Shown: in pieces, positions 1-64,000 of the stretch | How the letters are laid out: every line of letters begins with the position of its first letter | Position numbering within the stretch: the stretch's first letter is position 1 | DNA from: a candidate division WOR-3 bacterium | GTDB lineage: Bacteria > Hydrothermota > Tepidihabitantia > Tepidihabitantales > Tepidihabitantaceae | Reading direction: 5' to 3' | Assembly (NCBI GenBank): GCA_039801365.1 | Contig: JBDRUN010000001.1 | Coordinates: forward strand, 37,711 to 101,710 | DNA length: 64,000 nt | Program-made: the position numbers and the translations under genes | Notes under the pieces: model-generated | What the model saw: only the letters and a program-made list of their open reading frames with translations | The model's database searches: none | Told to the model about the DNA's origin: nothing

Positions 1-724
1 GTCCTTGTCCAATTACAAAATATGTCCCGGCACGCAGATTTCCCGCATCGTTCTCTCCCGGCACAAACTCACCTAGCCGTCGCCCCAGGGCATCAAAAAG
101 CGCCATCCGGCTCCTGCCCGGAATAAGTATCCGGCTACAAGCAAAAGTTGGCCCGGGCAGTTCTCTGGCCGGGTCGGTCCAACGGCCCTCCTTCGCACCA
201 GTACCAAGTTCCCGCACAAACGCAAAGAAGCAGAATTCGCCGACGTTGTCCCGGGTCCAGTTTCCGGGCGTACCGTAGAAGCTGTGAATCGGACTCGAAC
301 TGTCGACGTTCACGTACGGGTGGGCGTAAGAGTCAACCCGCCTGTGCGTCGTGGCGATATAGAACTTGCCGGTGTCAATTCTAACTGGCTGAGCAAGACC
401 GTAGTGCGTCCAGTAGGTTCTGGGCGCGGTCAGACTTTCCGATTCCCACAGCAGCGTTTGCCCGTCGCCGCCATAGATCCTGAAGGTGAATACTGAATCG
501 GTCCACGAACCCATGCCCCAGTACCACCATGTTTTCAGTGATTCAACCTGGACTGGGTGGGCGAGACCAAACTCGGACGGGTCTAAGTCCATCGCCCGCT
601 GCGGGCCCTGGAACGCAAACCAACCATCAACACCGTTGTAGTGGCTGACCCATCTTGCCGTATCAGGCTGAGCCAGACTCGAGACAATCAGCCCGGCCGC
701 AAACAGCATAACGATCCATTTCAT
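1..724 (-). CDS. Secreted protein with T9SS-type C-terminal sorting domain (partial; C-terminus lies beyond the window start)
   Basis: My own reverse-strand translation from the ATG at 724 gives MKWIVMLFAAGLIVSSLAQP... It stays open to position 1 with no stop. It is absent from the ORF track, which seems to list only ORFs closed inside the window. The N-terminus is a signal peptide. The tail (...MALFDALGRRLGEFVPGENDAGNLRAGTYFVIGQG) resembles the Por_Secre_tail domains of the other T9SS proteins here. Confidence 0.5.
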   Translation of the reverse strand, partial: MKWIVMLFAAGLIVSSLAQPDTARWVSHYNGVDGWFAFQGPQRAMDLDPSEFGLAHPVQVESLKTWWYWGMGSWTDSVFTFRIYGGDGQTLLWESESLTAPRTYWTHYGLAQPVRIDTGKFYIATTHRRVDSYAHPYVNVDSSSPIHSFYGTPGNWTRDNVGEFCFFAFVRELGTGAKEGRWTDPARELPGPTFACSRILIPGRSRMALFDALGRRLGEFVPGENDAGNLRAGTYFVIGQG

Positions 725-1167
725 GTTTTTGCCTTTCTTAACATTGGTGCTCCAGCGCTCGGCACCGTGAATCAGGGCGCCAGGCCCGGCAACCGCGTTC
801 CGGACTCCTCCGCACTCAAAAGCCGACGTTCCCGATTTACCCGGATTCCGGGTGACGGATGCCAGCTACAGATACAATACTAGACAACCGCCCAACTGTG
901 TCAAGCCAACGGTCTGTCTACCCTGCCTTGAACCTAGCAGAGCTGAAGCGTGGAGGCGAGCGAATACAGCGACTACTGCCCAAAGAGCTAGCGGAACACG
1001 CAGTGCCGACTCAACCTCCGAAACTTCGAGCTGGACCAAGCTCATGTTTTGAGGCAACGGGGAGTTCTAGAGTACCTCCGTATATTAGGCAACCGAGCCG
1101 AAAAGAGCACAACCAGTCGCCGTAATGGCAGCGAGGGATGAAGCAAGCTAGCGTTGGGACCGAGATG

Positions 1168-2526
1168 CTAGAAAAGCAACAGCGCGGCGTAGCCGAAGTA
1201 AATCAGCAGTCCGGTTGCATCCGCCACGGTCGTAAGCAACGGCGAGCTGACAACTGCCGGGTCCAACCGGAACTTCGTGATCGCAATCGGCAACAGACTG
1301 CCCAAGATATTGGACCACACCGCAAGCGTTGCCATCGAAAGCCCGACCACAAGTCCAACCGGTGCACCACCCTTGCCCAGCGTGCCACGCACGAAACAGA
1401 CCGCGCCCAACGTGATGCCGATAAGCACACCGGTCAGCATTTCCTTGCCAACGACCGTGAACCAGCGCCGCATCGAAAGCTCGCCTGTTGCCAGCGCCCG
1501 GATGACGAGCGTTGCCGCCTGACTGGCGGTGTTACCACCGCTGTCAATGAGTACCGGAATATAGAAGGCGAGCGCGATTACCGCCTGCAGCATACGTTCA
1601 AAATGGGCAATGATGCCGGTTGAGAAAAAGTCGGCAACGAGCAAAACCAGGAGCCAGACAATCCGCTTACGATACAACTTCCAGGGCGAAGCTGCGGTGT
1701 AGCTCGTATCCAGAGGCTGAACCGCTGACCCCTTCTGAAAGTCCTCGGTCGCCTCCTCCTCGATGACCTCAAATATGTCGTCGAAAGTAACGATCCCCAG
1801 AAGCGCACCGGCGGGATTGGTAACCGGCAGGGCCATCAGATTATAATGCTTCATCTGCCGAGCAGCCTCCTCCTGATCTGCGGTAGCAAGTATCGAAACG
1901 TAGCTTCCGTCCATCAATTCCCGCACGGGCTGGGCGCGCTCTGCCAAAACGAACCGCCGGATCGGCAGGTCGTCCAACAGCCGACCGGCCTCATCCACCA
2001 CGTAGACCATATCAATCGTCTCGGCATCACGACCCTGTGTCCGGATGTGTTCGATTGCCTTACCGACTGTCCACTCCGGCCGCAACGCCACAAAATCCGG
2101 CGTCATCAGCCGGCCCACGCTATTCTCCGGATAACCCAAAAGCTCCAACGCCTGCTTGCGCTCCTCCGGCGGCAGCAGGTTCAGAAGCCGCTGGGTCAGA
2201 CTGGCCGGCAGGTCCTCAAACAACTCGGTGCGGTCGTCAGGCGGCATTGCCAGCACGATGTCCCGCACCCGCTGGTCGCTCATCGAGCGCAAAATTGCCT
2301 CCTGCCGCTCCGGAACCATCTCGCCAAATGCTTCGCTAGCCGGCCCAGCCGGCAGCATGCGAAAGAGCAAGATTGCGTCCTCGATGCTCAGAGTTTCCAG
2401 AAGGTCGGCCAAATCCGGCGCGGGCCAAGTCACGAGCATTTCCTTGAGCGCACGCCAGTCCTTGGCCGCAATCAGCTCATGAATCTCCGGCAAAAGCAGG
2501 GGACGCAAAAGCCTTGGATGCTTCAT
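1168..2526 (-). CDS. mgtE: Magnesium transporter MgtE
   Basis: 452 aa. Has an MgtE N-terminal domain, tandem CBS region and a C-terminal five-TM MgtE channel domain (…GGNTASQAATLVIRALATGE…). Confidence 0.9.
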   Translation of the reverse strand: MKHPRLLRPLLLPEIHELIAAKDWRALKEMLVTWPAPDLADLLETLSIEDAILLFRMLPAGPASEAFGEMVPERQEAILRSMSDQRVRDIVLAMPPDDRTELFEDLPASLTQRLLNLLPPEERKQALELLGYPENSVGRLMTPDFVALRPEWTVGKAIEHIRTQGRDAETIDMVYVVDEAGRLLDDLPIRRFVLAERAQPVRELMDGSYVSILATADQEEAARQMKHYNLMALPVTNPAGALLGIVTFDDIFEVIEEEATEDFQKGSAVQPLDTSYTAASPWKLYRKRIVWLLVLLVADFFSTGIIAHFERMLQAVIALAFYIPVLIDSGGNTASQAATLVIRALATGELSMRRWFTVVGKEMLTGVLIGITLGAVCFVRGTLGKGGAPVGLVVGLSMATLAVWSNILGSLLPIAITKFRLDPAVVSSPLLTTVADATGLLIYFGYAALLLF

Positions 2527-2601
2527 GATTCGGGCAGTCTATCCATCAGCCGCAACTTGGCAAGCATTTATCCTTGACTTTCTGCGCTTTTCCTGATTGA
2601 A

Positions 2602-3759
2602 TTGGCGCACACACCCAGGAGCATTGCATTGGCAACTAGCGCCTATCTGACAAGACTAAAAAAATCTCTTCCCCGTCTGGCCCGAAAGTACGGCACCCCG
2701 CTCTTCGTCATCTCCAAAACCCTACTATTGGAACAAGTCGCCAGATTCCGCAAACTCCTCCCGCGCGTCAAACCGTACTACGCAGTAAAGGCCAACTCCC
2801 ACCCGGCGGTACTGAAGCTACTAGCTCAGGCTGGTGTCGGCTTCGACGTCGCCTCGGTACCGGAACTAGAATGGGTACTAGCTGCGGGCGCAAATCCCAA
2901 ACACATCATCTTCGCCAATACCAACAAACGGCCTCAGGACATCGCCCTTGCCGCCAGCCGCAAAGTAGCACTCACAACCTTCGACTCTGAGTACGAACTC
3001 GACAAAATTGCGGCGAATGCACCCGGCGCCCAGGTGCTCGTGCGCACCAAAGTGCCCAACGTTGGCTCGGTGGTCGAACTCTCGCTCAAATTCGGTGCTG
3101 AGCCGGCGGACGTAATGCCCCTGCTGATCAAAGCCAAGCGGCTTGGGCTCAACCCCCGGGGAGTAAGCTTTCACGTTGGCTCCCAGTGCACCCACGGCGA
3201 CAACTACCTAGAAGCGTTCGAGCTGGTGAAAATTATACTTGCCGATGCCCGGCTCAAACAACTACCCTTAGACATAGTGGACATCGGTGGCGGATTCCCA
3301 ATCCGCCACTTCGCATCAGACGAAGACTGGCTTGCGTCCATGGCACCGGCGATGAACATGGAAATGAACCGGCTGTTCGATCCGAGCATTTCGATCATCG
3401 CCGAGCCGGGTCGGGCGCTTGTCGGCCCAGCCTGTTTGCTTGTAATGTCGGTCATCGGCAAGTCAATCCGCGGCAACAAACACTGGTACTATCTAGACGA
3501 CGGCGTGTACGGGTGTCTGTCCGGCATTGTCTATGACCACTGCAAGTACGAATACCACGTTTTCAAAAAGGGACCTACCCAGCTTACCACGCTGGCTGGC
3601 CCGACCTGCGATTCGATTGACATTATCTCAACCAATGAGGAACTGCCCGAGCTGAGTGTCGGCGACCTGGTCTATGCCGTAAACGCCGGCGCCTACACCC
3701 TGGCTAGTGCCACCAACTTCAACGGCATTCCGCCGGCGAGGGCAATCCTGGTCCCGTAA
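2602..3759 (+). CDS. PLP-dependent ornithine/lysine decarboxylase (group IV, eukaryotic-ODC fold)
   Basis: 385 aa. The [15 protein letters not shown] motif carries the PLP-lysine, and HVGSQ and GGGFP motifs are present. The size fits the ODC/LDC/carboxynorspermidine decarboxylase class rather than LysA. The substrate is not resolvable by eye. Confidence 0.8.
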
Positions 3760-3769
3760 GGAGGTTATC

Positions 3770-4936
3770 GTGAAACGAACCGGAAGAATCCGAAAAGACC
3801 TCTCTGAGGTTCCGGACTGGCTGCGCAAGCGGCGCTGCCCGCACAAAGCCCGCTACCTCTCCGGCAAGCGTATTCTGCCTAAGGGTATCACTGGCCGGGA
3901 AAGGCTCGATTCTCTGATTGACGATAAGTTCCTTGCCTACAATGCTGCCCGACTGCGCGAAGGCTGCCGGCTCTACGCCGAGAAAATGCTTGAACCCGAC
4001 GTAGTCGTCGGAATGAGTCTAGCTGGTGCGCTGACCCCGGCCGGTCTGGGCTGTTCCTGTCTGGTGCCGCTCATCAAGGCCGGCTTTATCGACTGGATTG
4101 TCTCAACCGGGGCCAACATGTACCACGACCTACATTTTGCCTTCAATCTGCCACTCCACGTCGGCTCGCATCTTGTGGACGATGCCGACCTCCGCCGCAA
4201 TGACGTGGTACGTATCTACGACGTGCTTTTGGCCTACACCGACTGCCTGTGCAGGACCGATGACATCCTGCGCAACATTCTGGTTCAGCGCGAGTTCCAG
4301 AAAGAGATGGGCACGGCCGAGTTCTACCACTTACTTGGTCGCCACGCTGCGGAATGGGAACGCAAGAACGGCCACCAGGACGTATCGGTCCTAGCCGCAG
4401 CTTACCGGTGCGGTGTGCCGATTTACACCAGCTCGCCCGGTGACTCAACCATCGGCATGAACATCGCCGGTCTTGAGCTCAAAGGGCTCAAGCTCCGCAT
4501 CAACCCTTCAATTGACGTAAACGAAACCACCTCCTATGTTCTGCATGCCAAACGCTCAGGCGGCAAGTCCGCGGTTGTTCTCATCGGCGGCGGCTCACCC
4601 AAGAACTTCATGCTCCAGACCGAGCCCCAGATTCAGGAAGTGCTGATGATCAAAGAGTACGGCCAGGACTATTTCTTTCAGATAACCGACGCCCGTCCCG
4701 ACACCGGCGGCCTGTCCGGTGCCACCCCGCACGAAGCGGTCTCCTGGGGCAAAGTTGACCCGAACCGGCTGCCCGATGCGGTCGTCTGCTATGCTGACGC
4801 AACAATGGCGCTACCGCTTCTGACCCATTACGTCCTTGCGCGGCACCGCCGGCGTCCGCACCGGCGCCTGTATGACCGACGGGCCGAACTGATGGACAAG
4901 CTCCGGCTGGAATTCTTCGCCCATTCCAGGTTCTAG
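3770..4936 (+). CDS. Deoxyhypusine synthase-like protein (homospermidine-synthase-like)
   Basis: Family motifs [11 protein letters not shown] and GGGSPKNF are present. I prefer the GTG at 3770 because an AGGAGG RBS lies 4 bp upstream and it sits right after the decarboxylase TAA. The track ORF starts further upstream at 3707. Confidence 0.8.
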
Positions 4937-5159
4937 AAAATCCTGAGCAACTCCCTAGGCCTAGGCAGAGCTTCGGAACGACGGCGTCATACTATCGTAG
5001 TCCAGATTCCCAAGCTGTCTACCGTCATGCCCCTGCCAAGTCCCGTTCCCCCTTTCTCCCTCAAGGGCAAGGCTGCGGCTAGGCAGTTTTTCGCCCGTAG
5101 CCTTCGCCTGACCGCGGCTTTCTGTCGCCTGCGGTGTCTTCTGTCAGACCTGTTCTCGG

Positions 5160-6956
5160 CTAGAGCTTTTCCAGCTCTTCCCTTATTAACTGCCGCTGGT
5201 ACAACTTCCAGTAAAGCCCGGCCCGCGCCAATAGCTCCTCGTGTGTGCCTTGCTCTTTGACCTCGCCGGCGTCGAGTACATATATCCGGTCACAGGTTGC
5301 AAGTACACTCAGCCGGTGCGATACGACAATGAGCGTTGCTCCCCTAAACTCGTTCGTCAACCGGTCAACCAGCTTGCGCTCGGTTTCGGCGTCCAGTGCC
5401 GAAAAGGCATCGTCGAACACCAAGACCCGCGGCCGGCCAACAAGGGCCCGGGCAATCGCCACCCGCTCCTTCTGGCCACCGGAAAGCCGCGCGCCCCGCT
5501 CACCAAGCTTCTCGCTGAGACCGGCGGCAAGGTCCTTCATATCATCGCTCAGCTGCGCCAGGGAAATGACCCGGTTCAGCTCGGCATCATCTACCGGCCG
5601 ACCGAATGCGATATTCTCGCGCAGCGTCTCTGAAAAAAGCGCTGGCTCTTGGGGCGCGTACCCGAAAAGCGCCCGGTACGCATCCAAATCCAGATTGCGG
5701 ATGTCGGCGCCGCCAAGCGTCACCCGGCCTTGTTGCGGGTCAGCCAGACGGAACAGCAGCCGAAACAAGGTGCTCTTACCCGAACCAACCGTGCCGGCAA
5801 TACCAATCCTGCCTCCAACTGGAAACTCCATAGTTACATTCTTCAACGCTGGCCTGACTGAAACCGCGCCGCCGGATTGGGTCGAGCCCTGGTACGAAAA
5901 CGTGACTCCTTCTAGCCGCAGGTCTCCTTCTGGCATGGGCAAGTCCGCAGCCAGTCGGCCTCGTCGCCTCGCCACCTCAACCGGATGGTTTTCGAGCTCG
6001 CCAACCCGCTCTGCCCCGGCCTGGGCCCGCCGTCCCATGACAAACAGATTGCCGATGTCGAACATCGGCCCGACAAGCATCATAACGTAGCCATTGAATG
6101 CGACAAACTCACCAAGTGTCAAGTGGTGCCTTATGACCAGTAACCCGCCCAGCCACAGAACAACAAGGATTCCTAGTTCTGACACCGCCATGTAGAACAC
6201 GCTGATTCTCGACTCGACTCGGGTCGTTCTCACCGATGCTGCGACCCGCTCATCCAACCCATTGCGAAACCGGCGTTGCAGCCGCTCCTCCATCGTGTAA
6301 CTCTTCACCAACCTCACCCCGGTGAACGACGATTGAATCAAGTTGTTTGTCTTTGCAATCTTCTGACGCCATTCCATGTACCGGCTAAACACCAATGGCC
6401 CAAGTCTCATCCAGACAATAACCGCCACTGCGACCGGCACCACCGCAGCGAGTGTCAACAGCGGACTCATGCTGATCATGATGACCAGCGCAAACCCAAC
6501 CATGAACATAGCCGAGACGGCGCGGAATATCCCAGAGCAAGCAAACCACGATAGCTCGCCCAAGTCGTGGTCCAGCCGCTCCATTACATCACCGGTCGGA
6601 AACCGGATGGCAAAAGAGTGGCCCTTATCCAGAATCCGGCGAAACACCCGGGTTCGCACGACCCACTGGTAACGTTCGTTCACCCGGCCCCGGGCCCAGG
6701 GCAAAACCGACTCGGCAACCGAACGCATCAGACCAAGCCCTGCCAGCAGCAAGACGTAGCGCACAAGCTCCGGTAACGTCGCCGGCCGTCTGATGCCATC
6801 AATAATGAATCTTAGGACATAGGGAAATGCAAGGCTGATTGCGGTTGCCAGCGCTGTCCCGGCGACAAGCAACACCGCAAGGGCTTTATGCTCCTTCCAG
6901 AAGTCAAGTACCAGCCTAAGACCTGGGCGTTTTGCGCCGGGAATCATGAGTTCCAC
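5160..6956 (-). CDS. ABC exporter, fused permease/ATPase (heterodimer partner A)
   Basis: 598 aa. N-terminal 6-TM exporter domain. C-terminal NBD has Walker A GTVGSGKST, signature LSGGQKER and Walker B LVFDDAFSALD. Confidence 0.9.
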   Translation of the reverse strand: MELMIPGAKRPGLRLVLDFWKEHKALAVLLVAGTALATAISLAFPYVLRFIIDGIRRPATLPELVRYVLLLAGLGLMRSVAESVLPWARGRVNERYQWVVRTRVFRRILDKGHSFAIRFPTGDVMERLDHDLGELSWFACSGIFRAVSAMFMVGFALVIMISMSPLLTLAAVVPVAVAVIVWMRLGPLVFSRYMEWRQKIAKTNNLIQSSFTGVRLVKSYTMEERLQRRFRNGLDERVAASVRTTRVESRISVFYMAVSELGILVVLWLGGLLVIRHHLTLGEFVAFNGYVMMLVGPMFDIGNLFVMGRRAQAGAERVGELENHPVEVARRRGRLAADLPMPEGDLRLEGVTFSYQGSTQSGGAVSVRPALKNVTMEFPVGGRIGIAGTVGSGKSTLFRLLFRLADPQQGRVTLGGADIRNLDLDAYRALFGYAPQEPALFSETLRENIAFGRPVDDAELNRVISLAQLSDDMKDLAAGLSEKLGERGARLSGGQKERVAIARALVGRPRVLVFDDAFSALDAETERKLVDRLTNEFRGATLIVVSHRLSVLATCDRIYVLDAGEVKEQGTHEELLARAGLYWKLYQRQLIREELEKL

Positions 6957-6981
6957 CCCTCGGTCGCGCGCTGGTTCCTTG

Positions 6982-8781
6982 TCATCCGGCAGCCCTTGCT
7001 ACTGGCTCACCGACCAGGTACTGTAGTTTGTAGAAACGGGCATAAAGCCCTTCTTTTGCCAGTAGCTCTTCGTGCGAGCCCTGCTCGGCAATCCGGCCCT
7101 TATGTACTACAACGATCCGGTCCACTAGCCGTATTGTTGCCAATCGGTGAGCAACGATAATCGCCGTCCGGCCAGTCAGTAGTTCCGCAAGCGCCTGTTG
7201 AATCAGGTGCTCGGTATGCGGGTCAACCGATGAGGTTGCTTCGTCAAGAACCAGAAGCTGCGGATCGAATACCAGCGCCCGGGCAAGTGCCAGTAGTTGC
7301 CGTTCACCGAGCGAAAGATTGATGCCGCGCTCAATCAGGTTCGTCTCATACCCCTGGGGAAAGCGCTGGATTGCATCGTGGATGCGCGTCCGTTTCGCCG
7401 CCTCGATAACCTGCTCGGCCGGGATGCTCTCATCCATCATCCTCAGATTATCGAGCACCGAACCGGGAAACATGATTACTTCCTGGGGCACAAGCCCGAC
7501 TGCCCGACGCAGGCGATGACGATCAATCCGGCCCAGGTCCTGCCCATCTATGAGAATCCGGCCCTGCTGGGCAGTGTAGAACTTTAGCAGCAGACCGACA
7601 ATCGAACTCTTGCCGCCGCCGGTTTCGCCGACCAGCGCCACCTTTTCTCCCCGCCGGATTACAAGCTCAATATCCTTCAAAACGTAGTTCCTCCCGTCAT
7701 AGGCCAGGCCGACCTTCTCGAAAGCGATCCGGTCCCGGATCATCAGCGTCTCCCCTGGCTCTCGCTCCGGCTCTGATGGCGTGTCGAGCAGGCCGAACAC
7801 CCGTTCGGCTGAGGCAAGCGACCGTTGCATCACGTTGATTTGGTCTGATATCGTTCGCAGCGGCCCGAACAGTCGGGTGATATAGGCGACAAACATGAAC
7901 AGTGTGCCGACTGTCAGCGTGCCCCTGAGTGCCCACGCACCGCCAAGCCCGAGCACTAGCACAAGTCCAATAATTTCGCCAAAGTCAACAAGAAACCACA
8001 CAATGTACCAGAGCGTGAACGCCTTCATTTCATCCCGGTATTTCAGTCGGCACAGGTTGTCCATCTTCTCGCCCAGCCGGGCCTGCTGACCGAACACCTG
8101 CACCACCGGTAGGCTCGCCAAAGCTTCGGCAATCAGGCCGTTGATGTCTGCAACCGTGCGTCGCACACTAAGGTAGATCGGCCGCACCTTGCGCTGAAAC
8201 AGCCAGAACGCTACGATAAATGGTGGCAGTAGCAGCGCAACCAGGACGTACAGTCGCCAGCTCGCCAACGCCATAACAAGACTCATGCCCACCAGCGCCA
8301 GCACGCTCTGCACCAGCACGACCGATGTACGGGTGAAAAGCATCTTTATTGCCTCGGTGTCGCTTTCCACCCTGGAAATGAGACGACCGACCGGGTTCTT
8401 ATCGAAGAACTGCATCGGCAGGCTCAACAAGTGGCTGAACAGACGATGCTTCAGGTCGGCCGCACCCTGCTCGCCGACCATTGTCAGCCACACCATCTGA
8501 AAATAGCTGGCAAAGAAAATCGCAACTTGAAGTCCAAGATACGTTAGCGACGTTACCGCAAGGCCAGCGATGTCGCCGCCGCCAATGTTTACATCAATTG
8601 CCCGTTTTAGGAGCACCGGCCCAAGGAGACCCAGCCCGGTGGCGGTAAGCAGTAACCCGGCCGAAGCCGCAGTCCGGCCCAGATAAGGCCGGAAGAACGG
8701 CCACAACCTCCTGATGTAGGTCGAGGCCCGGCCCTGATACCCTGAATCCTCTTCCTCGACACCGCTGAAATGGTGAAACAC
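6982..8781 (-). CDS. ABC exporter, fused permease/ATPase (heterodimer partner B)
   Basis: 599 aa. TM domain followed by an NBD with GETGGGKSS, LSLGERQ and LVLDEATSSVD. It lies 25 bp from the previous gene on the same strand, the classic heterodimeric exporter pair. Confidence 0.9.
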   Translation of the reverse strand: MFHHFSGVEEEDSGYQGRASTYIRRLWPFFRPYLGRTAASAGLLLTATGLGLLGPVLLKRAIDVNIGGGDIAGLAVTSLTYLGLQVAIFFASYFQMVWLTMVGEQGAADLKHRLFSHLLSLPMQFFDKNPVGRLISRVESDTEAIKMLFTRTSVVLVQSVLALVGMSLVMALASWRLYVLVALLLPPFIVAFWLFQRKVRPIYLSVRRTVADINGLIAEALASLPVVQVFGQQARLGEKMDNLCRLKYRDEMKAFTLWYIVWFLVDFGEIIGLVLVLGLGGAWALRGTLTVGTLFMFVAYITRLFGPLRTISDQINVMQRSLASAERVFGLLDTPSEPEREPGETLMIRDRIAFEKVGLAYDGRNYVLKDIELVIRRGEKVALVGETGGGKSSIVGLLLKFYTAQQGRILIDGQDLGRIDRHRLRRAVGLVPQEVIMFPGSVLDNLRMMDESIPAEQVIEAAKRTRIHDAIQRFPQGYETNLIERGINLSLGERQLLALARALVFDPQLLVLDEATSSVDPHTEHLIQQALAELLTGRTAIIVAHRLATIRLVDRIVVVHKGRIAEQGSHEELLAKEGLYARFYKLQYLVGEPVARAAG

Positions 8782-8896
8782 CGGCCTGCATCGTATCCTT
8801 GCGCCCTAGGTGTGTCAACAGGCGCGCAACGCAGACCAAAAACACCCGCACCCGTATTACAGCTTGATTCTCAGAACCATTACTCTATCCTGAAGT

Positions 8897-9871
8897 GTGC
8901 CTGAGCTACCAGAACTTGAAGCAATCAGCGCACGGCTTCGCCTGGCCCTGACCGGCCGGCGAATACAAAGTCTGACACTCAACAAACCTTCGTGCCTCAA
9001 AACAACTGAGCCGAAACTGGTGGCGCTTGCCGATAACCGTATCATTACCATCATCAGACTAGGCCGGTTCCTCTGCCTGGGAACCGACCAGAAACTGTAC
9101 CTGTGCATCCACCTGATGCAGGACGGCGGTCTGTGTCTCTGCCCTGCTCACCACCCCATGACCACAAGCAATCTTCTCTGTCTCCACTTTGACAACGCCG
9201 AAGACCTGCGTGTCACTGAAGGCGGTACCAGACACCGGGTTCAGGTGCATCTTGTCACCGACCCGAACAAGGTCGCCTGGATTGCCGAGCTTGGTCTTGA
9301 CCCGCTTGGTCCCGATTTCACTCTCAACCGTTTCCGCCAGGCCCTGGCCCGGCGTAACCGAACGATCAAGAGGTTTCTCACCGACCAGCGAACTGTTGCC
9401 GGCATTGGTGGCTGCTACTCAGATGAAATACTCCACGAAGCCCGGCTTTCACCTTTTCAACCGACCGTCAGCCTGAAGCCAGAAGAGACAATTCGCCTCT
9501 ACGCCGCGGTGAAGAGGGTGCTCCACGACGCTATCGTGTATCTAAAGGCCCTGGACCACCTGCCCGACCGTCGCGACCGGACATTCCTCCAAGTCCACGG
9601 TCGTGCCGGGCAGCAGTGTTCCAGATGTGGCTCGGCGATACAGCGCGTCAGCGATGAGAAGTCAATCACATACTACTGCCCTGGCTGCCAGACTGGCGGT
9701 AACATCCTCGCTAACCGCTCCCCCTCCTCTTCCCTCCCACCTCAAGAGTTGGCAAGCTGGTCTAATGCCGCCTGCTTGCCCGCTGACCGCTCCCTCTCAT
9801 CTTCCCTCCCCCTTGAAGGGGGAGGGAATAAAAGGGAGGGGGATCGCCCGCTTTCCGGGCCCCTGAAGTGA
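8897..9871 (+). CDS. fpg: Formamidopyrimidine-DNA glycosylase (Fpg/Nei family)
   Basis: N-terminal MPELPELE (catalytic Pro2/Glu3). The C-terminal zinc finger CSRCGSAIQR...YYCPGCQ ends near 9715. The remaining roughly 50 codons of the predicted ORF run through the tandem repeat, so the true stop is probably earlier. Confidence 0.8.
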   Translation: MPELPELEAISARLRLALTGRRIQSLTLNKPSCLKTTEPKLVALADNRIITIIRLGRFLCLGTDQKLYLCIHLMQDGGLCLCPAHHPMTTSNLLCLHFDNAEDLRVTEGGTRHRVQVHLVTDPNKVAWIAELGLDPLGPDFTLNRFRQALARRNRTIKRFLTDQRTVAGIGGCYSDEILHEARLSPFQPTVSLKPEETIRLYAAVKRVLHDAIVYLKALDHLPDRRDRTFLQVHGRAGQQCSRCGSAIQRVSDEKSITYYCPGCQTGGNILANRSPSSSLPPQELASWSNAACLPADRSLSSSLPLEGGGNKREGDRPLSGPLK

Positions 9872-10007
9872 CCGCACGTTCCGCTCCCTTTCCTCTTCCC
9901 TCCCAGTTCAAGAATTGGCAAGTCGGGCTAATGCCGCGTGCTTGCGCGCTAACCGCCCCCCTTCCTCTTCCCTCCCCCTTGAAGGGGGAGGGAATAAAAG
10001 GGAGGGG
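9714..10007. repeat. Two tandem copies of an approximately 130-bp repeat (9714–9842 and 9881–10007), each containing the perfect hairpin TCCCTCCCCC-TTGAA-GGGGGAGGGA
   Basis: Direct comparison of the two segments shows about 85–90% identity. Each unit also carries an internal CTCTTCCCTCCC sub-repeat. Confidence 0.85.
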
Positions 10008-11217
10008 CCGCGAACTGGAATCTGGCATCTACAACCGTCTTGTTGTCGTCTCTTCTGAGATTGGTCGCGGCCACCCTTCTTACCTCGACTCGGTCATGCT
10101 TGCCCTGTCCCGACTTACTAGCGGTCAGTCTGACCAGACTGCGAAGCGGTTGACGGTTGCGGGCCTGTCTTCGGGTGTCTCGAGTCTGGCTTGGAAAGCC
10201 GTGCGCGCCGCCTACTACTTCGGCGGCCTTGGCGGCCCGGCGACGTGGCTGTACAACCGGTTACGCTCTCCCGACACCAGGCCATCTCGGCTGCAACTGT
10301 CAATCCTCGGCTCAGGCCTGCGCCGCCGTTTCACCGGCTACGAAGGCATCGTCATGGTTGACCATCCGCTCCTTGCCCACATTCTCGCCGGCGTCTGCCG
10401 CGTTGCCTATGTCCACGGCGAAATCGCTGCGCCTTGTTTCTGTGCCGTACCTTCTGTCTGGCGCACCTTTGTACCGCTAGAGTCAACTGCCGCCCGGCTC
10501 GCCGCGTGGGGCATGAGGCGTGAGGCGCTAGGCGTCTGTGGCCTTTTCATCGAGCCCCAACTGGTCGAACAGGCCGAGCCAGCCTATGCTGCTCGCATCC
10601 AACGCCTTGACCCGTCTTCTGATACCCGTCTCACTGTTGGCTTCTTTACCTCTGGAGCACACCCTCGTCCGCATCTGCGGCACATCATTCTTGCCGCCGC
10701 TTCGGTTGCCAGAGTCGGGCATAATGCAATCGTATTCTGGGGCCTCGGCTGGCTGCGTGCGGCCAAAGCTCAACTGTTGCTTCAGCGGTTGGCACTGCCC
10801 GACGGTTCGGTACGGCCGGTCTGGGCACGTACCCGGCAGGATGAAACAACTCGCACCGCTGAGCTATTCCCACAACTGGACGTATTGGTAGCTGCGGCCC
10901 ACGAACGTACCAACTGGGCTGTTGGCCTTGGTTTGCCGATGTTTGCGCTTCTCCCCCATATCGGCCCATTTGCCCGCGAGAACTTCGAGTTTGCACAGCA
11001 ACAGGGCGTCTGCCTTCCACTTGTGTCCGCAGACGATGCCGCGGCCCTGGGTTCATCGCTTGGCGCGCTACGCCGGTATGGGCGGCTGGCCGAGATGGCC
11101 CGCGCCGGCTGGCGCCGATATCCCATCACCGGAGCCGAAAGAGCAGCCCGCAGCCTGCTGGAGTCTATCGCACTGGATCAGCCCGGTCTTAGTAAGGCAG
11201 AAAGCGTCGTTGACTGA
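9868..11217 (+). CDS. Putative GT-B glycosyltransferase (MurG/MGDG-synthase-like); N-terminus uncertain
   Basis: The C-terminal half looks like a GT28-type fold (…VLVAAAHERTNWAVGLGLPMFALLPHIGPFARENFEFAQQQGVC…). There is an N-terminal SSEIGRGHPSY motif. The annotated start lies inside repeat copy 2, so the real start is probably downstream of 10010. Confidence 0.4.
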   Translation: MTARSAPFPLPSQFKNWQVGLMPRACALTAPLPLPSPLKGEGIKGRGRELESGIYNRLVVVSSEIGRGHPSYLDSVMLALSRLTSGQSDQTAKRLTVAGLSSGVSSLAWKAVRAAYYFGGLGGPATWLYNRLRSPDTRPSRLQLSILGSGLRRRFTGYEGIVMVDHPLLAHILAGVCRVAYVHGEIAAPCFCAVPSVWRTFVPLESTAARLAAWGMRREALGVCGLFIEPQLVEQAEPAYAARIQRLDPSSDTRLTVGFFTSGAHPRPHLRHIILAAASVARVGHNAIVFWGLGWLRAAKAQLLLQRLALPDGSVRPVWARTRQDETTRTAELFPQLDVLVAAAHERTNWAVGLGLPMFALLPHIGPFARENFEFAQQQGVCLPLVSADDAAALGSSLGALRRYGRLAEMARAGWRRYPITGAERAARSLLESIALDQPGLSKAESVVD

Positions 11218-11264
11218 GCAAAGCCGGCAGTGTAGTATGGCTGAAGTCTAACAAGGAGAGTGTA

Positions 11265-11747
11265 ATGCGAGTACTGTCCGTCGTTGCCGCGCTCGCGCTG
11301 TTCGTCATGAGCTGCGGGCAGAAGAAGGAACAACCGCCAGCGGCTCGAACCGAGCCGGCGTCGGTCGTCGTACCGGAATCGGTCAAGCCGCAGGCCGAGC
11401 CGGCCGCAGTGCCTGAAACGCCTAAACCTGCGCCGGCCGCAGTCGCGCAGCCAGAAGAGCCGGCCCGGCATCTGCCCAAGCTCTGGGATTTCTGGGCCAC
11501 CTGGTGCCCACCCTGCCGCGAGCAGAAGCCGATTGTCGAGGAGCTGGCCAAGGAGTACGCCGGCGTAGTCGAGGTCAAATCAATTGACGTTGACGAAAAC
11601 AAGGACCTTGCCCAGAAGTTCAATGTTCAGGCAATCCCAACACTAGTCTTTCTTGACACCCATGGCAACGAACTCTCACGCCGGGTCGGACTGTTTCCCA
11701 AAGATTCAATTGTCGGGCGATTCCGCACCCACGGGTTCATCAAGTAG
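11265..11747 (+). CDS. Thioredoxin-family lipoprotein (WCPPC active site)
   Basis: Lipoprotein signal MRVLSVVAALALFVMSCGQ. Active site WATWCPPCREQ. RBS AAGGAG upstream. Confidence 0.85.
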   Translation: MRVLSVVAALALFVMSCGQKKEQPPAARTEPASVVVPESVKPQAEPAAVPETPKPAPAAVAQPEEPARHLPKLWDFWATWCPPCREQKPIVEELAKEYAGVVEVKSIDVDENKDLAQKFNVQAIPTLVFLDTHGNELSRRVGLFPKDSIVGRFRTHGFIK

Positions 11748-14156
11748 GTGAAACACCACCAACCGCTGTTCGCCGGCCGGACCTGGGCCTGGGGACGTTA
11801 CCGCCTGGGGTTGATGATATGCGCCGGCTTTATGACGACGGTCGCCCACGGCCAGACCGGAAACGTCTTCATCGTCAACATTGACGGCCCGCGCTACACT
11901 GAAGGATTCGGCGCCGGTGCCACCAACATGCCGTATATCTGGGACAGTCTGCGGCCGCTTGGCACAACCTACTCGAACTTCTACAACACCGGCGTCACCT
12001 ATACCAACTCGGCTCACTCCACGATTGTCTCAGGTGTCCGGCAGTTGCTTCAGAACAGTCTGAACTGCGGCTCTCAGATTCGCACCCGTGACCCGGGCAT
12101 TGGCGAGTACTTCCGTCGACACACCGGCGCCCGGCTCGGCGACGCTGCGTACATTGATGGAAAACCCCTGATGTGGGGCTACCCGGCCAGCACCGCAGTC
12201 GGCTACGGACCGGCCTGGGCGCCAACGATTGTCTACACAACTGATGAAGATGACTGGGCCACCCTGGAATCAACCTTTGCCGTCATCAACCGCAATCACC
12301 CAAAGCTCTGCTACGTACTCTTCGGTGAAGTTGACCACGCCGGTCATACCGGCGACACCGCCAAGTACATCGGCTCAATCCGCAAGGCCGACCTGCTGAC
12401 CTGGCTGCTCTGGCGTAAGCTCCAGTCCGATACCGTGTACCGCGACCGTACGACGTTCATCATCACCAACGACCACGGCCGGCACGACGACGCCCACGGC
12501 GGCTGGAAGAACCATGGCTGCTACTGTCGTGGCTGTCGCCACGTGATGTTTCTTGCAATCGGCCCAGAAATCAGGGCCGACACGGTAATAACCACCATCC
12601 GCGACCAGATTGACCTGGCACCAACAATCGGCTATCTGCTCGGCTTCCCAACACCGTTCGCCCAAGGCACGATAATAGACGAAATGCTAAAGCAGCCCAG
12701 CGCCAGAAACCGGTGCGAAACGTACGGCGCAGGAAGCACTACCGGCCCTGACCAGAATGAGATAAACCTCTCAACCTCTGTGGCCCACTCTCGCGCCGCG
12801 GACATCGCCCGTACCAGCCAGGCCTTGCACGTCGTTTACGCGGACCACAGCCGGGGGCAGTTCGAAACCTACTACACACGCTCGACTGATGCCGGGCTCA
12901 CCTGGTCCACGCCCACAGTACTTTTCTCAGCCGAGTCCGGCACAAGCTACAGCGAACCAGTGATTGCTGCCGCCGGTGAAATCATTATCGTTGCCGCAAC
13001 CGGCATCCGGTGGCTGCCAGCCGAAACTACCTTCACCTGGGTGCTGAGCAAGCGCCGCTCGACCGATGCCGGGCTTACCTGGGACAGTATCGCTGACCTA
13101 GGAATCCTTGAGACCGTAAGCTCGCGGCCGGGAATCGCGGTCTTCGGTAACCGGGTGAGTATCGCGGCCGGGTGCGACCGCCGGATGGTCAACTTTGTGA
13201 GCGAAGACACCGGCGCCACCTTTGGTCCGGCTGCCGAACTTACCGCGGACGCCAAGCACTATCCGCAACGACCCGCTTCAGTAATCATTGACAGTGCCTG
13301 TGCGGTCTGGGAAGACTGCTTTGCCGACCGCGTACGTCAGTACCACGACCTCTGGTTTGACCGCGAACCCTGGCGCACCGAAGACATCCGCATAACCAAC
13401 AACGACGCTAACACCTACTCCTACCAGCCCGCAGTAACGCGGGACCTTGCCGGCACGCTCCACCTTGCCTACAGCCATCTACCTGACGCTGCGGCTGGCA
13501 ACCGCTGGCAGGTATGTTACCGCCGAAGCACCGACCGGGGCCTGACCTGGACAGGGCCTGAATCCCTGAGCATCGGAAAGATTGGCCGTGCGCCAGCGAT
13601 TCGCGCTGCCGGCGGCCGCTTGACCTGCGTCTGGCAGTCCTACGAACCACCGTACTGGAATATCAAAGGTTGTTTCTCCACTGACCAAGGCCGTACCTGG
13701 ACTGCACCGGGGCCGATGTCATCTCCGCTTGCCTTGTCAGCCGAACCCAGGCTTGCTGTACGCGCCGACACCGCATACGTCGTCTGGGAAGACAACCGCG
13801 ACGGCAACTGGGAAATCTACTTCTCAAGGCACATCTTCGCCGGGTCGGCAAAGCAGGAAGAAAATGCCCCACCGCCCACCGTCCGCAATCAACTCGAAGT
13901 CAATCCGAATCCGTGCCGCGGCTCTGCTGTCCTGCATATCTCGTACCGCACCGGACGCAATACGTCTCTTGCCATCTACGACGCCTCCGGTGCACTCGTC
14001 CGTTCGCTTCCGGCGCCATGCTTAGTGCCCAGCGCGTCGAGCATCGTCTGGAACGGCCTTGACGATGCTGGTCAGCCCCTGCCGGCCGGCGTTTACTCCT
14101 GTATTCTGAGCACGAACGAACACACTTGTGCAAGACAGCTAGTCCTGCTCAGATGA
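11748..14156 (+). CDS. Secreted multidomain protein: AlkP-superfamily phosphoesterase-like domain + BNR/Asp-box propeller + T9SS C-terminal domain
   Basis: GTG start directly after the upstream stop, with a signal peptide. The N-terminal domain carries metal-ligand-like HTGD and DHGRHDD…HGGWKNHG motifs. There are multiple SxDxGxTW Asp-boxes (RSTDAGLTW, STDQGRTW, RSTDRGLTW). The tail is …LAIYDASGALVRSLP…VWNGLDDAGQPLPAGVYSCIL. Confidence 0.75.
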   Translation: MKHHQPLFAGRTWAWGRYRLGLMICAGFMTTVAHGQTGNVFIVNIDGPRYTEGFGAGATNMPYIWDSLRPLGTTYSNFYNTGVTYTNSAHSTIVSGVRQLLQNSLNCGSQIRTRDPGIGEYFRRHTGARLGDAAYIDGKPLMWGYPASTAVGYGPAWAPTIVYTTDEDDWATLESTFAVINRNHPKLCYVLFGEVDHAGHTGDTAKYIGSIRKADLLTWLLWRKLQSDTVYRDRTTFIITNDHGRHDDAHGGWKNHGCYCRGCRHVMFLAIGPEIRADTVITTIRDQIDLAPTIGYLLGFPTPFAQGTIIDEMLKQPSARNRCETYGAGSTTGPDQNEINLSTSVAHSRAADIARTSQALHVVYADHSRGQFETYYTRSTDAGLTWSTPTVLFSAESGTSYSEPVIAAAGEIIIVAATGIRWLPAETTFTWVLSKRRSTDAGLTWDSIADLGILETVSSRPGIAVFGNRVSIAAGCDRRMVNFVSEDTGATFGPAAELTADAKHYPQRPASVIIDSACAVWEDCFADRVRQYHDLWFDREPWRTEDIRITNNDANTYSYQPAVTRDLAGTLHLAYSHLPDAAAGNRWQVCYRRSTDRGLTWTGPESLSIGKIGRAPAIRAAGGRLTCVWQSYEPPYWNIKGCFSTDQGRTWTAPGPMSSPLALSAEPRLAVRADTAYVVWEDNRDGNWEIYFSRHIFAGSAKQEENAPPPTVRNQLEVNPNPCRGSAVLHISYRTGRNTSLAIYDASGALVRSLPAPCLVPSASSIVWNGLDDAGQPLPAGVYSCILSTNEHTCARQLVLLR

Positions 14157-14205
14157 CAGGTATCTGTACTATACTTTTCTCGGTTCTGAGATGAGAGGAG
14201 GCAGT

Positions 14206-16542
14206 ATGAGAGCATCGTTACTGTGTGTCTTGGCCGCAGCTGCTTTCGGCCAGGTGACCGAGAACGTTTTCATCATCAACATTGACGGCCTGCGCTACAC
14301 TGAAGGATTCGGCGCCGGCCGGACCAATATGCCGTTTGTCTGGGACAGCCTGCGACCCCGCGGTGCAATCTACACCGAACTCTACAACACCGGCATCACC
14401 GTGACCAATGCCGGCCACTCAACCATCACCGCCGGAGTCCGGCAGCTCCTACAGAATAACGCTGACACACTCCTCTCGCCGGTCCGGCCACGTGAACCAA
14501 GCGTGGCCGAGTACTACCGCCGGTACAAAGGCGCGCCCGCGACCGCCGCTGTCTTCGTTAGCGGCAATCCGGCCTGGCGCTACCCGGTCAGCACCTACCC
14601 GGGTTTCGGCGACACCTGGGCGCCAACCATCCGGCAGACCAAAGAAGACGACCTTGAAACCTGGGACTCAGTGCAGGCGGTCATCAGCCGGTATCACCCG
14701 AAGCTATGCTACGTACTCTTCGGAGAAGTTGACCTTGCCGGCCATACCGGCGACACCGCCTACTATATCGGTGCTATCCGCCAGGCCGACTCGCTTACCT
14801 GGCAGCTCTGGACCCGGCTCCAGGCCGACACCCTCTATCGCAACCGCACGACGCTCATCCTCACCACCGACCACGGCCGGCACGACGACACCCACGGTGG
14901 CTGGAAAAACCACGGCTGCTCCTGTCGCGGATGCCGACATCTCATCTTCCTTGCGGTCGGCCCGGAAATCATTGCCGACACAATGATAACCGTAATCCAC
15001 GACCAGATTGACATCGCGCCAACCATCGGCTGTCTGCTCGGATTCCCCACGCCCCTGGCCCAGGGCTCGGCAATGACCGAGATGTTCATGAAACATCCTC
15101 CCGCCGTGCCGCAGCCGCAGCACTGGCCAGCCGACGCCGACGTGAACGTCTCAAGGTCACCGGGTCTGTCCCGCTCAGCCGACATCATCCGCACTGCTGC
15201 CGGCCTGCATGTCGTCTTCTCCGACCGCACTGGCGGACAGTACCAGGTCTACTACTGCCGCAGCACCGACGGCGGCTCAACCTGGTCCGTGCCAAAGGTA
15301 ATCATGCCGGCTGCGTCACCATCCGGCTGTCTTGAACCGGTCATTGCCGCAGTCAGCGATACGCTCATCGTCGGCTGTGCCTGCCTCCGCTGGGTTCCAA
15401 CCGAGACAACATTTGTCTGGACGCTATCAACCTGCCGCTCGACCGATGCCGGTGTAACCTGGGACACACCCTTAGACATTGACACCCTGACAACCGTAAG
15501 CTGCAAGCCGGCAATCACATCAATCGGCCGGCGAGTCTTCATTATTGCTAACCTCGACAATCAACTGAAAAGCTACCTGAGCCGCGATGCGGGCGCGACG
15601 TTCGACTCGGGCGCAGCCGTGGCAGTCGAAGGTAAGTACCACCCCCAGTGGCCTTCGGCCACGACCCTTGACACATCCTGCTATGCAGTCTGGCAGGCCT
15701 GCAACCCTGACCTCGCTCACCCTTACCACGACATCTGGTTCGACTGCGAGCCGTGGCACGAAGAAGACGTGATGCTGACCCATAACGACACCCTCAGCTT
15801 CTCCTACCAACCATGCATGACCCGCGACGTGTACGGCGTTCTCCACGTCGCCTACTGCCACCTACCCGACGCTTCAGCTGGCAACCGCTGGCAGATAAAC
15901 TACATTCGCAGCCTGGACCGTGGCCTTACCTGGAGCATGCCAATCAAGCTCAACACCGTAAAGGTTGGCTATACACCTGCAGTCCGCGCCTCGATTGACG
16001 GCCGGGTATCGTGCGTTTGGTCGGTGTTCAGTGACCCGCTCCGCCGCATCAACGGTGCCCGCTCAACCGACATTGGCCGAACCTGGTCTGCACCTGAGCC
16101 GATTTCGGCCCTGAGCGAGTTTGCGGTCGAGCCGAAACTGGCGGTCCGCAGTGACACCGCGTTTGTCGTCTGGGAAGACAACCGCGACGGTAACTGGGAA
16201 ATCTACTTCGCCAAAAAGGTCCTTACCGGGGCCGGCCTGGCCGAGGAAAGCCCAACCCCTCACGCCGTACGCCCTGTGTTGACTGTCGAGCCAAGCCTTT
16301 TCCGCGGCTTTACGGTCCTGCGTGTCGCGGCAGGCACCGCGCACAGTGCGTCACTTGCCATCTACGACGCCTCCGGCGCACTCGTCCGTTCGCTCCCAGT
16401 ACCAAGATTGGCACCCGGTACGTCAAACATCGTTTGGAATGGCCGCGACATCGCTGACCACCCCCTGCCGGCCGGAATCTACTTTGTGCGGCTTGAACTG
16501 CCCGGAGCCGAACTCACCCGCAGCCTGGTGAAACTGGACTAG
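14206..16542 (+). CDS. Paralog of the previous gene (AlkP-like + BNR propeller + T9SS tail)
   Basis: Same architecture, with long stretches identical to 11748–14156. I prefer the second ATG at 14206, after the GAGAGGAGG RBS. Confidence 0.75.
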   Translation: MRASLLCVLAAAAFGQVTENVFIINIDGLRYTEGFGAGRTNMPFVWDSLRPRGAIYTELYNTGITVTNAGHSTITAGVRQLLQNNADTLLSPVRPREPSVAEYYRRYKGAPATAAVFVSGNPAWRYPVSTYPGFGDTWAPTIRQTKEDDLETWDSVQAVISRYHPKLCYVLFGEVDLAGHTGDTAYYIGAIRQADSLTWQLWTRLQADTLYRNRTTLILTTDHGRHDDTHGGWKNHGCSCRGCRHLIFLAVGPEIIADTMITVIHDQIDIAPTIGCLLGFPTPLAQGSAMTEMFMKHPPAVPQPQHWPADADVNVSRSPGLSRSADIIRTAAGLHVVFSDRTGGQYQVYYCRSTDGGSTWSVPKVIMPAASPSGCLEPVIAAVSDTLIVGCACLRWVPTETTFVWTLSTCRSTDAGVTWDTPLDIDTLTTVSCKPAITSIGRRVFIIANLDNQLKSYLSRDAGATFDSGAAVAVEGKYHPQWPSATTLDTSCYAVWQACNPDLAHPYHDIWFDCEPWHEEDVMLTHNDTLSFSYQPCMTRDVYGVLHVAYCHLPDASAGNRWQINYIRSLDRGLTWSMPIKLNTVKVGYTPAVRASIDGRVSCVWSVFSDPLRRINGARSTDIGRTWSAPEPISALSEFAVEPKLAVRSDTAFVVWEDNRDGNWEIYFAKKVLTGAGLAEESPTPHAVRPVLTVEPSLFRGFTVLRVAAGTAHSASLAIYDASGALVRSLPVPRLAPGTSNIVWNGRDIADHPLPAGIYFVRLELPGAELTRSLVKLD

Positions 16543-16621
16543 CCGCCCGTCGCCTCTATCTTCAACCTATTCGCCCTTCACCCGCACGCGTGGTCTGGTC
16601 ACTCCCGACCGTTGACGCTAA

Positions 16622-17118
16622 TCACCAGGTTGGGGTTACACACTAATTTGCGTTTCTTGGCACTGACGCAGCTTAGTCTTCTCCCAGGGCGCTAGCTTCC
16701 AGACCTTGGGCACGGAGACGCACAAAAGCTTCGGCACCAGCATGACCAATGACTCGGGCACAAGCACGAGTAAGCCGACCCAGAACCCGTGCAGCCGACA
16801 CTTCCAGGCAAAGCCCAATAACGCGCTTCTGTAGCCGCCTGGGTACGTACAAGAGAACTGACCCGGCAAGCTACTACGGTGCAGGGGCTTCAGTCCCACC
16901 CGCGCAGAGGCCTGCGGGCAGACTCAAGCTAAGACCCCGGGCTTGGCCGCCTACCCGGCGACCCCTACCCTTGAATTGTCGGCCTTGAGTTTCGCCCCAA
17001 CTTGCGGATAACACTGGCGTTGTGCACCATGGACAGGAATTGGCATCACCGACCGTCGTGCCTAGCCGATTGTCTGGCCACGGCACCAATACCCGGCTTG
17101 ACTTTCCGGCCCAACCAG
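16622..17118 (+). ncRNA. rnpB: Probable RNase P RNA (bacterial type A-like)
   Basis: A 570-bp GC-rich gap without ORFs. Plus-strand matches to RNase P motifs: GUCCCACCCGCGCAGAGGCC resembles E. coli M1 CUCCACCCGGAGCAAGGCC. CACGGCACCAAUACCCGGCUUGAC near the 3' end resembles CACGACAGAACCCGGCUUAUC (P4 3' strand). GAGUAAGCCGACCC is a P4 5'-strand candidate. The terminal GGUUGGG/CCCAACC complementarity looks like P1. The boundaries are approximate. Confidence 0.4.
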
Positions 17119-17130
17119 AGAACATATTTC

Positions 17131-17685
17131 ATGAAGAAAAACACCCGCGAGACCCTGCTGACGATTCTGTATATCCTGCTTGGCATCGGCGCTGCCGTTC
17201 TGGCCGGATACTGGGTCATCGGCCGGCCGTTCTTTCGCCACGGCAGCATCCTTGTACGGTTTCTGGTCGTCGGGTTCTCCGGCTCGCTGGTCTATGCCGC
17301 AGCCCGACTCCGGGGCCTGGGCTATTGCATCATGATGATCGTGCTCATGTTCCTTGGCCAGGTTGCACTTGATCCGCCCCTTCGTGCAGAGTCAGCAATC
17401 ATCGCCGCGCTCTGGGCTCTGCCGGTCGGGATTGCGTTCACGGCTTCCGGCTTCACATTCAAGTCTCTGGAACGTATCCCAATTGGCAAATTCATCATCA
17501 TGGCCCTGTTTGTCGGTCTGGGATACGGCATCGGCATGGTCGCCTTCTTGATAAGGGCACACGCGGCACTACACCTCGCTCCAGTCTTGCGGCAGACGGT
17601 TGCCGGACTCAAGGTCGGTGCGCTCATGGGGTTGGGCATGGAAATCGTTGACCTGGTCGGCAAGGCGCTCAAGGGCCAGGACTAG
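17131..17685 (+). CDS. Hypothetical integral membrane protein (5–6 TM)
   Basis: Hydrophobic throughout. The start is moved to the ATG (MKKNTRETLL…) that follows the non-coding gap. Confidence 0.5.
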   Translation: MKKNTRETLLTILYILLGIGAAVLAGYWVIGRPFFRHGSILVRFLVVGFSGSLVYAAARLRGLGYCIMMIVLMFLGQVALDPPLRAESAIIAALWALPVGIAFTASGFTFKSLERIPIGKFIIMALFVGLGYGIGMVAFLIRAHAALHLAPVLRQTVAGLKVGALMGLGMEIVDLVGKALKGQD

Positions 17686-17703
17686 CCGCAGAATACGACC
17701 GTA

Positions 17704-18303
17704 GTGGCAACGCTATCAGCCGTCCTTGACTGGCATTTTGCCCGCTATCCCCTGCTCCAGGCATCGGATATCTACAAACTTGTTCATCAGGGCGTATTCG
17801 GACCCGGACATCTCCTAATGGACACAGACGGTCAATCGCTTGTTCACGGCCGGGCGTCAGAGTCGGCTCAGGCCCGAATGCATGCCGATGTACGTCGAGG
17901 ACTTGAAGAAGAGCTTGTACGGCTGTCATCGCGAGGCTCTGCTTCCGAAGAAACCGAGCCACTTGACCCGGACGGAAGGCTCATCCGCGTCAATCTTGCC
18001 TGGTTGCGCAGAGACACCGACGCTATCTTGCGCCTGACCCATGCCGTCGTGCAGACATGCCTGATAGTCAAGCCTGACCTGCAAATGACGAACCGACGTC
18101 TGTCTGAAGCGGTCGCCTGGTGTGGAAGAAACATACCTGACCAGGTAGTCTGGCTTGAAGAAATGGCCGAAGCCGGAGCCAAAGAGAACTACCCGCCCGT
18201 TCATCACTCAAGGGTGTATGCGACTGCATACCACCCAGCCTACCGCGTTGTCAGACAGGACTTCTGGACACCGCGCCGCCGAGGCAGCCCCGCAGGCCCC
18301 TGA
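17704..18303 (+). CDS. Hypothetical protein
   Basis: 199-aa ORF tightly following the membrane protein gene. No motif I recognise. Confidence 0.4.
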   Translation: MATLSAVLDWHFARYPLLQASDIYKLVHQGVFGPGHLLMDTDGQSLVHGRASESAQARMHADVRRGLEEELVRLSSRGSASEETEPLDPDGRLIRVNLAWLRRDTDAILRLTHAVVQTCLIVKPDLQMTNRRLSEAVAWCGRNIPDQVVWLEEMAEAGAKENYPPVHHSRVYATAYHPAYRVVRQDFWTPRRRGSPAGP

Positions 18304-18385
18304 TTCCTGCGCAAGTCGCACGCAGGACTAGTCTTCACCATCACCATTTTCCTTCCCCGTCGAAGGAGAGGGAACTGGAGCTGGC

Positions 18386-19087
18386 CTAACTGTCGTCGGC
18401 AACCCCGATTCGGCAGCACCAGCGCTTGACCGGGCAGACCGAGCATCGGGGATGCTGAGGCCGGCAGATTGTCTGGCCCAAAGCAACGAGAAGGCAATTC
18501 CACTCAATCCAGTGCCGCCTGGGCAACACTACCTCAAGCTGCCTTTCGGTCTGTTCCGGCGTTCTCGTGCGCACCAGGCCGAGCCGGTTCGATATGCGGT
18601 GTACATGAGCATCTACCGCTATTGCCGGAACCCCGAAACCTCTTGACAGTACGATGTTTGCAACCTTGCGGCCGACCCCGGGCAACTGCAGGAGCTCATC
18701 CATAGTGCGCGGCACCTCGCCTTGCCCGCATCGGACCAGCAGCCGACCAATCGCACAAAGCTGCCGTGCTTTCACCCGGTAGAATCCTACCGGGTAGATA
18801 AGCTTCTCGATTTGGACTGGCCGAAGTTTGCTCAGTTCTTCGGGTCCTGGAGCCGCGCGAAGCAGCCGGGCACTAGCCGCTGATGTAACCGGGTCCTGAG
18901 TCCGGGTCGAGAGCACCGCGGAAATTAGTATTCGGAACGGGCCTTGGCTTGGCATCTTCTTCACCGGCGCATCAGCCTGTCGGTAAGCGCGGCGGAGCGC
19001 ACCAACCAGCGAGCCCATGGCTGACCGCCAGCGGCTTGCAGCCACCGGTGAGCGTACCGATTTCAGCAATCCCGAACTCAGTGTCAA
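18386..19087 (-). CDS. nth: Endonuclease III (HhH-GPD, 4Fe-4S)
   Basis: HhH motif LPGVGRKVANIV. Catalytic region …VDAHVHRISNRLGL. C-terminal C-x6-C-x2-C-x5-C cluster (CRPQHPRCSVCPVKRWC). Confidence 0.85.
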   Translation of the reverse strand: MTLSSGLLKSVRSPVAASRWRSAMGSLVGALRRAYRQADAPVKKMPSQGPFRILISAVLSTRTQDPVTSAASARLLRAAPGPEELSKLRPVQIEKLIYPVGFYRVKARQLCAIGRLLVRCGQGEVPRTMDELLQLPGVGRKVANIVLSRGFGVPAIAVDAHVHRISNRLGLVRTRTPEQTERQLEVVLPRRHWIEWNCLLVALGQTICRPQHPRCSVCPVKRWCCRIGVADDS

Positions 19088-19106
19088 CCGGGTTTGATTT
19101 CGGTGG

Positions 19107-19520
19107 TCAGATCCCGAGTACTGTCAGAAGCCCAAGGAACCCCATCGTCATGATTGCGACGACCGCCACAACAAGTAGCCACGGATGAAGTCGCATGACC
19201 GGCGGCAATTCACCTGGTGTTTTGGGCTGACCAAAGGTCACCAGGCTGGCGGCAAGCGCCAGGATTACGGTAGTAATGGCCAGCGGCACATGGAAGCTCA
19301 GCGCTGGCATCTTGCTCTGCACACGCAGTACCAGCGCCACGATAAACCCGAGCACCATATTGGCAACGCATAGAAGAAAGAACACGGTACTGCGAACCCG
19401 TTGCCGGCGTAATGGGAAGTCCCAGTCGGTAAGTCGGCGGACGCTAGTCTGGGCCGTGATGATGCCGTAAATCATCGTCGCCACGGCCAAAATCGGGTGA
19501 AGAAACCCGTACCAGGGCAT
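19107..19520 (-). CDS. Hypothetical small membrane protein (4 TM)
   Basis: 137 aa, hydrophobic, same strand and close to nth. Confidence 0.45.
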   Translation of the reverse strand: MPWYGFLHPILAVATMIYGIITAQTSVRRLTDWDFPLRRQRVRSTVFFLLCVANMVLGFIVALVLRVQSKMPALSFHVPLAITTVILALAASLVTFGQPKTPGELPPVMRLHPWLLVVAVVAIMTMGFLGLLTVLGI

Positions 19521-19571
19521 CTCAGGAGAACGACCAATGACAAAGGTCTGCTTGGCGCGGCAAGGTCTCGC

Positions 19572-20383
19572 CTAGTCCACGAGGAAACCGACCCGGCATT
19601 TGGCAAGAAGCTCAAGATTAGCCTTTGAGCCGTGAATTTTTGCCGCGTCATGGGCCGAAACTACAAAGTCGCAGGCATTTGTGCCGGTAACACCTATTGC
19701 CCTCACGGCCAGCGGATTCGCGCCGATACGTTCGCTGGCCAGTGCCTCGGTCCGGCTCTGGTAGTAGGCTACCATGCCGCTTACGGCAAGCTCTTTTTCC
19801 TCAACAAACCCCGGGCCATACACCTCCAAGTCCTTCTCATTCACGACGCGCGGGAATAGCGCCGGCTTGTAACCGAGCCCTCGGCCATCAATGAGAATAC
19901 CGGTGTACCCGGGATCTGTTCCAGTTTCATACGGGACCAGCTCGACGCCCTCAGGAACATCCACCCCCTCTGGCCACTCCTGACCGCAGCATGGACAGGC
20001 GACCCGGCCCAAGAGTCGGCCTCCGCCTGTCTTTGGCAAGATCTGGACCATGATGCTGCCAGTCAGCGGAACTCTGTAGTCGGTTGAGACCGAGCCATCT
20101 GAGCCAAATCTAGTTTCGCCCTGAATGACTGGAAGCGTCATGCGCTCAAGCCGCAATGCCTCACGGGGATGACTGGTCAGGAATTCTCTGACCGTGATGT
20201 CCCGGTCATAACTTGCCCGACCAAGCACCTCGAGCACTCGTGCGGTCAGATTTCCATGAGCAAACGACCCCAAGTTCTGCCGTTCGAGCATCGTCACGTA
20301 AACAGCCTGACGACTGAAGTCCAGCGTGTCGGCAGAAACAAGAGTGATCCCGACTACTAACATCAAAATCACAGTAGACTTCA
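19572..20383 (-). CDS. Hypothetical secreted protein
   Basis: Start reset to MKSTVILMLVVGITLVSA (signal peptide) with a GGAGG RBS 6 nt upstream. A CPCC motif is present. No family recognised. Confidence 0.5.
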
Positions 20384-20430
20384 TTCCAACCTCCGCTATG
20401 TCCTCAATGCTGAGGACTATACCCGACATA

Positions 20431-20501
20431 AGCGGCCAACGGGATTCGAACCCGTGTAGCTGGCTTGGGAAGCCAGAGCTCTACCCCTGAGCTATGGCCG
20501 C
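20431..20501 (-). tRNA. tRNA-Gly (anticodon CCC)
   Basis: The reverse complement folds as a cloverleaf: acceptor GCGGCCA/TGGCCGC, D-arm GCTC…GAGC, anticodon stem CTGGC/GCCAG with loop TTCCCAA, and T-arm ACGGG-TTCGAAT-CCCGT. No encoded CCA. Confidence 0.8.
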
Positions 20502-20567
20502 ACACCAATTGTAGTCCTCAACGACCTCAGCTTAGGAGTCTACGTGCTTTCCAAGTACCCGCATGGG

Positions 20568-20601
20568 CTTGGGAAGCCAGAGCTCTACCCCTGAGCTACT
20601 A
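20568..20601. repeat. 33-bp partial duplicate of the tRNA-Gly gene (D-arm to anticodon arm), about 60 bp from the intact tRNA
   Basis: GGCTTGGGAAGCCAGAGCTCTACCCCTGAGCTA is identical to 20462–20494. The flanks diverge and the segment does not fold as a tRNA. Confidence 0.6.
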
Positions 20602-20845
20602 CATGCTAAGACCCCGGCTCCAACTGTCAAGCAGTTCTCGACCATCGCTCCAGCGGCCAGAAAGCCTTTCCGCCTGCTCCAAGCCTGACCACTCCCTTTC
20701 CGACCAGCCTGCTCCGACAGGTTGCCACTCCGGCTTTCGAGCATGAGCAAGTTGTCCAGAAGCTCGAGTTTGCGACGGTTCCGGACAGGGAATCCGAAGT
20801 TCTAACCCCTGGAAGCTGCGCTGCTCCAGCCAACAGCTTACGACG

Positions 20846-22270
20846 CTATTCCAGTTTGACTACCCGGCAAGCCGGAGAAGTCGAATCCACAGGACAGACC
20901 AGATATACTCCGGCCCCAAGCCCCTTCCCAATCTGGTCTCCGCGCTGTACCGCCACCCTGTTGCCGGCCGGGTCGAAAACCGACACCAGTCCCTGCTCAC
21001 GGCCCGGCAAAACCCCGTGCGTACGGAATACGCTTGGCACCACCAGCGGCTTCGGGGTCGCTGGCGACAGGTGCGCAATGTCGAACATTCCGACGTTGCC
21101 GCTGGTATTGCGCCGATGATATATCTCCTGGTTATAGATATGGCCACCCAGTGGATAGCCGTCGTGAACCACGTGCACAGTATTGCGCGAAGTGATGACA
21201 TGATAGTGATGGGTATGGATGGCCGATTCGCAGGAAACGACGAAGTCCGGTTCCCAAGTCAGCCCCCGGTCAGTAGAACGGGTATAGTGGGTCACATACA
21301 TTATCATGTCCATTCTGACGGCATGCAGGTACTGACCCGAAGCCCACAGATTCACGCTCCACGTGTGCGCCTGGTCGTTTGATATCTGCCGCTCCGGGGC
21401 CCAAGTTGCGCCGTTGTTCGTCGAACGAAAGTAGTAGAACTGGGAGAAGTTATCCCGGCCATCAACGTAGGCCAGATGGACATTCTGTCCTTCGGCCGCA
21501 ATACAGGGTGAGTCAGCTTTGTCTGGTGTCGGAAACTCGTATTCCGGAAGCCAGTCCTTGCCGCCGTTGGTTGAACGCCGGTATGTCACCCGCTCTTGCC
21601 AATAGTTCTCCCAGGCAACGTGTACAAACCGGCCCGATACGGCAATCGTCGGACACCAGTCGCCTGTGTTGATACCGATGGCCAACTCCTGGCCCCAAGT
21701 CCGGCCACCGTCTAATGACCGCCGGTAGAACACGTTGTCATCCCCGGCTAGACCGGCTCGATCGTCGTGAAACACCAGATGCAACGTGCAGCCGCTCGCA
21801 ACCATAACAGGAAAGTAGGCGCCCAGCTCACCGGTAGTGGCAAAGGTAAGCCGTGTCTGCTCTCCCCAGGTTGTTCCCCCGTCGGTTGAGCGCATGTAGT
21901 AAATGTCCGACTCCCGCAGCCGACCCGACATGTTACGCTCGTCGGTCCAGACAAGATGCAGTGTGTCACCAATCGCCAGCAGCGAAGGATAGCCCTGCCA
22001 AAAAGGGTCGTTCACAATACACCGCTCCGGCTCCCAAGTCGTGCCGTTATCAAACGAACGGATGTAATACAAGTCGCCATTGCCGGTCTTGTAGTCCCAC
22101 CACACCAGATGCAGAGTATCTCCGACCGCGGCAATCGGGAACTGCGTGCTGTTCGAGAGATACCCGGTGCTGTCGTGAAATGTCAGCCTGCGGGCCGGTT
22201 CCCACTGACCGACGGCCGGCGTAGTCAAAAGAACAACGACGAACACGGGACACAAAGCAGTCAACTTCAT
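20846..22270 (-). CDS. Secreted BNR/Asp-box repeat propeller (sialidase-like fold) with T9SS C-terminal domain
   Basis: Start at MKLTALCPVFVVVLLTTPAVGQ with a GGAGG RBS. Repeated S/TxDxGxTW boxes (RSTDGGTTW, RSLDGGRTW, RSTNGGKDW, RSTNNGATW, RSTDRGLTW). Tail …GAGVYLVCPVDS…. Confidence 0.75.
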   Translation of the reverse strand: MKLTALCPVFVVVLLTTPAVGQWEPARRLTFHDSTGYLSNSTQFPIAAVGDTLHLVWWDYKTGNGDLYYIRSFDNGTTWEPERCIVNDPFWQGYPSLLAIGDTLHLVWTDERNMSGRLRESDIYYMRSTDGGTTWGEQTRLTFATTGELGAYFPVMVASGCTLHLVFHDDRAGLAGDDNVFYRRSLDGGRTWGQELAIGINTGDWCPTIAVSGRFVHVAWENYWQERVTYRRSTNGGKDWLPEYEFPTPDKADSPCIAAEGQNVHLAYVDGRDNFSQFYYFRSTNNGATWAPERQISNDQAHTWSVNLWASGQYLHAVRMDMIMYVTHYTRSTDRGLTWEPDFVVSCESAIHTHHYHVITSRNTVHVVHDGYPLGGHIYNQEIYHRRNTSGNVGMFDIAHLSPATPKPLVVPSVFRTHGVLPGREQGLVSVFDPAGNRVAVQRGDQIGKGLGAGVYLVCPVDSTSPACRVVKLE

Positions 22271-22435
22271 CTTACCTCCCGCGATTGCAGCGCGGCCGCC
22301 CCTGCACCATTGCCGAGACAACAGCCGTATAGACCTGAACATCTATCTGGCATCCAGGACTGTCTCAATGGTACGAACAGCCGCCAGCGCGTTGCCGTAT
22401 CTCTTACATCGCGTGCCACTGTACTCATGGCGTCG

Positions 22436-25400
22436 TTACTTCTCTACCACCAGCTTCTGCGTTTGGGGTAGTCCGGTTGCGTCCAACCTTACCAGGTAGA
22501 CGCCGGCCGCAAACTGCCTCAGGTCCAGCACGATTGGCAACCGAGTGTCGGTCACCCGTTGGCCGAGAACGCACCGGCCTGCCGCGTCAAACACGCGCAC
22601 CCAACCCCCTGGCCACCTGGGTTCCTGACCACTCAGCCTAAGTATCGCCCGGCCGTTCGCAATCGGATTAGGGCTCACTGTAAGCTGCGTCCCGCCCGCC
22701 ACCGCCTTGTCTGCCTGCACTCCGGCGTAGAGTGTATTGCGCCGGGTGTAGCGTGCCGGGGCTTCGACCCAGCGCCAGAACTCAAAGGTCTTGTTCCCCT
22801 TCAAGGCAAACAGGGCCAAGTCTCGATACCCTGCAATGTCCCCTCCGGCCTTCACATACTTCTTCTTGCCGGTCGAACCGTTGCCCGGCATCGTGTCCAG
22901 CTCCTGCCAACTGTCGCCATCCGGAAAGTAACGGAAAAACTGCTGTGTATTGCCACCCTTCAAGGCGTACAGATTGTCGCGAAACCAAGCGCCGCCTGCT
23001 CCGTCCTTTGACTTCTTCTTCTTGTCCGGCCTGCCGCTGTGCCAGCCTGATACCGGCATCCCCTTGAGCGTGTCAGTCCACCTCTGGGTCAGTACGTCAT
23101 AACGGAACATGCAATGGTGTGGGTTCTCCTGTGTCTTATCGTAATACTTTGCCTGGTGGCAATATATCTCGGACACGGCCTGGCCCCTCTTGTGGTAAAC
23201 AAGGAACGAGCCTTTGTCGTACTTCTGCTTGGCGACACCATAAGGTGCCTCATCCAACGTATCCCAGCGGCCGGCCAGCACATTGTAGCGGTAGAACTCG
23301 GTCTTGCCACCCTTCAACAGATACACATAGCCGGTATCGTGCTGCTTCTTGGCATACACCATGTCGGTTCCCCCCTTCACCTTCTTGCCGTACTTGCCGA
23401 GCGGCACGTTTGCAAGCGAGTCCCAAGTGTTGGTGGTAACGTTGTACCGCCAGAACCCGAGCGTATTATTGCCCTTGACCATATAGACATAGCCATCGCC
23501 AAACACTGCGGCGCAGCCCTTAGAGGGCGGTTTCCTGCGGCCGCCCTCGTAAGACGGAATCGTCTCCAAGACAAAGAACGTGTCGTCCTCTGGCTCGTAC
23601 CGGTAGAAGTCAACCATCTTGTTACCCTTGGCAACGTACAAGACCTTGCGTCCATCGGTTGCCGCCCCCCCCTCGATTACAAAGGCACCATCCTTCACAC
23701 CCTTTGCCCCTGTTTCGTGCGGCACCGACTTCACCTCCACCCAGCCCGGAGGCCAGGAGGGTCCCTCCTGCCTTGTCGAGAAAGTAAACGGCCCGTTCGA
23801 GCTCCATTTTTCACCGTCGGTTGCAGTAATTGCCTTCACGTCCCACTTGTAGGCCGTGCCGTACTTCAGGGCCGCAAGGTCGTAGGTCCAGGTGTTGTCT
23901 GTAAGCCCGGTCTTCACTGGAGAACCTTCCCGCGGATTTGCGGGCGACTCGGTAAGGTACACTTCATAGGTCAACGTGTAATCAGGACTTGCGTCTTCCC
24001 ACTCAAATTTGATTCCGGTCACTGGCTGGCGTAAGGCCAAGTCGGCTGGCTTGGTCAGATTGAAGTCCTTTGGCTCAGGTATCGGTGACCGGACCGTGAA
24101 CGTCGCGGGATTGGATTCGCCACCGCCTGGATTCGGATTGAACACGGTGATTGGGTACTCACCCGCAACAAGCAGGTCCCCGGCCGGTATTGCCGCTTCA
24201 AGTTCAGTCGCACTCTTCCAGGTCGTTCCCCTGTCCGAGCCGTTGAACCGCACGACCGAGCCTGGGCCGAACCCGGTTGTTGGAACGAAGTTCGTGCCGG
24301 TAACGGTCATTGTAAACCCTGGGTCGCCGACGTTCTTCTCATCCGGGTCAATGTCAGTAATCGTGGGCACCAGGTTCTTCACCGTGAACATCACCGGGTC
24401 TGACTCACCACCACCCGGACTCGGATTGAACACGGTGATTGGGTACTCACCCGCAACAAGCAGGTCCCCGGCCGGTATTACCGCCTCGAGTTCGGTCGCA
24501 CTTTTCCAGGTCGTTCCCCTGTCCGAACCGTTGAACCGCACAACCGAGCCTGGGCCGAAGGCAGTTGTTGGTACAAAGTTCGTGCCGGCAACGGCCAGTG
24601 TAAACCCTGGCTCACCAACATTCTTCTCATCCGGGTCAATGTCAGTAATCGTGGGCACCAGATTCTTCACCGTGAACATCTTCGGATCAGACTCCCCACC
24701 CCCAGGCGCCGCGTTGAACACAGTAATCGGGAACTCACCTGCGACTTCAAGGTCCGAGGCCAGTATCGTCGCCTCCAGCCTGGTATTGCTCTTGTACTCC
24801 GTAGCCCTGGGCGAGCCGTTGAACCGCACGACCGAGCCTGGGCCGAACCCGGTTGTTGGAACGAAGTTCGTGCCGGTAACAGTCAGCGTGAACCCAGGTT
24901 CGCCCGCATTCTTCTCAGACGGGTCTATGCTTGTGATACTGGGCCTCAGGTTCTTCACCGTGAAGCTGTGGGTACCGGTACTCGGGTACTTGTCGTTAGT
25001 CTTCACCTGGTCAGTACTGAGTTCGGTGCTGCACGTCACGGTGTAGGTGCCAGCGTAGAGTGTGACGTTCACCTGGCTGAAGTTCACCGCCTTGCCGGCT
25101 TGGAGCGGGTCAAGACTCGGCGTCTTCTGGTCGCTCCAGACCTGGGTGCCGCTGGAGTTGTAGATGCGGAGTGTCACCGGCACGGTCGGCTCGCTGGTCG
25201 AGGTGAAGTTGGAAATCGTCGCAACCGGCGTAATCGGGTCGCCGAAGTTGTACTCTGAACCATTGGCCGGAGTTGTTATCCCGACTGCACCCACGTCGTG
25301 CGGCTGCGTTGCCGTGTAGTTGATTACCAGATACGGAGCAGTTCTCTTCCAGCCATAGATGTACCGAGCCGCAGTACCGCCCGTACCCCTCTTTATGCCG

Positions 25401-26611
25401 AACGCCACCCAGTTCCGGCTGAGCGCGGCCTGAACTGCACCAACACCGGTCGAGTTCAAATCCCTCGCCGACCACGCGGGCGCAGGAGATTCGGTAGCCG
25501 AGGGCGACACCACGTCACCGTTGATGATGGCTTGTTGGAGGTCATATGCGGATGCAGAAACCGGGTCAAAGCTGGGCGAGATGGCAGTCCATATGCTGCT
25601 GGATGATGTCGTCCCGGAGAAAAGATAGTAGTTCAGGGATACCGAGTTTACGGTCGCGCCGTCTGGCACCGCGGAAAGGTCGAACTTTGCCCACCCGACC
25701 GAGTTAGTGCTGTAGTAGTAGATGATATCGTCGGTCTTGGTGGAAGCGGTCGTCCAGCCAGTCCAGTAAGCGCTGTTGAGCGACGCTTGCGGCGAAGCGG
25801 AGATATCGGAAACCCAGAACACTCGCAAGTAAGGTCTGTAAGAACCGCCGGTGTAACCATAGGCGGCCCGGTAGTTTGCCGAACTTGTGTAGTACCAGCC
25901 GAAGGCCACCCAATCGCTAGTGAGATTGCTTTCTATCGCCGCCACCCCTACCGAGTTCAGGGGTCTGGCTACCCAGTTCACATCGTCGCCACCGCTGGCG
26001 CGTGTAGGTTCCTCGCAGGCGGCAGTAATCGCCGGTCCCTCATCGATGGAGGACCATACGTCCTCGGCGCTAGCCGTGACCGGGTCCACGTCCATCAGGT
26101 GCCATTCTGATTCTTCCGCCGATGTTCCGGAGGATATGCAGTAGTACAGTATCGCCGAGGTGATGTCAACCCCTTCCGGCAGGTTACTCAGGTCGAACTT
26201 GGCCCAGCCGTAGTAGGAGTTGCTGCCGCCGCCGGAAATCTGCATCAGCGGGCCGTTTTTTACAGCACCCCAGTAGTCCACCCAGCCGGTTGCATACTGG
26301 ACGTTGTAAGGGTAGGCAATGCCACTACCGTCGGTCATCTGTTCCGCCGAACTGCCAACCTCGATCTCGTCAACTTCAACCCAGTTGCCGTGCTCATCTT
26401 GTCGGTGAATTGGATATGCGTATGTCTCGGTCGTTATTGTCCCGTCGCCATTCGAATAGTGACGGGAGCGCTCAGTCCGCAGCCCGACTATCTCGGTTCC
26501 TTTCGGAAGGAAACCCCAATTCTGGACCGTGGTGCCAGGTACAGCGGCCAGTGCCGCTGTCCAGCAGAGAACCAGTAGTTCTATTCCAATGACAGTCTTG
26601 TGTCGTGCCAT
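22436..26611 (-). CDS. Giant secreted protein (1391 aa): N-terminal domains, 3x tandem TIG/IPT-like Ig domains, Kelch-like repeats, T9SS C-terminal domain
   Basis: Signal peptide. Three approximately 96-aa repeats (…TITDIDPDEKNVGEPGFT…GSVVRFNGSDRGTTWKSATELEA…ITVFNP.PGGGES…). C-terminal tail …AGVYLVRLDATGLPQTQKLVVEK. Confidence 0.8.
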   Translation of the reverse strand: MARHKTVIGIELLVLCWTAALAAVPGTTVQNWGFLPKGTEIVGLRTERSRHYSNGDGTITTETYAYPIHRQDEHGNWVEVDEIEVGSSAEQMTDGSGIAYPYNVQYATGWVDYWGAVKNGPLMQISGGGSNSYYGWAKFDLSNLPEGVDITSAILYYCISSGTSAEESEWHLMDVDPVTASAEDVWSSIDEGPAITAACEEPTRASGGDDVNWVARPLNSVGVAAIESNLTSDWVAFGWYYTSSANYRAAYGYTGGSYRPYLRVFWVSDISASPQASLNSAYWTGWTTASTKTDDIIYYYSTNSVGWAKFDLSAVPDGATVNSVSLNYYLFSGTTSSSSIWTAISPSFDPVSASAYDLQQAIINGDVVSPSATESPAPAWSARDLNSTGVGAVQAALSRNWVAFGIKRGTGGTAARYIYGWKRTAPYLVINYTATQPHDVGAVGITTPANGSEYNFGDPITPVATISNFTSTSEPTVPVTLRIYNSSGTQVWSDQKTPSLDPLQAGKAVNFSQVNVTLYAGTYTVTCSTELSTDQVKTNDKYPSTGTHSFTVKNLRPSITSIDPSEKNAGEPGFTLTVTGTNFVPTTGFGPGSVVRFNGSPRATEYKSNTRLEATILASDLEVAGEFPITVFNAAPGGGESDPKMFTVKNLVPTITDIDPDEKNVGEPGFTLAVAGTNFVPTTAFGPGSVVRFNGSDRGTTWKSATELEAVIPAGDLLVAGEYPITVFNPSPGGGESDPVMFTVKNLVPTITDIDPDEKNVGDPGFTMTVTGTNFVPTTGFGPGSVVRFNGSDRGTTWKSATELEAAIPAGDLLVAGEYPITVFNPNPGGGESNPATFTVRSPIPEPKDFNLTKPADLALRQPVTGIKFEWEDASPDYTLTYEVYLTESPANPREGSPVKTGLTDNTWTYDLAALKYGTAYKWDVKAITATDGEKWSSNGPFTFSTRQEGPSWPPGWVEVKSVPHETGAKGVKDGAFVIEGGAATDGRKVLYVAKGNKMVDFYRYEPEDDTFFVLETIPSYEGGRRKPPSKGCAAVFGDGYVYMVKGNNTLGFWRYNVTTNTWDSLANVPLGKYGKKVKGGTDMVYAKKQHDTGYVYLLKGGKTEFYRYNVLAGRWDTLDEAPYGVAKQKYDKGSFLVYHKRGQAVSEIYCHQAKYYDKTQENPHHCMFRYDVLTQRWTDTLKGMPVSGWHSGRPDKKKKSKDGAGGAWFRDNLYALKGGNTQQFFRYFPDGDSWQELDTMPGNGSTGKKKYVKAGGDIAGYRDLALFALKGNKTFEFWRWVEAPARYTRRNTLYAGVQADKAVAGGTQLTVSPNPIANGRAILRLSGQEPRWPGGWVRVFDAAGRCVLGQRVTDTRLPIVLDLRQFAAGVYLVRLDATGLPQTQKLVVEK
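24070..24960. repeat. Three near-identical approximately 290-bp tandem repeats inside the giant-protein gene (encoding the TIG/IPT domains)
   Basis: Long nucleotide stretches recur, e.g. 24130–24400 versus 24420–24690, and the third copy is highly similar. Confidence 0.8.
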
Positions 26612-26627
26612 TGCTGCCTCCTTTGAT

Positions 26628-28286
26628 TCAGGGTTCTTTCAAACTTCTTACAACTGCCATTCGGCCGGTCGCAATCGCGTCTTTAGTTTCGAACCGAACC
26701 AGATACACGCCCGCGCTCAACCTCCGAAGGTCTAGCGTGACACCCAATGACCAGTCCTCACTCCTCCTGTTCCCTCCGCCTTCCAGAAGGGTGCGGGGAA
26801 TGTTGCGGACAAGAACGCACCTGCCCGCAGCGTCGAATACGCGTATAGTGCCGCCATTTCGTTCAACCCACTGTCCGGCAAGTCGAAGCATTGCCTGGTC
26901 GGACGTAACCGGGTTCGGCACAATGTGGATCCCCAACTCGGCAACAGGTATCAAGGCCGACTGGGAACGCATCGCAACCGGATTGCCACCGCGGTTGCGC
27001 CGGTAGTATATCTCGTAGAAGCCTGTGCTCTCCGGTATCATCCCATCAAAGAGTACGTGCACCGTGGTGTCGCTGACCGCGACCGCGTGGTCCATGCACT
27101 GCATCCGGAAATAGTCCGATACCTCGACTCCCGGTTCCCAAGTCACGCCGCCATCGGTCGAGCGGTGATACCATATGTGGTAGAGGTCCATTAGCAACCG
27201 CACGACATGCACATTTTTGCCCGACACAGCAACATCGGCTGACCAAGTGAAATCGCTATCCTGCGTCAGACAGGTCTCCGGCTCCCAGGTTACTCCGTTG
27301 TCAATCGAGCGGCGGTAGTACAACTGATCGAAGTTGGTCTGGCTGCCGTCAGAATAGACGACATGGACTGTGTCATGGGAAACGTCAACACACGGCGCAT
27401 AGGACACCGTCTCGGTCGGAAAACTGACTTGGGGCTGCCAGGTGTTTCCGCCATCGGTCGAACGCCGGTACCATACCCGCAGACTATTGAAGTTCTCCCA
27501 CACGACGTGCAGGTTCTTTCCCCACACGGCAATCGTCGAGAGCCAAGCTCCCATATCGCTCGCAATTGCCCGATCCTGGGTCCAAGTCTGACCTCGGTCG
27601 GTAGAACGCTTGTAATGAATCAGGTCGTCGCCGTTCCGGTCGTCTTCCCAGACCAGGTGCACGGTGTCGCCACGGCACGCCGCGCACGGGTGCCATCCTC
27701 CATATTCGCCGGCTGGGTTGGTGCAAAGCAGCGTTTCCGGCTGCCATGTCTCGCCTCCATCGGTTGAGCGCCGGTAATAGATGTCAGCCTCACGGATTCG
27801 GCCCGGCTTATTCCGTTCATCGGTCCAGAACACGTGTACCACCAAGCCAGAAACTGCCACCGTCGGCATCGCCTGATAGGCAGAGTCAAACGTGAGCTGT
27901 ACGTCTGGCCCCCAGGTTGTACCACCGTCAGTAGAACGCTTGTAGTACACTTCGTCGTTGCCGGTACGTTCATCGTACCAGACCGCGTGCAGTGTGTCGC
28001 CCGACACAGCCAGACAGCGCTCACCCCCGCTCGAAATCCAGGAATGGCCCGGCGCGCTGGTCAGCCTTTCGTAAGGCTCCCAGTCGACACCCGGCAAGAT
28101 AGCTGGCCGGACAACGATTCGATTGATAACTCTCCGCGCTCCGGCATGTTTGTTCGGTCGGATGCCCTGTTCGGCCCAAACCCACGTTGGTAGACCAAGG
28201 CCGAAAACCAGTAGGACAGCAGCCCACAAGACCGTCTTTCCTCTTGCTCTTGCTGCCATCTTCGCATCTCCTCTCATATCTCCCAC
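26628..28286 (-). CDS. Secreted BNR/Asp-box propeller protein with T9SS C-terminal domain
   Basis: Signal peptide. RSTDGGTTW, RSTDGGETW, RSTDRGQTW, RSTDGGNTW, RSIDNGVTW and RSTDGGVTW boxes. Tail …AGVYLVRFETKD…. Confidence 0.75.
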   Translation of the reverse strand: MGDMRGDAKMAARARGKTVLWAAVLLVFGLGLPTWVWAEQGIRPNKHAGARRVINRIVVRPAILPGVDWEPYERLTSAPGHSWISSGGERCLAVSGDTLHAVWYDERTGNDEVYYKRSTDGGTTWGPDVQLTFDSAYQAMPTVAVSGLVVHVFWTDERNKPGRIREADIYYRRSTDGGETWQPETLLCTNPAGEYGGWHPCAACRGDTVHLVWEDDRNGDDLIHYKRSTDRGQTWTQDRAIASDMGAWLSTIAVWGKNLHVVWENFNSLRVWYRRSTDGGNTWQPQVSFPTETVSYAPCVDVSHDTVHVVYSDGSQTNFDQLYYRRSIDNGVTWEPETCLTQDSDFTWSADVAVSGKNVHVVRLLMDLYHIWYHRSTDGGVTWEPGVEVSDYFRMQCMDHAVAVSDTTVHVLFDGMIPESTGFYEIYYRRNRGGNPVAMRSQSALIPVAELGIHIVPNPVTSDQAMLRLAGQWVERNGGTIRVFDAAGRCVLVRNIPRTLLEGGGNRRSEDWSLGVTLDLRRLSAGVYLVRFETKDAIATGRMAVVRSLKEP

Positions 28287-28290
28287 ATTC

Positions 28291-29049
28291 CTACCTGATC
28301 ACTATCACTTTCAGTATTCCGTCACCGCAATCCCTACTGGTTGGCGTTGCGTAGTACACACCCGACGACAGGTACCTCGTATCATTCTCACCTGGCGCGA
28401 GGTCCATCACTTTCCGGCCGTCTGAACCAAGCAGTGCGTATGAAGAGAACAATACCGATGGCAGCAGCAGGCTTCCGCGCACGACCGTCGGCCCCGGCTT
28501 ACTCCGTGGCGCTTGCGGTAGAAAGTGACCTTCTTTGACTCCGGTCCCGGTGTACTTCACCGAGACTTCGTCTATGTTCGTCGCATAAGGCTCGCCTGAG
28601 ATATTGGTGATGCGTATGCCGCAGAGCTTCTTGCCCAGAGACATCGTACTCTTCAGGTTCCCGGAGTATGTCCAGTCCTCATCGGCCACAAAGCTCGTCT
28701 GACTGGTACTGCTGTCCGAATAGTAGAACCGCACCTGCACTGGGCCTGACCCGCCGTTCTGATACCACATATAGGCCCACATCGAAGCCTCGATTATGTC
28801 GTCAACCGACGTAGCGGCAAACCGTTGTTCGATGTAGCCGTCGTCGGCCTCTGAACACGCGTAATACAGACCCCGCCGCGCGCCGCCGCCCCAGGTGGAA
28901 AAACCGAACCAGTCCCATTCACTCAGGTCCCCGGTCTCAAACCCGCCGTTCCTGATGAGTTCCTCTTGGGCAAATCCGATGGTGGTAATCAAGCAAGCCA
29001 GCAATACAATGACCACAAGTTTCCCCTCGCCAAGTACTAGCTTCATCAT
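28291..29049 (-). CDS. Secreted CBM-like (jelly-roll, NGGFE motif) protein with T9SS-like tail
   Basis: The signal peptide is followed by IRNGGFETGDLSEWDW, typical of CBM4/9/22-type modules. The start codon is ambiguous between the two adjacent Met. Confidence 0.6.
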   Translation of the reverse strand: MMKLVLGEGKLVVIVLLACLITTIGFAQEELIRNGGFETGDLSEWDWFGFSTWGGGARRGLYYACSEADDGYIEQRFAATSVDDIIEASMWAYMWYQNGGSGPVQVRFYYSDSSTSQTSFVADEDWTYSGNLKSTMSLGKKLCGIRITNISGEPYATNIDEVSVKYTGTGVKEGHFLPQAPRSKPGPTVVRGSLLLPSVLFSSYALLGSDGRKVMDLAPGENDTRYLSSGVYYATPTSRDCGDGILKVIVIR

Positions 29050-29072
29050 AAACGACCTTTCGTTACTCACCT

Positions 29073-30311
29073 CTAGCGCACCACCAGCTTCTGAGTCGCA
29101 CTCCGACTGTCAACATCCACTCTCGCCAGATACACGCCAGCTGGAACCTTCCGCAGGTCCAGCTTGGTACCCAGTTCCCAGTTAGCCGCTGCCGGCTGAT
29201 AGGAAATGATGCACCGACCCGATGCGTCGAACACTCGCACGTTCACCGCGCTGCTTCTCGATTCTTTGATTCCTTGAATCTTCAGCGTTACGGACCCGCT
29301 CGTTGCCGGATTGGGGCTCAGGACAAAAACACCACCCGGAGCAGCGCCAGACGACCCTGGCTCTTCCAGAGCCGTAAGTCCGGTGGAATACCAGACGTCA
29401 TTGAGGAAGTTATTGTGTCCGCGCTGGCCACCCATCACCCATATCTTGCCATCGTGCACAACCGAAACGTGGGCCTGACGAGCCTCCCACATCGGCACGC
29501 CGGTTGTTGCCTGGGTCCAGTTTTCACCGTCCGATGAGTACCAGACTTCGTTGTTGTGAGACGGATCGCGATACCCGCCCATTAGCCACAGCTTGTTGTC
29601 AAAGCTGACAAGCGTGGAGAGATGTCGCGGAGTCCAGTTAGCCGCGGCTGTAACCTGAGTCCAGTTCACGCCGTCCGAAGAGCACCACACGTCGTTACGG
29701 TCCGTTCCATCGTACCCGGCCATCACCCATATCTTGCCATTGTGAACGACCGCGGCGTGCCAGAACCGAGGAGACCAGCCCGCATTGCCAGCCAGAACCC
29801 AGTTGACGCCATCCGAAGAATACCAGACGTCGTTCGAACCGGTGTTACCAGGATAAACAAATCCACCCAGAACCCACATCTTGCCGTTGAAAACCACTGC
29901 TTCGTGCCCGATTCTCGGCGTCCACATTGGCGAGCCGGTAGTAAGCTTGACCCAGGTTACGCCGTCCGAGGAATACCAGACGTCGTTCTTGTAGTTACCG
30001 GTGTCATATCCGCCGAGTACCCACACTTTGTTGTCAAACACAACCGAGGCATGATCGTTCCGATACCCAGGGGCAGCACTGACCAACGTCCAGTCCGCGC
30101 CGTCAGCTGAGCGCCAGACGTCCTTGGTCGCGGTACCCTGTCGCCCGTAGATGACCCAGAGCGTATCCTGGAACACAACCGCAGTGTGCAGTTCACGCGC
30201 CGGCCACGCCGCTGCCGGCGTTGCCTGATGCCACACCATCTGGCCGAAGGTGGGCACAAGCCCGCCGATCAGTACCAGTGCGACCGCAAAACAAGTTCTG
30301 CTCATATCCAC
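29073..30311 (-). CDS. Secreted Kelch-repeat beta-propeller protein with T9SS C-terminal domain
   Basis: Six or more repeats of the …W..VLGGY…NDVWYSSDG.NW… motif. Tail …AGVYLARVDVDSRSATQKLVV. Confidence 0.75.
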   Translation of the reverse strand: MDMSRTCFAVALVLIGGLVPTFGQMVWHQATPAAAWPARELHTAVVFQDTLWVIYGRQGTATKDVWRSADGADWTLVSAAPGYRNDHASVVFDNKVWVLGGYDTGNYKNDVWYSSDGVTWVKLTTGSPMWTPRIGHEAVVFNGKMWVLGGFVYPGNTGSNDVWYSSDGVNWVLAGNAGWSPRFWHAAVVHNGKIWVMAGYDGTDRNDVWCSSDGVNWTQVTAAANWTPRHLSTLVSFDNKLWLMGGYRDPSHNNEVWYSSDGENWTQATTGVPMWEARQAHVSVVHDGKIWVMGGQRGHNNFLNDVWYSTGLTALEEPGSSGAAPGGVFVLSPNPATSGSVTLKIQGIKESRSSAVNVRVFDASGRCIISYQPAAANWELGTKLDLRKVPAGVYLARVDVDSRSATQKLVVR

Positions 30312-31538
30312 TCAGCGCAGCCGGCTGACCACTATTCTCTGCGCGACGCTGAACTCCGACGCTTCCAGTCGTGCAAGATAGATGCCGCTGGACAGTCGGC
30401 GGATGTCCAGCGGAATTCCTGATGACCACTCTCCAATGGCCAATAAATGGACAAGAACGCACCTGCCCGCAGCGTCAAATACACGTAGGTTCGCCCCCTG
30501 AACCCTTGATCCTTTGAACCCTTGAACCTTGACCGTAGTAACTTCGCCCGTCACCGGATTCGGGCTGACCTCCAACCATGGTAGCAGGAGGCTCTCTGCC
30601 TCTTCCTCGACCCCGCCCGAACCTGACGTCCACCAGACATCGTTCAGGAAGTTATTGTGTGCTATCTGTCCACCCATGACCCAAATCTTGCTATCGTAAA
30701 CGATTGTGGTATGGCTGCACCGTTGGCTCCACATTGGTGTTGAGCGGGGCATTTCAGTCCAGTACGCGCCGTCCGTGGAATACCATACGTCGTTTCGGTG
30801 CGAGCCGTCATAACCGCCTAATACCCAAAGCTTCCCATCAAAACCTACGCTTGTGTGCAAATGCCGCGCCGACCATCCAGCCGCTGACGTCGCCTGTGTC
30901 CAGTTCAGGCCGTTAGTCGAATACCACACATCATTCAGGTCATCCGGGTTACATCCGCCGAGCACCCACATCTTGCCATCGTGCACGGCTGCGGAGTGCC
31001 AGAACCTTGGCGGCCACTGGGCCGCAGGTGTGGCCAGCGTCCATGTTGCACCGTCGGTTGAATACCAGACGTCATTCAACGGGTCGTAACCAGGGTACTG
31101 GAACCCTCCCAAGACCCACATCTTGCCGTCATAGACAAGGGCCCGGTGCCCAATTCGGGATGTCCACATGGGCTGGTTTGTGTTCACCTTTATCCATGTT
31201 TCGCCGTCAGTAGAATAGAGCACGTCGCTGGTGTAGTTACCGTCCTTGTATCCGCCGAGAAGCCACATCTTGCCGTCATAGTCAAGCGCTACTTGGTCGT
31301 TGCCATACCCCGGTGTTGACGCCGCCTGGGTCCAATTTGTGCCGTCCTTCGAACTCCAAACGTCTTTCGCATCTGCGCCCCGGCCGTACAGAACCCACAT
31401 CGAGTTGTCAAAAGCAACGCTGGCGTGCAACTCCCGCGGCGCCCATGGCGCCGCCGGTGTTGCCAGATTCCACGTTATCTGGCCGACTACAGGCACAGTC
31501 AGAAAAAACAAGACGATTCCAACCGCCAACCTACGCAT
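30312..31538 (-). CDS. Secreted Kelch-repeat beta-propeller protein with T9SS C-terminal domain (paralog)
   Basis: Same repeat architecture. Start reset to MRRLAVGIVLFFLTVPVVGQ, preceded by AAGGAG. Its stop abuts the previous gene. Confidence 0.75.
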   Translation of the reverse strand: MRRLAVGIVLFFLTVPVVGQITWNLATPAAPWAPRELHASVAFDNSMWVLYGRGADAKDVWSSKDGTNWTQAASTPGYGNDQVALDYDGKMWLLGGYKDGNYTSDVLYSTDGETWIKVNTNQPMWTSRIGHRALVYDGKMWVLGGFQYPGYDPLNDVWYSTDGATWTLATPAAQWPPRFWHSAAVHDGKMWVLGGCNPDDLNDVWYSTNGLNWTQATSAAGWSARHLHTSVGFDGKLWVLGGYDGSHRNDVWYSTDGAYWTEMPRSTPMWSQRCSHTTIVYDSKIWVMGGQIAHNNFLNDVWWTSGSGGVEEEAESLLLPWLEVSPNPVTGEVTTVKVQGFKGSRVQGANLRVFDAAGRCVLVHLLAIGEWSSGIPLDIRRLSSGIYLARLEASEFSVAQRIVVSRLR

Positions 31539-32436
31539 TCCTTCTTCTCCTTTTCTTAGTTTCCCAGTCTTTGCTGTGCGGGTTTTCGAAGGAACGGTCC
31601 TTGCTCCCGCCATTTGGCTCTATTCGCTCAAGGTAGCGCGCCGCATCCTCACCTTCGGCCCACAGCGACTCGAACGCGCGGGCAAAAACCTCACCGACCG
31701 CTGCATCGTTTACTTTGAACAGAACCCCTTTTTCGTGGGAATTCTCCGGTCTCACCCAGGTCACCTGCCGATCAACCACGACGAATGTTGTCGGCAGCCG
31801 GTCAACCACCCGTGACTCCTCACCGGCCTTGATCAGCGCCAGTGCATACCGGCGTTCCTCCGGGTCGGCGACCGCTTCCGCCAGATACATGCTTCGGCAC
31901 CGTACCCTGCGCCGAATCGCCCCGATCTCGACCCGACACGCCCTGTTTCGGAAAAGTTTCAGTTTGTCCGCTGGAAGATATCTGGGATGCCGACCGCGCA
32001 CAAACAGCACTTCCCGCCGCGCCTGTTCAATATGCTTGAGCCGGTCCCAGTAGCCAGCCCCCGGTTCCTCGGCCGCGGCCCGGCGCACTTCGATAAACGG
32101 CAACGGACGGTTGTTATCAGCCCGGCGCCGGTACGCTTGCTGCAGCATCTTTACCGACTCCTGTTGTGTGTGAAGCAACCGGTGAGTCCGGCGTACGGTC
32201 GCATCAAAGACAACGTCCGGCGGTGCGGCCGCAAACATCCCGACCTGACCTTCAGCGTGCGTCACGAACCCACGCTCGGCAAGCCGCTTCAGCGCTGCGT
32301 ACACGTTGGGCCGGTGGATGTGGGCTGCTTTGACAAGGTCACTGACCGTCGCGTGTCTGATGCGTAGCAGCGCCGCATAGACCCGCGCTTCGTTCAAGCT
32401 CAGACCTAGCGTCTGGAGCCGTATTATTGCGTCCAT
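31531..32436 (-). CDS. TrmB-family transcriptional regulator
   Basis: N-terminal wHTH LGLSLNEARVYAALLRIRHATVSDLVKAAHIHRPNVYAALKRLAERGFV, typical of TrmB sugar-responsive regulators. It is the first gene of the minus-strand T9SS-cargo array. Confidence 0.7.
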   Translation of the reverse strand: MDAIIRLQTLGLSLNEARVYAALLRIRHATVSDLVKAAHIHRPNVYAALKRLAERGFVTHAEGQVGMFAAAPPDVVFDATVRRTHRLLHTQQESVKMLQQAYRRRADNNRPLPFIEVRRAAAEEPGAGYWDRLKHIEQARREVLFVRGRHPRYLPADKLKLFRNRACRVEIGAIRRRVRCRSMYLAEAVADPEERRYALALIKAGEESRVVDRLPTTFVVVDRQVTWVRPENSHEKGVLFKVNDAAVGEVFARAFESLWAEGEDAARYLERIEPNGGSKDRSFENPHSKDWETKKRRRRNA

Positions 32437-32601
32437 GGTCGGATTCTAGTCTACCCCTCGACCGTGTCAAGGGAAAAGGTATATATAGCTTATATAGACA
32501 ATAAACCGTGGCAAATCGCCGGTACGCGCCCGGTCACGAGGATACCCCCCCAACGCACGGCTGGTTGACAGGGGTGAACCGCCGGCTACAATGACCGTCC
32601 G

Positions 32602-32674
32602 GGCGGCGTAGCTCAATTGGTAGAGCAGCAGAATCATAATCTGCGTGTCAGGGGTTCGATTCCCTTCGCCGCCA
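32602..32674 (+). tRNA. tRNA-Met (anticodon CAT; elongator or tRNA-Ile2-type)
   Basis: Acceptor GGCGGCG/CGCCGCC, D-arm GCTC-AATTGGTA-GAGC, anticodon stem GCAGA/TCTGC with loop ATCATAA, T-arm AGGGG-TTCGATT-CCCTT, discriminator A. There are no three consecutive G-C pairs in the anticodon stem, so it is not an initiator. Confidence 0.85.
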
Positions 32675-32806
32675 CTCAACGGCGCTTGATGCAACACGCG
32701 TTACGTTCCACGCCCTTGTCGGATTGTGGCAGCGATTCCGTCCAGGGCTCGGCATACTACGGACCTGTACAACACAGTGCCGTGATACACAGCAACAGGA
32801 GGTAAA

Positions 32807-33736
32807 ATGGGCCTTGAGGAAACAAAGTCGAAGTACATCTGGATGAATGGAAAGTATGTGCCTTGGGAGGACGCCCGAATTCACATCTGCTCGCACGTCA
32901 TCCATTACGGCACCGGCGTGTTCGAAGGAATCCGCTGCTACAAGACCCCAACGGGGCCGGCCATCTTCCGTCTCGCTGATCATACCGAACGACTCTTCAA
33001 CTCAGCCAGAATCTACCGCATGGACATCCCTTTCACCAAGGAACAGGTCAATCAGGCATGCATCGAGCTCGTCAAGAAGAACGAGCTCCAGGAATGCTAT
33101 ATCCGACCAATCGTCTATCGGGGCTACAAGGAACTTGGGGTAAATCCGTTCTCCTGTCCAGTTGATGTCGCTCTCATCACGTGGTACTGGGGTAAGTATC
33201 TAGGCCCTGAGGCGCTCGAACAGGGCGTTGATGTAATGGTCTCATCCTGGAGCCGGATGGCGCCGAATACCTTCCCGGCGATGTCCAAGACCTGTGCCAA
33301 CTACATGAATTCCCAGCTCATCAAGATGGAGGCTATCAAGTACGGCTTCGTCGAGGGCATTGCCCTAGACGTGAACGGCTTCCTGTCCGAAGGCTCAGGC
33401 GAAAACTTGTTCATCGTGCACAAGGGCGTAATTCACACGCCGCCTTTGCATGCGACAATTCTACCCGGCATCACCCGTAATACTATTATCACCCTGGCCC
33501 GGGACCTTGGATTTCAGGTTGTCGAGACGATGATGCTTCGCGAGATGCTCTACATAGCAGACGAAGTGTTCTTCACCGGCTCAGCCGCTGAGGTAACGCC
33601 AATCCGCTCGGTTGACAAGATAACAATCGGCTCTGGCAAGTGCGGACCGGTCACAAGACAGTTGCAGCAGGCGTTCTTCGCGGTGATTGACGGCAAGGTC
33701 GAAGACAAATACAAGTGGTTGACTCCGGTCCGGTAG
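32807..33736 (+). CDS. ilvE: Branched-chain amino acid aminotransferase
   Basis: 309 aa, fold-type IV PLP enzyme. Motifs …HYGTGVFEGIRCY… and …EVFFTGSAAEVTPI…. Confidence 0.9.
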   Translation: MGLEETKSKYIWMNGKYVPWEDARIHICSHVIHYGTGVFEGIRCYKTPTGPAIFRLADHTERLFNSARIYRMDIPFTKEQVNQACIELVKKNELQECYIRPIVYRGYKELGVNPFSCPVDVALITWYWGKYLGPEALEQGVDVMVSSWSRMAPNTFPAMSKTCANYMNSQLIKMEAIKYGFVEGIALDVNGFLSEGSGENLFIVHKGVIHTPPLHATILPGITRNTIITLARDLGFQVVETMMLREMLYIADEVFFTGSAAEVTPIRSVDKITIGSGKCGPVTRQLQQAFFAVIDGKVEDKYKWLTPVR

Positions 33737-33778
33737 TGTCGCTGCATGCCCACGTGACGCAGGCGGTGTAACGTACAG

Positions 33779-34207
33779 ATGAAAATCGCCCTCGGCTCAG
33801 ACCACCGCGGTTTCAGTCTGAAAGAGCTACTCAAGGATCGTCTGGCGCGCGCCGGCCACGTCGTCGCCGACCTAGGTACCAACACCCCCGAGCGAACCGA
33901 CTACCCCGATTTCGCATTCAAGGTCGCCCGGTCCGTGGCACGGCGGAAATCAGACCGCGGCATCCTCGTGTGCGGCACTGGCATCGGCATGTCAATGGCT
34001 GCAAACCGGGTCAAAGGCGTACGCGCGGCGTTATGCTGCAACACCAGGCTTGCCCGCATGTCCCGGCTCCACAACAACGCCAACGTCCTATGTCTGGGTA
34101 GCGACACGTTGACCCGAAACCAGGCGCTGCGGATTGTCCGCGTCTGGCTTGCGACCGGCTTTGAAGGTGGGCGTCACACCCGTCGGCTGAAGAAACTGGA
34201 CATCTAA
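33779..34207 (+). CDS. rpiB: Ribose-5-phosphate isomerase B (RpiB/LacAB family)
   Basis: 142 aa. MKIALGSDHRGF…GILVCGTGIGMSMAANR…. Confidence 0.85.
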   Translation: MKIALGSDHRGFSLKELLKDRLARAGHVVADLGTNTPERTDYPDFAFKVARSVARRKSDRGILVCGTGIGMSMAANRVKGVRAALCCNTRLARMSRLHNNANVLCLGSDTLTRNQALRIVRVWLATGFEGGRHTRRLKKLDI

Positions 34208-34382
34208 GACCCGACACACTCCGCCACACCCAGTGCTTGGTCCGATAGCTGGAAGGCCAACTAGGCAAATAGCCGGAGAGGCCGAAGGGCGAAAACCTAG
34301 AACTCTCTGCCCAATTCTTGTCGGACCACTCCCCTTCTGGCTACGCACTGTCTGGCTAGCCTGCTATCCTGGGGGTATCCTA

Positions 34383-35693
34383 TCAGCGGTTCAGGGCCCA
34401 GATTGATATTACGATTGAAGCGACCGGAATGCCGATGGCGCTGACAATCTGCACGTAGTCCTGCCAGAACCGTAGATTTACGCGCGGAAGAACGATCTTG
34501 TCGCCAGGCTCGACCACCGGATCGGTACGTGCCGAAATGCGGTGACCACGGCGCTCGATGTATGCCGCCCGCATATTAGCATAGTTGTTCGGCCCACCAG
34601 CCTGGCCGATATAATCACTCGCCTTCTGGTTCGGCGTGAACAGGTAAGGGCCGGGCGAAACAACTTCACCTTCAACATAGACAAGGGTGTTTATCGGCGG
34701 CACAACAAGTATGTCTGAGTTCATCAGCTCGACGTTTTGAGTCGAGTCACCCTGGAAGATGATGTTTTGCAGGTCCACCGGTAGCCGCTTGCGTGCGCCA
34801 TTTCCGCCCATCACCACGCGCTCAATGTAGGTGTTTGAAAGGTCGGCCCAGGGAGTAATGCCGCCCGCCTTGCGAATCATGTCAAACACCCGGTCACCCG
34901 GCTCCAGTTCGTAGATACCCTCGCTGATTCGCTCCTTTTCAGTTGTCAGGGCCGATGCCCGCAACCGGTACTGGCCGCGGCCAAATACTGCGCCCTTTAC
35001 CGTTACGAGGCCTTCAACCGCCGGCACATAGATGACGTCACCAGACTCGACGAACGGGTTAGCCATCAGGTCGCCCTTAGACTCGAATCGTTCGATGTCG
35101 GCAATCGCACTCAGCCGGCCACCGCGAATGACGTTGACCTTGGTCCGCGAGCCCAGCGGCGACAGCCCGCCGGCCCGGGCGACAACCTGCGACACACGTT
35201 CGACCGGCGAGGCATTGTACGCACCAGGATACTGAACTTCACCGGTAACAAAAACGATGCCGGATCGAAGTCCGAGCAGTGTCAGCTTCGCTTGAACCGA
35301 ACGAAAGTAGCGCCGCATTTCCTTGGTCACGGTATCCTGGGCCTGCTGCAAAGTAAGCCCCGAGACCCTCACCGCATCCACCACCTGATTACTGGCCTCC
35401 CGCCTTGACTGGCTGGCGTCACCCGACAGCGAACCCGGCAGTGGCAGGTTGATCGTCATCTTACCCTCGTAGGTGACCCATGTCTCGTACGAGTAGGTTA
35501 CCCCGCCCACGACAGTGACTAGTAGCCGGTCCCCGGGCATCAGCACGTAAGTTTCAGAAATAATCGGACTCTCGACACCAACCAGCGTCGGTATCCCGGT
35601 TGTCGCCGCTCCAGACGGCGGCGATGTCGCCTCCTGGGCTACGGCCGAAACAACCAAGACCGCCAGTAGTATGAACCGTCTGCTATTGAGCAC
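34383..35693 (-). CDS. Polysaccharide export protein (Wza/KpsD-like, SLBB domains)
   Basis: Signal peptide plus repeated SLBB-type segments (…GEVQYPGAYNASPVERVSQVVARAGGLSP…, …GEVVSPGPYLFTPNQKASDYIGQAGG…). Confidence 0.65.
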   Translation of the reverse strand: MLNSRRFILLAVLVVSAVAQEATSPPSGAATTGIPTLVGVESPIISETYVLMPGDRLLVTVVGGVTYSYETWVTYEGKMTINLPLPGSLSGDASQSRREASNQVVDAVRVSGLTLQQAQDTVTKEMRRYFRSVQAKLTLLGLRSGIVFVTGEVQYPGAYNASPVERVSQVVARAGGLSPLGSRTKVNVIRGGRLSAIADIERFESKGDLMANPFVESGDVIYVPAVEGLVTVKGAVFGRGQYRLRASALTTEKERISEGIYELEPGDRVFDMIRKAGGITPWADLSNTYIERVVMGGNGARKRLPVDLQNIIFQGDSTQNVELMNSDILVVPPINTLVYVEGEVVSPGPYLFTPNQKASDYIGQAGGPNNYANMRAAYIERRGHRISARTDPVVEPGDKIVLPRVNLRFWQDYVQIVSAIGIPVASIVISIWALNR

Positions 35694-35723
35694 GGCGCAT
35701 TCTATGACTCGAATCGGCCTCTG

Positions 35724-37940
35724 TCAATCGTGAAAAGCCCGGCAGCAGAGCTGGCTGACAAGACTTGTGGACTTTACCACGACGGCCGCAACGCCGGCTG
35801 CATCCAGGCCCGCAACCGGCACGAGTACAAGCGCGGCGGCAAACGCGCCAGCAAACCCGCCACCAAGGTCCAAACCGAGGAGTAATCCGGCTCCGGAACC
35901 AGCGGAAGCGGCCCTGGCGCCGGCAATCGGAAACTGAATGCCCACTGCGGCCCCGGCCAGAAGTAGCACGGCGAAAAACCCGGCCCGCGGTCCAATTCGA
36001 GCTAGCACGAGCAGCAGGACTGGTAGCACAATCAACCCAATCTCTGCGACCAGAAACTGCAACTGGCCTGAGCCAGCCCTAATCGCTCTCGTACCGACTA
36101 TCCCGCCCGCAACCGAACCGACCATGAAACTTGCAAGAAGCAGGCCGACCCCCGAATATAGGGAACCAAACCGCATCTGGTAGGCGAACACCGCCACTGT
36201 AGTGATCACCATGCCGGCGAAGCCCGACGTAGCAACTCCAGCTGGGCGGCTGAACCGTACTCTTCTGAGCTTGGCTCCGGCGATAAGCACCGCGAAGACT
36301 AGTCCGGCCAAAATCGCAAGATGAATAGGCTGAACCTTCCCGACCGTCTTGTACACCTGACTAAACCAGGGCGAGCTGCTTCGGGTCTGTGCGACCATTG
36401 CCCAGAACAACTCCGCCGGTCTTGTTGCGGTGGACCGCTCGCTTCGGCTCGGAGCAATGCCTCGACGGAACTGCTCCTGCCGGAACGGATCAAGTAGCCG
36501 CGCCAAATACTCCGGGCTGAGCCCCCCGAGTGCGAGCCCAGCCGAACGCAGCCGCAACGCCAGCGTCTCCGGCGCAATGGCTAGTTCCCGGCCTGACGCA
36601 ATGAACAGTGGAAAATCAGCCAGTACCAGGACCACGTGAGGAAAAACCGCCCTCAGGGTTGCAAGTCGAAGTTCCAGTAGGTGCCGCGTCTCAGGCAGTA
36701 ATTGACCGGCACTCCCAGGGCCCGGTAGCGCAAGTACGCCATCCTGGACCAGTCGCCTCCGACACAAGTGATAAAACTCACTTGAGAAAATCCTGCTCCC
36801 GGCCAGACTGGCTGGCATCAAGTCGCTAACAATGATGCAGTCGAAGCTATCGCTCGCCGTATTCAGAAACTGGACCGGGTCACTGGACTGTAGCCTGAAC
36901 CTGGAGTCATGTACGGCCCGGTACAATCCTGAGTCTGCCCGAAGCGCGGCATCAAATGGTTTTCGGTCAAGCTGCACCAGTGTGAGGCGCTCAACCGGCG
37001 CACGCATAACCTCAGTGACAAGCCCAATGCCCCCCACAAGCAAGACCCGGCGTGGTATCGAGCTGACAAGTAACGGCAGGTATGTGAGCTCTTCGACAAA
37101 CAGACGGTCCTGCACCGGTACGGTGTGCCACATCATCCCGTCGTAGAGAATCGTTGTCTGCCCCTCGCGATCCATTCTTATTGTCTTGCCGTAGGGCGAC
37201 TCTTCTACTTCCACAACTCGCTGGCCCGGCCACATACTCTCCCATCCCCGCCGCTCAATCGTCCCAGCCAGCACCAACGCCGCAACCAGCAGTCCGCACA
37301 TCAAGGCTCCAATCACCATTGCTTTCTTTCTTGCTTGCTCCCTTTCCCCTCCGCTCCAGCCCCCCGTCAACCCCGCAAGAAACACAAGCGGTATCCCGAA
37401 CCCGGCAACCAGCCTGACTCCGGGCAGGCCGGCAAGAAACAACAGCCAGGTCAGAACCGCTGCCAAGGCCGTGCCTGCGCCTTCCCACACGTATCCACTA
37501 CCGATACCAGCACCAGGACTACCATCGGTCAGCAGCACTGTCCCCAGGACGAACAGCGCGCCATGAGCCAAAGCCGGAAGAAGAACCACAATAGCGGCGA
37601 CTGCAGCCATGCTGACGATACTCATGCTTTCACCGGCTACTGCTCGGAACAGGACCCGACCAAGTACGACCGCCGGTACGGCCAGGACTCCGACCATGGC
37701 CGAGACCGATGCCAGCACAGACAGCAATGCCCGTGCGTCGGTCACCAACCTTCCCGTTGCCCACGCGCCAATCGCTTCCCCCGCAACCCAAGCCCCAAGG
37801 AGTAGCACCGCGGAAACCTCGCTTCCACCGAAAACGGCAAGCAATTCCCGCAAGAGCACAACCTGGACGACAAACCCATGCGCGCCAATTGCCAGAACAA
37901 GCACCCGGCGCGCTGACGTTGCGGCGCAGCCGACATTCAC
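35724..37940 (-). CDS. Fused polytopic membrane domain / spermidine-synthase-like (class I SAM MTase fold) protein
   Basis: 738 aa. Many TM helices at both ends. The central segment …VLLVGGIGLVTEVMRAP…FDCIIVSDLM… resembles the aminopropyltransferase fold. Confidence 0.6.
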   Translation of the reverse strand: MNVGCAATSARRVLVLAIGAHGFVVQVVLLRELLAVFGGSEVSAVLLLGAWVAGEAIGAWATGRLVTDARALLSVLASVSAMVGVLAVPAVVLGRVLFRAVAGESMSIVSMAAVAAIVVLLPALAHGALFVLGTVLLTDGSPGAGIGSGYVWEGAGTALAAVLTWLLFLAGLPGVRLVAGFGIPLVFLAGLTGGWSGGEREQARKKAMVIGALMCGLLVAALVLAGTIERRGWESMWPGQRVVEVEESPYGKTIRMDREGQTTILYDGMMWHTVPVQDRLFVEELTYLPLLVSSIPRRVLLVGGIGLVTEVMRAPVERLTLVQLDRKPFDAALRADSGLYRAVHDSRFRLQSSDPVQFLNTASDSFDCIIVSDLMPASLAGSRIFSSEFYHLCRRRLVQDGVLALPGPGSAGQLLPETRHLLELRLATLRAVFPHVVLVLADFPLFIASGRELAIAPETLALRLRSAGLALGGLSPEYLARLLDPFRQEQFRRGIAPSRSERSTATRPAELFWAMVAQTRSSSPWFSQVYKTVGKVQPIHLAILAGLVFAVLIAGAKLRRVRFSRPAGVATSGFAGMVITTVAVFAYQMRFGSLYSGVGLLLASFMVGSVAGGIVGTRAIRAGSGQLQFLVAEIGLIVLPVLLLVLARIGPRAGFFAVLLLAGAAVGIQFPIAGARAASAGSGAGLLLGLDLGGGFAGAFAAALVLVPVAGLDAAGVAAVVVKSTSLVSQLCCRAFHD

Positions 37941-38100
37941 CGTTCCATGCTAGACGCCGAATTCCGACCAGTCAACCTATCGGAGCAGACTGCGTGGTCA
38001 GGGAGTAGCGAGAAATGGAGCAGAGGCGGATAGGCTTTCTGGGCCTCTGGCTGTGCGGCTATCCGCTCAGCCGGCTTGCCGGCCATCGGGCGAAAAAGGC

Positions 38101-38128
38101 TTGACCGACGGCGCTTCAGTGCTACAAT
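38101..38128 (+). promoter_or_regulatory. Candidate sigma70-type promoter (TTGACC-16-TACAAT) for nikR, implying a near-leaderless transcript
   Basis: Seen in sequence. It lies inside the long version of the nikR ORF, 10 bp upstream of the GTG I prefer. Confidence 0.3.
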
Positions 38129-38138
38129 TTCTGAAATC

Positions 38139-38606
38139 GTGCCACGCAGAAACGGTAGCAAAGAGCCGGAACTCGTACGTTTCGGCGTCTCGATGGAGCC
38201 GGAGCTGCTTCGTGTCTTCGACCGCCTGCTGGAGCGGACTGGTATTCCCTGCCGGTCCAAGGCAGTGCGGGACATGGTGCGGACCCGGTTGGCCGAGGCC
38301 GAGCTGGAATCTGGCCCTAGTCCGGCGGTTGGCGTTCTTTCGTTCATCTACAGTCACGATCAGCCGGACTTGGCGGAGCGGCTGCTGCACCTGGAGCACG
38401 AGCGTCATACCGAGGTTGTCTCCAGTGTCCATGTGCATCTGGACAGGAACGCCTGTCTGGAGGTGCTGATCATGCGCGGCCGGGCCAGTCGACTGCGGGA
38501 ACTTGCCGACCGCCTGTCCGGATTGCGGGGAGTCAGACATGCCCGGTTGTCGCTCTTGCCTGCTGCCTGTCCGCTTGCCCACAAGAAGGGGGCAGAACGA
38601 CGGTAG
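38139..38606 (+). CDS. nikR: Nickel-responsive regulator NikR (RHH + metal-binding ACT-like domain)
   Basis: LVRFGVSMEPELLRVFDRLLERTGIPCRSKAVRDMVRTRL matches the NikR ribbon-helix-helix N-terminus. The C-terminal domain has the H/C ligands (…HLEHERH…VHVHLD…C…). The GTG start is chosen to give a canonical-length N-terminus. The track ORF begins at a TTG at 38076. Confidence 0.75.
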   Translation: MPRRNGSKEPELVRFGVSMEPELLRVFDRLLERTGIPCRSKAVRDMVRTRLAEAELESGPSPAVGVLSFIYSHDQPDLAERLLHLEHERHTEVVSSVHVHLDRNACLEVLIMRGRASRLRELADRLSGLRGVRHARLSLLPAACPLAHKKGAERR

Positions 38607-38627
38607 GCCTGGGAGAAAGTAGAGCGA

Positions 38628-38660
38628 GTTACAGCGTTACATGTTACAGGTTACAAGTTG
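38628..38660 (+). repeat. Short array of the GTTACAG heptamer (GTTACAG-CGTTACAT-GTTACAG-GTTACAA)
   Basis: Seen in sequence between nikR and the TonB-dependent receptor gene. It is the same heptamer as the arrays at 57003–57088 and 57584–57616. Confidence 0.7.
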
Positions 38661-38778
38661 CGCTATTGCCCGAGGGGAGTAGCGCGAAAGGAAAGGTTGC
38701 TTTCTGCCCCGGGCAACGAAGCCGGCAGCACGGAAGGTAGGAACGACAGGAAACTGAGATAGGAAAAGGAGATCTAGG

Positions 38779-40593
38779 ATGAGTCTAGTGCTATCACTGC
38801 TTTTGCTTGTCGGGCCTGTAGATACGGTAGCAACACCCATTTTCCCCATTGATGAAGTGGTTGTAACCGCAGAGCGGGTGGCGCGTGAGGTGCGCGATGT
38901 GGCCGCTTCGGTTTCGGTGTTGACCGGCGAGGAGATACGAAGGAGCGGTGCCCGTACCGTAACCGACGCCTTGGCCACTCTGCCCGGGGTCTTTGTGCAA
39001 CGAACAAGCCAGTTCGGTCGCACAGACCTGGACATTCGCGGTGTAGGTGACCGGGGTTGCCGAATTGCCGTGCTGGTTGATGGCCGACCGGAGAAAATGC
39101 CCATTTACGGCTGTGTAGTCACCCATACATTGCCTCTGAACAACGTCGAAAGGATTGAGCTGGTGCGCGGGCCTCTGTCTGTGCTCTATGGTTCAGACGC
39201 CATGGGCGGAGTGGTGAATATCATCACGCGCCGGGCATATTCGCCGCTCGACATCTCCGGTCGGGTAGAATACGGTTCGTTCAACACGATTCACTCGCGC
39301 CTGGCTGCCGGCACGCAGCAGGGAGACCTCAACGTGCTCTTTTCTCTCGACAAGGCCAAATCGGACGGGCACCTGCCTAACTCGCAGTACAATGGCAACG
39401 ACCTTTCGCTGCGCGCGGGTTATGAATTGTCGCCGGCTGTATCATTTGACTTCACCGGCAAGTACTTTACCGGCGTGAAGCACGAGCCGAAGCGGACAAA
39501 CGACCCGGATACACTTATTGCCACAGGTTGGAATCAGTACGACCGTGGTGGTCTGGACCTGACCGCCAATTTCCGCACCCAGACGGCCAACGGTTTTGCC
39601 AAAATATACCGCACCTTCGGCGAACACGAGTTTGATCCTAAGGACGGCTGGCACTCCACCGACTACACCAATGGTGCCATTCTGCATGCGCATCGAGAGC
39701 TTAGGTTTGGCAACCTGGTACAAGCCGGGGCTGAGTACAAGCGGCTTTCCGGCACCCGCATCATTTCGGACACGAACAAACCTTCCTGGGCTCGCAACCA
39801 GTGGGATGTGTTCATTCAAGATGAACAGACCCTGGGATTTCTGAGTGCCAATGCCGGTATCCGCTACAGCCAGGACCAGATTTCTGGAGGAGCAGTTTGT
39901 CCCAGACTTGGTCTGGTGGCAAAGACTGGCTTTGGTCTTACCGGCCGGGCCAGTGTGAACCGCGGGTTCCGTTTTGCCCCGCTCAACTACACCAGTGTTT
40001 TCCCGCCCAAGAATCCGGACCTGCGGCCGGAAATAGCGTGGAACTACGAGGTGGGCGCCAATCTGACCCTGGCTGAGCTCCTAAGTGCGGACCTGGCCGG
40101 GTTTATGCTCAAGGGCCAGGACCTGATCGAACTGGGGCCAAATCCCAATCCGCCACCGCCGGTGCAGTTTCAGAACAAGGGCGGTTTCATCTTCAAGGGT
40201 GTGGAGGCGACACTTGACGGTCGCTACCAGTTCCTGCGCAGTCGCCTGGGCATCAGTTTTCTTGACCCAGGCGTCAATACCCGGGCCCGACCCGGACTGA
40301 AGATTTCGGCTGAGGCTGGTGCAAACCTGAGCCGGTTCGACTTCACGCTTGGTTTTCAACACGTCAGCCGTTACTATGCTCAGGACAGTTCCCGCTCACC
40401 GATTCCTGCTTACGGCACCTTTGACCTGCGCGCTGGATGGCAGGCATTTTCCTGGTTGCGGGTTTTTGCCGCGGCCGAGAACCTGTTAGATGCGCAATAC
40501 GATACCTTCTGCGACCTGCCTGGTGCGGCGGCAGGTCTGTACCGCATGCCAGGCCGTTCCTTCACCGTTGGGTTGGACCTGAGAAAACCGTAG
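38779..40593 (+). CDS. TonB-dependent outer-membrane receptor
   Basis: Signal peptide. TonB-box/plug region (…DEVVVTAERVAREVRDVAASVSVLTGEEIRRSGARTVTDAL…). Long beta-barrel ending with a terminal aromatic residue. Confidence 0.85.
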   Translation: MSLVLSLLLLVGPVDTVATPIFPIDEVVVTAERVAREVRDVAASVSVLTGEEIRRSGARTVTDALATLPGVFVQRTSQFGRTDLDIRGVGDRGCRIAVLVDGRPEKMPIYGCVVTHTLPLNNVERIELVRGPLSVLYGSDAMGGVVNIITRRAYSPLDISGRVEYGSFNTIHSRLAAGTQQGDLNVLFSLDKAKSDGHLPNSQYNGNDLSLRAGYELSPAVSFDFTGKYFTGVKHEPKRTNDPDTLIATGWNQYDRGGLDLTANFRTQTANGFAKIYRTFGEHEFDPKDGWHSTDYTNGAILHAHRELRFGNLVQAGAEYKRLSGTRIISDTNKPSWARNQWDVFIQDEQTLGFLSANAGIRYSQDQISGGAVCPRLGLVAKTGFGLTGRASVNRGFRFAPLNYTSVFPPKNPDLRPEIAWNYEVGANLTLAELLSADLAGFMLKGQDLIELGPNPNPPPPVQFQNKGGFIFKGVEATLDGRYQFLRSRLGISFLDPGVNTRARPGLKISAEAGANLSRFDFTLGFQHVSRYYAQDSSRSPIPAYGTFDLRAGWQAFSWLRVFAAAENLLDAQYDTFCDLPGAAAGLYRMPGRSFTVGLDLRKP

Positions 40594-40596
40594 GAA

Positions 40597-41544
40597 ATGG
40601 CAAGGTCAGACAGCTTGATTCGAGCCAGTGGCTTGAAGTGGTGGAATGGTGCGAATGGACGACTATGGCTTCTGTCCGGCTGGGTGCTGGTGGCCATTGC
40701 GCTGGGGCTGGCAGTTTTTGGTTGCGCGGCCAGGCCTGGTTCCCGGCTCCGGGTCGTGACCACCACTACGCTTATTTCTTCCATAGTTGAAGCGATTGGT
40801 GGCAAGTATGTGCAGGCTACCGCCATTGCGCCTGGTGGCATGTGTCCGGGCCATTTCGATATTCCACCTTCGGCCGTGGCTGCGGCAAACGATGCCCAGC
40901 TCCTACTCAATCATGGCTGGGAAGAGTGGTTTGCCAAGCTGGAGCAGGCGTTGCACAATCCCAGAGTGATACGCCGGACGCTGAGCACCAAGGGCAACTG
41001 GATGGTGCCGGCTATACACAAGCAGGCGGTAAAAGAGGTTCTGCAACTGCTCGTGGAAATAGACAGCGCTCACGCGGACAGCTTCCGCCTGGCCGCACAA
41101 TACTATACAGCGCAAATAGATTCCGCTGCGGCCCAGGCGTGCAGCCTTTTTTCCGGCCGGGCCATGCCCAGAGTAATTGCGGCTGAGCATCAGGCTCCTT
41201 TCCTGCGCTGGCTGGGATTTTCTGTGGTTGCCACCTATGGCCGGCCCGAAGAATTCACCGCTCAGGAACTGGTGCGTCTGGCCCGGGTAATGGCCGACTC
41301 CGGGGTCATGCTTGTCGTGGACAATCTGCAGTCCGGTTCAGATGCAGGCAAGCCACTCGCCGAAGCCCACGGCGTAGCACATGTCACCCTGACTAATTTC
41401 CCGCTACCCGGCAAAGCCAAAAACCAAAAGAGCAAGAAAGCCGGAAAGCCAGAAAGCCAGAAAGCAGAAAAGCCAGCCTACTGCCAAGCGCTTCTTGACA
41501 ACGCCCGCGCCCTTGCTTCTGCTCTGGAAGGCTTGAATCCCTGA
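40597..41544 (+). CDS. Metal ABC transporter substrate-binding protein (TroA/ZnuA-like cluster-9 SBP)
   Basis: Signal/TM anchor. CPGHFD motif. Placed between the TBDT and the ABC ATPase. Confidence 0.75.
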   Translation: MARSDSLIRASGLKWWNGANGRLWLLSGWVLVAIALGLAVFGCAARPGSRLRVVTTTTLISSIVEAIGGKYVQATAIAPGGMCPGHFDIPPSAVAAANDAQLLLNHGWEEWFAKLEQALHNPRVIRRTLSTKGNWMVPAIHKQAVKEVLQLLVEIDSAHADSFRLAAQYYTAQIDSAAAQACSLFSGRAMPRVIAAEHQAPFLRWLGFSVVATYGRPEEFTAQELVRLARVMADSGVMLVVDNLQSGSDAGKPLAEAHGVAHVTLTNFPLPGKAKNQKSKKAGKPESQKAEKPAYCQALLDNARALASALEGLNP

Positions 41545-41548
41545 GCCG

Positions 41549-42292
41549 TTGGCCTCGACTTCCCCTGCTGTTTCCATCCGCTCGGTTACTGTCAGCTACC
41601 GCAGCAATGTGGCTTTGCACAATGTTTCGCTGGAGTTACAGCATGGCGATTTCTGCGGCATCATCGGGCCGAACGGTGCCGGCAAGACTACCCTTCTTAC
41701 AGTTTTCAACGGTCTGGGCCGGATTCATTCCGGCACCGTGGAAGTTTTGGGTGAACGCGGCACCAGTCGCAGTTTTGCCCGTCTGCGTCGGCGCATCGGT
41801 TATGTTGCCCAGCAGGAAAGAGTGGACCCGCGCGTGCCCATTTCGTGCCTGGAAGCGGTACTTATGGGTCGCATCGGCCGTGCGGGTGTTCTGCGAAGAC
41901 TGAAGCAGCAGGACTACGACCGCTGCCGGGAAATGATGCAGCTTGCCGGCATTCTGCATCTGGCACACCGGCCGGTGGGACAGTTGTCCGGCGGCGAAGC
42001 CCGCAAGCTCTCGCTAGCCCGGGCCCTGGTGCAGGAGCCAGAGCTCTTACTACTTGATGAGCCTACCTCCAACCTTGACCCCCGGGCAGTGCAGGAACTA
42101 AGTGAACTGGTAGTAACCGCCTGGAGGAAATTCAACCTGACGGTAGTGATGGTCACGCATCAGCTTGACCACCTGCCCAAGGTTACAAACCGTATTGTCA
42201 TGGTGAAAAACGGTCAGCTTCTGGCTACCGGCGACCGTAGCCTGCTGGCTGACAAGCGGCAGCTTGAACTTCTATTTGCCGATGCTGGCTGA
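41549..42292 (+). CDS. Metal ABC transporter ATP-binding protein (ZnuC/TroB-like)
   Basis: Walker A GPNGAGKTT, signature LSGGEARK, Walker B LLLDEPTSNLD. Confidence 0.85.
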   Translation: MASTSPAVSIRSVTVSYRSNVALHNVSLELQHGDFCGIIGPNGAGKTTLLTVFNGLGRIHSGTVEVLGERGTSRSFARLRRRIGYVAQQERVDPRVPISCLEAVLMGRIGRAGVLRRLKQQDYDRCREMMQLAGILHLAHRPVGQLSGGEARKLSLARALVQEPELLLLDEPTSNLDPRAVQELSELVVTAWRKFNLTVVMVTHQLDHLPKVTNRIVMVKNGQLLATGDRSLLADKRQLELLFADAG

Positions 42293-43118
42293 ATTTCTCT
42301 TGCTCTGGAAACCTGCGGTTGCTGCGGTGCTTGGCGGTCTGGTGTGCGGCATCGTGGGCGTCTGGGTGGTAATGATGGAAATACCTTTTGTCGGCGTAGC
42401 CATGTCCCATGCCGCGTTTGCCGGCTCGATTGCCGGACTCTTGCTGGGCATCAACCCGCTTGCTTCGGCCTTGCTTTTTTGTCTAGTTGCTTCTCTGGCA
42501 ATTGGGCCGGTGGCGGAACGGTCTGACCTCGCACCATCAGTCTCGCTCGGTATCATCTTCTCGCTGGTGCTGGGGCTTGCTTTTCTGGGCCTGGGCCTCT
42601 TGCGCGGCCCGCGCAGTGAAGCGCTCAGCCTTATCTGGGGCAACATTCTGCTTGTTTCATCCCAGGACCTTATCCTGATGGCCGCAGTTGCGGCTGTTAT
42701 CCTTCTTTTTCTTTCCCTTTTCTACAAAGAGACCTGCGCCCTGCTCCACAATCGAGAGATTGCGCGAGCGGTGGGGATTCCGGAGCGGGTATTCTTCTTT
42801 GTGATGCTGGCGCTGTCTGGGCTGGTGGTGACGGCCAATCTTTCCACAGTCGGCGGCCTGCTCATCTTCAGCCTGATTGTCAACCCGCCCTCGGCCGCAT
42901 TCCAGCTCACTTACCGGCTGAAGACGATGTATTTTCTCTCGGTTCTATTCAGCATTCTTTCCTGTCTGATTGGTCTTGTCGTATCCTGGCTTACTGATGC
43001 TCCAGCCGGCGCAGTGATCATCATCACCTCCAGCACCATCTTCGGCCTAGCACTTCTCTTCTCCCCAAAACGGCGCCGGAACAGCCTGACAGCTACCGGC
43101 CCGGACACTGGCGGCTGA
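42264..43118 (+). CDS. Metal ABC transporter permease (ZnuB/TroC-like)
   Basis: 284 aa, 8–9 TM. It overlaps the ATPase stop, which suggests an operon. Confidence 0.8.
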   Translation: MNFYLPMLAEFLLLWKPAVAAVLGGLVCGIVGVWVVMMEIPFVGVAMSHAAFAGSIAGLLLGINPLASALLFCLVASLAIGPVAERSDLAPSVSLGIIFSLVLGLAFLGLGLLRGPRSEALSLIWGNILLVSSQDLILMAAVAAVILLFLSLFYKETCALLHNREIARAVGIPERVFFFVMLALSGLVVTANLSTVGGLLIFSLIVNPPSAAFQLTYRLKTMYFLSVLFSILSCLIGLVVSWLTDAPAGAVIIITSSTIFGLALLFSPKRRRNSLTATGPDTGG

Positions 43119-44793
43119 CTTCTGGTGCGATGTTCTTGTTTCCGTAAGCCTTCTCAAACTGGGTGCAGAACTCGGCCGCCAGCCTTCTTGCCCGGTTCTC
43201 GTAGGCCAGTCGGTCCTTCCATGTGTTGGCCGGGTCGAGCATCGCATCATCCGGCACACCTGGACAGACCTTTGGTACCTCAAGATGAAACACCGGGTCT
43301 TCACGATATTCAACATGCTCCAGCGCACCAGACAATGCCGCCTCGACCATCTCTCTTGTCAGACTGATCTCTATTCGCCGACCCACACCGTACGGCCCGC
43401 CGGTCCAGCCGGTATTCACAAGATAGACCCTGACCCGATGACGGTCCAGTTTCTCACCCAGAAGCTGGGCATAGACCTCGGGATTGCGCGGCATGAACGG
43501 CTGGCCAAAGAACCTTGAGAACGTGCTCACCGGCTCAATTACGCCGGTCTCAGTACCGGCGAGCTTCGACGTATAACCCATCAGAAACCAGAGCATCGCC
43601 CGGTCTCGCGACAGCCGGGCAACCGGTGGCAGCACACCGTGCGCATCCGCGGTCAGAAAAATAACCGTCCTTGGGTGACCCCCCACCGGCGGATTCTTGA
43701 CATTGGAAAGAAACGACAAAGGATAGGAGCCGCGAGAGTTTTGCGTGAACCGACTGTCGGCAAGGTCGAACCGGCCGTCCGGGTACATCATCGCATTCTC
43801 AATGATCGCACCATGCTCAAGAAAATGCGCCTGATGGAAGCACGCCTGATATATCTCCGGTTCTTTCTGCGGGTCAAGATTGATAAGCTTCGCATAGCAA
43901 CCGTTCTCAAAATTGGCAATGCCTGAATCACTCCAGCCGTGCTCATCATCGCCCAAAAGTTTCCGCCTCGGGTCAGCCGAAAGCGTTGTCTTACCCGTGC
44001 CGGACAACCCAAGCAAAAGTGCCACATCTCCATCCCTACCCTCATTCGCCGAGCAGTGAATTGGCAGGATGCCCTCAGCTGGCAGCAGAAAATTCATAAC
44101 TGTGAACGCAAGCTTCTTCACGCTGCCGCAATAGGCCGAGCCAAATATCACACCAAGCCTGCGGTCCATGTCGGTGGCAATCACCATATTCGAGGTCCTG
44201 TTGCTCCCCGGCAGCTTACGCAATCTACCCTCGTACCGCGCCGGGTCGAGCTTATCATAAGGAAGCACCAACAAAGTAAACGGCCGGTCCGCAAACACCG
44301 ACTTCGCAGACTTCACCTGTGCCTCCCTATCTACTGGCCGGAACATGTTGACGGTGAACAGTGCGGTCAGGCTGCGGTCGGAAATCGTCCGAAACGGCAG
44401 TGCATAACTTGGGTCAGCACCAAGCACACGGTCAGTCACATACAGTCTCGGTTTCCTCGACATGGCATTGACCGCATCCTCGACCAGCATGTCGAAAGTG
44501 TCAGGTGAAATCGGAATGTTGTTTGGTGAATCCCAGTCAAACAGGGCCTCAGACTCCGGACGTCGGACAAGGACCGTATCCCTCGGACTTCGACCAGTGG
44601 ACTCAACCGGGGTCCAAGTCGCCAGGCATCCGCACTGGGCAACAAACGCCTCCCGGCGTTCCACTACCTCCTGGATCAACTGACGCCGGTTCGGATTGAA
44701 CCACACATCTGGATGACGCTGAACCATTTCGCTCAGCAGACCCTGAGCGAAATCCGGTCGTCTTGCTTCGCCGCCCGGCAAAACGGCGCTCAT
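43093..44793 (-). CDS. pckA: Phosphoenolpyruvate carboxykinase (ATP)
   Basis: 566 aa. Kinase-1a motif LLGLSGTGKTTLS. The family-wide conservation is unmistakable. Confidence 0.9.
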   Translation of the reverse strand: MSAVLPGGEARRPDFAQGLLSEMVQRHPDVWFNPNRRQLIQEVVERREAFVAQCGCLATWTPVESTGRSPRDTVLVRRPESEALFDWDSPNNIPISPDTFDMLVEDAVNAMSRKPRLYVTDRVLGADPSYALPFRTISDRSLTALFTVNMFRPVDREAQVKSAKSVFADRPFTLLVLPYDKLDPARYEGRLRKLPGSNRTSNMVIATDMDRRLGVIFGSAYCGSVKKLAFTVMNFLLPAEGILPIHCSANEGRDGDVALLLGLSGTGKTTLSADPRRKLLGDDEHGWSDSGIANFENGCYAKLINLDPQKEPEIYQACFHQAHFLEHGAIIENAMMYPDGRFDLADSRFTQNSRGSYPLSFLSNVKNPPVGGHPRTVIFLTADAHGVLPPVARLSRDRAMLWFLMGYTSKLAGTETGVIEPVSTFSRFFGQPFMPRNPEVYAQLLGEKLDRHRVRVYLVNTGWTGGPYGVGRRIEISLTREMVEAALSGALEHVEYREDPVFHLEVPKVCPGVPDDAMLDPANTWKDRLAYENRARRLAAEFCTQFEKAYGNKNIAPEVSRQCPGR

Positions 44794-47480
44794 ACGGGCC
44801 TTGCTCTACGGCTCCTCATCCTGGCCCGGATTCTTACCCGCTCAGCCCGGCGCTCAGCCTCCTGCTCCTCGCGCAGCGCCGCATGGGCCGCGGCCAGCCG
44901 AGCAACCGGTACGCGATAAGGCGAGCAACTGACATAATCCATTCCAAGCTGATGGCAGAACCTGATTGAATCCGGATCGCCGCCGTGCTCACCGCAGATG
45001 CCGATTTTCAGCTCAGGCTTCACGCGCCGGCCCATCCGCACGGCCAGCCGCATCAGCATGCCGACCCCTTCGACATCAAGTGTCTCGAACGGATTGCGCG
45101 GCACTATCCTCAACTCCAGGTACTGGGGCAGAAACTTACCGACGTCGTCACGCGAAAAACCGAAAGTCATCTGGGTCAGATCATTGGTCCCGAACGAAAA
45201 GAAACCCGCTTCCCGGCCGATGTCATCCGCGGTCATTGCCGCACGCGGCACCTCGATCATCGTGCCGACCAAATACTCCACCCTTATCCCGGTCTTCTCA
45301 AACACCTGGGCCGCGACCCGATCAACCACCTCGCGCTGGAGCACAAACTCCCTTACATCGCCGACCAATGGAATCATCACCTCGGGCTTGACATCAACGC
45401 CCTCGGCCTTCACCTCGCACGCCGCCTCAAAGATCGCCCTTGCCTGCATCTCGGTAATCTCCGGCCTGGTAATGCCGAGCCGGCATCCCCTGAAGCCGAG
45501 CATCGGATTCTCCTCCCGCAACCGCTCCACCACCACCCTGAGCTTCTCAACCGGCATCCCGACCCGCGCCGCTACCTTTACCAGCCCGGGCTCGTCCTTG
45601 GGCAGAAACTCATGCAGTGGCGGGTCAAGAGTCCGAATCGTAACCGGGAAACCGTTCATCGCCCGGAAAATGTTCGCAAAGTCGTTGCGCTGCATCGGCA
45701 GTAGCTTGGCAAGTGCCCGCCGGCGTCCGGCCTCGTCCTCGGCAACAATCATCTCCTGCATTGCGCTTATCCGGTCCGGACCGAAGAACATGTGCTCGGT
45801 CCGACACAGACCGATTCCCTCGGCGCCGTACTCTCTCGCCTTAGCCGCATCCTTTGGCAAATCGGCATTGGTCCGCACCCGCAGCCGGCGGAACTTGTCA
45901 GCCCAGGAAAGCAACGTGACGAAGTCTTCCGGGAAAGATGCTTCGACCAGCGGCACCGCGCCGGCAATCACCTCTCCGCTCGAACCGTCAATCGTGATAA
46001 CATCACCCTCAGCCAGCTCGCGCGTGCCGACCAGAACCTTCCGGCCCTCGTAGTCCACTCGCAGCGCCTCGCATCCTACTACACACGGCTTGCCCATGCC
46101 CCGGGCCACAACCGCAGCATGCGAAGTCATGCCGCCCGCCGCGGTCAGGAAACCTTCGGCACGGGCCATGCCACCAACATCGTCGGCCGAAGTCTGGTGC
46201 CGAACAAGCACTACCTTCCGGCCGGCCAGTGCAAGCTCGACTGCCCGCTCCGAACTCAAAACCATCTCACCTGAGGCCGCACCCGGCGAAGCCCCTAACC
46301 CCCGGGCCACTACTTCGTACTTTGCGGTCGGGTCAATACTGGAATGAAGCAAGGCTGCGGCCGCATCCGGGTTCACGCGCAGCACTGCCTCCTTCTGCGA
46401 AATAAGCCGCTCCCGCACCATATCGTGGGCAATCTTCACCGCTGCTCTTGGTGTCCGCTTGCCGGTCCGGCACTGAAGCACCCAGAGCCGGCCCCGCTCG
46501 ACCGTGAACTCAACGTCCTGCATGTCCCGGTAATGCCGCTCCAGCCGGGCAAACATGCTTGTCAGCCGCCGATACACTTTCGGCTGCTCTGCGGCCAGCC
46601 ACTCCAAAGGCTTCGGGTTGCGGATTCCGGCAACAATGTCCTCACCCTGGGCATTGTTCAGATACTCACCGTAATGCTTGCGTTCGCCAGTTGCCGGGTT
46701 ACGCGTGAAAGCAACCCCGGTTGCTGATCCCTCGCCCAGATTACCAAACACCATCGCCTGAACATTGACCGCGGTACCCCAGTCATCCGGAATCCGGTAA
46801 ATCCGGCGATACTCCCTGGCCCGCTCGTTATTCCAGGAACCAAGCACTGCCTCAATTGCCATCCACAGTTGCTCCTGCGGGTCTTGGGGAAAATCCCGGC
46901 CGGAAAGCTCCCGCACCTTGGCCTTGTAGCGTGCCACGACCCGGCTCAGGCCTGCAGCATCCAGTTCGGCATCATCCTTGACCCCGGTCCGCTTCCGCTC
47001 CGCCACAAGAATCTTCTCGAACTCAGCGTCGCCGGTCCCAAGCACGACGTCGGAAAACATCTGAATGAACCGGCGGTATGAATCAAGTGCGAACCGCTCG
47101 TTACGGGTCAGCCGTGCCAGACCGTCAACCGTCACGTCGTTCAGACCAAGGTTCAGGACCGTGTCCATCATGCCCGGCATCGAAGCCCGGGCACCGGACC
47201 GCACTGAAACTAAGAGCGGACATTCTGCGTCGCCGAATCGGCGACCGACCACCTGCTCGATAAACTCCATGCCGCGCCGCACCTCGGCCGGCAGACGCTT
47301 GGGCAGCCGGCCGTGTTTCATGCGATAAACGCACACCCGGGTCGAAATCGTAAACCCGGGCGGCACCGGCAGACCGATGTTCGTCATCTCGGCCAGATTT
47401 GCGCCCTTACCGCCAAGCACGTCGAGCATCTTGGCCGAACCATCAGCCAGCCCGTTACCAAAACGATATACGAATCTCAT
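44790..47480 (-). CDS. ppdK: Pyruvate, phosphate dikinase
   Basis: 896 aa. N-terminal ATP-grasp domain (…GGKGANLAEM…). The central phosphohistidine domain has the catalytic His, conserved GGxTSHAA (GGMTSHAAVVARG…). C-terminal PEP-utilising TIM barrel. Its stop overlaps the pckA start by 4 bp. Confidence 0.9.
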   Translation of the reverse strand: MRFVYRFGNGLADGSAKMLDVLGGKGANLAEMTNIGLPVPPGFTISTRVCVYRMKHGRLPKRLPAEVRRGMEFIEQVVGRRFGDAECPLLVSVRSGARASMPGMMDTVLNLGLNDVTVDGLARLTRNERFALDSYRRFIQMFSDVVLGTGDAEFEKILVAERKRTGVKDDAELDAAGLSRVVARYKAKVRELSGRDFPQDPQEQLWMAIEAVLGSWNNERAREYRRIYRIPDDWGTAVNVQAMVFGNLGEGSATGVAFTRNPATGERKHYGEYLNNAQGEDIVAGIRNPKPLEWLAAEQPKVYRRLTSMFARLERHYRDMQDVEFTVERGRLWVLQCRTGKRTPRAAVKIAHDMVRERLISQKEAVLRVNPDAAAALLHSSIDPTAKYEVVARGLGASPGAASGEMVLSSERAVELALAGRKVVLVRHQTSADDVGGMARAEGFLTAAGGMTSHAAVVARGMGKPCVVGCEALRVDYEGRKVLVGTRELAEGDVITIDGSSGEVIAGAVPLVEASFPEDFVTLLSWADKFRRLRVRTNADLPKDAAKAREYGAEGIGLCRTEHMFFGPDRISAMQEMIVAEDEAGRRRALAKLLPMQRNDFANIFRAMNGFPVTIRTLDPPLHEFLPKDEPGLVKVAARVGMPVEKLRVVVERLREENPMLGFRGCRLGITRPEITEMQARAIFEAACEVKAEGVDVKPEVMIPLVGDVREFVLQREVVDRVAAQVFEKTGIRVEYLVGTMIEVPRAAMTADDIGREAGFFSFGTNDLTQMTFGFSRDDVGKFLPQYLELRIVPRNPFETLDVEGVGMLMRLAVRMGRRVKPELKIGICGEHGGDPDSIRFCHQLGMDYVSCSPYRVPVARLAAAHAALREEQEAERRAERVRIRARMRSRRARPV

Positions 47481-47538
47481 TTCACCTCTACCTTGTATCT
47501 TCTTCTCTCATCAGACTGTCAGTCGGCTCTGCGACCAG

Positions 47539-47733
47539 TTACCGCCGCAGAAACAGGTTCAAAAGCAGCGTCAGGATGACCGAAACAACCAAGGCTGACG
47601 CAACCGGAATATAAACCACCAGGTTTCGCCGCTCGATAACCACGTCGCCCGGCAGCCGCGGCAGGCCAAACCGTGCCGCCGCCAGCAGGCCGGCACCAAC
47701 AAGCACCAGCACAATGCCCAGGACAACAAGCAT
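47539..47733 (-). CDS. DUF2905-family small membrane protein
   Basis: Start moved to MLVVLGIVLVLVGAGLL…RLPGDVVIERRN…, which matches the roughly 65-aa DUF2905 pattern (…PGDI.IER…). Confidence 0.55.
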   Translation of the reverse strand: MLVVLGIVLVLVGAGLLAAARFGLPRLPGDVVIERRNLVVYIPVASALVVSVILTLLLNLFLRR

Positions 47734-47752
47734 GCGGCCAAACGGCGCAAGA

Positions 47753-48106
47753 CTACTCACTGTCCTCAACTCCGGACTGCCGGTTTCCGGACTCCCCGGC
47801 GTGTCCACATCCCTTCGCTTCGTCCGTCGGCTCGACTGTCCGGCCTGAACCACCGGCATCTTCGTATCCTTGCATCAGTCTCGAATCCTCAGCCAAGAAT
47901 CCCTCGACAAGTTCCTTTGCCCGCTCAAGGTCTTCCTCCTCGACCAGCACCTCTCCCCACGAAGGTCTCATCACCTGCGCAATGCCGTCGTGGGCCGGGA
48001 TCTGAAACGAATGCATCATTGCCGGAATTCCGTTCTGCTCCAGAAGGTCCTTGATACTCTGGGCCATGAACTCATCCGCGGGCCGATGGACAACAACAAG
48101 AGCCAT
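47753..48106 (-). CDS. Hypothetical protein (DUF2007-like)
   Basis: 117 aa. N-terminal …VVHRPADEFMAQSIKDLLEQNGIPAMM… resembles the small DUF2007 domain. Weak. Confidence 0.4.
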   Translation of the reverse strand: MALVVVHRPADEFMAQSIKDLLEQNGIPAMMHSFQIPAHDGIAQVMRPSWGEVLVEEEDLERAKELVEGFLAEDSRLMQGYEDAGGSGRTVEPTDEAKGCGHAGESGNRQSGVEDSE

Positions 48107-48316
48107 GGAATAGAAAGTATAGCTCGGCGGGCAAACCCGGTCAATGACCCTGCGCCCCTCGCCTCACAACGCACTGCGAGCTTTCCTACAGTGCTTCCGC
48201 ATCTGGCATAGGTCATCATTCTGGTTTTCCTCGCAGTGCAGGAAAGCTGAAGTTGTCCATCTCGGCCCAAAGCCGCCTGTTGTCGCCCTCGCCGGCTGAC
48301 TCGCGCGTGCGGCCAG

Positions 48317-48775
48317 TCAACCCCGCGCGCTTCGCCAAACCCGGCCCAGCATTCGCTCCCAGTCCGCCACTCCACCACTTACCACACGAAACAGCGGGTG
48401 AACTGCGGGTGTGCGGATTCTAGGCATCATCCGATACCAGCGCCGGTCTCGTCGCCTTACTTTCTGTTTCAGCAGAAGAAACTCGTATTCTACCTGCCCG
48501 GTTGCAATCGGAATCCTTTCCACCCTGTGCCGCGGGCTCAACTTGTGCCGATCAAACCGATACCCCCGCCTAACCGCCTCCTTCCACACGGCCCGTAGAT
48601 ATTCGGCTATTGCCAGCCTGGGCCGCGGATGTTTTCTGAATCGCTCCAGTTGCGGATGATGCCGGTATCCCCTTGTCCTGCCCCGAAGAACCGCCTGGGC
48701 CAATAGCGCCTCGCGCCACAAGGCAACCAAACCGGTGCGATCAAGGTATTTCGGGTGAATGCTCCAGAGCCGCAT
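48317..48775 (-). CDS. Pyrimidine-dimer DNA glycosylase (T4 endonuclease V-like, Pyr_excise family)
   Basis: MRLWSIHPKYLDRTGLVALWREALLAQAVL is the hallmark N-terminus of this family. Confidence 0.8.
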   Translation of the reverse strand: MRLWSIHPKYLDRTGLVALWREALLAQAVLRGRTRGYRHHPQLERFRKHPRPRLAIAEYLRAVWKEAVRRGYRFDRHKLSPRHRVERIPIATGQVEYEFLLLKQKVRRRDRRWYRMMPRIRTPAVHPLFRVVSGGVADWERMLGRVWRSARG

Positions 48776-48858
48776 GCAATAGCCGGCTGCGCCGGAAGTC
48801 TATTGAAGCATCCTCCGCCTATTGTCCCTGTAATCTGGTAACGGCAATCGGCGGCTCT

Positions 48859-49833
48859 TCACAAGTCCCTTCCTTTACCCGAGTCAGAAATCAGGGCCAG
48901 CTCCTGCGGATACGGCCGAAAGAAACTCTGCTGCGCAAGGTATTCCTCGCCGAACCGGACGATGTACGCCCGGACAATCGTCTGCGGCACCGACAAAGGC
49001 ACGCGGCCTGCACGATAGTTGACTATTGCCTCGCGACTGAACCGCTTCTCCGCCGGACTCAACCGATCCTTGAAGTATCCGAGCGCATGTTCGAGCACGT
49101 TCACTGCTGACTGCGGTCGCGGCGGCTTGGCAACTGCCTTAGCCAGTCCTTTGGCATACGCCTCATAGACAATTTTCACCGGCCGGTGTTCGAAGTTTGC
49201 CACCAGCCTGCCCAGCTCCCGCATCTTGGTCTGATTGTAGCCCAGCAGCAGTAACTTGTTCTCGGCGTGAAACTGCACAAGTGCGCCCATCGTGCGCGGC
49301 AGTTGACGGAAACGGCACGAAAGGTAAATGCGCGTAAGAAAATGCTCCCGCAGGGTAAAGTTCAACAGCCTGCCCTCATCTTCGACCGCGCTATCCGGAA
49401 ATCGCTCCAGCACTGCCCGGCCAAAGAAACCGGCAACCTTGCCCGGTAACGGCGAACTCTTGCCCGCATAGGCGAACAGCTTCACATCCGACAGCCCGCA
49501 GCTCGGACTCCTGCCCTTCAGCACGAACCCGTCCACCGGCCCAAGCTTATCAAGAAACCTGTGCGCGTACTCCTCCATTTTCTCGGTAATGTCCTGGCCG
49601 GTTGCCGGCTGTACCAGCCTGAGCCCTGTGTCCGTCCGGACGATGCGTATCGGCTCACGCGGCACGCCCAGGCCGATGTCAACCTCTGGGCAGGGCGTCA
49701 CACATTCGCAGAATTTCTTCAGCAGTGCCACTGCCTCGCTTGCGATTATCTGGCCGTTGTACCGGCAATGGTCAAAGGTCAGGCACCGGCTGAAGACGAC
49801 TCGGGGACGGATTGTTACCGGTTGAGAACCCAT
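48859..49833 (-). CDS. DUF523/DUF1722 fusion protein (YbbK/YbgA-like, often photolyase-associated)
   Basis: N-terminal …VVFSRCLTFDHCRYNGQ…CPEVDIGLGVPREP… (DUF523), then a C-terminal DUF1722-like helical region. Confidence 0.55.
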   Translation of the reverse strand: MGSQPVTIRPRVVFSRCLTFDHCRYNGQIIASEAVALLKKFCECVTPCPEVDIGLGVPREPIRIVRTDTGLRLVQPATGQDITEKMEEYAHRFLDKLGPVDGFVLKGRSPSCGLSDVKLFAYAGKSSPLPGKVAGFFGRAVLERFPDSAVEDEGRLLNFTLREHFLTRIYLSCRFRQLPRTMGALVQFHAENKLLLLGYNQTKMRELGRLVANFEHRPVKIVYEAYAKGLAKAVAKPPRPQSAVNVLEHALGYFKDRLSPAEKRFSREAIVNYRAGRVPLSVPQTIVRAYIVRFGEEYLAQQSFFRPYPQELALISDSGKGRDL

Positions 49834-50576
49834 ATTCCCGCATTCAGGGCACTAGCGAAGCTTACCCAGCCGATGTACGGCAGCATCAGAATACCGGCCG
49901 CTCTTGACACGCGGAAGAACAGAATCACGGTGACAAGTATCGCACACCACAGCTTCATTTTGGTTCCCGCACACACCCAGGGCAACTTTGCCGGCCTGAA
50001 CTCCATTGCCAGCACATCGTAATTCTCCTTATCAATGAATGCCCGACCCTCGACGGTCTGCTGCGACTTTCGCACCGGCATGAACCCAAGCACCCAGGCC
50101 GACCGCTCCAGACAAGTATCCTCACCCAAAAGCTCATAACGATAGACATGCTTAGTGTCGCGGAAAAACGGCATCATCGCCTCATCCTGCACCAACCCCT
50201 TGCGCCGGAGCGCCGCTATCAACCGCTCCCTGTTCCGGCCATCCACCCTCCTGCCGTTCAGCGTCACCTCAAGAAACTCTACCTGCGTCTGACCGGTACC
50301 AGCATACACACGTCGGCGACACGTTTCCTCCCGCAACAACCTGCCCCTGCTGTCGCGCTCCCAGTAGTGATAATCTGCCAGATAGCTCGCACTCTGGTAG
50401 CGAGTCGCCATCCCTGCCCTTCTCGCGAACACGCTGTCAACGATACTCTCCACCAACGGCAACGCTGCCGCCATCAGCGCGAAAACCATCCCGGTGCACA
50501 TACGACATAGAATTCCGATGATAGGCAGCGTGTCAAGTAAAGCGTATTGGCAAGGAAAAGGACAGCGGCCATCCAC
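49815..50576 (-). CDS. Hypothetical protein with C-terminal TM anchor
   Basis: 253-aa ORF. Only the final roughly 30 aa (…LMLPYIGWVSFASALNAGIWVLNR) are hydrophobic and TspO-C-terminus-like. The rest matches nothing I recognise. Confidence 0.35.
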   Translation of the reverse strand: MDGRCPFPCQYALLDTLPIIGILCRMCTGMVFALMAAALPLVESIVDSVFARRAGMATRYQSASYLADYHYWERDSRGRLLREETCRRRVYAGTGQTQVEFLEVTLNGRRVDGRNRERLIAALRRKGLVQDEAMMPFFRDTKHVYRYELLGEDTCLERSAWVLGFMPVRKSQQTVEGRAFIDKENYDVLAMEFRPAKLPWVCAGTKMKLWCAILVTVILFFRVSRAAGILMLPYIGWVSFASALNAGIWVLNR

Positions 50577-51759
50577 TGAAACAAGAAACAGCGCCGCGCA
50601 CCCAGCTGAACTATGCCCCTGAGGAAACGGTCGCTATCGGCCTCAGGTCCTTGTTTCCTGCTAGCAACTGAGCGAAAACACTCCCCTCAGCCCGGCATGA
50701 CCCCGGCCCTATCCATACAAGACCGCCCAAGACCTGCGGCCTGAACAGAGACCTCAAGAACCGGCTCATGCCGAAACTCAGCCCGGCCCTGACAACCTGA
50801 CTGAAACAGCCTCTGAACCGACCTCTGAACTTACCAGTCAGACCAAGACTCAAATACCATCTCACACATCCTGTGACGTAACCAGAGACAGACTATTTCA
50901 ACTCCTTACTCACAGGCCGCTTAACAAGCTCCCTCAGCGATCAGCTCAACCCCGAAGTCAAAACCAGCCTGACCCTGCAACTCAGGTGCGGCCTTAGAAC
51001 GCGACTCACAAGGGGAGTCACTCCCCGAGTCACTGGGTAACCCTCTGCCCTCGCGCTAGCTTCCGCGACGGGTTAGCGGCCCTGTGCTATATCATGCTGG
51101 CAATAGAGAACTTATGCAACAGCTTCCAAAATGGAACACCCCCAGTGTGCGCCAGATAGGGCCTTGTAAGTACCTAATTGGATTACTACTAGTACTATTT
51201 CTATCGGCTTTGACAGCCCAGCCGACACTATCTGGCCGGGGCCGAAGCCGTGACCGCATACCATGGCCAAGCCTGAGCCGGTACCCTCAAAAGCTGTATC
51301 AAGCTCGGCTGAAGGCCTGGCCAGTCCGACACAGCGGGTACCCGAATCGCAAGACCGGGTTCAACAAGCCACTGCGTCCGGTTCCCATTCTCGACTGCGG
51401 GTCATGTCTGCGGCCAGCTCTTGGTGCGTTGCAATGCCTCACTGACGGTTTCCTCAACCTGCCGGGTCTTGATCAAACCAAAGACCAGATCTATGGGTGG
51501 AGAACAGTTCTTCCTCTCCGGCTGCTCCCCTTCAGGCTGCCCTCCTTCCGGCCAACCGTCGCCGCGCCCCCGGATTCTCGCCATCGCCCAATATCTTAGT
51601 TAGTACCCTGTCCTTTACCAAAATGATGAGGCCCACCCATTTACCCGCAGACCAGCAGTGCCACGCTGACGGCGAGTTGTCATTGCCAATTCCCCTGCTC
51701 TTGCCGACCAATCTTCGCATAATGTCCCATTGCTCCCTCCGATGTACCAGCTCCTGTTT

Positions 51760-52041
51760 TCACCACTTGCCGTAGAACTCGGTGATGTCGAAGTAAAGCG
51801 TCTTCTCCGTGCCGTCGGACAGCTTTACGCACATCATATCCCAGCGCCGGCCCTCGGTTTCGCCCACGGCCTGCATCTCAAGCTTCCAGTCGCGACCCTG
51901 CTTACCGAACTTCTGCGCCAAGAACGCGTACTCGGCCGCAACGCCCGCGACATGACTCGATGCTCCGTGGATGACGATGGAAGTCTTAGGTGACTCCCCG
52001 CCCCGGTCATCATACGTTATCTCCGAACCAGATTCCTTCAT
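51760..52041 (-). CDS. Hypothetical small protein
   Basis: 93-aa ORF immediately downstream of hsdM on the same strand. No recognisable motif. Confidence 0.3.
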   Translation of the reverse strand: MKESGSEITYDDRGGESPKTSIVIHGASSHVAGVAAEYAFLAQKFGKQGRDWKLEMQAVGETEGRRWDMMCVKLSDGTEKTLYFDITEFYGKW

Positions 52042-52248
52042 TGGTACCTCCTCGCCTTGCGGCGCTGTTTGTTCTGACCCAGATTCCTAATGTATCACTT
52101 TCCCATAGTGCTCGAATACCAGCGCGTCCCCGCAGAAGTGGCAATGGCCGTGCGTTTGTCGAAAACTGCCCGACGCAACCTGCCGGTCATTGATAATACC
52201 TTCCAGCTTGCCGTGTTTCGGCCGCGGTTGCCACGTGCCAATGGATTT

Positions 52249-53844
52249 TCATTGACCCTCCTGCTTGCTGTTTCGCGACAGGCTCCGCAGTCGCGCCACT
52301 GCCTCGGCCACGAGCCTGCCCTGTTCTTCAATCGCGTCCAGCAATTGCTCCGGCGTGCGGGTATCTTCCACGACTTTGCGGTTCGGGTTCACCGCCTTCA
52401 AGTCGAGCCCACGTTTCTCCAGTTCCTCCCGCGTCACGGTCCAGCTCCTCTCGCTCTCGCCCCGCTGGGGCAGAAGCCGAAAGAAGTCCTCGAACCGGTC
52501 CCGGGTCAAGGGCTTCTTCTTTGTCACCTTCACGTCCGAGATGTCGTAGTACCAGACTTTCTCGGTCGGCCTGCCCTTAGTGAAGAACAATAGGTTCGCC
52601 TTCACGCCCGCACCCGCGTTGATGAACGTGCCCGGCGGCAGGCTGATGATGGCCCAAAGGTCGCACTCGTCCAATAGCTTCCGCTTGGTCTGCACGAAAG
52701 CGTTCTCGTTGGTGCGGAAGAGCACACCTTCATCCAGCACGATACCGGCGCGCCCGCCCGGCTTCAGGGAGTCAATTACATGCTGGAGAAACAGCACCTG
52801 CGTGGCGCTGGTTCTGTAAGCAAAACGGGTCTGAGCCTCTTTGCTCTCCTTCCCGCCGAATGGCGGATTCATCAGGATGACATCGTACAGGGAAGGCGCT
52901 CCGGTAAACAGACCGCCATATATTTCCTGTCCGGTCAGGGTATTGCCGTGCCAGATGTGCGGTTCGTCAATCTCGTGCAGGACCAGATTGGCAAGCGCAA
53001 TCGGATAAATGGTGTTGTCCTTCTCCCGGCCAAAGAAGGTTCTACGTTTGAGGATATCCATCTGGTCAGCGGTGACGTTCTCGCCCAGGCGGGCCCGGAT
53101 GTGCGCGTAGGTCTCGGCCAGGAATCCGCCGGTTCCGCAACACGGGTCGTACACCGTTTCTCCTACCTTCGGGTCTATTCCGCGCACCAGCACCCGGATA
53201 ACCTCGCGCGGTGTGAAAAACTGGCCGCCGTCATTGTTCTTCTCGCCCATCTTGAGCAAAAGACCTTCATACACCTGAGACAAGGCGAACACGTGGGTCT
53301 GGTCAACCGTCTCGTGCGACAGCTCGTTCACCTTGTCTAGCACGTCCAGGAGGTTCCGCTCGGTATCAATTCGCGTGCGCTCCACGCCGGAGAAGATTTC
53401 CGAGATAACCTTCTGCCGCGGGGTGGCGTTCGGCTTGTCCTTCAGCGCTTTCAGGTGTGGAATCAGGTCCCGGTTCACGAAGTCGTAGAATGCGTTGGTC
53501 GCGCCTTCCACCAGCGCCTTACGCTTCTTTCCGTCGGGCGCGGCCCAGTCGCGCCAGCGGTAGGGTGGTTTCAAAGACGGCGTGAACGGCACGGACAGCG
53601 CCTCGGCCTCAATCGCCTCGCGCTGTTCGCGCTCATCCAGAATCCGCAGGAAAAGAATCCAGGTCAGCTCCGGCACGTACTGCATCGCACCGGCGCAATT
53701 CGACCGGCGCATAATGTCGCAGATGGACTTCACAGCGGAATTGACCGAAGCGGGAGAGGCTAGGAGTTTTGGATTTTGGGTTTTGGATTTTGGATTGAGA
53801 GGGGAACGAGGACGATTCTGGGTTTTGGATTTTGGACTAGGCAT
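52249..53844 (-). CDS. hsdM: Type I restriction-modification system methyltransferase subunit HsdM
   Basis: HsdM_N-like …SICDIMRRSNCAGAMQYVPELTWILFLRILDE…. SAM motif DPCCGTGGFL. Catalytic NPPFG (ILMNPPFGGKE). The first roughly 40 codons (PKSKTQN…) are encoded by the TTTTGGA repeat array, so the start could instead be an internal codon. Confidence 0.85.
   Translation of the reverse strand: MPSPKSKTQNRPRSPLNPKSKTQNPKLLASPASVNSAVKSICDIMRRSNCAGAMQYVPELTWILFLRILDEREQREAIEAEALSVPFTPSLKPPYRWRDWAAPDGKKRKALVEGATNAFYDFVNRDLIPHLKALKDKPNATPRQKVISEIFSGVERTRIDTERNLLDVLDKVNELSHETVDQTHVFALSQVYEGLLLKMGEKNNDGGQFFTPREVIRVLVRGIDPKVGETVYDPCCGTGGFLAETYAHIRARLGENVTADQMDILKRRTFFGREKDNTIYPIALANLVLHEIDEPHIWHGNTLTGQEIYGGLFTGAPSLYDVILMNPPFGGKESKEAQTRFAYRTSATQVLFLQHVIDSLKPGGRAGIVLDEGVLFRTNENAFVQTKRKLLDECDLWAIISLPPGTFINAGAGVKANLLFFTKGRPTEKVWYYDISDVKVTKKKPLTRDRFEDFFRLLPQRGESERSWTVTREELEKRGLDLKAVNPNRKVVEDTRTPEQLLDAIEEQGRLVAEAVARLRSLSRNSKQEGQ
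53766..53838 (+). repeat. (TTTTGGA)n-type tandem array (GTTTTGGATTTTGGGTTTTGGATTTTGGATT … GGGTTTTGGATTTTGGAC)
   Basis: Seen in sequence between the Fic stop and the hsdM start. It overlaps the N-terminal codons of the long hsdM ORF. Confidence 0.8.
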
Positions 53845-53850
53845 GACGGT

Positions 53851-54855
53851 TCACCTCAACAGATACTTACCCGATCTCCGCGTACCGGAGCGCTTTACCA
53901 GCCCGGCCGCAACAAGCGGTTTCAGAAGGTCCAGGGCACCCTGTTTCGAGACGCCGAGCGCCTCGCGTATCTCGCGCGGGCTCATCGCCTGGCGGTCGCG
54001 CAGGAGCGCCAGCAACTGCTCCTGTTTTGGCCGCAGCACCACTTTCTCCGTGCTCTGGTCGGCGGCCAGCCGCTGGATGCGCAACCAGACCCGTTCCAGC
54101 ACGAGTCGCAACCCGGTGGCGCAGTATTCCAGCCAGCCGGTGAGGTTGCCGCCCTGCCGGCCGACCTCACGCAGGGCCTCGTAGTAACGCGGTCGGTCCT
54201 CCCAGAAGTACTCGTCCACCGAAAAGATGTGATGCGTGTCGAAACCGCGGCGATAAAGCTCCCACAGGGAAAGAAGCCGGCCGACCCGGCCATTGCCGTC
54301 GCCGAATGGATGAATGTCCTCGAAACGATGATGCACGATGGGGGACGAAATGACCGCAGACCAGTCCCGCGCCGAGCCGTTCCACCAGTCCAAAAGGTCG
54401 GACATCAGAGGTTCAACTTGCTCGGGTGGCGGCGGCTTGTGCGGCCCAACCCATACCTGGATGCGGCGATATGCGCCCTCCTGGCCCTGGTCCATCACAC
54501 CCCGGCAGGCAATTAGATGAAGCCGTAGAATGTCCCGGTGCACGAGCCGGCGCTTGGCCGCGTGCGTCTCGATGTAACGCAGGGCCGCGAAGTAGTTCAG
54601 CACCTCCTGCCGCGAACGGTCCGCAATGGCCGGAACGTCACGGCCTTGCGCGAGGTCACGTACCTGCTCCTGAGTCAAAGGATTCCCCTCGATGGCAGTC
54701 GAACTGTGCGTGTTTCTCACCCTTGCGTCTTGCTGAAGCCGGGGAATCCACGGCACCTGCACGGTTGCGGCCAGCACCCTTGCCCGCAGTGCGGCGATTT
54801 CCTCAATGAGCGCAACCAACCGCGCCGTTACCTCAAACGCCGGTACGTATGCCAC
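53851..54855 (-). CDS. Fic/DOC family protein (putative AMPylase) with C-terminal wHTH
   Basis: Canonical Fic motif HPFGDGNGRVGR. C-terminal winged-helix (…MSPREIREALGVSKQGALDLLKPLVAAGLV…). Confidence 0.85.
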   Translation of the reverse strand: MAYVPAFEVTARLVALIEEIAALRARVLAATVQVPWIPRLQQDARVRNTHSSTAIEGNPLTQEQVRDLAQGRDVPAIADRSRQEVLNYFAALRYIETHAAKRRLVHRDILRLHLIACRGVMDQGQEGAYRRIQVWVGPHKPPPPEQVEPLMSDLLDWWNGSARDWSAVISSPIVHHRFEDIHPFGDGNGRVGRLLSLWELYRRGFDTHHIFSVDEYFWEDRPRYYEALREVGRQGGNLTGWLEYCATGLRLVLERVWLRIQRLAADQSTEKVVLRPKQEQLLALLRDRQAMSPREIREALGVSKQGALDLLKPLVAAGLVKRSGTRRSGKYLLR

Positions 54856-54913
54856 GGTTCTACTCTACAATAAGTCAAGTATAAGTCAAGTTATTAGTCA
54901 AGCCAGGACTGCA

Positions 54914-54942
54914 ATTTTGGATTTTGGGTTTTGGATTTTGGA
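54914..54942 (+). repeat. (TTTTGGA)n-type tandem array
   Basis: AATTTTGGATTTTGGGTTTTGGATTTTGGA, immediately 3' of the four-helix-bundle gene. Confidence 0.8.
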
Positions 54943-55299
54943 TTAGGCGCGGGAGCGTCTCAAAGTCTTGATGGATGCTACCGTCATCGCCAAGATGTTG
55001 TCGGCTTCAGCCATCAGGTTTTCCGTATCCGGCTCGGATGCAAGGCGAGCGGCGACGAGCAGGTCCAGCCAATAGATGACCTCATCGGCTTCCTCCTCAA
55101 CGATTGCCAGTTTGGCAAGCATATCGGCCCGTGACCGGGCCCGGCAGGCCGCGCGGTAATTCGCGCCGACCGACGTGGCGCACCGCAATAGTTGCCGGCC
55201 GATGACGTCTGCGCAACGGCTCCGCGGCAGCTCATCAACCAGCCGGATGGCCTCCAACCCGAGTTTTCTGGTCCTATCCTTGAACTCCTGCTCAGTCAC
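54943..55299 (-). CDS. Four-helix-bundle protein (TIGR02436 family; '23S rRNA intervening-sequence protein')
   Basis: 118 aa. …EAIRLVDELPRSRCADVIGRQLLRCATSVGANYRAACRARSRADMLAKLAIVEEEADEVIYWLDL… is the characteristic pattern. Confidence 0.8.
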   Translation of the reverse strand: MTEQEFKDRTRKLGLEAIRLVDELPRSRCADVIGRQLLRCATSVGANYRAACRARSRADMLAKLAIVEEEADEVIYWLDLLVAARLASEPDTENLMAEADNILAMTVASIKTLRRSRA

Positions 55300-55352
55300 C
55301 GCGCCTCCTCAACCCAGAATCCGCGACCCTCGCTCTTCTGCTCCTTCTCTGC

Positions 55353-55436
55353 CAATCCAAAATCCAAAATCGGCAATCCAAAATCATCTGCGCCCCCATT
55401 TCCGCCAATCCAAAATCCCCAATCCAAAATCCAAAA
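55353..55436 (-). repeat. (TTTTGGA)n-type array in inverted orientation (CCAAAATCCAAAATC … CCAAAATCCAAAATC)
   Basis: Seen in sequence between the hsdS stop and the four-helix-bundle start. It is the reverse complement of the 54914–54942 array. Confidence 0.8.
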
Positions 55437-55997
55437 TCAGATGTCTCCTCTAAACGCCTTCCGCAACAGCGCGGCCGGCAGTTTGTTGATTGTTTCCAAC
55501 TGGGCCTCAAGGGCCAGTCGGTGCTTCTCGGCCTCGGCCATACGTTCATTCAGCATCCCCGCAATCCGCCTCTGCTCGGAAAGGGGAGGAAGGGGAAGGA
55601 CAATCTCAGCCGCGACCTTCTGGTTCAGCTTGGCCCTCGTCGCACCGGCGACCATATCGCCCACATCGGGCCGGATTCGGATGGCCAGCAAGCAGTAGGC
55701 AAAGTCAATGCTATCAGGTCTTGGTCTGAGCACGTGAGCGTGGTTGTTGACCCAGTACTTGCCAGCCACAGCATAGGCGATAGGTCTGTCAGCGGATCCA
55801 AAGAACCCGCCGTCCTCGGCGAGCAATATCAGCGGTTCATCGAAAAGGTATCCGTCTATCCAACCCACTTGGCCATTGGCACCATAGTAGGGGTATAGCT
55901 CTGCCTGTTTCTTTCCCGCGATGCGCCGCATTCTGTCGGGTTCATTGACGGGCACTCTCCGGCCGTCTAAGAACTCGCACACCTCTCCCAGCTTCAC
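55437..55997 (-). CDS. hsdS: Type I RM specificity subunit HsdS (single target-recognition domain, half-size)
   Basis: 186 aa. One TRD followed by the conserved coiled-coil region …LPPLSEQRRIAGMLNERMAEAEKHRLALEAQLETINKLPAALLRKAF. Confidence 0.75.
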   Translation of the reverse strand: MKLGEVCEFLDGRRVPVNEPDRMRRIAGKKQAELYPYYGANGQVGWIDGYLFDEPLILLAEDGGFFGSADRPIAYAVAGKYWVNNHAHVLRPRPDSIDFAYCLLAIRIRPDVGDMVAGATRAKLNQKVAAEIVLPLPPLSEQRRIAGMLNERMAEAEKHRLALEAQLETINKLPAALLRKAFRGDI

Positions 55998-56046
55998 CCA
56001 TCGCCAGCCGGGGGGGAAGGGGGCGTTGAACGCCTGTGCTCAAGAC

Positions 56047-56955
56047 CTATGCCTCCTCGTAGCTGCGCTGCAGCAAGGTCTGTGCCTTCTGCAGGCTTGT
56101 CTGGTCGGTAACCACTACTTCCAAGTCGCCCGTGCCCCAATGACCAATCTGGCTGACGTCGCGGGTGAACCCAGTCTCCAGCTTCACCGACTTGGGGTCG
56201 AGCTTGAGATACAGGGTAAGCGCCTTGCGGCTGAATTCCACGCAGGCGAAGTTCTTGATGCGGCGGAAGGCCACGTAGAGCTTGAGTTGCTTCTCGGTCA
56301 CGTCGTCGCCCAGGGCAAGTATGAACGCGCGCAGAGAGTCGTAAAGGTCGCGCATCTGAGGACTCATTTCCCTTAGCCAAGTGGCAACGGTCTTGTCTGT
56401 CCCGCCGGCTGAAACGCGGCTGCGGCGGCGGACAGACGCCGGCTCTTCGCCTGTCGCTCTGTAGACAAGGTCGAGTGCCAAGAGCTCGTCGCCGAACCTT
56501 CGGTAGCGCACCAGTTCCACGTTGCGGCCCATCTGCTTGACCGCGTGTTCGTCGTACTTGGTAAAGTCGGCAGCGATGCAGAGCAGGCGCGGGCCGGTCC
56601 AGTCTATTGCATTGGCCGCCTTCTGCCCCAGTTTCTTCTGTACCAGCAACTGGAACTCGGCCTTGTGGTCGAGAAGCCAGTCCAGGTAGAAAAGGCCCTG
56701 GTTGATGACATTCTCGTTCGTCGCCTTCTTGTATTCGATGATGACCGGGCAGTTGTTCTCGTCTATGCCGAGCGTGTCAATGCGGCCGGCGTGGCTCTTG
56801 CCGGTAGAGTATTCCGAGTCAAGGAAGCGAACCCCGAGCATCGTCTCCAGGTTCTTTTCGACGACGTCCTGAAGTGATTTCTCAAGCGGCGTTGCCTTGC
56901 CCGGCAGTTCGGTCGCCTTGTTGCCGCTCAGGCGGAAGAGTTTGATTTCGCTCAT
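56047..56955 (-). CDS. PD-(D/E)xK nuclease-fold protein with C-terminal domain of unknown function
   Basis: N-terminal …GRIDTLGIDENNCPVIIEYKK… looks like the D…(D/E)xK core. Total 302 aa. It is embedded in the RM locus. Confidence 0.5.
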   Translation of the reverse strand: MSEIKLFRLSGNKATELPGKATPLEKSLQDVVEKNLETMLGVRFLDSEYSTGKSHAGRIDTLGIDENNCPVIIEYKKATNENVINQGLFYLDWLLDHKAEFQLLVQKKLGQKAANAIDWTGPRLLCIAADFTKYDEHAVKQMGRNVELVRYRRFGDELLALDLVYRATGEEPASVRRRSRVSAGGTDKTVATWLREMSPQMRDLYDSLRAFILALGDDVTEKQLKLYVAFRRIKNFACVEFSRKALTLYLKLDPKSVKLETGFTRDVSQIGHWGTGDLEVVVTDQTSLQKAQTLLQRSYEEA

Positions 56956-57002
56956 CGGACGCTCCTTTCAGAAAGAGCTGGGGAACAGGGCAGAGTCACG
57001 GC

Positions 57003-57088
57003 GTTACAGATTACAGCAAGAAAGTTACAGGTTACAGAGTTACAGGTCACAGCAGAAAGGTTACAAGTTACAGGGTTACAGGTTACAG
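57003..57088 (+). repeat. About 10 tandem copies of the GTTACAG heptamer with short spacers
   Basis: Seen in sequence, e.g. GTTACAG-ATTACAG-caagaaa-GTTACAG-GTTACAG-aGTTACAG. It ends 2 bp before the stop of the second four-helix-bundle gene. Confidence 0.85.
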
Positions 57089-57090
57089 GA

Positions 57091-57576
57091 CTATTGGTCA
57101 TTGGCTTTGCGTTTGCGTTGTTCGGCCAGTTCGTCTAGAATCCGACTCCTTTCTTCCGCGGCTGCCACCGCCTGTTGTTGTCTTGCGTGTTGTTTCTGGC
57201 CCGGCATTCCGGAGCCCTGAAGGTATTGGATGAATCTGTATAGCATCGCGCTGAGCCGGCGGCATTGCGCACTCGCCGAATCGCAGTCTTTGGCGCTGAT
57301 ATAGCCCTGGTCACGCGCAATGCCAAGCTGGGCCCGGACTTCGCCGCAGGAGCCTTTGGCGACGTAGAGAAACTGCACGAGTTCCTGCGTCGAACCGCGT
57401 TCGTGCCCTTCCGCGATGTTGGACATGATGGAGACCGCGGCCCGGCGAATCTGGTCAACAAGGCTGCGGTCCCTGGTGAATGCCGGTTGCCGCGTGAGAG
57501 CATAGACCTGGTTGGTCAGTTCTCGCGCCTGCTGGTAGACCTTCAGTTCCTCGAACTTCTGTACCGTTTCTTTCAT
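57091..57576 (-). CDS. Four-helix-bundle protein (TIGR02436 family), second copy
   Basis: Start reset to MKETVQKFEELKVYQQARELTNQVYALT…. The core …IRRAAVSIMSNIAEGHERGSTQELVQFLYVAKGSCGEVRAQL… matches the family. Confidence 0.8.
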   Translation of the reverse strand: MKETVQKFEELKVYQQARELTNQVYALTRQPAFTRDRSLVDQIRRAAVSIMSNIAEGHERGSTQELVQFLYVAKGSCGEVRAQLGIARDQGYISAKDCDSASAQCRRLSAMLYRFIQYLQGSGMPGQKQHARQQQAVAAAEERSRILDELAEQRKRKANDQ

Positions 57577-57583
57577 CTCCCCC

Positions 57584-57616
57584 TCTCTGTAACTCTGTAA
57601 CCCTGTAACCTGTAAC
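57584..57616 (-). repeat. GTTACAG heptamer array in inverted orientation (plus strand reads CTGTAAC x4)
   Basis: Seen in sequence immediately 5' of the second four-helix-bundle gene. It is the reverse complement of the 57003–57088 array. Confidence 0.8.
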
Positions 57617-57622
57617 ACATCT

Positions 57623-58075
57623 CTACGCCGCAAACAGTCTGACCTTGGTTTCTTTGAGTATTTTGGCCGGCTTGCCCAGTTCGGCTAGCGCTTTCACTCC
57701 GCCGGCACGTTTGACCTTCGGGGTCTGGAATACTTCCGGGTTTTCCAGTCCTTCGGTGCCCGCAAGGGCAAACTGGGCAGCAAGGGCTTTGAGGGTAGCG
57801 GCCGCGTTTTCGGGCAGGCTGGCAAGCCACTCTGCATGTTTATAGGAGAATGCCTCAGCCCGCTCTGCGCGCGTGCGCGGAGCAAGGCCGTAGCCGAGTT
57901 CGGCCAGGACGTCGTACAGGTCATAGTCGTCCATTTCTTCCACGCGCTGCACCAGCGAGGGTGAGTAGCCGGCGCTAACGAGGGCATCGATGAGTGCGCG
58001 GCGGCGGGCAGGTTCTACCAAGCGGTCGCGGAACGCCTCGAGCGTCGGCGCTTCGGCCACGAGTTTGGCGGCCAT
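57623..58075 (-). pseudogene. hsdR: Detached C-terminal domain of type I restriction enzyme HsdR (EcoEI_R_C-like)
   Basis: 150-aa ORF. …VEEMDDYDLYDVLAELGYG… resembles the HsdR C-terminal domain. It is separated from the helicase fragment by 9 bp and a frame break. Confidence 0.55.
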
Positions 58076-58084
58076 CCGTTCCTT

Positions 58085-59098
58085 CTATTCTTCTACTGTG
58101 ACGGGTATTGCCCTGCCATCCACTTCGGTCAGAATGTATTTGCCGGCCGGGGTGACGCGGACCTCGAATCCTTCTACGCGGATGGGCGGTTCAGGCGGAG
58201 GCGAAGGCTCGCGCTTTTCGCTTGATCTAGTCGGTCGGGACAGGAACTCTTCGCCGAATAGCCGAGTAGCGTTGGTGTAGTCGTAGACCGTGAATGCTAG
58301 TTTGCCCGAAGGCGGGTCAATGCGCGTGCCCCGGCCTACCATCTGGTAGAAAGCGATAGGCGATTTGACATACTTAAAGAAGGCGATGTTGCGCACACAG
58401 GGCACGTCCACGCCGGTGGTCAACAGGTCAACGGTGGTGGCGATGAAGTGGTGGCGCGAGGCACCGCGGAAGTCAGGAAGCTGGTCGTTACCCGAAGCAG
58501 AGGCGGTGCATTTGAAAGCGTAGGGTTCTGCCCGGGGGTGGCCGTGCTCTTTGCACCAGCGGGCGTACAGGTTGTTCATTTCCGCAGCCACATCGTCCGC
58601 ATGTCGGTCGCGGGTGCAGAAGATGATTGTTTTCTGTTCCGGGCCGCCGGTTTCGCACAGATAGGCAAAGAGGTCGGCGCACATGGCAGACACCCGGTCG
58701 GGCAGCAGAATGCGGTTTTCGTAGTCGGTTTTTTCGTAGAGCTGCCTCAACCGGTCGGAAGAAACCGGCTGGCCGGTGTCCGCATCAACCGGTTCGCGGG
58801 CCAAAATGTCGTCAATGGTGATACCGGTGTCGTCCAGGTTGACCCGGCCTTTCTGTATCAGGCAGGCGGCAAGGTATCCGTCTTCTATCGCCTGGGCCAT
58901 GTCGTATTCGTACACCGGCTCGCCGAAGTACGCAAGGTTGTCAGCGGTAATCTTCGCGTCTGCCTGCGCCTCGCGGGTCTTCTCGGTAATCTTGAGCGAA
59001 CGGGGCGTAGCGGTGAGTCCGATGTGTACCGCATCCGGGTTACGGGTAAGTACCTGAGACCATTTGCCCCAGGCTGAGCGATGGCATTCGTCAATCAC
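58085..59098 (-). pseudogene. hsdR: HsdR helicase-core fragment (starts at motif II; N-terminal nuclease domain and motif I are missing)
   Basis: The ORF begins MIDECHRS (DECH box). It then runs GLTATP (motif III) and the …QMVGRGTR… arginine finger (motif VI). In-frame stops lie immediately upstream, and no ORF follows for about 330 bp. Confidence 0.7.
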
Positions 59099-59426
59099 AA
59101 TGTGGCTGAAGTGATTCTCCGGATAGAACTCGGTGAGGAAGCTGGCGTCGTCGTCTTCGCGGGCAATACCCAGAGTTTGGTAGGTGGCGACGTGGATGCG
59201 GGCGTTGCGGGCGTGGTTCTTGCCGTCCGGGTAGCAAGTAACTCAATGACGATCGTTCCCCTCTGACCTATTCTGCTTCGGACTCAGCTTTCTCCTCCAA
59301 TTGAGAACAGTACTAACCCACGGTTTCGACTTTCTTCAGCTCAGAAAGCGGGGGCGTCCCTGGTATTCCCAAGACCTGACCCCAACCGGCCGGCTGAGAA
59401 TCATCCGCTGTGTCACAAGAACTTTC

Positions 59427-60224
59427 CTACTTCGGCGGCCAGAAGACACCGAGCACCAAGAAACTCCGTGGGTGCAGAAATACATTGCCTACATAGAACC
59501 ACGTGTCCTTGTCCGACCTCAGCATCTCGCCTTCCCACTTCTGTCTGACCTTGCGCAGCACGTCCTGCTCGCAGTTCTCTCGGTCCCGGAGTGTGCGGTA
59601 CAACTGCATCAACTCCCAGTCAATGACGGACAGGTCGTGTCCTCGGCAGCGTTCCTCGCCTGCGCACCTGAAGCGGTAGCCAAAACGGTAGGGTATGGGT
59701 TCAATTGCCTGCTTGGCTCCGGCAAAGGCGTCAAGTTGGTCATAGAACGCAGCCCTGAACTCAGCGCTGGTAGTATCAACCGGCTCGGCGTAGAACCTCA
59801 CGTTCTCCGGCTTGACCAAGCCCAGCGATGTGGCCGACTTTGCCTGCTCGTCCTTCAGGGCGCAGAGCGACGCGGCCCTAAGCGGCAATACGATCTCACG
59901 CCTTCTGGCCCACTTGCGCTTGGTGTCCCACGCCTGCTCGACAACCCTGATGCTGTTGCGGTCTACACGGAAGCTCTCCGGACGGGTGTCTTTCGACGTT
60001 CGGCTCACTCGAGCCTCGATGACGGAGTACTTGCTGAACCGCTGCCACGAGTTCAAGTCCCGGAAGGGCACCGGATAGAGCCTAATCCACCGTTTCGCTT
60101 CCAGGTCAATGCCGGCTACGCACACGGTCTCGGTGTATTTCCGGCTCGGATTGGGATAGGTCTTGACCGTGACGAGGATGCGGCGGGTCTGCCAGTCCAA
60201 AACTACAAGTGCCGGACCACGAAC
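59427..60224 (-). CDS. Hypothetical protein (defence-island gene, no recognised family)
   Basis: Long ORF (…VKTYPNPSRKYTETVCVAGIDLEAKRWIRLYPVPFRDL…). The annotated start overlaps the DUF488 gene by 109 bp, so I propose an internal GTG. The start remains uncertain. Confidence 0.4.
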   Translation of the reverse strand, partial: VRGPALVVLDWQTRRILVTVKTYPNPSRKYTETVCVAGIDLEAKRWIRLYPVPFRDLNSWQRFSKYSVIEARVSRTSKDTRPESFRVDRNSIRVVEQAWDTKRKWARRREIVLPLRAASLCALKDEQAKSATSLGLVKPENVRFYAEPVDTTSAEFRAAFYDQLDAFAGAKQAIEPIPYRFGYRFRCAGEERCRGHDLSVIDWELMQLYRTLRDRENCEQDVLRKVRQKWEGEMLRSDKDTWFYVGNVFLHPRSFLVLGVFWPPK

Positions 60225-60721
60225 TGATGGCCGTTGCGTCCCGCCAAGACCAGAGCCAACAGCGACCTGTGACACTGCTTCGGGTCGCGCTCGTAGCACA
60301 GGAGACAACACGGCTTGGCCACAGCCATCTGGTAGAGAGATTCCACAGAGTCATCCACCGTGGCGACGTAGGCAAGATACTGACGGGCAAGTTCCTCGAA
60401 GCTGCCAGTCATCCTGTACTGCTTACGCACAGCTACAGGTGTTCCCAACTCGCGCAGGCTCACGTATTGGATACCATTCAAAGGAAGGAAGGTTGCCAGA
60501 GCCGACTTGGAAAAGCCCCGCCTGCGGCTCAGCGGCAATTGACGAACGTCCGCCACGACGGCCACCTTTTCCTGCTTCAGCACAGCAATGAACTCATCGG
60601 TCGTCCGCCCTTCATAACCGGCTGTCAACAGCGGAAACACGGGGCACGCCACGCCACAGCCTACTCCTATCCGACCGTCGGTCAAGCCCGTCCGGTTATC
60701 GATGACACCAGGGGTTGTCAA
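60203..60721 (-). CDS. DUF488-family protein
   Basis: …TAGYEGRTTDEFIAVLKQEKVAVVADVRQLPLSRRRGFSKSALATFL…GIQYVSLRELG… fits the DUF488 (YeaO-like) signature. Confidence 0.65.
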   Translation of the reverse strand: MTTPGVIDNRTGLTDGRIGVGCGVACPVFPLLTAGYEGRTTDEFIAVLKQEKVAVVADVRQLPLSRRRGFSKSALATFLPLNGIQYVSLRELGTPVAVRKQYRMTGSFEELARQYLAYVATVDDSVESLYQMAVAKPCCLLCYERDPKQCHRSLLALVLAGRNGHQFVVRHL

Positions 60722-60934
60722 AGAACCGGCCGGTGTCCATTCTTCACACTCAGCTTCCCCCAGGTCGGCCGCGTGTCAAACAGAGAAAGGGTTCCAGGGG
60801 CGAGAGGCCAAGGGTTCGGTTTTGGGAAGAGGGAGCAGGACGCTGGGGCTAGTAACTGTCGGCCCGCAAAGCGCAAGATTCAGAACCTGACCCCGGGTTC
60901 CTCACTGTTGCGGACCCCGAAGCTGTAATACCGC

Positions 60935-63658
60935 TCAGTCCTGTACGGTGAACTCTCCTCCAAGCCGCAGCTCGCGGAGGGCAGCGTTGAGTTGCTGGCG
61001 GACGGCTGGGTCCTTGAGCTTGGCCTTGATGAAGACCTCGATCTCGACGCCATCGGCGCCGGCCAGTCTGGCCAGAACGCGATGGCTGAGCAGATTCCAC
61101 ATGTCGCGTGGGATGTTGCCACGCCACTCGACCGTCGTCGGCTGGACGGTCTTGGCTTCCGGCTTCGGCGGCTCAATGATGACGGTCGTATCGCCGCCCG
61201 GCGGCGCGAAGATGTCGCCCGGCTCCGTTACGCCGCCTGTCTGCGTACCGGCCTTCGCGACCTTCGCCCGCTCGGGCAAGAGTAGAAACGTTTCGTGGTC
61301 GAACTTGACCTCAGCCGGGTCAACGGTCTCTCTGAACCATATTCTGTGCAAGTGCAGCTCGTCCTTGCCGACACCCATGCCCAACGCGCCCTGCGGTACG
61401 GCCTTCTGTATCAGCGCCAATAGAGCTTCGTCGGCGCGCTCCAGCCGCGTGAGCGACCCTTGGAAGAACGCCGCCTTCAGACTGGCGAGCGACCACGCGC
61501 CTGTCTTCTTCAACGCTTGGGGCCACTTTCGCTCAACGTACGTCGGCCCGATTTCCCGGTTCAGCAAGTTGGCTTGGCGCATCCGGGACAGTATCGCGCC
61601 AGTGATGCCGCGTGCTTCGCTGGGATGCATCATCCCCAACGTCAGCTTCTGCAGGGACCCTGCCTTTGCGTCCCAATACAGAAGGCTGCTGTATAGACTC
61701 CAGACTCTCTCTTCAACCCTGGAGTACGCCTTCTTGACCTCTGTCCTCGCCATCTGCTGCTCGTGTGGCTCCAGTTCGCCCATGCTCCCTGCTTCCACCT
61801 CGTCGGCGATGACGGTCCACGCCATCCAGTCAGCGACGTCCTTCTGCAGGCCGGTGGCAGACTCAGGCATCACCCATAAGACTGCGCCCGGATACTGGCG
61901 TGGGGACTGACCGCAGTTCACAGTCCAGGCATTCAACTGCTCAGTCTGCCTCTGATCCAATTCGCTGTCAGGCGTCCCGACCACCAGCCGCAGCACCGGC
62001 CGGTCGGATACCTCGGCCGAGTCCTTGGGGAAGAACTGGGCCTCAATCTTAGCGTTCTTGCGGAACACCTGCGTGACCACGGCGCGCGTCTGCTTCTCCA
62101 CGTCGGCCGGGTTCAGGCCAGCCTTGCGGTCGGCGTGTATCTTGCGCAAGGTGGGCGAGCAGCCAAACTTCCACCCACCGGTCCCGACCGGACGCAAATA
62201 GTAGCAGCGGCTGACCAGGGCTTGGACGGCAGTATCTACAAGCGTTGTCTCGGTTTCCGCATCTCCAAGCGCGAACCGCAGGTCGGAAAGCGTCGCTACT
62301 TTGTCGGAAACCATGCCGCCACATGACTCAAACAGTAGCGCTGTGGCCACGCGCTGGTGCAGGTTCGTCCTGCCGACGGTGTCGCTCAGCTCCTTGTCCA
62401 GAGCAACCGCAACTGCGTTCTCACCGGAGATGTCATAGTTGATAGCGTGTTCCAGCCGCGTTTCGCCCATCTGTTCCAACACCTTGGACCGAAATTCCCG
62501 ATTACTCAGCGGTGCGGAGCCAAGGGTTATCAGTGGCTCTCTGCGTGCGCAGGCATAGCCTTCCCTGGCCGCTATGGCAATCCACATTCCAAGCATCACC
62601 AAAGTACCACGAGTCTGCTGAAATGAGGGCAGCGAAGCCCACTTGCGCTGGAACACGGTCAAAGTGCTAGGGTGAAACGGATAACATGCCTCAAATCGTT
62701 TCCTTATGACTTCTTCACCAAAATTGGCGAACTCCGCGGGCAGCCGATCCCGGCGTTCGAACACCCAGCGGGCGTACTGCCGTGCCGCGGCCTGCTGCAT
62801 GCTCTTGCGGCCCGGGTCTTCAAACAGCCTGCGCCGCACAATCTCGGAAATCTCCTCTGGGTCATTCGCCAGAAGCGGCTGGCCCACCCGGTCAGTCAGC
62901 TTCGACAGCTTGATTTGCCACTCGCATAGCTCATCGGTCATCTCGGTCGGCGACGCAGGCAGGCTGAACACGCCAACCGCATTCTGCCGGGCCGTTAGCG
63001 CCGTAGTGAGATTCTGCAGGAACGAATGGAACTGAGTAGCCAGATTCCCATAGCGGCCGATGAAGTTGAGCGTCTCATCAAACAAGAACAGAATCGGCGC
63101 GTCAACCAGGGCAAAGAGTTTCTCCAGGACTTCTGTGCCGGGTGCCCGCTGCTTGAAATCCTCGCCGATGAGCTTCCGGCCAGCGTCGCCGGCCAGTTGC
63201 ACCGCCACGTCAATCCATGGCGTCTCGCTGCCTGACTTCTGGTCCCAGGAGTTACCCACGAACACGGCGACCCGCGCCTTCGGCACCTGCTTCAGGCCTA
63301 TGGCAGAAAGCAGCTCCGGCACACCGGGATATGCTTGGGCCGCTGGCCCGGACTTGGCCAGATGATAGAGCGCCGCCAACGTGTGAGTCTTGCCGCCGCC
63401 GAACTGGGTGAGCATGGAAAGCACCGGCGCGGTGCCGGAAGTCTCGCCGGCCAGTCGGCGCAGCACTTTGCCGCAGTAGTCGGTAACAAGCGCCTTGGTG
63501 AAGTACGTGCGGCCAAAGAATTGCTCCGGGTTCTTGTAGTCATCCGGCGCTCTGCCCGAGACTATCTGGTCCAGATGCACCGCGAACTCGCTCGGGTCCA
63601 GTGACCGGCCCTCGCGCAATTCCTTACGTGGTGTTGCTACCTTGTACCATGGTTCCAT
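60935..63658 (-). CDS. DUF499-family ATPase (predicted defence-system NTPase)
   Basis: 907 aa. The N-terminus MEPWYKVATPRKELREGRSLDPSEFAVHLDQIV…FFGRTYFT… and the P-loop FGGGKTHT are what I recall as the DUF499 hallmark. Confidence 0.75.
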   Translation of the reverse strand: MEPWYKVATPRKELREGRSLDPSEFAVHLDQIVSGRAPDDYKNPEQFFGRTYFTKALVTDYCGKVLRRLAGETSGTAPVLSMLTQFGGGKTHTLAALYHLAKSGPAAQAYPGVPELLSAIGLKQVPKARVAVFVGNSWDQKSGSETPWIDVAVQLAGDAGRKLIGEDFKQRAPGTEVLEKLFALVDAPILFLFDETLNFIGRYGNLATQFHSFLQNLTTALTARQNAVGVFSLPASPTEMTDELCEWQIKLSKLTDRVGQPLLANDPEEISEIVRRRLFEDPGRKSMQQAAARQYARWVFERRDRLPAEFANFGEEVIRKRFEACYPFHPSTLTVFQRKWASLPSFQQTRGTLVMLGMWIAIAAREGYACARREPLITLGSAPLSNREFRSKVLEQMGETRLEHAINYDISGENAVAVALDKELSDTVGRTNLHQRVATALLFESCGGMVSDKVATLSDLRFALGDAETETTLVDTAVQALVSRCYYLRPVGTGGWKFGCSPTLRKIHADRKAGLNPADVEKQTRAVVTQVFRKNAKIEAQFFPKDSAEVSDRPVLRLVVGTPDSELDQRQTEQLNAWTVNCGQSPRQYPGAVLWVMPESATGLQKDVADWMAWTVIADEVEAGSMGELEPHEQQMARTEVKKAYSRVEERVWSLYSSLLYWDAKAGSLQKLTLGMMHPSEARGITGAILSRMRQANLLNREIGPTYVERKWPQALKKTGAWSLASLKAAFFQGSLTRLERADEALLALIQKAVPQGALGMGVGKDELHLHRIWFRETVDPAEVKFDHETFLLLPERAKVAKAGTQTGGVTEPGDIFAPPGGDTTVIIEPPKPEAKTVQPTTVEWRGNIPRDMWNLLSHRVLARLAGADGVEIEVFIKAKLKDPAVRQQLNAALRELRLGGEFTVQD

Positions 63659-63670
63659 TGTCCATCCTCT

Positions 63671-64000
63671 CTACTTGCCCGCCTGCTTCGTTGCGGGCAG
63701 GCCCATTAGCGCCTGTAAGCCCTCAAGCCAACGCCGCTCCTCACTCTTCTCATGATACAACGCGGTCAACGCGAGCGCGAGCCGCTCGAACCTGCGGCCA
63801 CGCTTCCGCTCATCCTCCAGCAACTGCCGCAGCAGGGTGGTCTGTCCGGCTCGGAACAGGAGCATCGCCACGTGCAGCCGGTCCAGAGTCGTCTGCTCCT
63901 CGATGCGACCGGCGACTCCGCGTTTGGCAGCTACGACCTGCCGCTGCACCTCTTCTTTACCAAAGAGCTTCAACTGCGGACTCGGTAGCGTGAACTCGCG
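63671..64000 (-). CDS. C-terminal part of an upstream gene running off the window end
   Basis: The reading frame stays open to position 64000. The last roughly 110 aa have no recognisable motif. It is positioned where a partner, e.g. a methyltransferase, would be expected upstream of the DUF499 gene. Confidence 0.4.
   Translation of the reverse strand, partial: REFTLPSPQLKLFGKEEVQRQVVAAKRGVAGRIEEQTTLDRLHVAMLLFRAGQTTLLRQLLEDERKRGRRFERLALALTALYHEKSEERRWLEGLQALMGLPATKQAGK

Follow-up and report, generated by a model that had tools for sequence, protein, structure and literature searches.

Two in-frame copies of a composite, putatively triplex-forming repeat flank the coupled junction of fpg and a glycosyltransferase-like gene in a candidate division WOR-3 bacterium

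In a 64,000-nucleotide stretch of DNA from a candidate division WOR-3 bacterium (referred to here as the window), two direct copies of a 127-nt repeat were found on either side of the junction between fpg, which encodes an Fpg/Nei DNA glycosylase, and a downstream gene whose product is predicted to adopt the GT-B glycosyltransferase fold. We consider it rather probable that the repeat is a selfish or neutral composite element of the triplex type, which was inserted in frame twice around this junction and has been tolerated in the disordered termini of both proteins. The features of the locus are listed in Table 1.

Table 1. Features of the fpg/GT-B junction and of the two repeat copies (positions within the window)
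Feature	Positions	Strand	Basis
fpg (Fpg/Nei DNA glycosylase) ORF, 324 aa including the copy-1 insertion	8897-9871	+	Pfam Fapy_DNA_glyco, H2TH, zf-FPG
Left copy of the duplicated target hexamer, AACCGC (codons N-R of ...ILANR)	9713-9718	+	Single GACCGC in empty-site L125, L124, L126
Repeat copy 1, long form, 127 nt	9715-9841	+	Repeat search; comparison with relatives
C box A of copy 1, CCGCTCCCCCTCCTCTTCCCTCCCACC	9715-9741	+	Direct repeat of C box A' at 9787-9813
Small internal hairpin of copy 1, GGCAAGC...GCTTGCC	9751-9780	+	Inverted repeat and predicted fold
Triplex-motif core of copy 1: TTCCCTCCCCC (9802-9812), TTGAA loop, GGGGGAGGGAA (9818-9828), TAA loop, mirror strand AAGGGAGGGGG (9832-9842)	9802-9842	+	Triplex scan
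Native spacer, 39 nt	9842-9880	+	Alignment with empty-site L125 (GACCGCCGGCTTTCCCGGCTCCTCAAGTGACCGCGCGTTC); protein alignments
GTGA stop/start overlap: fpg TGA 9869-9871, downstream GTG 9868-9870	9868-9871	+	Kept in relatives
Downstream gene, uncharacterised WOR-3 family, predicted GT-B glycosyltransferase fold, 449 aa from the ancestral GTG	9868-11217	+	AlphaFold and PDB matches
Repeat copy 2, long form, 127 nt	9881-10007	+	Repeat search; alignment with relatives
In-frame ATG inside copy 2 (in CTAATGCCGC)	9931-9933	+	Start used by public record P0123
Triplex-motif core of copy 2: TTCCCTCCCCC, TTGAA, GGGGGAGGGAA, TAA, AAGGGAGGGG	9968-10007	+	Triplex scan

Structure of the repeat pair

The repeat search detected two copies of 127 nt in direct orientation, 88% identical, whose starts are 166 nt apart and which are separated by a spacer of 39 nt. 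An earlier note on this DNA had described tandem repeats of about 130 bp with an identity of roughly 85–90%; the pair and its identity stand, but the strict head-to-tail arrangement does not, given the spacer, and Tandem Repeats Finder made no entry for the pair. The edges of the repeat are sharp. Since the sequences outside the 127-nt unit cannot be aligned between the copies, a tandem segmental duplication of unit plus spacer was rejected. Searches of the 64-kb window with the hairpin, the middle part and the G arm (up to 3 mismatches), as well as with blastn-short, revealed no copies beyond these two, and the copy count that the earlier note had proposed thus comes to two for the window.

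The hairpin 25-mer TCCCTCCCCCTTGAAGGGGGAGGGA is present at exactly 9803-9827 and 9969-9993 (0 occurrences expected from 100 shuffles). Its stem-loop is perfect, as had been noted, but it does not mark the end of the unit, which continues with ATAAAAGGGAGGGG, mirroring the G arm; the 41-mer of the core reads TTCCCTCCCCCTTGAAGGGGGAGGGAATAAAAGGGAGGGGG. C box A and C box A' form an internal direct repeat with a spacing of 72 nt, and this period equals the size of the indel that distinguishes the window from its closest relative, L121. The tetranucleotide CCGC opens every sub-unit of the pair (9715, 9787, 9881 and 9953) and also follows copy 2 (10008).

Both copies lie in frame within the flanking genes

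The three Pfam domains of Fpg span residues 1-266, with the end of the zinc finger near residue 266, and the NCBIfam fpg models cover residues 1-265, while residues 266-324 were modelled by AlphaFold with pLDDT < 50 and without secondary structure. In the candidate division WOR-3 clade the norm for Fpg is 281 aa, with the end ...CQTGGxILADRRLSRLLK, and in relatives lacking the repeat the gene ends ...ILADRRLSRLLK. An Fpg core of 281 aa ending in DRRLSRLLK is found in L125, L124 and L122, and in L125 the fpg stop directly overlaps the GTG of the next gene. Alignment of homologues showed that the S/P/L-rich tail of Fpg described in the earlier note is absent in most of them and is shared only with the closest relative (P0001, 300 aa), in which the insertion is shorter.

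Copy 1 together with the duplicated hexamer makes up a 129-nt (43-codon) in-frame insertion 9 codons ahead of the fpg stop, and the native C-terminal nonapeptide follows copy 1 in frame as DRPLSGPLK* (consensus DRRLSRLLK*). At this site (site 1) GAYCGC(C) is present on both sides of the insert and only once in empty sites; in the window AACCGC precedes the insert and GATCGC (9842-9847) follows it, and the corresponding flanks in L121 are GACCGCC and GATCGCC. Copy 2 is part of an in-frame insertion of 141 nt (47 codons) that follows codon 5 in the downstream gene (MTARS / 47 aa / SGIYNRLVVV), i.e. the native N-terminus MTARS lies ahead of it, in frame. The duplicated flank of site 2 is degenerate (CCGCACGTTCC versus CCGCGAAC...TCT). 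This second insertion is missing in 4 aligned relatives, and in 80 relatives of the downstream gene from metagenomes most matches set in at query residue 54-61, past the insertion; across relatives the N-terminus of the GT-B protein is of variable length and rich in repeats.

The downstream protein has no Pfam or NCBIfam match. Its AlphaFold model has a mean pLDDT of 87.6 (residues 1-49 < 50), and the best structural matches in the PDB were MGD1 (4wyi, 4x1t), GtfB and UDP-GlcNAc 2-epimerases, so that the predicted GT-B fold agrees with the glycosyltransferase-like character that had been assigned to this gene from its sequence. Public gene calls disagree on the start: record P0123 (428 aa, beginning MPRACALTAP...) uses the ATG at 9931, within copy 2, while the protein of L121 (455 aa) is called from an ATGA overlap. 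No canonical in-frame start was found between copy 2 and the invariant EIGRGH motif.

The 39 nt between the copies comprise GAT CGC CCG CTT TCC GGG CCC CTG AAG (DRPLSGPLK), the stop, and GTG ACC GCA CGT (MTAR). An overlap of the type (G/A)TGA occurs at the same junction in L121, L125, L126, L128, L130, L131, L132, L137, L140, L142 and L145, and the distance from fpg to the next gene is 74-167 nt in 11 compact loci as against 383 nt in the window. Judged by these sequence comparisons, GTGA is the ancestral translational-coupling junction, which has been left intact between the copies. Since the native nonapeptide and the overlap follow copy 1 in frame, the fpg stop appears to be correctly placed and translation through copy 1 to be needed; with no in-frame stop before 9869, the ribosome would have to read copy 1. 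The earlier note had correctly seen that both ORFs run through the repeats. However, it had placed the repeats between the genes and had taken the boundaries to be mis-called, and neither view is compatible with native termini that lie, in frame, after copy 1 and before copy 2 and thus flank the copies together with the native overlap. We infer that the boundaries as called are real and that the repeats would be translated as floppy protein tails.

The repeat core as a triplex and G-quadruplex motif

Class II triplex motifs consist of three consecutive blocks: a pyrimidine stem, the purine stem that pairs with it, and a third strand forming the mirror image of these purines (triads G*G:C, A*A:T or T*A:T). 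Using this definition (PMC4666352), we performed an ITxF-like scan for stems of 6-15 nt with at most 1 mismatch and loops of 1-6 nt. On the + strand of the 64-kb window only the two copies were detected, and none was detected in 20 shuffles. Copy 1 forms 11 triads without mismatches, and copy 2 has 1 mismatch, in the last triad. The scan also reported a second motif on the - strand at 9993. In addition, the strings GGGGG-A-GGG-AATAAAA-GGG-A-GGGG(G) at 9818-9842 and 9984-10007 correspond to a putative G-quadruplex (four runs of at least 3 G with loops of 1-7 nt on one strand).

By sequence definition, the core of the repeat is thus a putative G/C-rich class II intrastrand triplex motif of the type known as BoxC, PIT or TMECO (Hoyne & Maher; Holder et al. 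2015, PMC4666352). It does not match the strict TMECO pattern 5'-CCCTCNCCC N3-6 GGGNGAGGG N3 GGGNGAGGG-3'. The pattern holds for the C stem CCCTCCCCC, for the TTGAA loop and for the first G stem, GGGGGAGGG, but the 3 bases after the first G stem are followed by AAAAGGGAG in place of GGGNGAGGG, and A:T triads occupy other positions. Because the third strand GGGAGGGGG follows a longer AT spacer, the core may be regarded as a variant of the E. coli TMECO consensus.

Motifs of this class are reported to favour neither strand, to be inactive as promoters or terminators, to be uncorrelated with gene function and to lie in hyper-rearranged loci; in E. coli MG1655 TMECO is 'always located intergenically', and purine triplexes do not form in RNA (PMC4666352). 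Recurrent PQS repeats of archaea, for which switching between hairpin, triplex and G-quadruplex has been described, are likewise all intergenic (PMC8044849).

The terminator-like hairpins that had been proposed at this locus find no backing in the flanking sequence: past the hairpin the + strand reads ATAAAAGGGAGGGG and the - strand GATGAGAGGGAGCGG or GAGGAAGGGGGGCGG, with no T run, and the terminator scan made no call at either copy. A known RNA family was also rejected as a candidate, since none of the 4227 Rfam covariance models reached its gathering threshold at the locus or in related modules, and below the threshold only generic hairpin matches to miRNA models were obtained.

Distribution beyond the window

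The 23-nt hairpin was detected in at least 120 loci from many phyla. In other genomes the triplex definition was satisfied by 106 of 109 hairpins, and a G-quadruplex motif was present in 97 of 107 modules. In contrast to this widespread core of 40-55 nt, the 127-nt long form was found only in the present lineage; occurrence only here, which the earlier note had named as a point against its own reading, applies to the whole composite and fails for its core. The middle part of copy 1 was absent from all 120 loci listed in other genomes; the pattern TAATGCCGC-N25-40-hairpin gave 0 matches in metagenomes, and no long form was present in 0.49 Mb of related contigs.

At the protein level, a concatenated three-frame peptide query gave no match, for which the X spacers or a compositional bias may be responsible, and the peptide of copy 2 had 2 weak matches among 1.84 billion representative proteins, both to ORFs running through other repeat arrays. 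A literature search by sequence or peptide string of the repeat returned nothing relevant. A phage origin was rejected, the 23-mer being absent from 2.9 million viral contigs. Triplex-type modules are present at 5 sites in 492 kb of related WOR-3 contigs. It is worth mentioning that TGACCGC stands at 3 WOR-3 insertions; as it does not recur at other modules in the related contigs, it was not retained as a shared target motif.

Variation at site 1 and the possible origin of the pair

The genome of L121 is 97-98% identical to the window at the nucleotide level, and both of its sites are filled. Its copy 2 is 100% identical to that of the window, and its copy 1 falls short of the window's by 72 nt. 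Over the part that both genomes share, the site-1 module displays only 84% identity, and the hairpin of L121 carries a compensatory C:G -> T:A change. The 72-nt indel and the 84% identity, seen at this single locus in genomes that are 97-98% identical overall, may reflect a deletion, a conversion or a re-insertion at site 1, and the presence of a 72-nt shorter form in so close a relative suggests that the locus is unstable.

The favoured reading is that the composite palindromic repeat entered this lineage twice, in the same orientation, once on each side of the conserved coupled junction. The length of each insertion is divisible by three, and the frame in use stays open throughout (43 residues before the last nine of Fpg and 47 after residue 5 of the GT-B protein); the insertions probably persist because they are sited in protein ends with predicted disorder and lack stop codons in these frames. 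The repeat would then be selfish or neutral DNA rather than a gene-regulatory device. As single-stranded DNA the repeat could, like related motifs studied in vitro, adopt the form of a hairpin, a G-quadruplex or an intrastrand triplex of the purine motif. Such structures and the 27-nt direct repeats inside the unit, each starting with CCGC, might jointly render the locus prone to slippage or recombination, and the 72-nt in-frame indel would fit this view. The direct repeats that flank the inserts are short, imperfect and unequal in length, which would fit microhomology-mediated copying better than the fixed-length footprint of a transposase. It counts against this reading that neither a transposase nor a RAYT gene nor a clean target-site duplication was seen in the window.

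The strongest alternative, although we judge it unlikely, assumes a single insertion from outside. Local template switching or gene conversion, acting between CCGC microhomologies at a distance of 166 nt, would have produced the other copy as well as the long and short forms of site 1, and the element would then not be an actively mobile family in this genome. With two copies in 64 kb and no other long form, both at adjacent sites, the second may indeed be a local copy of the first. The 72-nt indel is exactly one CCGC-to-CCGC period, CCGC recurs at each sub-unit start and after copy 2, and the short module of L121 matches the 3' half of copy 2 better (91%) than it matches the site-1 module of the window (84%), which suggests conversion between the sites. 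The imperfect and unequal flanking repeats would likewise fit this alternative. However, the copies are only 88% identical to each other, yet copy 2 is fully conserved between genomes 2-3% apart; any local copying must therefore be old. Moreover, the dispersal of triplex-type modules in the related WOR-3 contigs and across phyla indicates that an external supply exists.

Possible functions of the inserts

A role as cis-regulatory RNA appears improbable, although several observations speak for it. The copies bracket the UGA/GUG overlap and might tune coupling, mRNA stability or the fpg : glycosyltransferase ratio, either by occluding independent downstream initiation or by cross-copy pairing that loops out the junction. 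Predicted RNA folds of the single copies are far more stable than those of shuffles (-64.8 kcal/mol, z = -4.7, and -63.4 kcal/mol, z = -3.6); for the 351-nt region the value is -156 kcal/mol (z = -5.2), the copies in this predicted fold pairing with each other around the junction, and an 11-nt complement (AAAGGGAGGGG / CCGCTCCCTTT) closes a 39-nt loop containing GTGA. The module also contains SD-like GGAGG strings, and the change in L121 reads in RNA as a compensatory C:G -> U:A (two or three sequences in all). The identity of copy 2 in both genomes would fit as well, but by our own estimate a 224-nt identical run including this copy is not unusual at 3% divergence, and selection on copy 2 was rejected as a conclusion from its identity, which is not significant at this level (~3%). 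Against regulation, the element is missing in every other relative with the same coupled junction, and an RNA hairpin leaves the mirror G strand without a role. In generic modules no clear bias of orientation relative to genes was seen (crude gene calling), and such motifs are reported to lack promoter or terminator activity and to be uncorrelated with gene function (PMC4666352). Strong RNA structures around the overlap and a stem with a compensatory change would also be compatible with a selected RNA function, and in this respect they weigh against a purely selfish repeat.

It is highly improbable that the inserts are adaptive coding extensions, i.e. linkers or tails for localisation or interaction kept for their protein sequence. 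The frames have remained open and in register in two genomes, even across the 72-nt (24-codon) indel, and the Rickettsia palindromic elements, as outlined in PMC10969869, provide a precedent for in-frame repeats that are tolerated. However, the copies are read in different frames (LPLEGGGNKREG in copy 1, SPLKGEGIKGRG in copy 2) and encode unrelated peptides, both predicted to be disordered; all other homologues lack the inserts; the 1.84 billion representatives hold no similar peptide apart from the 2 weak matches in repeat-array ORFs; and the displaced nonapeptide of Fpg is diverging (DRPLSGPLK in the window, DRQLSGPRK in L121, DRRLSRLLK in the consensus).

Finally, an intergenic REP- or MITE-like element or pair of terminators, located between a true end of fpg and a true start of the next gene and merely absorbed by the ORF calls, would account for the earlier end of most Fpg homologues (by ~43 residues), the low complexity of the repeat-encoded peptides and the discrepant public starts (428 versus 455 aa), but it is hardly credible and is already contradicted by the comparison with empty sites, given the open frame up to 9869, the in-frame nonapeptide and overlap after copy 1, the in-frame MTARS before copy 2, the lack of a canonical start from copy 2 to EIGRGH, of a T tract or terminator call at the hairpins, and of a GTAG-type REP signature.

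Comparison with known repeat families

The closest resemblance is to BoxC, PIT and TMECO, which share with the repeat the order of C-rich arm, loop of 3-6 nt, G-rich arm, loop of 3 nt and mirror G-rich arm (here stems of 11 nt with loops of 5 and 3 nt). Like the core module, they are multi-copy, very widely distributed, without an associated transposase and without strand bias; paired or inverted arrangements and a G strand that is a quadruplex motif are further common traits, and the difference between the window and L121 at this one locus may parallel the variable loci of the known motifs. Unlike them, the core in the window forms part of a 127-nt composite that also contains an additional C box and another small hairpin, it fails to match the strict expression GGGNGAGGG-N3-GGGNGAGGG, and both copies are inside coding sequence, in frame, whereas the known motifs are intergenic. 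Their hosts are Proteobacteria or Cyanobacteria; the present host belongs to candidate division WOR-3, and the triplex of the repeat is a predicted one.

In behaviour, and in behaviour only, the repeat resembles the Rickettsia palindromic elements (RPE; Ogata et al. 2000, as described in PMC10969869), which are palindromic, about 100-150 bp long and inserted in frame in unrelated protein-coding genes, where they add a few dozen residues without destroying the protein; they are viewed as selfish DNA at permissive positions. The insertions of 129 and 141 nt, both in frame, correspond to this pattern. There is no sequence relationship, and RPEs are not known to be triplex or G-quadruplex motifs; they encode a conserved peptide in one frame, whereas the copies in the window use two, and their families comprise dozens of copies per genome in Rickettsia, in contrast to the two adjacent copies of the long form known from a WOR-3 bacterium.

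MITEs are similarly small and non-coding, with inverted-repeat ends, short flanking direct repeats and occasional in-frame ORF fusions (PMC10969869), but the flanking repeats observed here are imperfect and unequal (6-7 nt at site 1, about 5-12 degenerate nt at site 2), no parent IS is known, and apart from the C/G arms no clear terminal inverted repeats are present in the long form. REPs and RAYT-mobilised REPINs are likewise short, GC-rich, imperfect palindromes, often paired, near gene ends and with long hairpins. However, the unit contains neither GTAG nor CTAC in place of their GTAG-type head, a single arm is all-C or all-G (homopurine/homopyrimidine) and not itself palindromic, and the third (mirror) strand has no counterpart in REPs. 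The REP/MITE-like label of the earlier note thus survives as far as it denotes a repeated and structured element distinct from ordinary coding sequence, but not as regards an intergenic site, since the element lies in frame inside two genes.

MIRUs (mycobacterial interspersed repetitive units; Supply et al. 1997) are direct repeats of 40-100+ nt at junctions of co-transcribed genes, with frames arranged such that stop/start overlaps and translational coupling persist. The present repeats would share the position at a co-transcribed junction with the overlap and coupling kept, but MIRUs form tandem arrays of small coupled ORFs between genes, while the repeats in the window are inside both genes and flank the native overlap. 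There is no sequence similarity, and MIRUs are not known to be G/C mirror repeats.

Significance for annotation and for the triplex-motif class

For annotation, the extended tail of Fpg and the unusual N-terminus of the protein encoded next are genuine in-frame insertions on either side of an intact overlap, not mis-called boundaries. The BoxC/PIT/triplex class would thereby be extended to an uncultured phylum and, contrary to its published description, to the interior of genes. This would fit the link that has been proposed from these motifs to local instability of the genome. One junction with filled, half-filled and empty alleles in close relatives may serve as a natural experiment on the origin and spread of the motif and on its effects on replication, coupling and protein tails.

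Related modules were found in frame elsewhere in the same downstream gene in L126 and L153, and generic modules are in frame in other phyla in an N6_Mtase domain, an aminotransferase and a NifE-N linker. We tentatively consider that G/C-rich triplex/hairpin/G-quadruplex motifs may form a cross-phylum class that also colonises coding sequence in frame, in the manner of RPEs, giving rise to disordered tails and linkers, and that the pair might in addition set coupling strength at this junction; this is conceivable, although on balance we doubt it. The cases to which such a class would apply are Fpg and the GT-B enzyme in the window, and an HsdM methylase, a BioF-like aminotransferase, the NifE-N linker and a helicase elsewhere.

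Two in-frame repeat copies flank the fpg stop/start overlap

Analysis of the fpg locus showed that two in-frame insertions flank a preserved coupling junction. A repeat search of the window confirmed the direct repeat pair and the exact hairpin, TCCCTCCCCC-TTGAA-GGGGGAGGGA, that had been noticed previously; the copies are 88% identical, and their starts are offset by 166 nt, which leaves a 39-nt spacer between them. No such hairpin is expected from shuffled sequences. The copies were missing from the Tandem Repeats Finder output for the window, and searches of the whole 64 kb with three parts of the unit (up to 3 mismatches) and with sensitive blastn detected no further ones. In order, each unit contains C box CCGCTCCCCCTCCTCTTCCCTCCC, the small hairpin GGCAAGC...GCTTGCC, another C box (72 nt past the first one), and the TTGAA loop followed by the G arm; it does not end at the hairpin, as had been thought, since the G-rich ATAAAAGGGAGGGG continues 3' of it. 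CCGC microhomology occurs at each sub-unit boundary. As RNA, both copies are predicted to fold far more stably than shuffled versions of themselves (copy 1, -64.8 kcal/mol, z = -4.7; copy 2, -63.4 kcal/mol, z = -3.6), and Rfam gave no family match for the repeat locus or the related modules.

Features of the fpg locus and other repeats in the window
Feature	Position	Remarks
fpg ORF	8897-9871	324 aa
Repeat copy 1	9715-9841	127 nt
Hairpin of copy 1	9803-9827
GTGA junction	9868-9871	within the spacer
Downstream gene	9868-11217 (+)	predicted GT-B glycosyltransferase fold
Repeat copy 2	9881-10007	127 nt
Hairpin of copy 2	9969-9993
Candidate start GTG	9868	ancestral
Candidate start ATG	9931-9933	within copy 2
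Candidate start TTG	9979	within copy 2
Candidate start CTG	10015	non-canonical
Candidate start ATC	10027	non-canonical
Tandem repeat, 288-nt unit	24093-24964	three copies, 81% matches (Tandem Repeats Finder score 1100)
Heptamer-type clusters	38627-38659, 53767-53836, 54870-54944, 55354-55438, 57003-57089, 57585-57616	Tandem Repeats Finder

The source organism belongs to candidate division WOR-3, going by the names of the best homologues of Fpg and of the downstream protein. Fpg proteins of the WOR-3 clade are nearly always 281 aa long and end with ...CQTGGxILADRRLSRLLK. The protein encoded in the window continues from ...CQTGGNILANR through 41 extra residues to DRPLSGPLK and the stop, and therefore retains the native C-terminal nonapeptide in frame past copy 1; alignment of the homologues, which had been proposed for locating the real stop, placed it there. 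Copy 1 is thus an in-frame insertion of 129 nt (43 codons), 9 codons ahead of the fpg stop. The Pfam and NCBIfam matches stop at residue 265-266, and the AlphaFold model shows no secondary structure in residues 266-324, where pLDDT is below 50. Other insertions were observed in Fpg proteins of WOR-3 lineages outside that of the window. The palindrome in L126 (2340-2430; also protein P0017) is a different one, CCCTTTCCGGTCCGACGGAAAGGG, accompanied by GCGGGACAT direct repeats, and adds about 28 residues in frame past the H2TH domain; P0022 and P0026 (alignment columns 108-147) have S/P/T-rich in-frame inserts of 25-33 residues in the N-terminal domain.

The downstream protein begins with MTARS, 47 extra residues and SGIYNRLVVVSSEIGRGH; copy 2 is an in-frame insertion of 141 nt (47 codons) past codon 5. 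No in-frame ATG, GTG or TTG was found between copy 2 and the invariant motif EIGRGH. The public record P0123 (428 aa) begins at the ATG within copy 2, whereas that of the sister genome (455 aa) starts at an ATGA overlap, so gene callers disagree at this locus. AlphaFold gives residues 1-49 a pLDDT below 50, again without secondary structure, and confidently predicts a GT-B fold for the rest (mean pLDDT 87.6), the best PDB match being the galactolipid synthase MGD1 (GT28), followed by other GT-B enzymes. Pfam and NCBIfam contain no model for this WOR-3 family, whose invariant motifs include EIGRGHPSYLDS and HERTNWAVGLGLPMF. In relatives, the part preceding CSEIGRGHP varies in length and often consists of short tandem repeats, and is therefore a permissive segment. 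In L140 (3960-4010), L128 (3900-4000), L132 and L130 it is built of CATTCGA-type and CTCGCAA-type heptamers, and its length differs by lineage.

The earlier note was right in recognizing a repeat element and non-ancestral tails, but not in placing the repeats between genes with mis-called boundaries: the native C-terminus and MTARS are retained in frame, the GTGA overlap is intact, and the first in-frame fpg stop lies at 9869. On this key point that interpretation was wrong. Neither are the hairpins terminator-like, as no T run follows them and a terminator scan made no call. What sets the element apart is that it lies within genes, in frame, to either side of a stop/start overlap, and that its host belongs to an uncultured phylum.

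Variation of the locus among relatives

The empty-site relative L125 (Fpg 72% identical) reads ...ATCCTCGCCGACCGCCGGCTTTCCCGGCTCCTCAAGTGACCGCGCGTTCTGCAATC..., with the fpg TGA overlapped by the GTG of the next gene, which begins MTARSAICNPLVAL..EIGRGH; this is the ancestral state of the junction. A (G/A)TGA overlap was also present in at least 10 further relatives. From the Fpg zinc finger to EIGRGH there are 383 nt in the window versus 74-167 nt at compact junctions; four aligned relatives lack the 47 extra residues; and at 80 metagenome loci encoding relatives of the downstream protein, the alignment starts in most cases at query residue 54-61. These observations show that both insertions are specific to the lineage of the window.

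The locus is polymorphic between near-identical genomes. The closest relative, L121 (GCA_965649195.1), shares 97-98% identity with the window over about 18.8 kb (segments of 8.7 and 10.1 kb) and contains both insertion sites. Its copy 2 is identical, and its copy 1 is 72 nt shorter, with neither the initial C box nor the small hairpin. The absent segment corresponds precisely to one period, CCGC to CCGC, of the internal direct repeat; at 24 codons it leaves the reading frame unchanged (P0001, Fpg of 300 aa). A compensatory change, TTTCCTCCCCC/GGGGGAGGAAA, is found in the L121 hairpin. Where the site-1 modules of the two genomes overlap, they agree at only 84%, so site 1 has changed much faster than its surroundings; with the 3' half of copy 2, the L121 module shares 91% identity. 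The change at site 1 probably occurred by deletion, conversion or both.

In L128 (3739-4019) and L145 (1103-1345) the 3' end of fpg is apparently duplicated or replaced, with a second, out-of-frame remnant ahead of the downstream start (...ADRRFSKFLK* in L128, only ...FLK* in L145), which makes the fpg/downstream junction a rearrangement hotspot. Some relatives (L122 4789-5697, and others with junction distances of about 900-1060 nt) carry a PETase/dienelactone-hydrolase-like gene between fpg and the GT-B gene.

Relationship to triplex-forming motifs

The motif described by Holder et al. (2015) has a C stem and a complementary G stem joined by a 3-6-nt loop, and after a further loop of 3 nt another G stem follows; it forms triplexes in vitro, and 262 proteobacterial genomes contain 3610 copies (PMC4666352). 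The core of the window unit, TTCCCTCCCCC / TTGAA / GGGGGAGGGAA / TAA / AAGGGAGGGGG, fits this architecture exactly. Its third block is a perfect mirror of the second (11 triads), which explains the conserved AATAAAAGGGAGGGG past the hairpin. Scanning with our own script based on the published criteria detected only the two copies on the + strand and one more match, within copy 2, on the - strand; 20 shuffles gave none. The core thus conforms to the triplex-motif definition in its sequence. It fails the strict E. coli regular expression and so is a variant, not the E. coli consensus. The element is a BoxC/PIT-type triplex motif, of known kind and variant form, inside a composite unit.

The 23-nt hairpin was found at no fewer than 120 loci (at least; one genome per species scanned) and in none of 2.9 million viral contigs. 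The loci listed span Nitrospirota, Desulfobacterota, Alpha-, Beta- and Gammaproteobacteria, Planctomycetota, Chloroflexota, Actinomycetota, Bacillota, Spirochaetota and others. Among the matches listed are isolates and chromosomes completed from long reads. These matches share with the window unit its hairpin end but not its middle part, and their common oriented form is CCCTCCCCC-TTGAA-GGGGGAGGG-tt-GGGGtGGGGGtGa; 106 of 109 of the cross-phylum hairpins listed conform to the triplex criteria, and 97 of 107 are canonical G4 motifs as well. A composite element of about 125-200 nt was observed in alphaproteobacterial MAGs (L004, L009, L036, L038, L044, L048, L051, L070, L095, L102, L106, L109). 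It combines two triplex-type hairpins with a C/G stem on the outside and a middle that varies, lies directly past stop codons, has conserved outer flanks and occurs in multiple copies per genome.

The E. coli MG1655 motifs are without exception intergenic and show no strand bias (PMC4666352), and archaeal repeats of similar logic (hairpin/triplex/G-quadruplex switching) are all intergenic (PMC8044849), whereas the window copies are intragenic and in frame. Such placement is not peculiar to this locus. In another WOR-3 lineage (L126 2735-2800, L153 4065-4130) a related C-arm/G-arm module, TTCTCTTCTTCCCTCTCCCCGGCTGCGGGAGAGGGCAAGCGTGAGGGGG, lies in frame in the downstream GT-B gene, about 25 codons deeper than the window insertion and immediately 3' of TGACCGCGC, which resembles the flanks of both window insertions. 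Long open frames contain 15 of 90 cross-phylum hairpins among the matches listed. By inspection and Pfam, they lie within a Saprospiraceae N6_Mtase domain, close to the N-terminal end of a Gemmataceae class I/II aminotransferase, in the linker that a NifE-N-like fusion of Nitrospirota contains, and in a helicase and others; all those inspected encode PSPLKGEG-like strings. Two of the three forward frames of the unit are free of stop codons, which makes in-frame survival likely.

Possible origin of the insertions

The repeat would be selfish or neutral non-B DNA, whose structures and internal direct repeats may favour slippage or recombination, and which would have been kept because it landed in disordered termini in an open frame. 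Site 1 has GAYCGC(C) on each side, versus a single copy in empty sites, and site 2 only a degenerate flanking duplication; together with the CCGC microhomology at the sub-unit boundaries, this looks more like template switching than the footprint of a transposase. According to published data, the motif is not associated with mobile elements, and its loci show markedly more rearrangement between strains than controls (PMC4666352). As no site other than these two adjacent ones is known to carry the long form, local copying of the first copy may have given rise to the second.

A role of the pair as regulatory RNA seems unlikely: the whole region has a predicted fold of -156 kcal/mol (z = -5.2) in which the two copies pair with each other around the junction, but every other relative that has this coupled junction lacks the element, no clear bias in orientation was seen for generic modules, and earlier work on PIT elements found neither promoter nor terminator activity (PMC4666352).

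The heptamer-type clusters in the second half of the window are built of AGTTACA, TTTTGGA/ATTTTGG, AATCCAA, GTTACAG and CTCTGTAA.

Follow-up and report, generated by a model that had tools for sequence, protein, structure and literature searches.

The Question Raised by the Locus

What do two adjacent genes of a candidate division WOR-3 bacterium encode, when one is named in public databases for a sialidase and the other for an immunoglobulin-like domain? The genes, here p1 and p2, lie in the 64,000-nucleotide stretch of DNA that was analysed (the window). We consider it probable that their products are surface or extracellular phosphoesterases, in which a compact two-metal (Zn-type) domain of the NPP/PafA branch of the alkaline-phosphatase (AlkP) superfamily is joined to a propeller that would serve as a binding module or scaffold. 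Neither public name reflects the one domain that has a clear catalytic signature. Hence, whoever looks for sialidases or phosphatases in MAGs of WOR-3 or Ignavibacteria would misclassify both proteins.

Genes and Starts

Two same-strand ORFs are confirmed, at 11748–14156 (802 aa) and 14191–16542 (783 aa), with a gap of 34 nt. The product of p1 (11748..14156, + strand) consists of a signal peptide, an AlkP-superfamily domain, a 7-bladed Asp-box propeller and a T9SS-type C-terminal domain. It is 100% identical to MEO0080701.1 (P0122), which bears the GenBank name "exo-alpha-sialidase" and comes from a candidate division WOR-3 MAG. For p2, a GAGGAGG Shine-Dalgarno sequence at 14195–14201 lies 5′ of an ATG at 14206; this ATG is therefore the probable true start, the maximal ORF being the one that runs from 14191. 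From the ATG, p2 (14206..16542, + strand) encodes 778 aa, 100% identical to MEO0080702.1 (P0121), the "FlgD immunoglobulin-like domain containing protein" of a candidate division WOR-3 MAG. Residue numbers of p2 are those of the 783-aa ORF; 5 is to be subtracted for the 778-aa protein.

Upstream, at 11265..11747 on the + strand, is a gene for a thioredoxin-fold lipoprotein with a WCPPC active site and the lipobox ..VMSC (Pfam Thioredoxin, 71 bits). It is equipped with a Shine-Dalgarno sequence, AAGGAG, and a promoter-like site at 11210–11238, and its TAG stop directly adjoins the GTG start of p1. The gene is a probable operon partner of p1 in this genome only; the adjacency is not kept in 64 other loci. 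Rfam and tRNA scans find no RNA genes in or beside the locus.

The N-Terminal Catalytic Domain

The compact AlkP/NPP-like domain extends from 11853 to 12692 in p1 (+ strand, aa ~36–315), as placed by alignment to p2, by motifs and by the Pfam families Sulfatase, Metalloenzyme and Phosphodiest, and from 14251 to 15090 in p2 (+ strand, aa 21–300). Pfam gives weak matches to these AlkP-superfamily families in both proteins. The domain has the AlkP-type α/β core fold, and it has the six metal ligands and the Thr/Ser nucleophile, located at the start of a helix after strand 2, that typify the two-metal NPP/PafA branch. In the p2 model, this helix covers residues 72–81, that is, it starts at T72. 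Thus, the original prediction of an AlkP-like N-terminal domain holds, as do the HTGD and DHGRHDD...HGGWKNHGC motifs that it pointed to: both proteins contain AGHTGD and DHGRHDD.HGGWKNHGC.CRGCRH. Every catalytic motif is kept in p1 and p2, those of p1 being IDGPR45, TYTNSAH84, VDHAGH195, DHGRH242 and HGCYCRGCRH256. The PglZ-type metal site also invoked there is not borne out, as the PglZ domain (PF08665) is absent among the Pfam matches of p1 and p2 at E ≤ 1.

The putative metal ligands of p2 are D32, D181, H185, D227, H228 and H241, with T72 as the likely nucleophile and N89 as an additional active-site candidate. A PDB search with the single N-domain sequence is uninformative (best E 0.05), so a family profile was needed for a match. 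The profile matches the NPP of Xanthomonas axonopodis with E ~1e-9, aligning IDGLR, T72 (T90 of NPP), VDxxGH and DHG; D32, D181, H185, D227 and H228 align to NPP D54, D210, H214, D257 and H258. H241 is assigned as the sixth ligand by its invariance and position, and N89 is assigned on like grounds as the equivalent of NPP N111. The six ligands are invariant in 82 sequences and 97–99% conserved in a set of 241 N-domains (D32 in 233, D181 in 239, H185 in 238, D227 in 239, H228 in 240 and H241 in 239). At the T72 column, 236 of the 241 have Thr and 3 have Ser; N89 is found in 205. The residues specific to the family are R230, present in 237, along with H231 and C245-x-G-C248.

How close is the domain to the NPPs? 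Compared with the X. axonopodis enzyme (PDB 2gsn/7mw8), ENPP4/6/7 and PF01663 in general, it is small, at only ~280 aa. Its last metal His comes 13 residues after DHG, whereas in NPP it follows an insertion of ~100 residues (D257/H258...H363 in NPP numbering). The residue directly after DHG is an invariant Arg in the p1/p2 family and Met in NPP. Unlike NPP, the family also carries C-x-G-C behind the last His and is fused to a propeller. PF01663 scores 28.5 bits in p2 and 18.7 bits in p1, against a cutoff of 23, and the p2 match covers only model positions 105–220 of 342. Because the match is marginal or partial and DHG and H241 are only 13 residues apart, the domain is placed in a separate compact subfamily rather than in the NPP family proper. 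It is a minimal core, probably with an open site: it lacks the long insertion by which the NPP site is capped, so bulky or polymeric substrates probably have access to the active site. The PafA/PhoK-type alkaline phosphatases (PDB 5too, 5xwi) are more distant, with only 17–20% identity and about twice the size; the family-specific R230 sits in a segment other than that of the PafA monoester-binding Lys/Arg pair. Comparative enzymology of the AlkP superfamily could use the domain as a minimal natural bimetallo scaffold. The p1/p2 family challenges no current concept and, as a kind of protein, is not radically new.

A bolder proposal, which we regard as unlikely, is that the "DHGRH...H-x3-C-x-G-C" domain defines a distinct, undescribed AlkP-superfamily class, confined to the uncultured FCB group and other candidate phyla. 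An extra Cys/His(Asp) metal site would staple a short active-site loop, and a rigid propeller would present polymeric phospho-substrates, such as eDNA, phosphoglycans or teichoic-acid-like polymers, to the uncapped bimetal center. If the proposal were true, the proteins would be propeller-guided polymer phosphoesterases.

The Propeller

In p1, an Asp-box (BNR) β-propeller occupies 12762..13844 (+ strand, aa ~339–699; BNR_2, 54 bits), with Asp-boxes at aa 379, 438, 485, 594 and 644; its boundaries were transferred from the homologous, modelled propeller of p2, and its Asp-boxes were located by regular expression. The seven-bladed propeller of p2 lies at 15142..16230 (+ strand, aa 318–680), with Asp-boxes at aa 358, 417, 464, 574 and 625. 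PF13088 (BNR_2) is above its cutoff of 31.4 bits in both proteins (54 in p1, 47 in p2), and the hairpins conform to S-x-D-x-G-x-x-W. The full-length AF2 model of p2 (pLDDT 92.7, pTM 0.85) shows the seven blades, and the whole-protein pTM suggests that the arrangement of N-domain and propeller is fixed.

Is the propeller itself an enzyme, making the proteins bifunctional? In this alternative it would act as a glycosidase or lyase, in the manner of GH33 sialidases, PL25 ulvan lyase or Vgb lyase. The PGAP name of p1 is that of a sialidase, sialidases come first by E-value in Foldseek, PL25 and Vgb lyases are among the structural matches, and R328, H340, Y355, H552 and Y555 are ~80% conserved. The likeness to GH33 sialidases and other Asp-box propellers is genuine in fold, in the five S-x-D-x-G-x-x-W/F motifs and in the PF13088 score; the match to the 7-bladed CylK, Vgb lyase, PLL/BP39L lectins, YncE and PL25 is structural only, at 6–11% identity. 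GH33 enzymes have a six-bladed propeller, an Arg triad that includes the RIP motif, a Tyr/Glu nucleophile pair and an Asp acid/base. In the p1/p2 family, the conserved propeller positions are the Asp-boxes and strand Trp residues only, with no sialidase catalytic set. Thus, the GH33 assignment in the GenBank name of p1 fails on blade number and on catalytic residues. Of the "sialidase-like" BNR propeller first described, the BNR/Asp-box fold stands and the sialidase likeness in blade number and catalytic residues does not. A catalytic propeller is reckoned to be improbable.

Proposed Mechanism

For the phosphoesterase that we favor, the following mechanism is proposed from the aligned residues. 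T72, activated by metal 2 (D32, D227, H228), would attack the phosphorus, while metal 1 (D181, H185, H241) would stabilize the leaving group; the covalent phospho-Thr intermediate would then be hydrolyzed. N89 is predicted to contact a phosphoryl oxygen, and the invariant R230 and H231, beside the metal ligands, probably touch an anionic substrate. The seven-bladed propeller, packed on the catalytic domain, is most likely a substrate- or surface-binding module or a scaffold, and is probably non-catalytic. The C-terminal Ig-like domain would be the signal for outer-membrane export and anchoring. Candidate substrates are mono- or diesters, e.g., nucleic acid, phosphoglycan, teichoic-acid-like or lipid head-group esters, and a probable role is the hydrolysis of extracellular organophosphates for nutrient scavenging.

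Three other activities have been weighed for the catalytic domain. The proteins might be phospho-group transferases like LtaS, EptA or OpgB, decorating a surface glycopolymer with a phospho-alcohol instead of hydrolyzing an ester; we give this little credence. That they are non-catalytic binding proteins on a retained AlkP fold, like YejM/PbgA, is very improbable, as all seven catalytic-core residues are 97–99% conserved among 241 diverged domains; an active enzyme is therefore expected. Finally, an enzyme of the formylglycine type (S1 sulfatases and phosphonate monoester hydrolase; PDB 4upk and others), and with it the earlier "sulfatase-like" label, is contradicted by the sequence: sulfatases have a single-Ca/Mg site, whereas p1 and p2 have the full two-metal His/Asp set, Thr at the nucleophile position and, by regular expression, no C/S-x-P/A-x-R motif in their first 130 residues.

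The C-Terminal Domain and Export

The Ig-like, probable sorting domain at the C-terminal end of p1 (13890..14153, + strand) is T9SS type-A-like and scores 30.8 bits with PF13860 (cutoff 27); that of p2 (16279..16539, + strand) scores 40.1 bits with the same family, FlgD_ig. Like T9SS type A domains (TIGR04183/PF18962), these are terminal Ig-like sandwiches of ~85 aa after a flexible linker (in p2, aa 682–691 have pLDDT < 50). Unlike them, they fall below the TIGR04183 cutoff of 23 bits (15.5 in p1, 17.5 in p2) and pass PF13860 instead; PF18962 is not reported for either. The T9SS-type tail that had been predicted is made likely, against the TIGR04183 scores, by alignment with the tails (PF18962) of Kelch/BNR cargo that the window also encodes, with which it shares the motifs PNP, (I/V)(Y/F)DA.G and PAG.Y.VRL. 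Many orthologs have PF18962 at this position.

Both proteins begin with signal-peptide-like sequences. No T9SS machinery (Sov/SprA, PorK-N, PorU/V) is encoded in the window; at least four other window proteins have PF18962 tails, which suggests that the organism uses T9SS. Probably, p1 and p2 are exported by Sec and secreted by T9SS, to a final location that is extracellular or at the cell surface.

Age of the Duplication

The shared architecture noted at the outset is confirmed, p1 and p2 aligning end to end with the same three parts. The long identical stretches taken then as a sign of recent duplication are another matter. Identity is 55% at the amino acid level and 65% at the nucleotide level, no identical run exceeds 16 aa or 27 nt, and third-codon-position identity is mostly 0.3–0.7. 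In a second WOR-3 MAG, p1 and p2 are each matched by a separate ortholog with ~95.5% identity, and the p1 and p2 clades are sisters on long branches. The nucleotide identity, the 27-nt longest match and the separate orthologs rule out recent duplication or gene conversion. The genes are diverged tandem paralogs of an old duplication, after which their substrate specificity may have diverged, for example through position 182, beside the metal-1 ligands, which is His in p1 and Leu in p2.

Distribution and Neighborhood

The combination of domains was originally reported as belonging to no recognized enzyme class, and the literature search agrees: neither a described class or paper with an AlkP/NPP–propeller fusion nor relevant WOR-3 phosphatases were found. 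The fusion is not unique to the window. Public MAGs contain it repeatedly, as a family with generic annotations: more than 80 proteins of uncultured WOR-3, Ignavibacteria, Anaerolineae, Gemmatimonadota and others have the architecture. The compact N-domain by itself gives 333 clusters with E ≤ 1e-30 and 852 with E ≤ 1e-10, and a reference-genome scan finds it almost only in MAGs. Elsewhere its partners are BNR, Kelch, β-helix, disaggregatase repeats and fn3, all of extracellular or surface type. The domain thus represents a sizeable uncharacterised family with diverse extracellular partners. Should these lineages rely on it as a major extracellular phosphoesterase, it would matter for the turnover of organic phosphorus in sediments and anoxic habitats.

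Clustering of 634 neighbor ORFs from 67 loci, with four loci inspected singly, yields no conserved neighbor gene, and none, such as a Pho regulon gene or a transporter, that would support phosphate scavenging. The window likewise contains no Pho genes. Exceptions are lineage-local synteny and, in Ignavibacteria, a BNR/Ycf48-like protein encoded upstream. A distant relative that lacks the tail, P0065, sits in an EPS/O-antigen-like cluster, a hint that some members at least may modify glycopolymers instead of scavenging.

The tandem gene pair

Two adjacent ORFs on the same strand, at exactly the coordinates of the original prediction, encode the paralogs p1 and p2. The p1 ORF (11748–14156) has a GTG start and encodes 802 aa. 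Its product matches MEO0080701.1 ('exo-alpha-sialidase' in GenBank) at 100% identity. The maximal p2 ORF (14191–16542, 783 aa; residue numbers below refer to it) begins at the first ATG, 14191. A strong GAGGAGG Shine-Dalgarno sequence at 14195–14201 lies 5′ of a second ATG, indicating that the true p2 start is probably ATG 14206. From there, p2 has 778 aa and is 100% identical to MEO0080702.1, 'FlgD immunoglobulin-like domain containing protein'. Both database entries come from a candidate division WOR-3 MAG. BLASTP aligns p1 and p2 end to end (55% identity over 784 residues), and within the window they alone carry the N-terminal domain (N-domain). More distant, propeller-only relatives are encoded on the minus strand at 20846–22342 and 26628–28286.

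The pair had been taken for a recent duplication with long identical stretches. The DNA identity is 65%, third-codon-position identity is mostly 0.3–0.7, and the longest identical runs are 27 nt and 16 aa. Each paralog has a ~95.5%-identical ortholog in a second WOR-3 MAG, both on one contig, and in a neighbor-joining tree the two paralog-ortholog pairs form sister clades on long branches. The duplication is thus lineage-specific but old, and a recent origin is unsupported. An independent paralog expansion is seen in Gemmatimonadota MAG CAYMWF01, with at least six N-domain copies spread over four contigs, two tandem pairs among them (loci L042, L044, L048, and L061).

Directly 5′ of p1, at 11265–11747, lies a gene for a thioredoxin-fold lipoprotein (WCPPC; lipobox VMSC) with its own Shine-Dalgarno sequence and a promoter-like TTGACT-17-TAGTAT at 11210–11238. 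Its TAG stop directly abuts the p1 GTG, which suggests that the two genes may be translationally coupled. This adjacency was not seen at family loci elsewhere. The 460-nt gap 3′ of p2 (16543–17001) is gene-free and contains neither a terminator-like site nor an Rfam match.

The N-terminal domain

Pfam matches to the N-domain (Sulfatase, Phosphodiest, Metalloenzyme) are all weak and partial, the proposed PglZ-type relationship finds no PglZ match in the same scan, NCBIfam has no model specific to the domain, and a single-sequence search against the PDB was uninformative. A family profile built from 65 members matches Xanthomonas NPP at E~1e-9. In this alignment, IDGLR coincides with the metal Asp of NPP, T72 with its nucleophile T90 (SLT-FPNH vs TVT-NAGH), VDxxGH with D210/H214, and DHG with D257/H258. 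In the N-domain comparison, PafA (28.5) and Xac NPP (28.4; 23% identity) head the order, followed by ENPP4/ENPP7 (27.1), phosphonate monoester hydrolase (26.9), PhoK (26.2), S1 sulfatases (~25), phosphopentomutase (22.8), LtaS/EptA/YejM (~22), and classical AP (~20). Among 82 full-length relatives, there is no variation at D32, G33, R35, D154, D181, H185, Y216, D227, H228, G229, R230, or H241, and almost none at T70, T72, H76, or N89; the catalytic set is 97–99% conserved across 241 diverged N-domains, and p1 and p2 each retain all the motifs. The AlkP-like assignment originally made is borne out by both profile and motifs, and within the superfamily the domain is NPP/PafA-like rather than sulfatase- or PglZ-like.

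Three features set the family apart. NPPs carry an insertion of ~100 residues between DHG and the last metal His, whereas the N-domain is a minimal core of ~280 aa in which that His is only 13 residues past DHG. Directly after DHG stands an invariant Arg, usually with a conserved His, where NPP has Met. The third is the family's own C-x-G-C motif, four residues past H241, within H-G-C-x-C-x-G-C-R-H (p2 residues 241–250, window ~14911–14940; likewise in p1). Across the 241 N-domains the C245/C248 pair is C/C in 191, C/D in 11, D/C in 9, and D/S in 11; the variants with one Cys and an Asp favor metal ligation, which the pair would fit better than a disulfide. A link between the thioredoxin-fold lipoprotein and this motif is a possible candidate.

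The propeller

Foldseek with the propeller lists sialidases first by E-value, with low TM-scores; normalized to the target, TM-scores are highest for the PHL lectin, Dfer_1899, and PL25. The RIP motif is absent, and the Arg triad, Tyr/Glu pair, and acid/base Asp of sialidases are not conserved; the name 'exo-alpha-sialidase' is therefore unsupported. The propeller's invariant residues are two Trp only, the other conserved positions being Asp-box or strand residues. We read it as a binding or scaffold module; that it is itself catalytic, in some way other than a sialidase, is improbable.

Proposed activity

We consider p1 and p2 to be, most likely, surface or extracellular two-metal phosphoesterases. 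T72 would attack phosphorus with the aid of metal 2 (D32, D227, H228), metal 1 (D181, H185, H241) would stabilize the leaving group, and the phospho-Thr intermediate would then be hydrolyzed; contacts to the phosphoryl group would come from N89 and R230/H231. Since the cap insertion is missing and a propeller is attached, the substrates may well be bulky or polymeric, and the invariant Arg inclines us slightly towards highly anionic ones. To a phospho-transferase in place of a hydrolase we give a small chance. A non-catalytic binder is very improbable, since conservation of the catalytic set at 97–99% is what an active enzyme would show. A sulfatase, part of the original prediction, merits hardly any credence, as the formylglycine motif C/S-x-P/A-x-R is absent from the first 130 residues of p1 and p2.

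The family plainly belongs to a superfamily that is very well known, and its partner modules are common in secreted proteins of the same phyla. We found no paper on an AlkP-propeller fusion or this N-domain subfamily, and Pfam and NCBIfam hold no model specific to the p1/p2 family. It could form a subclass of its own, in which an additional Cys/His metal site is present and the propeller guides the action on polymeric phospho-substrates, but we regard this as unlikely.

Export

Both N-termini are signal-peptide-like. In the predicted model, the last ~85 residues form a β-sandwich preceded by a low-confidence linker. For the proposed T9SS tail, Pfam FlgD_ig scores above cutoff and TIGR04183 below it. 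Kelch and BNR proteins encoded in the window have PF18962 tails that score above threshold; the p1/p2 tails align to these and have PNP, (I/V)(Y/F)DA.G, and PAG.Y.VRL in common with them. PF18962 also occupies the same C-terminal position in many orthologs, and together these observations make T9SS export likely. No T9SS machinery is encoded within the 64-kb window.

A minus-strand run of probable T9SS cargo genes (20846–32436) encodes a 498-aa BNR protein, a 1391-aa Kelch protein with a PF18962 tail, a 552-aa BNR protein, a 259-aa protein, and two Kelch + PF18962 proteins (412 and 433 aa), with a TrmB/MarR-like regulator (31531–32436) at its upstream end. The two BNR proteins are ~23–27% identical to the p1/p2 propeller.

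Distribution

The full architecture occurs in >80 proteins and at 64 reference-genome loci, nearly all in MAGs, from WOR-3, Ignavibacteria, Chlorobiaceae, Anaerolineae, Gemmatimonadota, Thermodesulfobacteriota, Planctomycetota, Nitrospinota, TA06, and Glassbacteria. Among 1.84 billion representatives, the N-domain alone matches 333 clusters at E≤1e-30, rising to 852 when the cutoff is relaxed to E≤1e-10, in proteins of 290 to 2839 aa. It stands alone or is fused to BNR, Kelch, right-handed β-helix, disaggregatase repeats, or fn3, all extracellular-type modules. Public databases already list the family, under names that are generic ('alkaline phosphatase family protein', 'sulfatase-like hydrolase/transferase', 'T9SS type A sorting domain-containing protein') or misleading.

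No conservation of gene neighborhoods was found across family loci. P0065, a distant tail-less relative in Thermodesulfobacteriota MAG JBHHUW010000003.1 (L002/L029), lies in an EPS/O-antigen-like cluster with a MurJ/MatE flippase, three separate PF01663 Phosphodiest proteins, a radical-SAM/SPASM enzyme, an acetyltransferase, an LVIVD protein, GH42, GT4, Wzy_C, and a methyltransferase, which may be a phospho-modified exopolysaccharide pathway.

Other loci in the window

Several ORFs near the locus, within 9868–11217, 17002–18303, 19572–20429, and 28291–29070 and of 449, 227, 199, 285, and 259 aa, match nothing in Pfam at E≤1e-3 or 1e-4. Polyamine-related genes at 2602–4936 and 35724–37940 encode an Orn/DAP/Arg decarboxylase, a deoxyhypusine-synthase-like protein, and an unusually long spermidine-synthase-domain protein (738 aa). 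At 38779–43118, ~22 kb from the genes for the predicted Zn-type enzymes p1 and p2, a TonB-dependent receptor is followed by ZnuA, a ZnuC-like ABC ATPase, and a ZnuB-like permease, a cluster for the uptake of zinc or another metal. A defense-island-like stretch (52249–63658) includes HsdM (52249–53844), a Fic-HTH protein, and DUF5655. There, a '23S rRNA intervening sequence protein' gene (57091–57633) is found with an EcoEI_R_C fragment (57623–58075) and a helicase-C/ResIII fragment (58085–59098), between which it was placed; the two fragments may represent an HsdR gene that has been split. Next comes a DUF499 protein of 907 aa (60935–63658).

Follow-up and report, generated by a model that had tools for sequence, protein, structure and literature searches.

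Two four-helix-bundle genes in a type I restriction–modification locus

The window analysed here, a 64,000-nt stretch from a candidate division WOR-3 bacterium, carries the type I restriction–modification genes hsdM, a one-domain hsdS and an hsdR remnant with an in-frame stop, among which lie two small four-helix-bundle (hb) genes, hb1 and hb2 (Table 1). Assignment of both genes to this family, first made from the sequence without database searches, is borne out by profile scores above the curated cut-offs: hb1 reaches 58.9 bits in Pfam (cut-off 33.8) and 81.2 with TIGR02436 (cut-off 24), and hb2 reaches 119.9 and 118.1 bits, respectively. Relatives of hb1 with 64–84% identity occur in metagenomes, Nostoc, Calothrix and Dolichospermum. 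The hb2 protein, which ends in a basic C-terminal tail, is 100% identical to a protein in a candidate division WOR-3 MAG and matches PDB 2GSC (E = 2.3e-14); a profile of its relatives matches 2GSC and 2RLD with E-values of 6.5e-22 and 1.9e-15, and each of these entries holds five chains.

Table 1. Features of the hb locus and the orphan array, in window coordinates
Feature	Position	Strand	Evidence or composition
Orphan array, hb2 unit	38627..38661	+	GTTACA core; intergenic
hsdM	52249..53844	−	N6_Mtase E = 1.6e-59
hb1 outer 3′-type arrays	53765..53838	−	B2 53811–53838; B3 53765–53799
Fic/SoFic-like gene	53851..54855	−	Pfam Fic E = 3.9e-16; PADLOC SoFic E = 4.5e-57
hb1 cassette inner 3′ arm B1	54912..54947	−	AAUCCAAAA units
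hb1, four-helix-bundle protein, 118 aa	54943..55299	−	PF05635 E = 6.5e-16; TIGR02436 E = 5.8e-23
hb1 cassette 5′ arms	55350..55440	−	A1 55404–55440; A2 55350–55388
hsdS, single target-recognition domain	55437..55997	−	Methylase_S E = 8.3e-13
DUF5655/NucS-like gene, slot after hb2	56047..56955	−	PADLOC candidate defence family PDC-S18
hb2 cassette 3′ arm	57001..57090	−	Blocks 57057–57090, 57022–57047, 57001–57018
hb2, four-helix-bundle protein, 161 aa	57091..57576	−	PF05635 E = 7.1e-35; TIGR02436 E = 2e-34
hb2 cassette 5′ arm	57582..57618	−	GUUACAG/GGUUACAG × ~4.5 on sense (minus) strand
hsdR remnant	57623..59155	−	EcoEI_R_C domain and match to related HsdR

The initial annotation placed the two genes as insertions in a type I restriction–modification operon. 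Both hsdM and a one-domain hsdS are present, but hsdR is degraded: it is 5′-truncated, has an in-frame stop at 58085–58087, and matches related HsdR over residues ~310–584 only, in addition to its EcoEI_R_C domain. Both genes do lie between hsd genes, but hb2-type genes are a fixture directly 3′ of hsdR in all close relatives examined, and related operons hold different hb subfamilies in that slot. In the homologous operon L094, the position that follows hb2 here is occupied by a GmrSD/HNH gene, and there is no counterpart of the Fic gene, which in the window sits between two 3′ array copies of the same orientation. All neighbouring genes were assigned (hsdR/M/S, Fic, DUF5655, PDC-M19A/B and DUF499), with no transposase, integrase or reverse transcriptase among the annotated genes within about 6 kb. 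Rfam found two tRNAs and no rRNA in the whole window, and both hb genes with their arrays lie between protein-coding genes, not inside a 23S or 16S rRNA gene.

Inverted heptamer arrays bracket both genes

Tandem Repeats Finder (TRF) located period-7 arrays at 54914–54944, 55354–55385, 55407–55438, 57003–57089 and 57585–57616, where the initial annotation had noted them, and two more at 53767–53796 and 53814–53836 that it had merely implied by starting its interval at 53766. A G/T-rich array of ~31 nt (~4.4 heptamers) stands on one side of each hb gene and the reverse complement of that array on the other; the opposite orientation already remarked upon corresponds to 87–95% complementarity over 22–31 nt. 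The inverted flanks described for hb1 proved to be part of a larger set of two 5′ and three 3′ blocks, the outer ones enclosing both hb1 and the Fic gene. Its 5′ arms are built of GAUUUUG/GGAUUUU units, with A1 beginning at the hsdS stop codon; the units of B1 start at the hb1 stop codon; and B2 and B3 fall within the start of hsdM as annotated, so that arrays encode its first ~30 codons (similarity to the HsdM of locus L081 begins at 53727). The 5′ arm of hb2 begins 6 nt beyond the stop codon that ends the C-terminal hsdR ORF, and its 3′ arm consists of CUGUAAC-type units on the sense strand. The array originally written as (GTTACAG)n is present, but its unit is better described as a GTTACA core with a spacer of 1–2 nt.

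These arrays are not a product of chance, because the heptamer patterns match here and not in shuffled sequence or by expectation. A three-unit TTTTGGA pattern (≤3 mismatches) gave nine matches, all within 53767–55436, versus none in 100 shuffles, and GTTACA(N1-2)GTTACA(N1-2)GTTACA gave seven versus 0 expected, five beside hb2 and two at the orphan array (38628–38655), near which there is neither an hb gene nor an inverted partner.

As the initial annotation had anticipated, minimum-free-energy RNA folds pair the arms across both genes (54900–55450, z = −5.25; 56990–57630, z = −3.39), supporting terminal stems in silico for both cassettes. Predicted arm–arm duplexes fall between −36 and −49 kcal/mol, including A1:B1 at −41.1 and A2:B1 at −36.1 kcal/mol, and the hb2 3′ blocks pair with the 5′ arm at −48.8, −37.9 and −23.6 kcal/mol. 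Arms taken from the two different elements reach only −8 to −11 kcal/mol. In a 1.7-kb fold, B2 and B3 are predicted to pair with A2 and A1.

The array layout is general across phyla

We surveyed 160 loci with relatives of these genes from many phyla, 144 of which were tested for inverted repeats, a flank-to-flank repeat being counted when it lay above the 99th percentile of same-locus controls. Among hb2 relatives, 66% of 76 testable loci (~25 phyla) exceeded the 99th percentile of 760 controls, as did 51% of 68 loci with hb1 relatives against their same-locus control threshold; roughly one third to one half of the loci lack a strong inverted repeat. The density of short-period arrays was 8.3-fold higher in the 150 nt next to hb ORF ends than in the rest of the loci, and 57 of the 93 had period 7. 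Overall, the layout is general across phyla and the arrays are specifically tied to hb genes, which answers the concern, raised with the initial annotation, that they might be an unrelated microsatellite.

Survey arms have a median length of 35.5 nt and sit close to the ORF, at a median distance of 18.5 nt on the start-codon side and 10.5 nt beyond the stop codon. Where the two neighbours agree in strand, the hb gene follows both in 54 loci and opposes them in 2; the median intergenic gaps are 66 and 50 nt. The arms themselves are polar relative to the gene (5′ arms 10–13% C, 3′ arms 9–14% G). Cassettes were found at many unrelated sites, some within conserved operons, such as sufB-hb-sufC and tldD-hb-pmbA (Nostoc, Calothrix), and the arrangement accB-hb-accC in four Xanthomonadales. 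The Xanthomonas protein XCC0516, crystallised as a pentamer, is encoded between accB and accC and is flanked by arrays that belong to the published GGGAATC repeat family.

The repeat unit is linked to the protein subfamily. Genes of the hb2 type carry GTT-type units and those of the hb1 type GATTTTG/GAATGCG-type units, each kept from WOR-3 to Nostoc: a GA(T/A/G)T core is present in 32 of 35 hb1-like arms, none of which has GTT, while 26 of 50 hb2-like arms contain GTT at least three times. Arms are more alike within subfamilies (5-mer Jaccard index 0.069) than between them (0.015; 0/1000 permutations as extreme). The TTTTGGA unit is common to WOR-3, Nostoc and Calothrix despite ~65–68% protein identity, and the arrays of three Xanthomonadales genera are nearly identical, mismatch pattern included. 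Arrays show a core-plus-spacer structure, and arrays 0.4–4 kb from an hb gene share its unit (Jaccard 0.152 versus 0.042 for other loci). Array size peaks sharply, with 119 of 257 period-7 arrays at 4.0–5.0 units (29–34 nt). Period-9 arrays (n = 20) peak at 38–40 nt with none at 29–34 nt, which hints that unit number rather than length is fixed.

A candidate cassette resembling rRNA intervening sequences

The initial annotation is partly supported overall, and its likening of the elements to rRNA intervening sequences (IVSs) remains the best explanation, to which we give about an even chance of being correct. An hb gene and its two arrays would together make up a single cassette, of a type originally found as ORF-bearing 23S rRNA IVSs but placed here between protein-coding genes. 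Having no promoter of its own, it would be transcribed within the host operon, where the G/U-rich 5′ array (~4.4 units, 31 nt) would pair with the C/A-rich 3′ array in a stem of ~25–31 bp enclosing the ORF and its ribosome-binding site. Predicted stems of 25–31 bp are long enough for RNase III, cleavage by which would free an hb mRNA whose ends are paired and break the host transcript in two at the cassette. The gene would be inherited and transferred jointly with its arrays, each protein subfamily retaining its own unit, and array copies outside the cassette may mark gene-content differences between related operons, such as the Fic gene here. We infer transcription through the cassette, RNase III cleavage of its stem and any benefit to element or host.

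The arms carry no signature of selection for an RNA helix: the counts of G·U against A·C mismatches are 95:81 and 29:36 (combined 124:117, p = 0.70), and duplex energy is no different between sense and antisense. In Xanthomonadales every seventh position of the stem is mismatched, a pattern conserved across genera, and the antisense strand gives the more stable duplex. Pairing by itself leaves unexplained the tandem units, the sharply preferred size, the orphan arrays or the conservation of unit sequence at 55–68% protein identity.

Alternative roles for the arrays

A live but less probable alternative is that the cognate hb protein, which forms a ring-shaped pentamer in solved relatives (homopentameric toroid; Lin et al. 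2006, as cited in the Coxiella paper PMC4990558), binds to the arrays. About five core motifs per array would bind one pentamer, on single-stranded RNA (TRAP-like) or on DNA; flanking arrays would let the gene regulate itself or have its transcript packaged, and orphan arrays would be additional sites of binding. The core-plus-spacer structure, the retention of TTTTGGA at ~65–68% protein identity, the near-identity of Xanthomonadales arrays with their mismatches, the unit shared by arrays 0.4–4 kb away and the five chains of 2GSC and 2RLD all favour such sites, as do the 186 GGGAATC arrays in Xanthomonas, mostly of four units, and the period-9 hint of a fixed unit number. Subfamily specificity of the units points the same way, but joint inheritance alone could produce it, and the inversion of the two arrays is left unexplained by binding itself. 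The peak at 4.0–5.0 units does not distinguish the two readings, because a stem of 28–31 bp is also a good RNase III substrate. Protein binding and an RNA stem can coexist.

We consider it unlikely that the cassette is a mobile element at the DNA level, its arrays acting as terminal inverted repeats recognised by a recombinase or transposase in trans, or as DNA hairpins at replication, with the RNA stem a by-product. Strand-symmetric complementarity lacking wobble bias would suit this, as would the many unrelated sites, the differing hb subfamilies after hsdR and the cross-phylum similarity of hb1-type cassettes. Further points in its favour are the 1.1-kb Fic segment, bounded by direct array copies and 8 nt of the hb 3′ end, and duplicated hsdR or hsdM fragments adjoining arrays in loci L084 and L088. 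Against mobility, a transposon with symmetric ends would not be expected to show the 54:2 orientation bias or arms with strand polarity, recently duplicated copies were not observed, and one genome's two cassettes use unrelated units, at odds with a single trans-acting enzyme. Neither transposon nor MITE is an apt class, as no direct repeat outside the arrays of the window's two cassettes marks a target-site duplication and no transposase is annotated within ~6 kb. An integron gene cassette (single 3′ attC, promoterless ORF, IntI) is likewise rejected, the repeats here being tandem and on both sides, with no integrase nearby.

An excess of heptameric simple repeats in the intergenic DNA of bacteria is known and one orphan array lies in the window, but coincidental, slippage-prone microsatellites are highly improbable, being contradicted by the survey (the 8.3-fold enrichment, inversion beyond controls in 51–66% of the 144 loci, a peaked rather than geometric size distribution and subfamily-specific units) and by the empty shuffles. 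Equally remote is a diversity-generating retroelement (DGR) in which the hb proteins would act as the accessory protein Avd: Avd falls in the same Pfam family (PMC10053308), but the scanned neighbours, all accounted for, include no reverse-transcriptase domain, and the repeats are short tandem units rather than a template/variable repeat pair.

Comparison with known systems

Several systems resemble the hb cassettes in part. REP/REPIN elements with their RAYT gene also comprise a small gene between inverted short repeats that are further dispersed through transcribed intergenic regions of the same genome. RAYT, however, is a Y1 HUH transposase whereas the hb protein has no recognisable catalytic domain, and REPs are single palindromes rather than tandem arrays, so the likeness is one of analogy only. 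Avd, a pentameric barrel, shares the fold as well as the Pfam family and binds nucleic acid and reverse transcriptase; the hb locus has neither reverse transcriptase nor template/variable repeats, and to our knowledge DGRs have not been described with heptamer arrays at their flanks. The trp RNA-binding attenuation protein (TRAP), a ring-shaped homo-oligomer that engages one of a series of short, spaced GAG/UAG repeats of single-stranded RNA per subunit, is a possible model for five cores per hb pentamer, although the proteins are not homologous and the agreement between five repeats and five subunits is so far no more than a numerical coincidence.

Heptameric simple repeats (Xanthomonas GGGAATC, cyanobacterial STRR, Beggiatoaceae TAACTGA) are, as here, seven-base, intergenic and located between co-oriented gene pairs. 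In Xanthomonas, four units are commonest, 70–75 pairs are inverted and the repeat logo has a conserved core with variable positions (PMC4692102). One such unit dominates a genome, whereas each hb cassette has its own, and papers on these repeats treat them as G-quadruplex-forming or regulatory and leave the hb family unmentioned. The initial impression of an undescribed architecture needs narrowing: we found no paper linking hb genes to such arrays, but inverted four-unit heptamer arrays were known in Xanthomonas without that link, and heptamers beside an IVS ORF have been noted once, in Coxiella. The inverted-array layout is apparently undescribed outside rRNA IVSs.

The closest known system is the Coxiella 23S rRNA IVS, and the hb layout matches it. 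Its ORF, S23p, belongs to PF05635, the same family as hb; three to four tandem GACAGAT heptamers lie in its 5′ part, immediately ahead of the ORF's start codon; its terminal repeats pair into a 28-bp stem containing tandem heptamers; and RNase III cleaves in vitro where the first repeat begins, the ends having been mapped in vivo as well (PMC4990558). Like ORF-bearing IVSs of Coxiella burnetii, Leptospira and Brucella, which are transcribed inside host RNA and excised by RNase III, hb cassettes combine a PF05635 ORF with terminal inverted repeats and, in predicted folds, an enclosing stem of about 28 bp. They fall outside the strict definition of an IVS by location, since IVSs occupy helix 25 or 45 of 23S rRNA whereas hb cassettes lie between the protein-coding genes of operons, and the repeat units differ. 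The Coxiella ORF has been described as decaying and untranslated; relatives of hb1 and hb2, in contrast, are conserved at 55–85% identity across phyla.

Two four-helix-bundle genes flanked by inverted arrays

The window has a G+C content of 58.8%, and all genes across 52.2-63.7 kb lie on the minus strand in what is a defence island. In transcript order, the locus encodes a DUF499 ATPase, PDC-M19A, PDC-M19B, an hsdR remnant, hb2, a DUF5655/NucS-like protein (PADLOC PDC-S18), a one-domain hsdS, hb1, a SoFic-like Fic protein and hsdM, where hb denotes four-helix-bundle genes of the PF05635/TIGR02436 family. The hsdR gene matches related HsdR proteins over residues ~310-584 only, together with an EcoEI_R_C domain; with the N-terminal ~300 residues gone and an in-frame stop, the system has probably lost its restriction activity. 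A protein from a candidate division WOR-3 MAG is 100% identical to hb2.

The tandem arrays that the initial annotation had placed in opposite orientation around each hb gene were recovered at the same coordinates by TRF, by pattern searches with shuffles and by an inverted-repeat finder. On the sense strand, a G/U-rich array precedes each hb ORF and its complement follows, giving cassettes with 5′ GUUACA cores separated by 1-2 nt spacers and 3′ CUGUAAC for hb2, and 5′ GAUUUUG and 3′ AAUCCAA for hb1. Blocks are mostly 30-34 nt long, and hb1 has two on its 5′ side and three on its 3′ side; the facing arms of hb2 are at 57582-57618 (5′) and 57057-57090 (3′). The predicted pairing of the arms across each gene also held in RNA folds (z = -5.25 and -3.39), with cognate arm duplexes of -36 to -49 kcal/mol and no pairing between arms of the hb1 and hb2 cassettes. 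In a 1.7-kb fold, the outer pairs A1:B3 and A2:B2 enclose both hb1 and Fic. A test for a core-plus-spacer organization of the arrays gave a modest effect (0.78 observed versus 0.71 for the null), and neither arrays nor cassettes matched any Rfam family, even at E ≤ 1.

Querying all six-frame segments of the window by phmmer, with hb1 and with hb2, revealed no third hb gene, so both the array at 38.6 kb and that at 30.5 kb are orphans. The former has no hb gene nearby and no inverted partner; it sits between a gene ending at ~38607 and one starting at 38780, and a 10-bp hairpin (TTGCCCGAGGGG...CCCCGGGCAA) comes after it. The unit type of the latter also occurs in several hb2-like loci elsewhere.

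Coordinates of arrays, cassettes and neighbouring features in the window
Feature	Position	Strand	Observation
288-bp tandem repeat	24093-24964		3 copies, 81% matches; apparently unrelated to cassettes
Paralogue of next ORF	29073-30311		adjacent; without array
ORF with coding array	30312-31613	-	array gives ...VKVQGFKGSRVQG...
8-nt orphan array	30495-30532	-	GGTTCAAG-type on sense strand
Orphan array	38627-38661		hb2 unit (GTTACA core)
8-nt repeat	41413-41476		AAAGCCAG, 8 copies; apparently unrelated to cassettes
hsdM ORF, array-encoded part	53765-53844	-	start ATG preceded by GAGG motif; first ~30 codons of annotated ORF are heptamer arrays (MPSPKSKTQNRPRSPLNPKSKTQNPK...)
B3 (hb1 3′ block)	53765-53799
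B2 (hb1 3′ block)	53811-53838
Direct repeat of 11-12 nt	54870-54902		ATAAGTCAAGTT, 2.8 copies, immediately upstream of Fic gene; possibly an operator or promoter for the inserted Fic segment
B1 (hb1 3′ block)	54912-54947
hb1	54943-55299	-
A2 (hb1 5′ block)	55350-55388
A1 (hb1 5′ block)	55404-55440
hb2	57091-57576	-
hsdR remnant	57623-59155	-	in-frame stop at 58085-58087
Upstream defence-type genes	59427-63658	-	candidates PDC-M19A (DUF488) and PDC-M19B (DuOB); 907-aa DUF499 ATPase

Arrays accompany hb genes across genomes and metagenomes

We surveyed ±2-5 kb around each hb gene. The hb2 set comprised 80 genomic loci from about 25 phyla (hb2 relatives of 43-60% identity), and the hb1 set 80 metagenomic loci (hb1 relatives of 52-67% identity). 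When the 130 nt preceding each ORF were locally aligned with the reverse-complemented 130 nt following it, inverted-repeat scores surpassed the 99th percentile of controls from the same locus and with the same spacing in 66% of the hb2 set and 51% of the hb1 set, and the layout first noticed around hb1 and hb2 proved widespread. Short-period arrays, predominantly of period 7, had an 8.3-fold higher density within 150 nt of hb ORF ends than in the rest of the loci, with the arms lying close to the ORF (median gaps of 18.5 nt on the start side and 10.5 nt on the stop side). Among period-7 arrays, 119 of 257 contained 4.0-5.0 units (29-34 nt), a distribution that is peaked and not geometric. For period 9 the peak was at 38-40 nt and no array fell within 29-34 nt; from only 20 arrays, this hints that unit number rather than length is fixed. 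In 54 cases the hb gene ran in the same direction as both flanking genes, and in 2 it ran against both; the intergenic gaps had medians of 50-66 nt. Conserved operons hosting cassettes include sufB-hb-sufC-sufD, tldD-hb-pmbA in Nostoc and Calothrix, and accB-hb-accC in Xanthomonas, Stenotrophomonas and Pseudoxanthomonas.

The repeat unit follows the protein subfamily. Every close relative of hb2 (69-79% identity) immediately follows hsdR and carries GTTACAG, GTCACAG or GTTGCAG units, and 26 of 50 hb2-like loci are GTT-rich. GATTTTG, GATTTCG, GATTGCG or GAATGCG units accompany hb1 relatives at 32 of 35 strong loci, GTT-type units never. WOR-3, Nostoc and Calothrix have TTTTGGA in common, with proteins about 65-68% identical, and the four-unit arrays of Xanthomonadales are near-identical across genera, including the mismatch at every seventh position. 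Since neutral DNA would be randomised at such protein distances, the unit sequence seems constrained beyond the needs of pairing.

Arrays coincide with joints of gene-content variation

Arrays 0.4-4 kb from an hb gene in the surveyed loci resembled the unit of their own hb gene much more closely than those of other loci (Jaccard 0.152 versus 0.042). The related operon of locus L094, with 72-77% DNA identity to that of the window, lacks Fic, has a GmrSD/HNH gene where the window has DUF5655, and contains an hb gene of another subfamily behind hsdR. Direct copies of the 3′ array, together with 8 nt from the 3′ end of hb, bound the extra 1.1-kb Fic segment of the window. Bounded by array copies and absent from L094, this segment places arrays at the joints of gene-content variation, which bears on how additional genes, SoFic or PDC-S18 for example, end up in restriction-modification operons.

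At its start, the hsdM ORF of the window has ATGCCTAG, similar to the hb1-type 3′ end of L094 (GTGCCTAG). Among other compared loci, hsdM of L081 contains an in-frame heptamer-like patch (~5730-5770), L084 has a duplicate fragment of the hsdM 5′ end between two arrays (3717-3906), and in L088 an hsdR 3′-end remnant comes after the 3′ arrays (3404-3640).

Mechanism and competing explanations

By analogy, the cassettes most likely work as rRNA intervening sequences (IVSs) do, the sole mechanism with an experimental anchor. A cassette would be transcribed as part of the host RNA, its 5′ and 3′ arms would pair, and RNase III would cut the resulting stem. Co-orientation, the lack of room for a promoter, arm strand polarity and stems of 25-35 bp are consistent with this mechanism. 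A wobble test for RNA-level selection was negative, with 124 G·U versus 117 A·C mismatches and hence no G·U excess; despite this result, the RNA reading is retained solely on the strength of the experiments in Coxiella and of gene orientation.

A purely RNA-structural role fits poorly with this missing G·U excess, and likewise with the equal stability of sense and antisense duplexes, the conserved unit, the peak at ~4.4 units and the orphan arrays. These features point to sequence-specific recognition of the arrays, for which the simplest candidate would be the hb protein itself, putatively a pentamer. We tentatively propose, as a possibility that we consider rather doubtful, that hb pentamers and cognate arrays of ~5 heptamers form a widespread protein-repeat system, in which recognition, of RNA or of DNA, would be specific to the unit of each subfamily; the gene would move with its inverted array pair, and like-unit arrays would be seeded elsewhere in the genome.

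The cassette could possibly be a DNA-level mobile element, a reading weakened by the orientation bias of hb genes, by unlike units within a single genome, and by the absence of a transposase within about 6 kb and of target duplications at the two cassettes of the window. We set aside a defence function for the family: neither hb1 nor hb2 has a PADLOC match, and housekeeping operons also host hb1 relatives, making a restriction-modification-specific role for the whole family unlikely, yet the hb2 subfamily always adjoins hsdR. G-quadruplex formation (Rehm et al.) was rejected as a general cause, as most units have no G-tracts.

Significance and comparison with known systems

PF05635/TIGR02436 is a very large family, with thousands of relatives returned by single searches, for which we know of no function outside DGRs. 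To our knowledge, rRNA intervening sequences have been without explanation since about 1990, and the bacterial excess of heptameric repeats has been an unexplained statistic since 2007. Our results suggest a single phenomenon behind all three: a promoterless gene that is carried within operons, among them the essential accBC and sufBCD, and is enclosed by subfamily-specific arrays. A protein-repeat system, if true, would account for the intergenic heptamer excess (Xanthomonas GGGAATC, possibly cyanobacterial STRR) and provide a function for a very large uncharacterised family, the DGR protein Avd included. Xanthomonas campestris is culturable, with protein structure, repeat catalogue and RNA-seq data already published, and makes the idea directly testable.

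In Xanthomonas, 186 GGGAATC-type arrays, most commonly of four units and with about 70 inverted pairs, were described as G-quadruplex-forming simple repeats (PMC4692102). XCC0516, a crystallised family member (2GSC, five chains), has exactly this repeat on its flanks, and its annotated N-terminus is array-encoded. Where an XCC0516-type hb gene lies between accB and accC (loci L175, L177, L179 and L180, from Xanthomonas, Stenotrophomonas and Pseudoxanthomonas), the 3′ array touches the accC start codon, so that no Shine-Dalgarno sequence is left; the predicted stem, conserved across genera, comprises four 6-bp helices with a mismatch at every seventh position between them.

A literature search, covering papers available without subscription, found no paper tying the family to flanking arrays, Coxiella excepted, and neither PMC4990558 nor PMC4692102 links the two in general. 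The initial suggestion that the architecture was undescribed therefore stands for the widespread gene-array association, as far as searched, but not for heptamers beside the Coxiella IVS ORF, which were already published. That 23S rRNA IVS holds an ORF of the same family (S23p) within a 28-bp terminal stem, its 5′ region comprises three GACAGAT heptamers and a degenerate fourth (28 nt in total), and RNase III cuts where the first repeat begins (PMC4990558). The likeness to IVSs drawn in the initial annotation is well founded as an analogy, but the cassettes lie outside rRNA and so are not themselves members of the IVS class.
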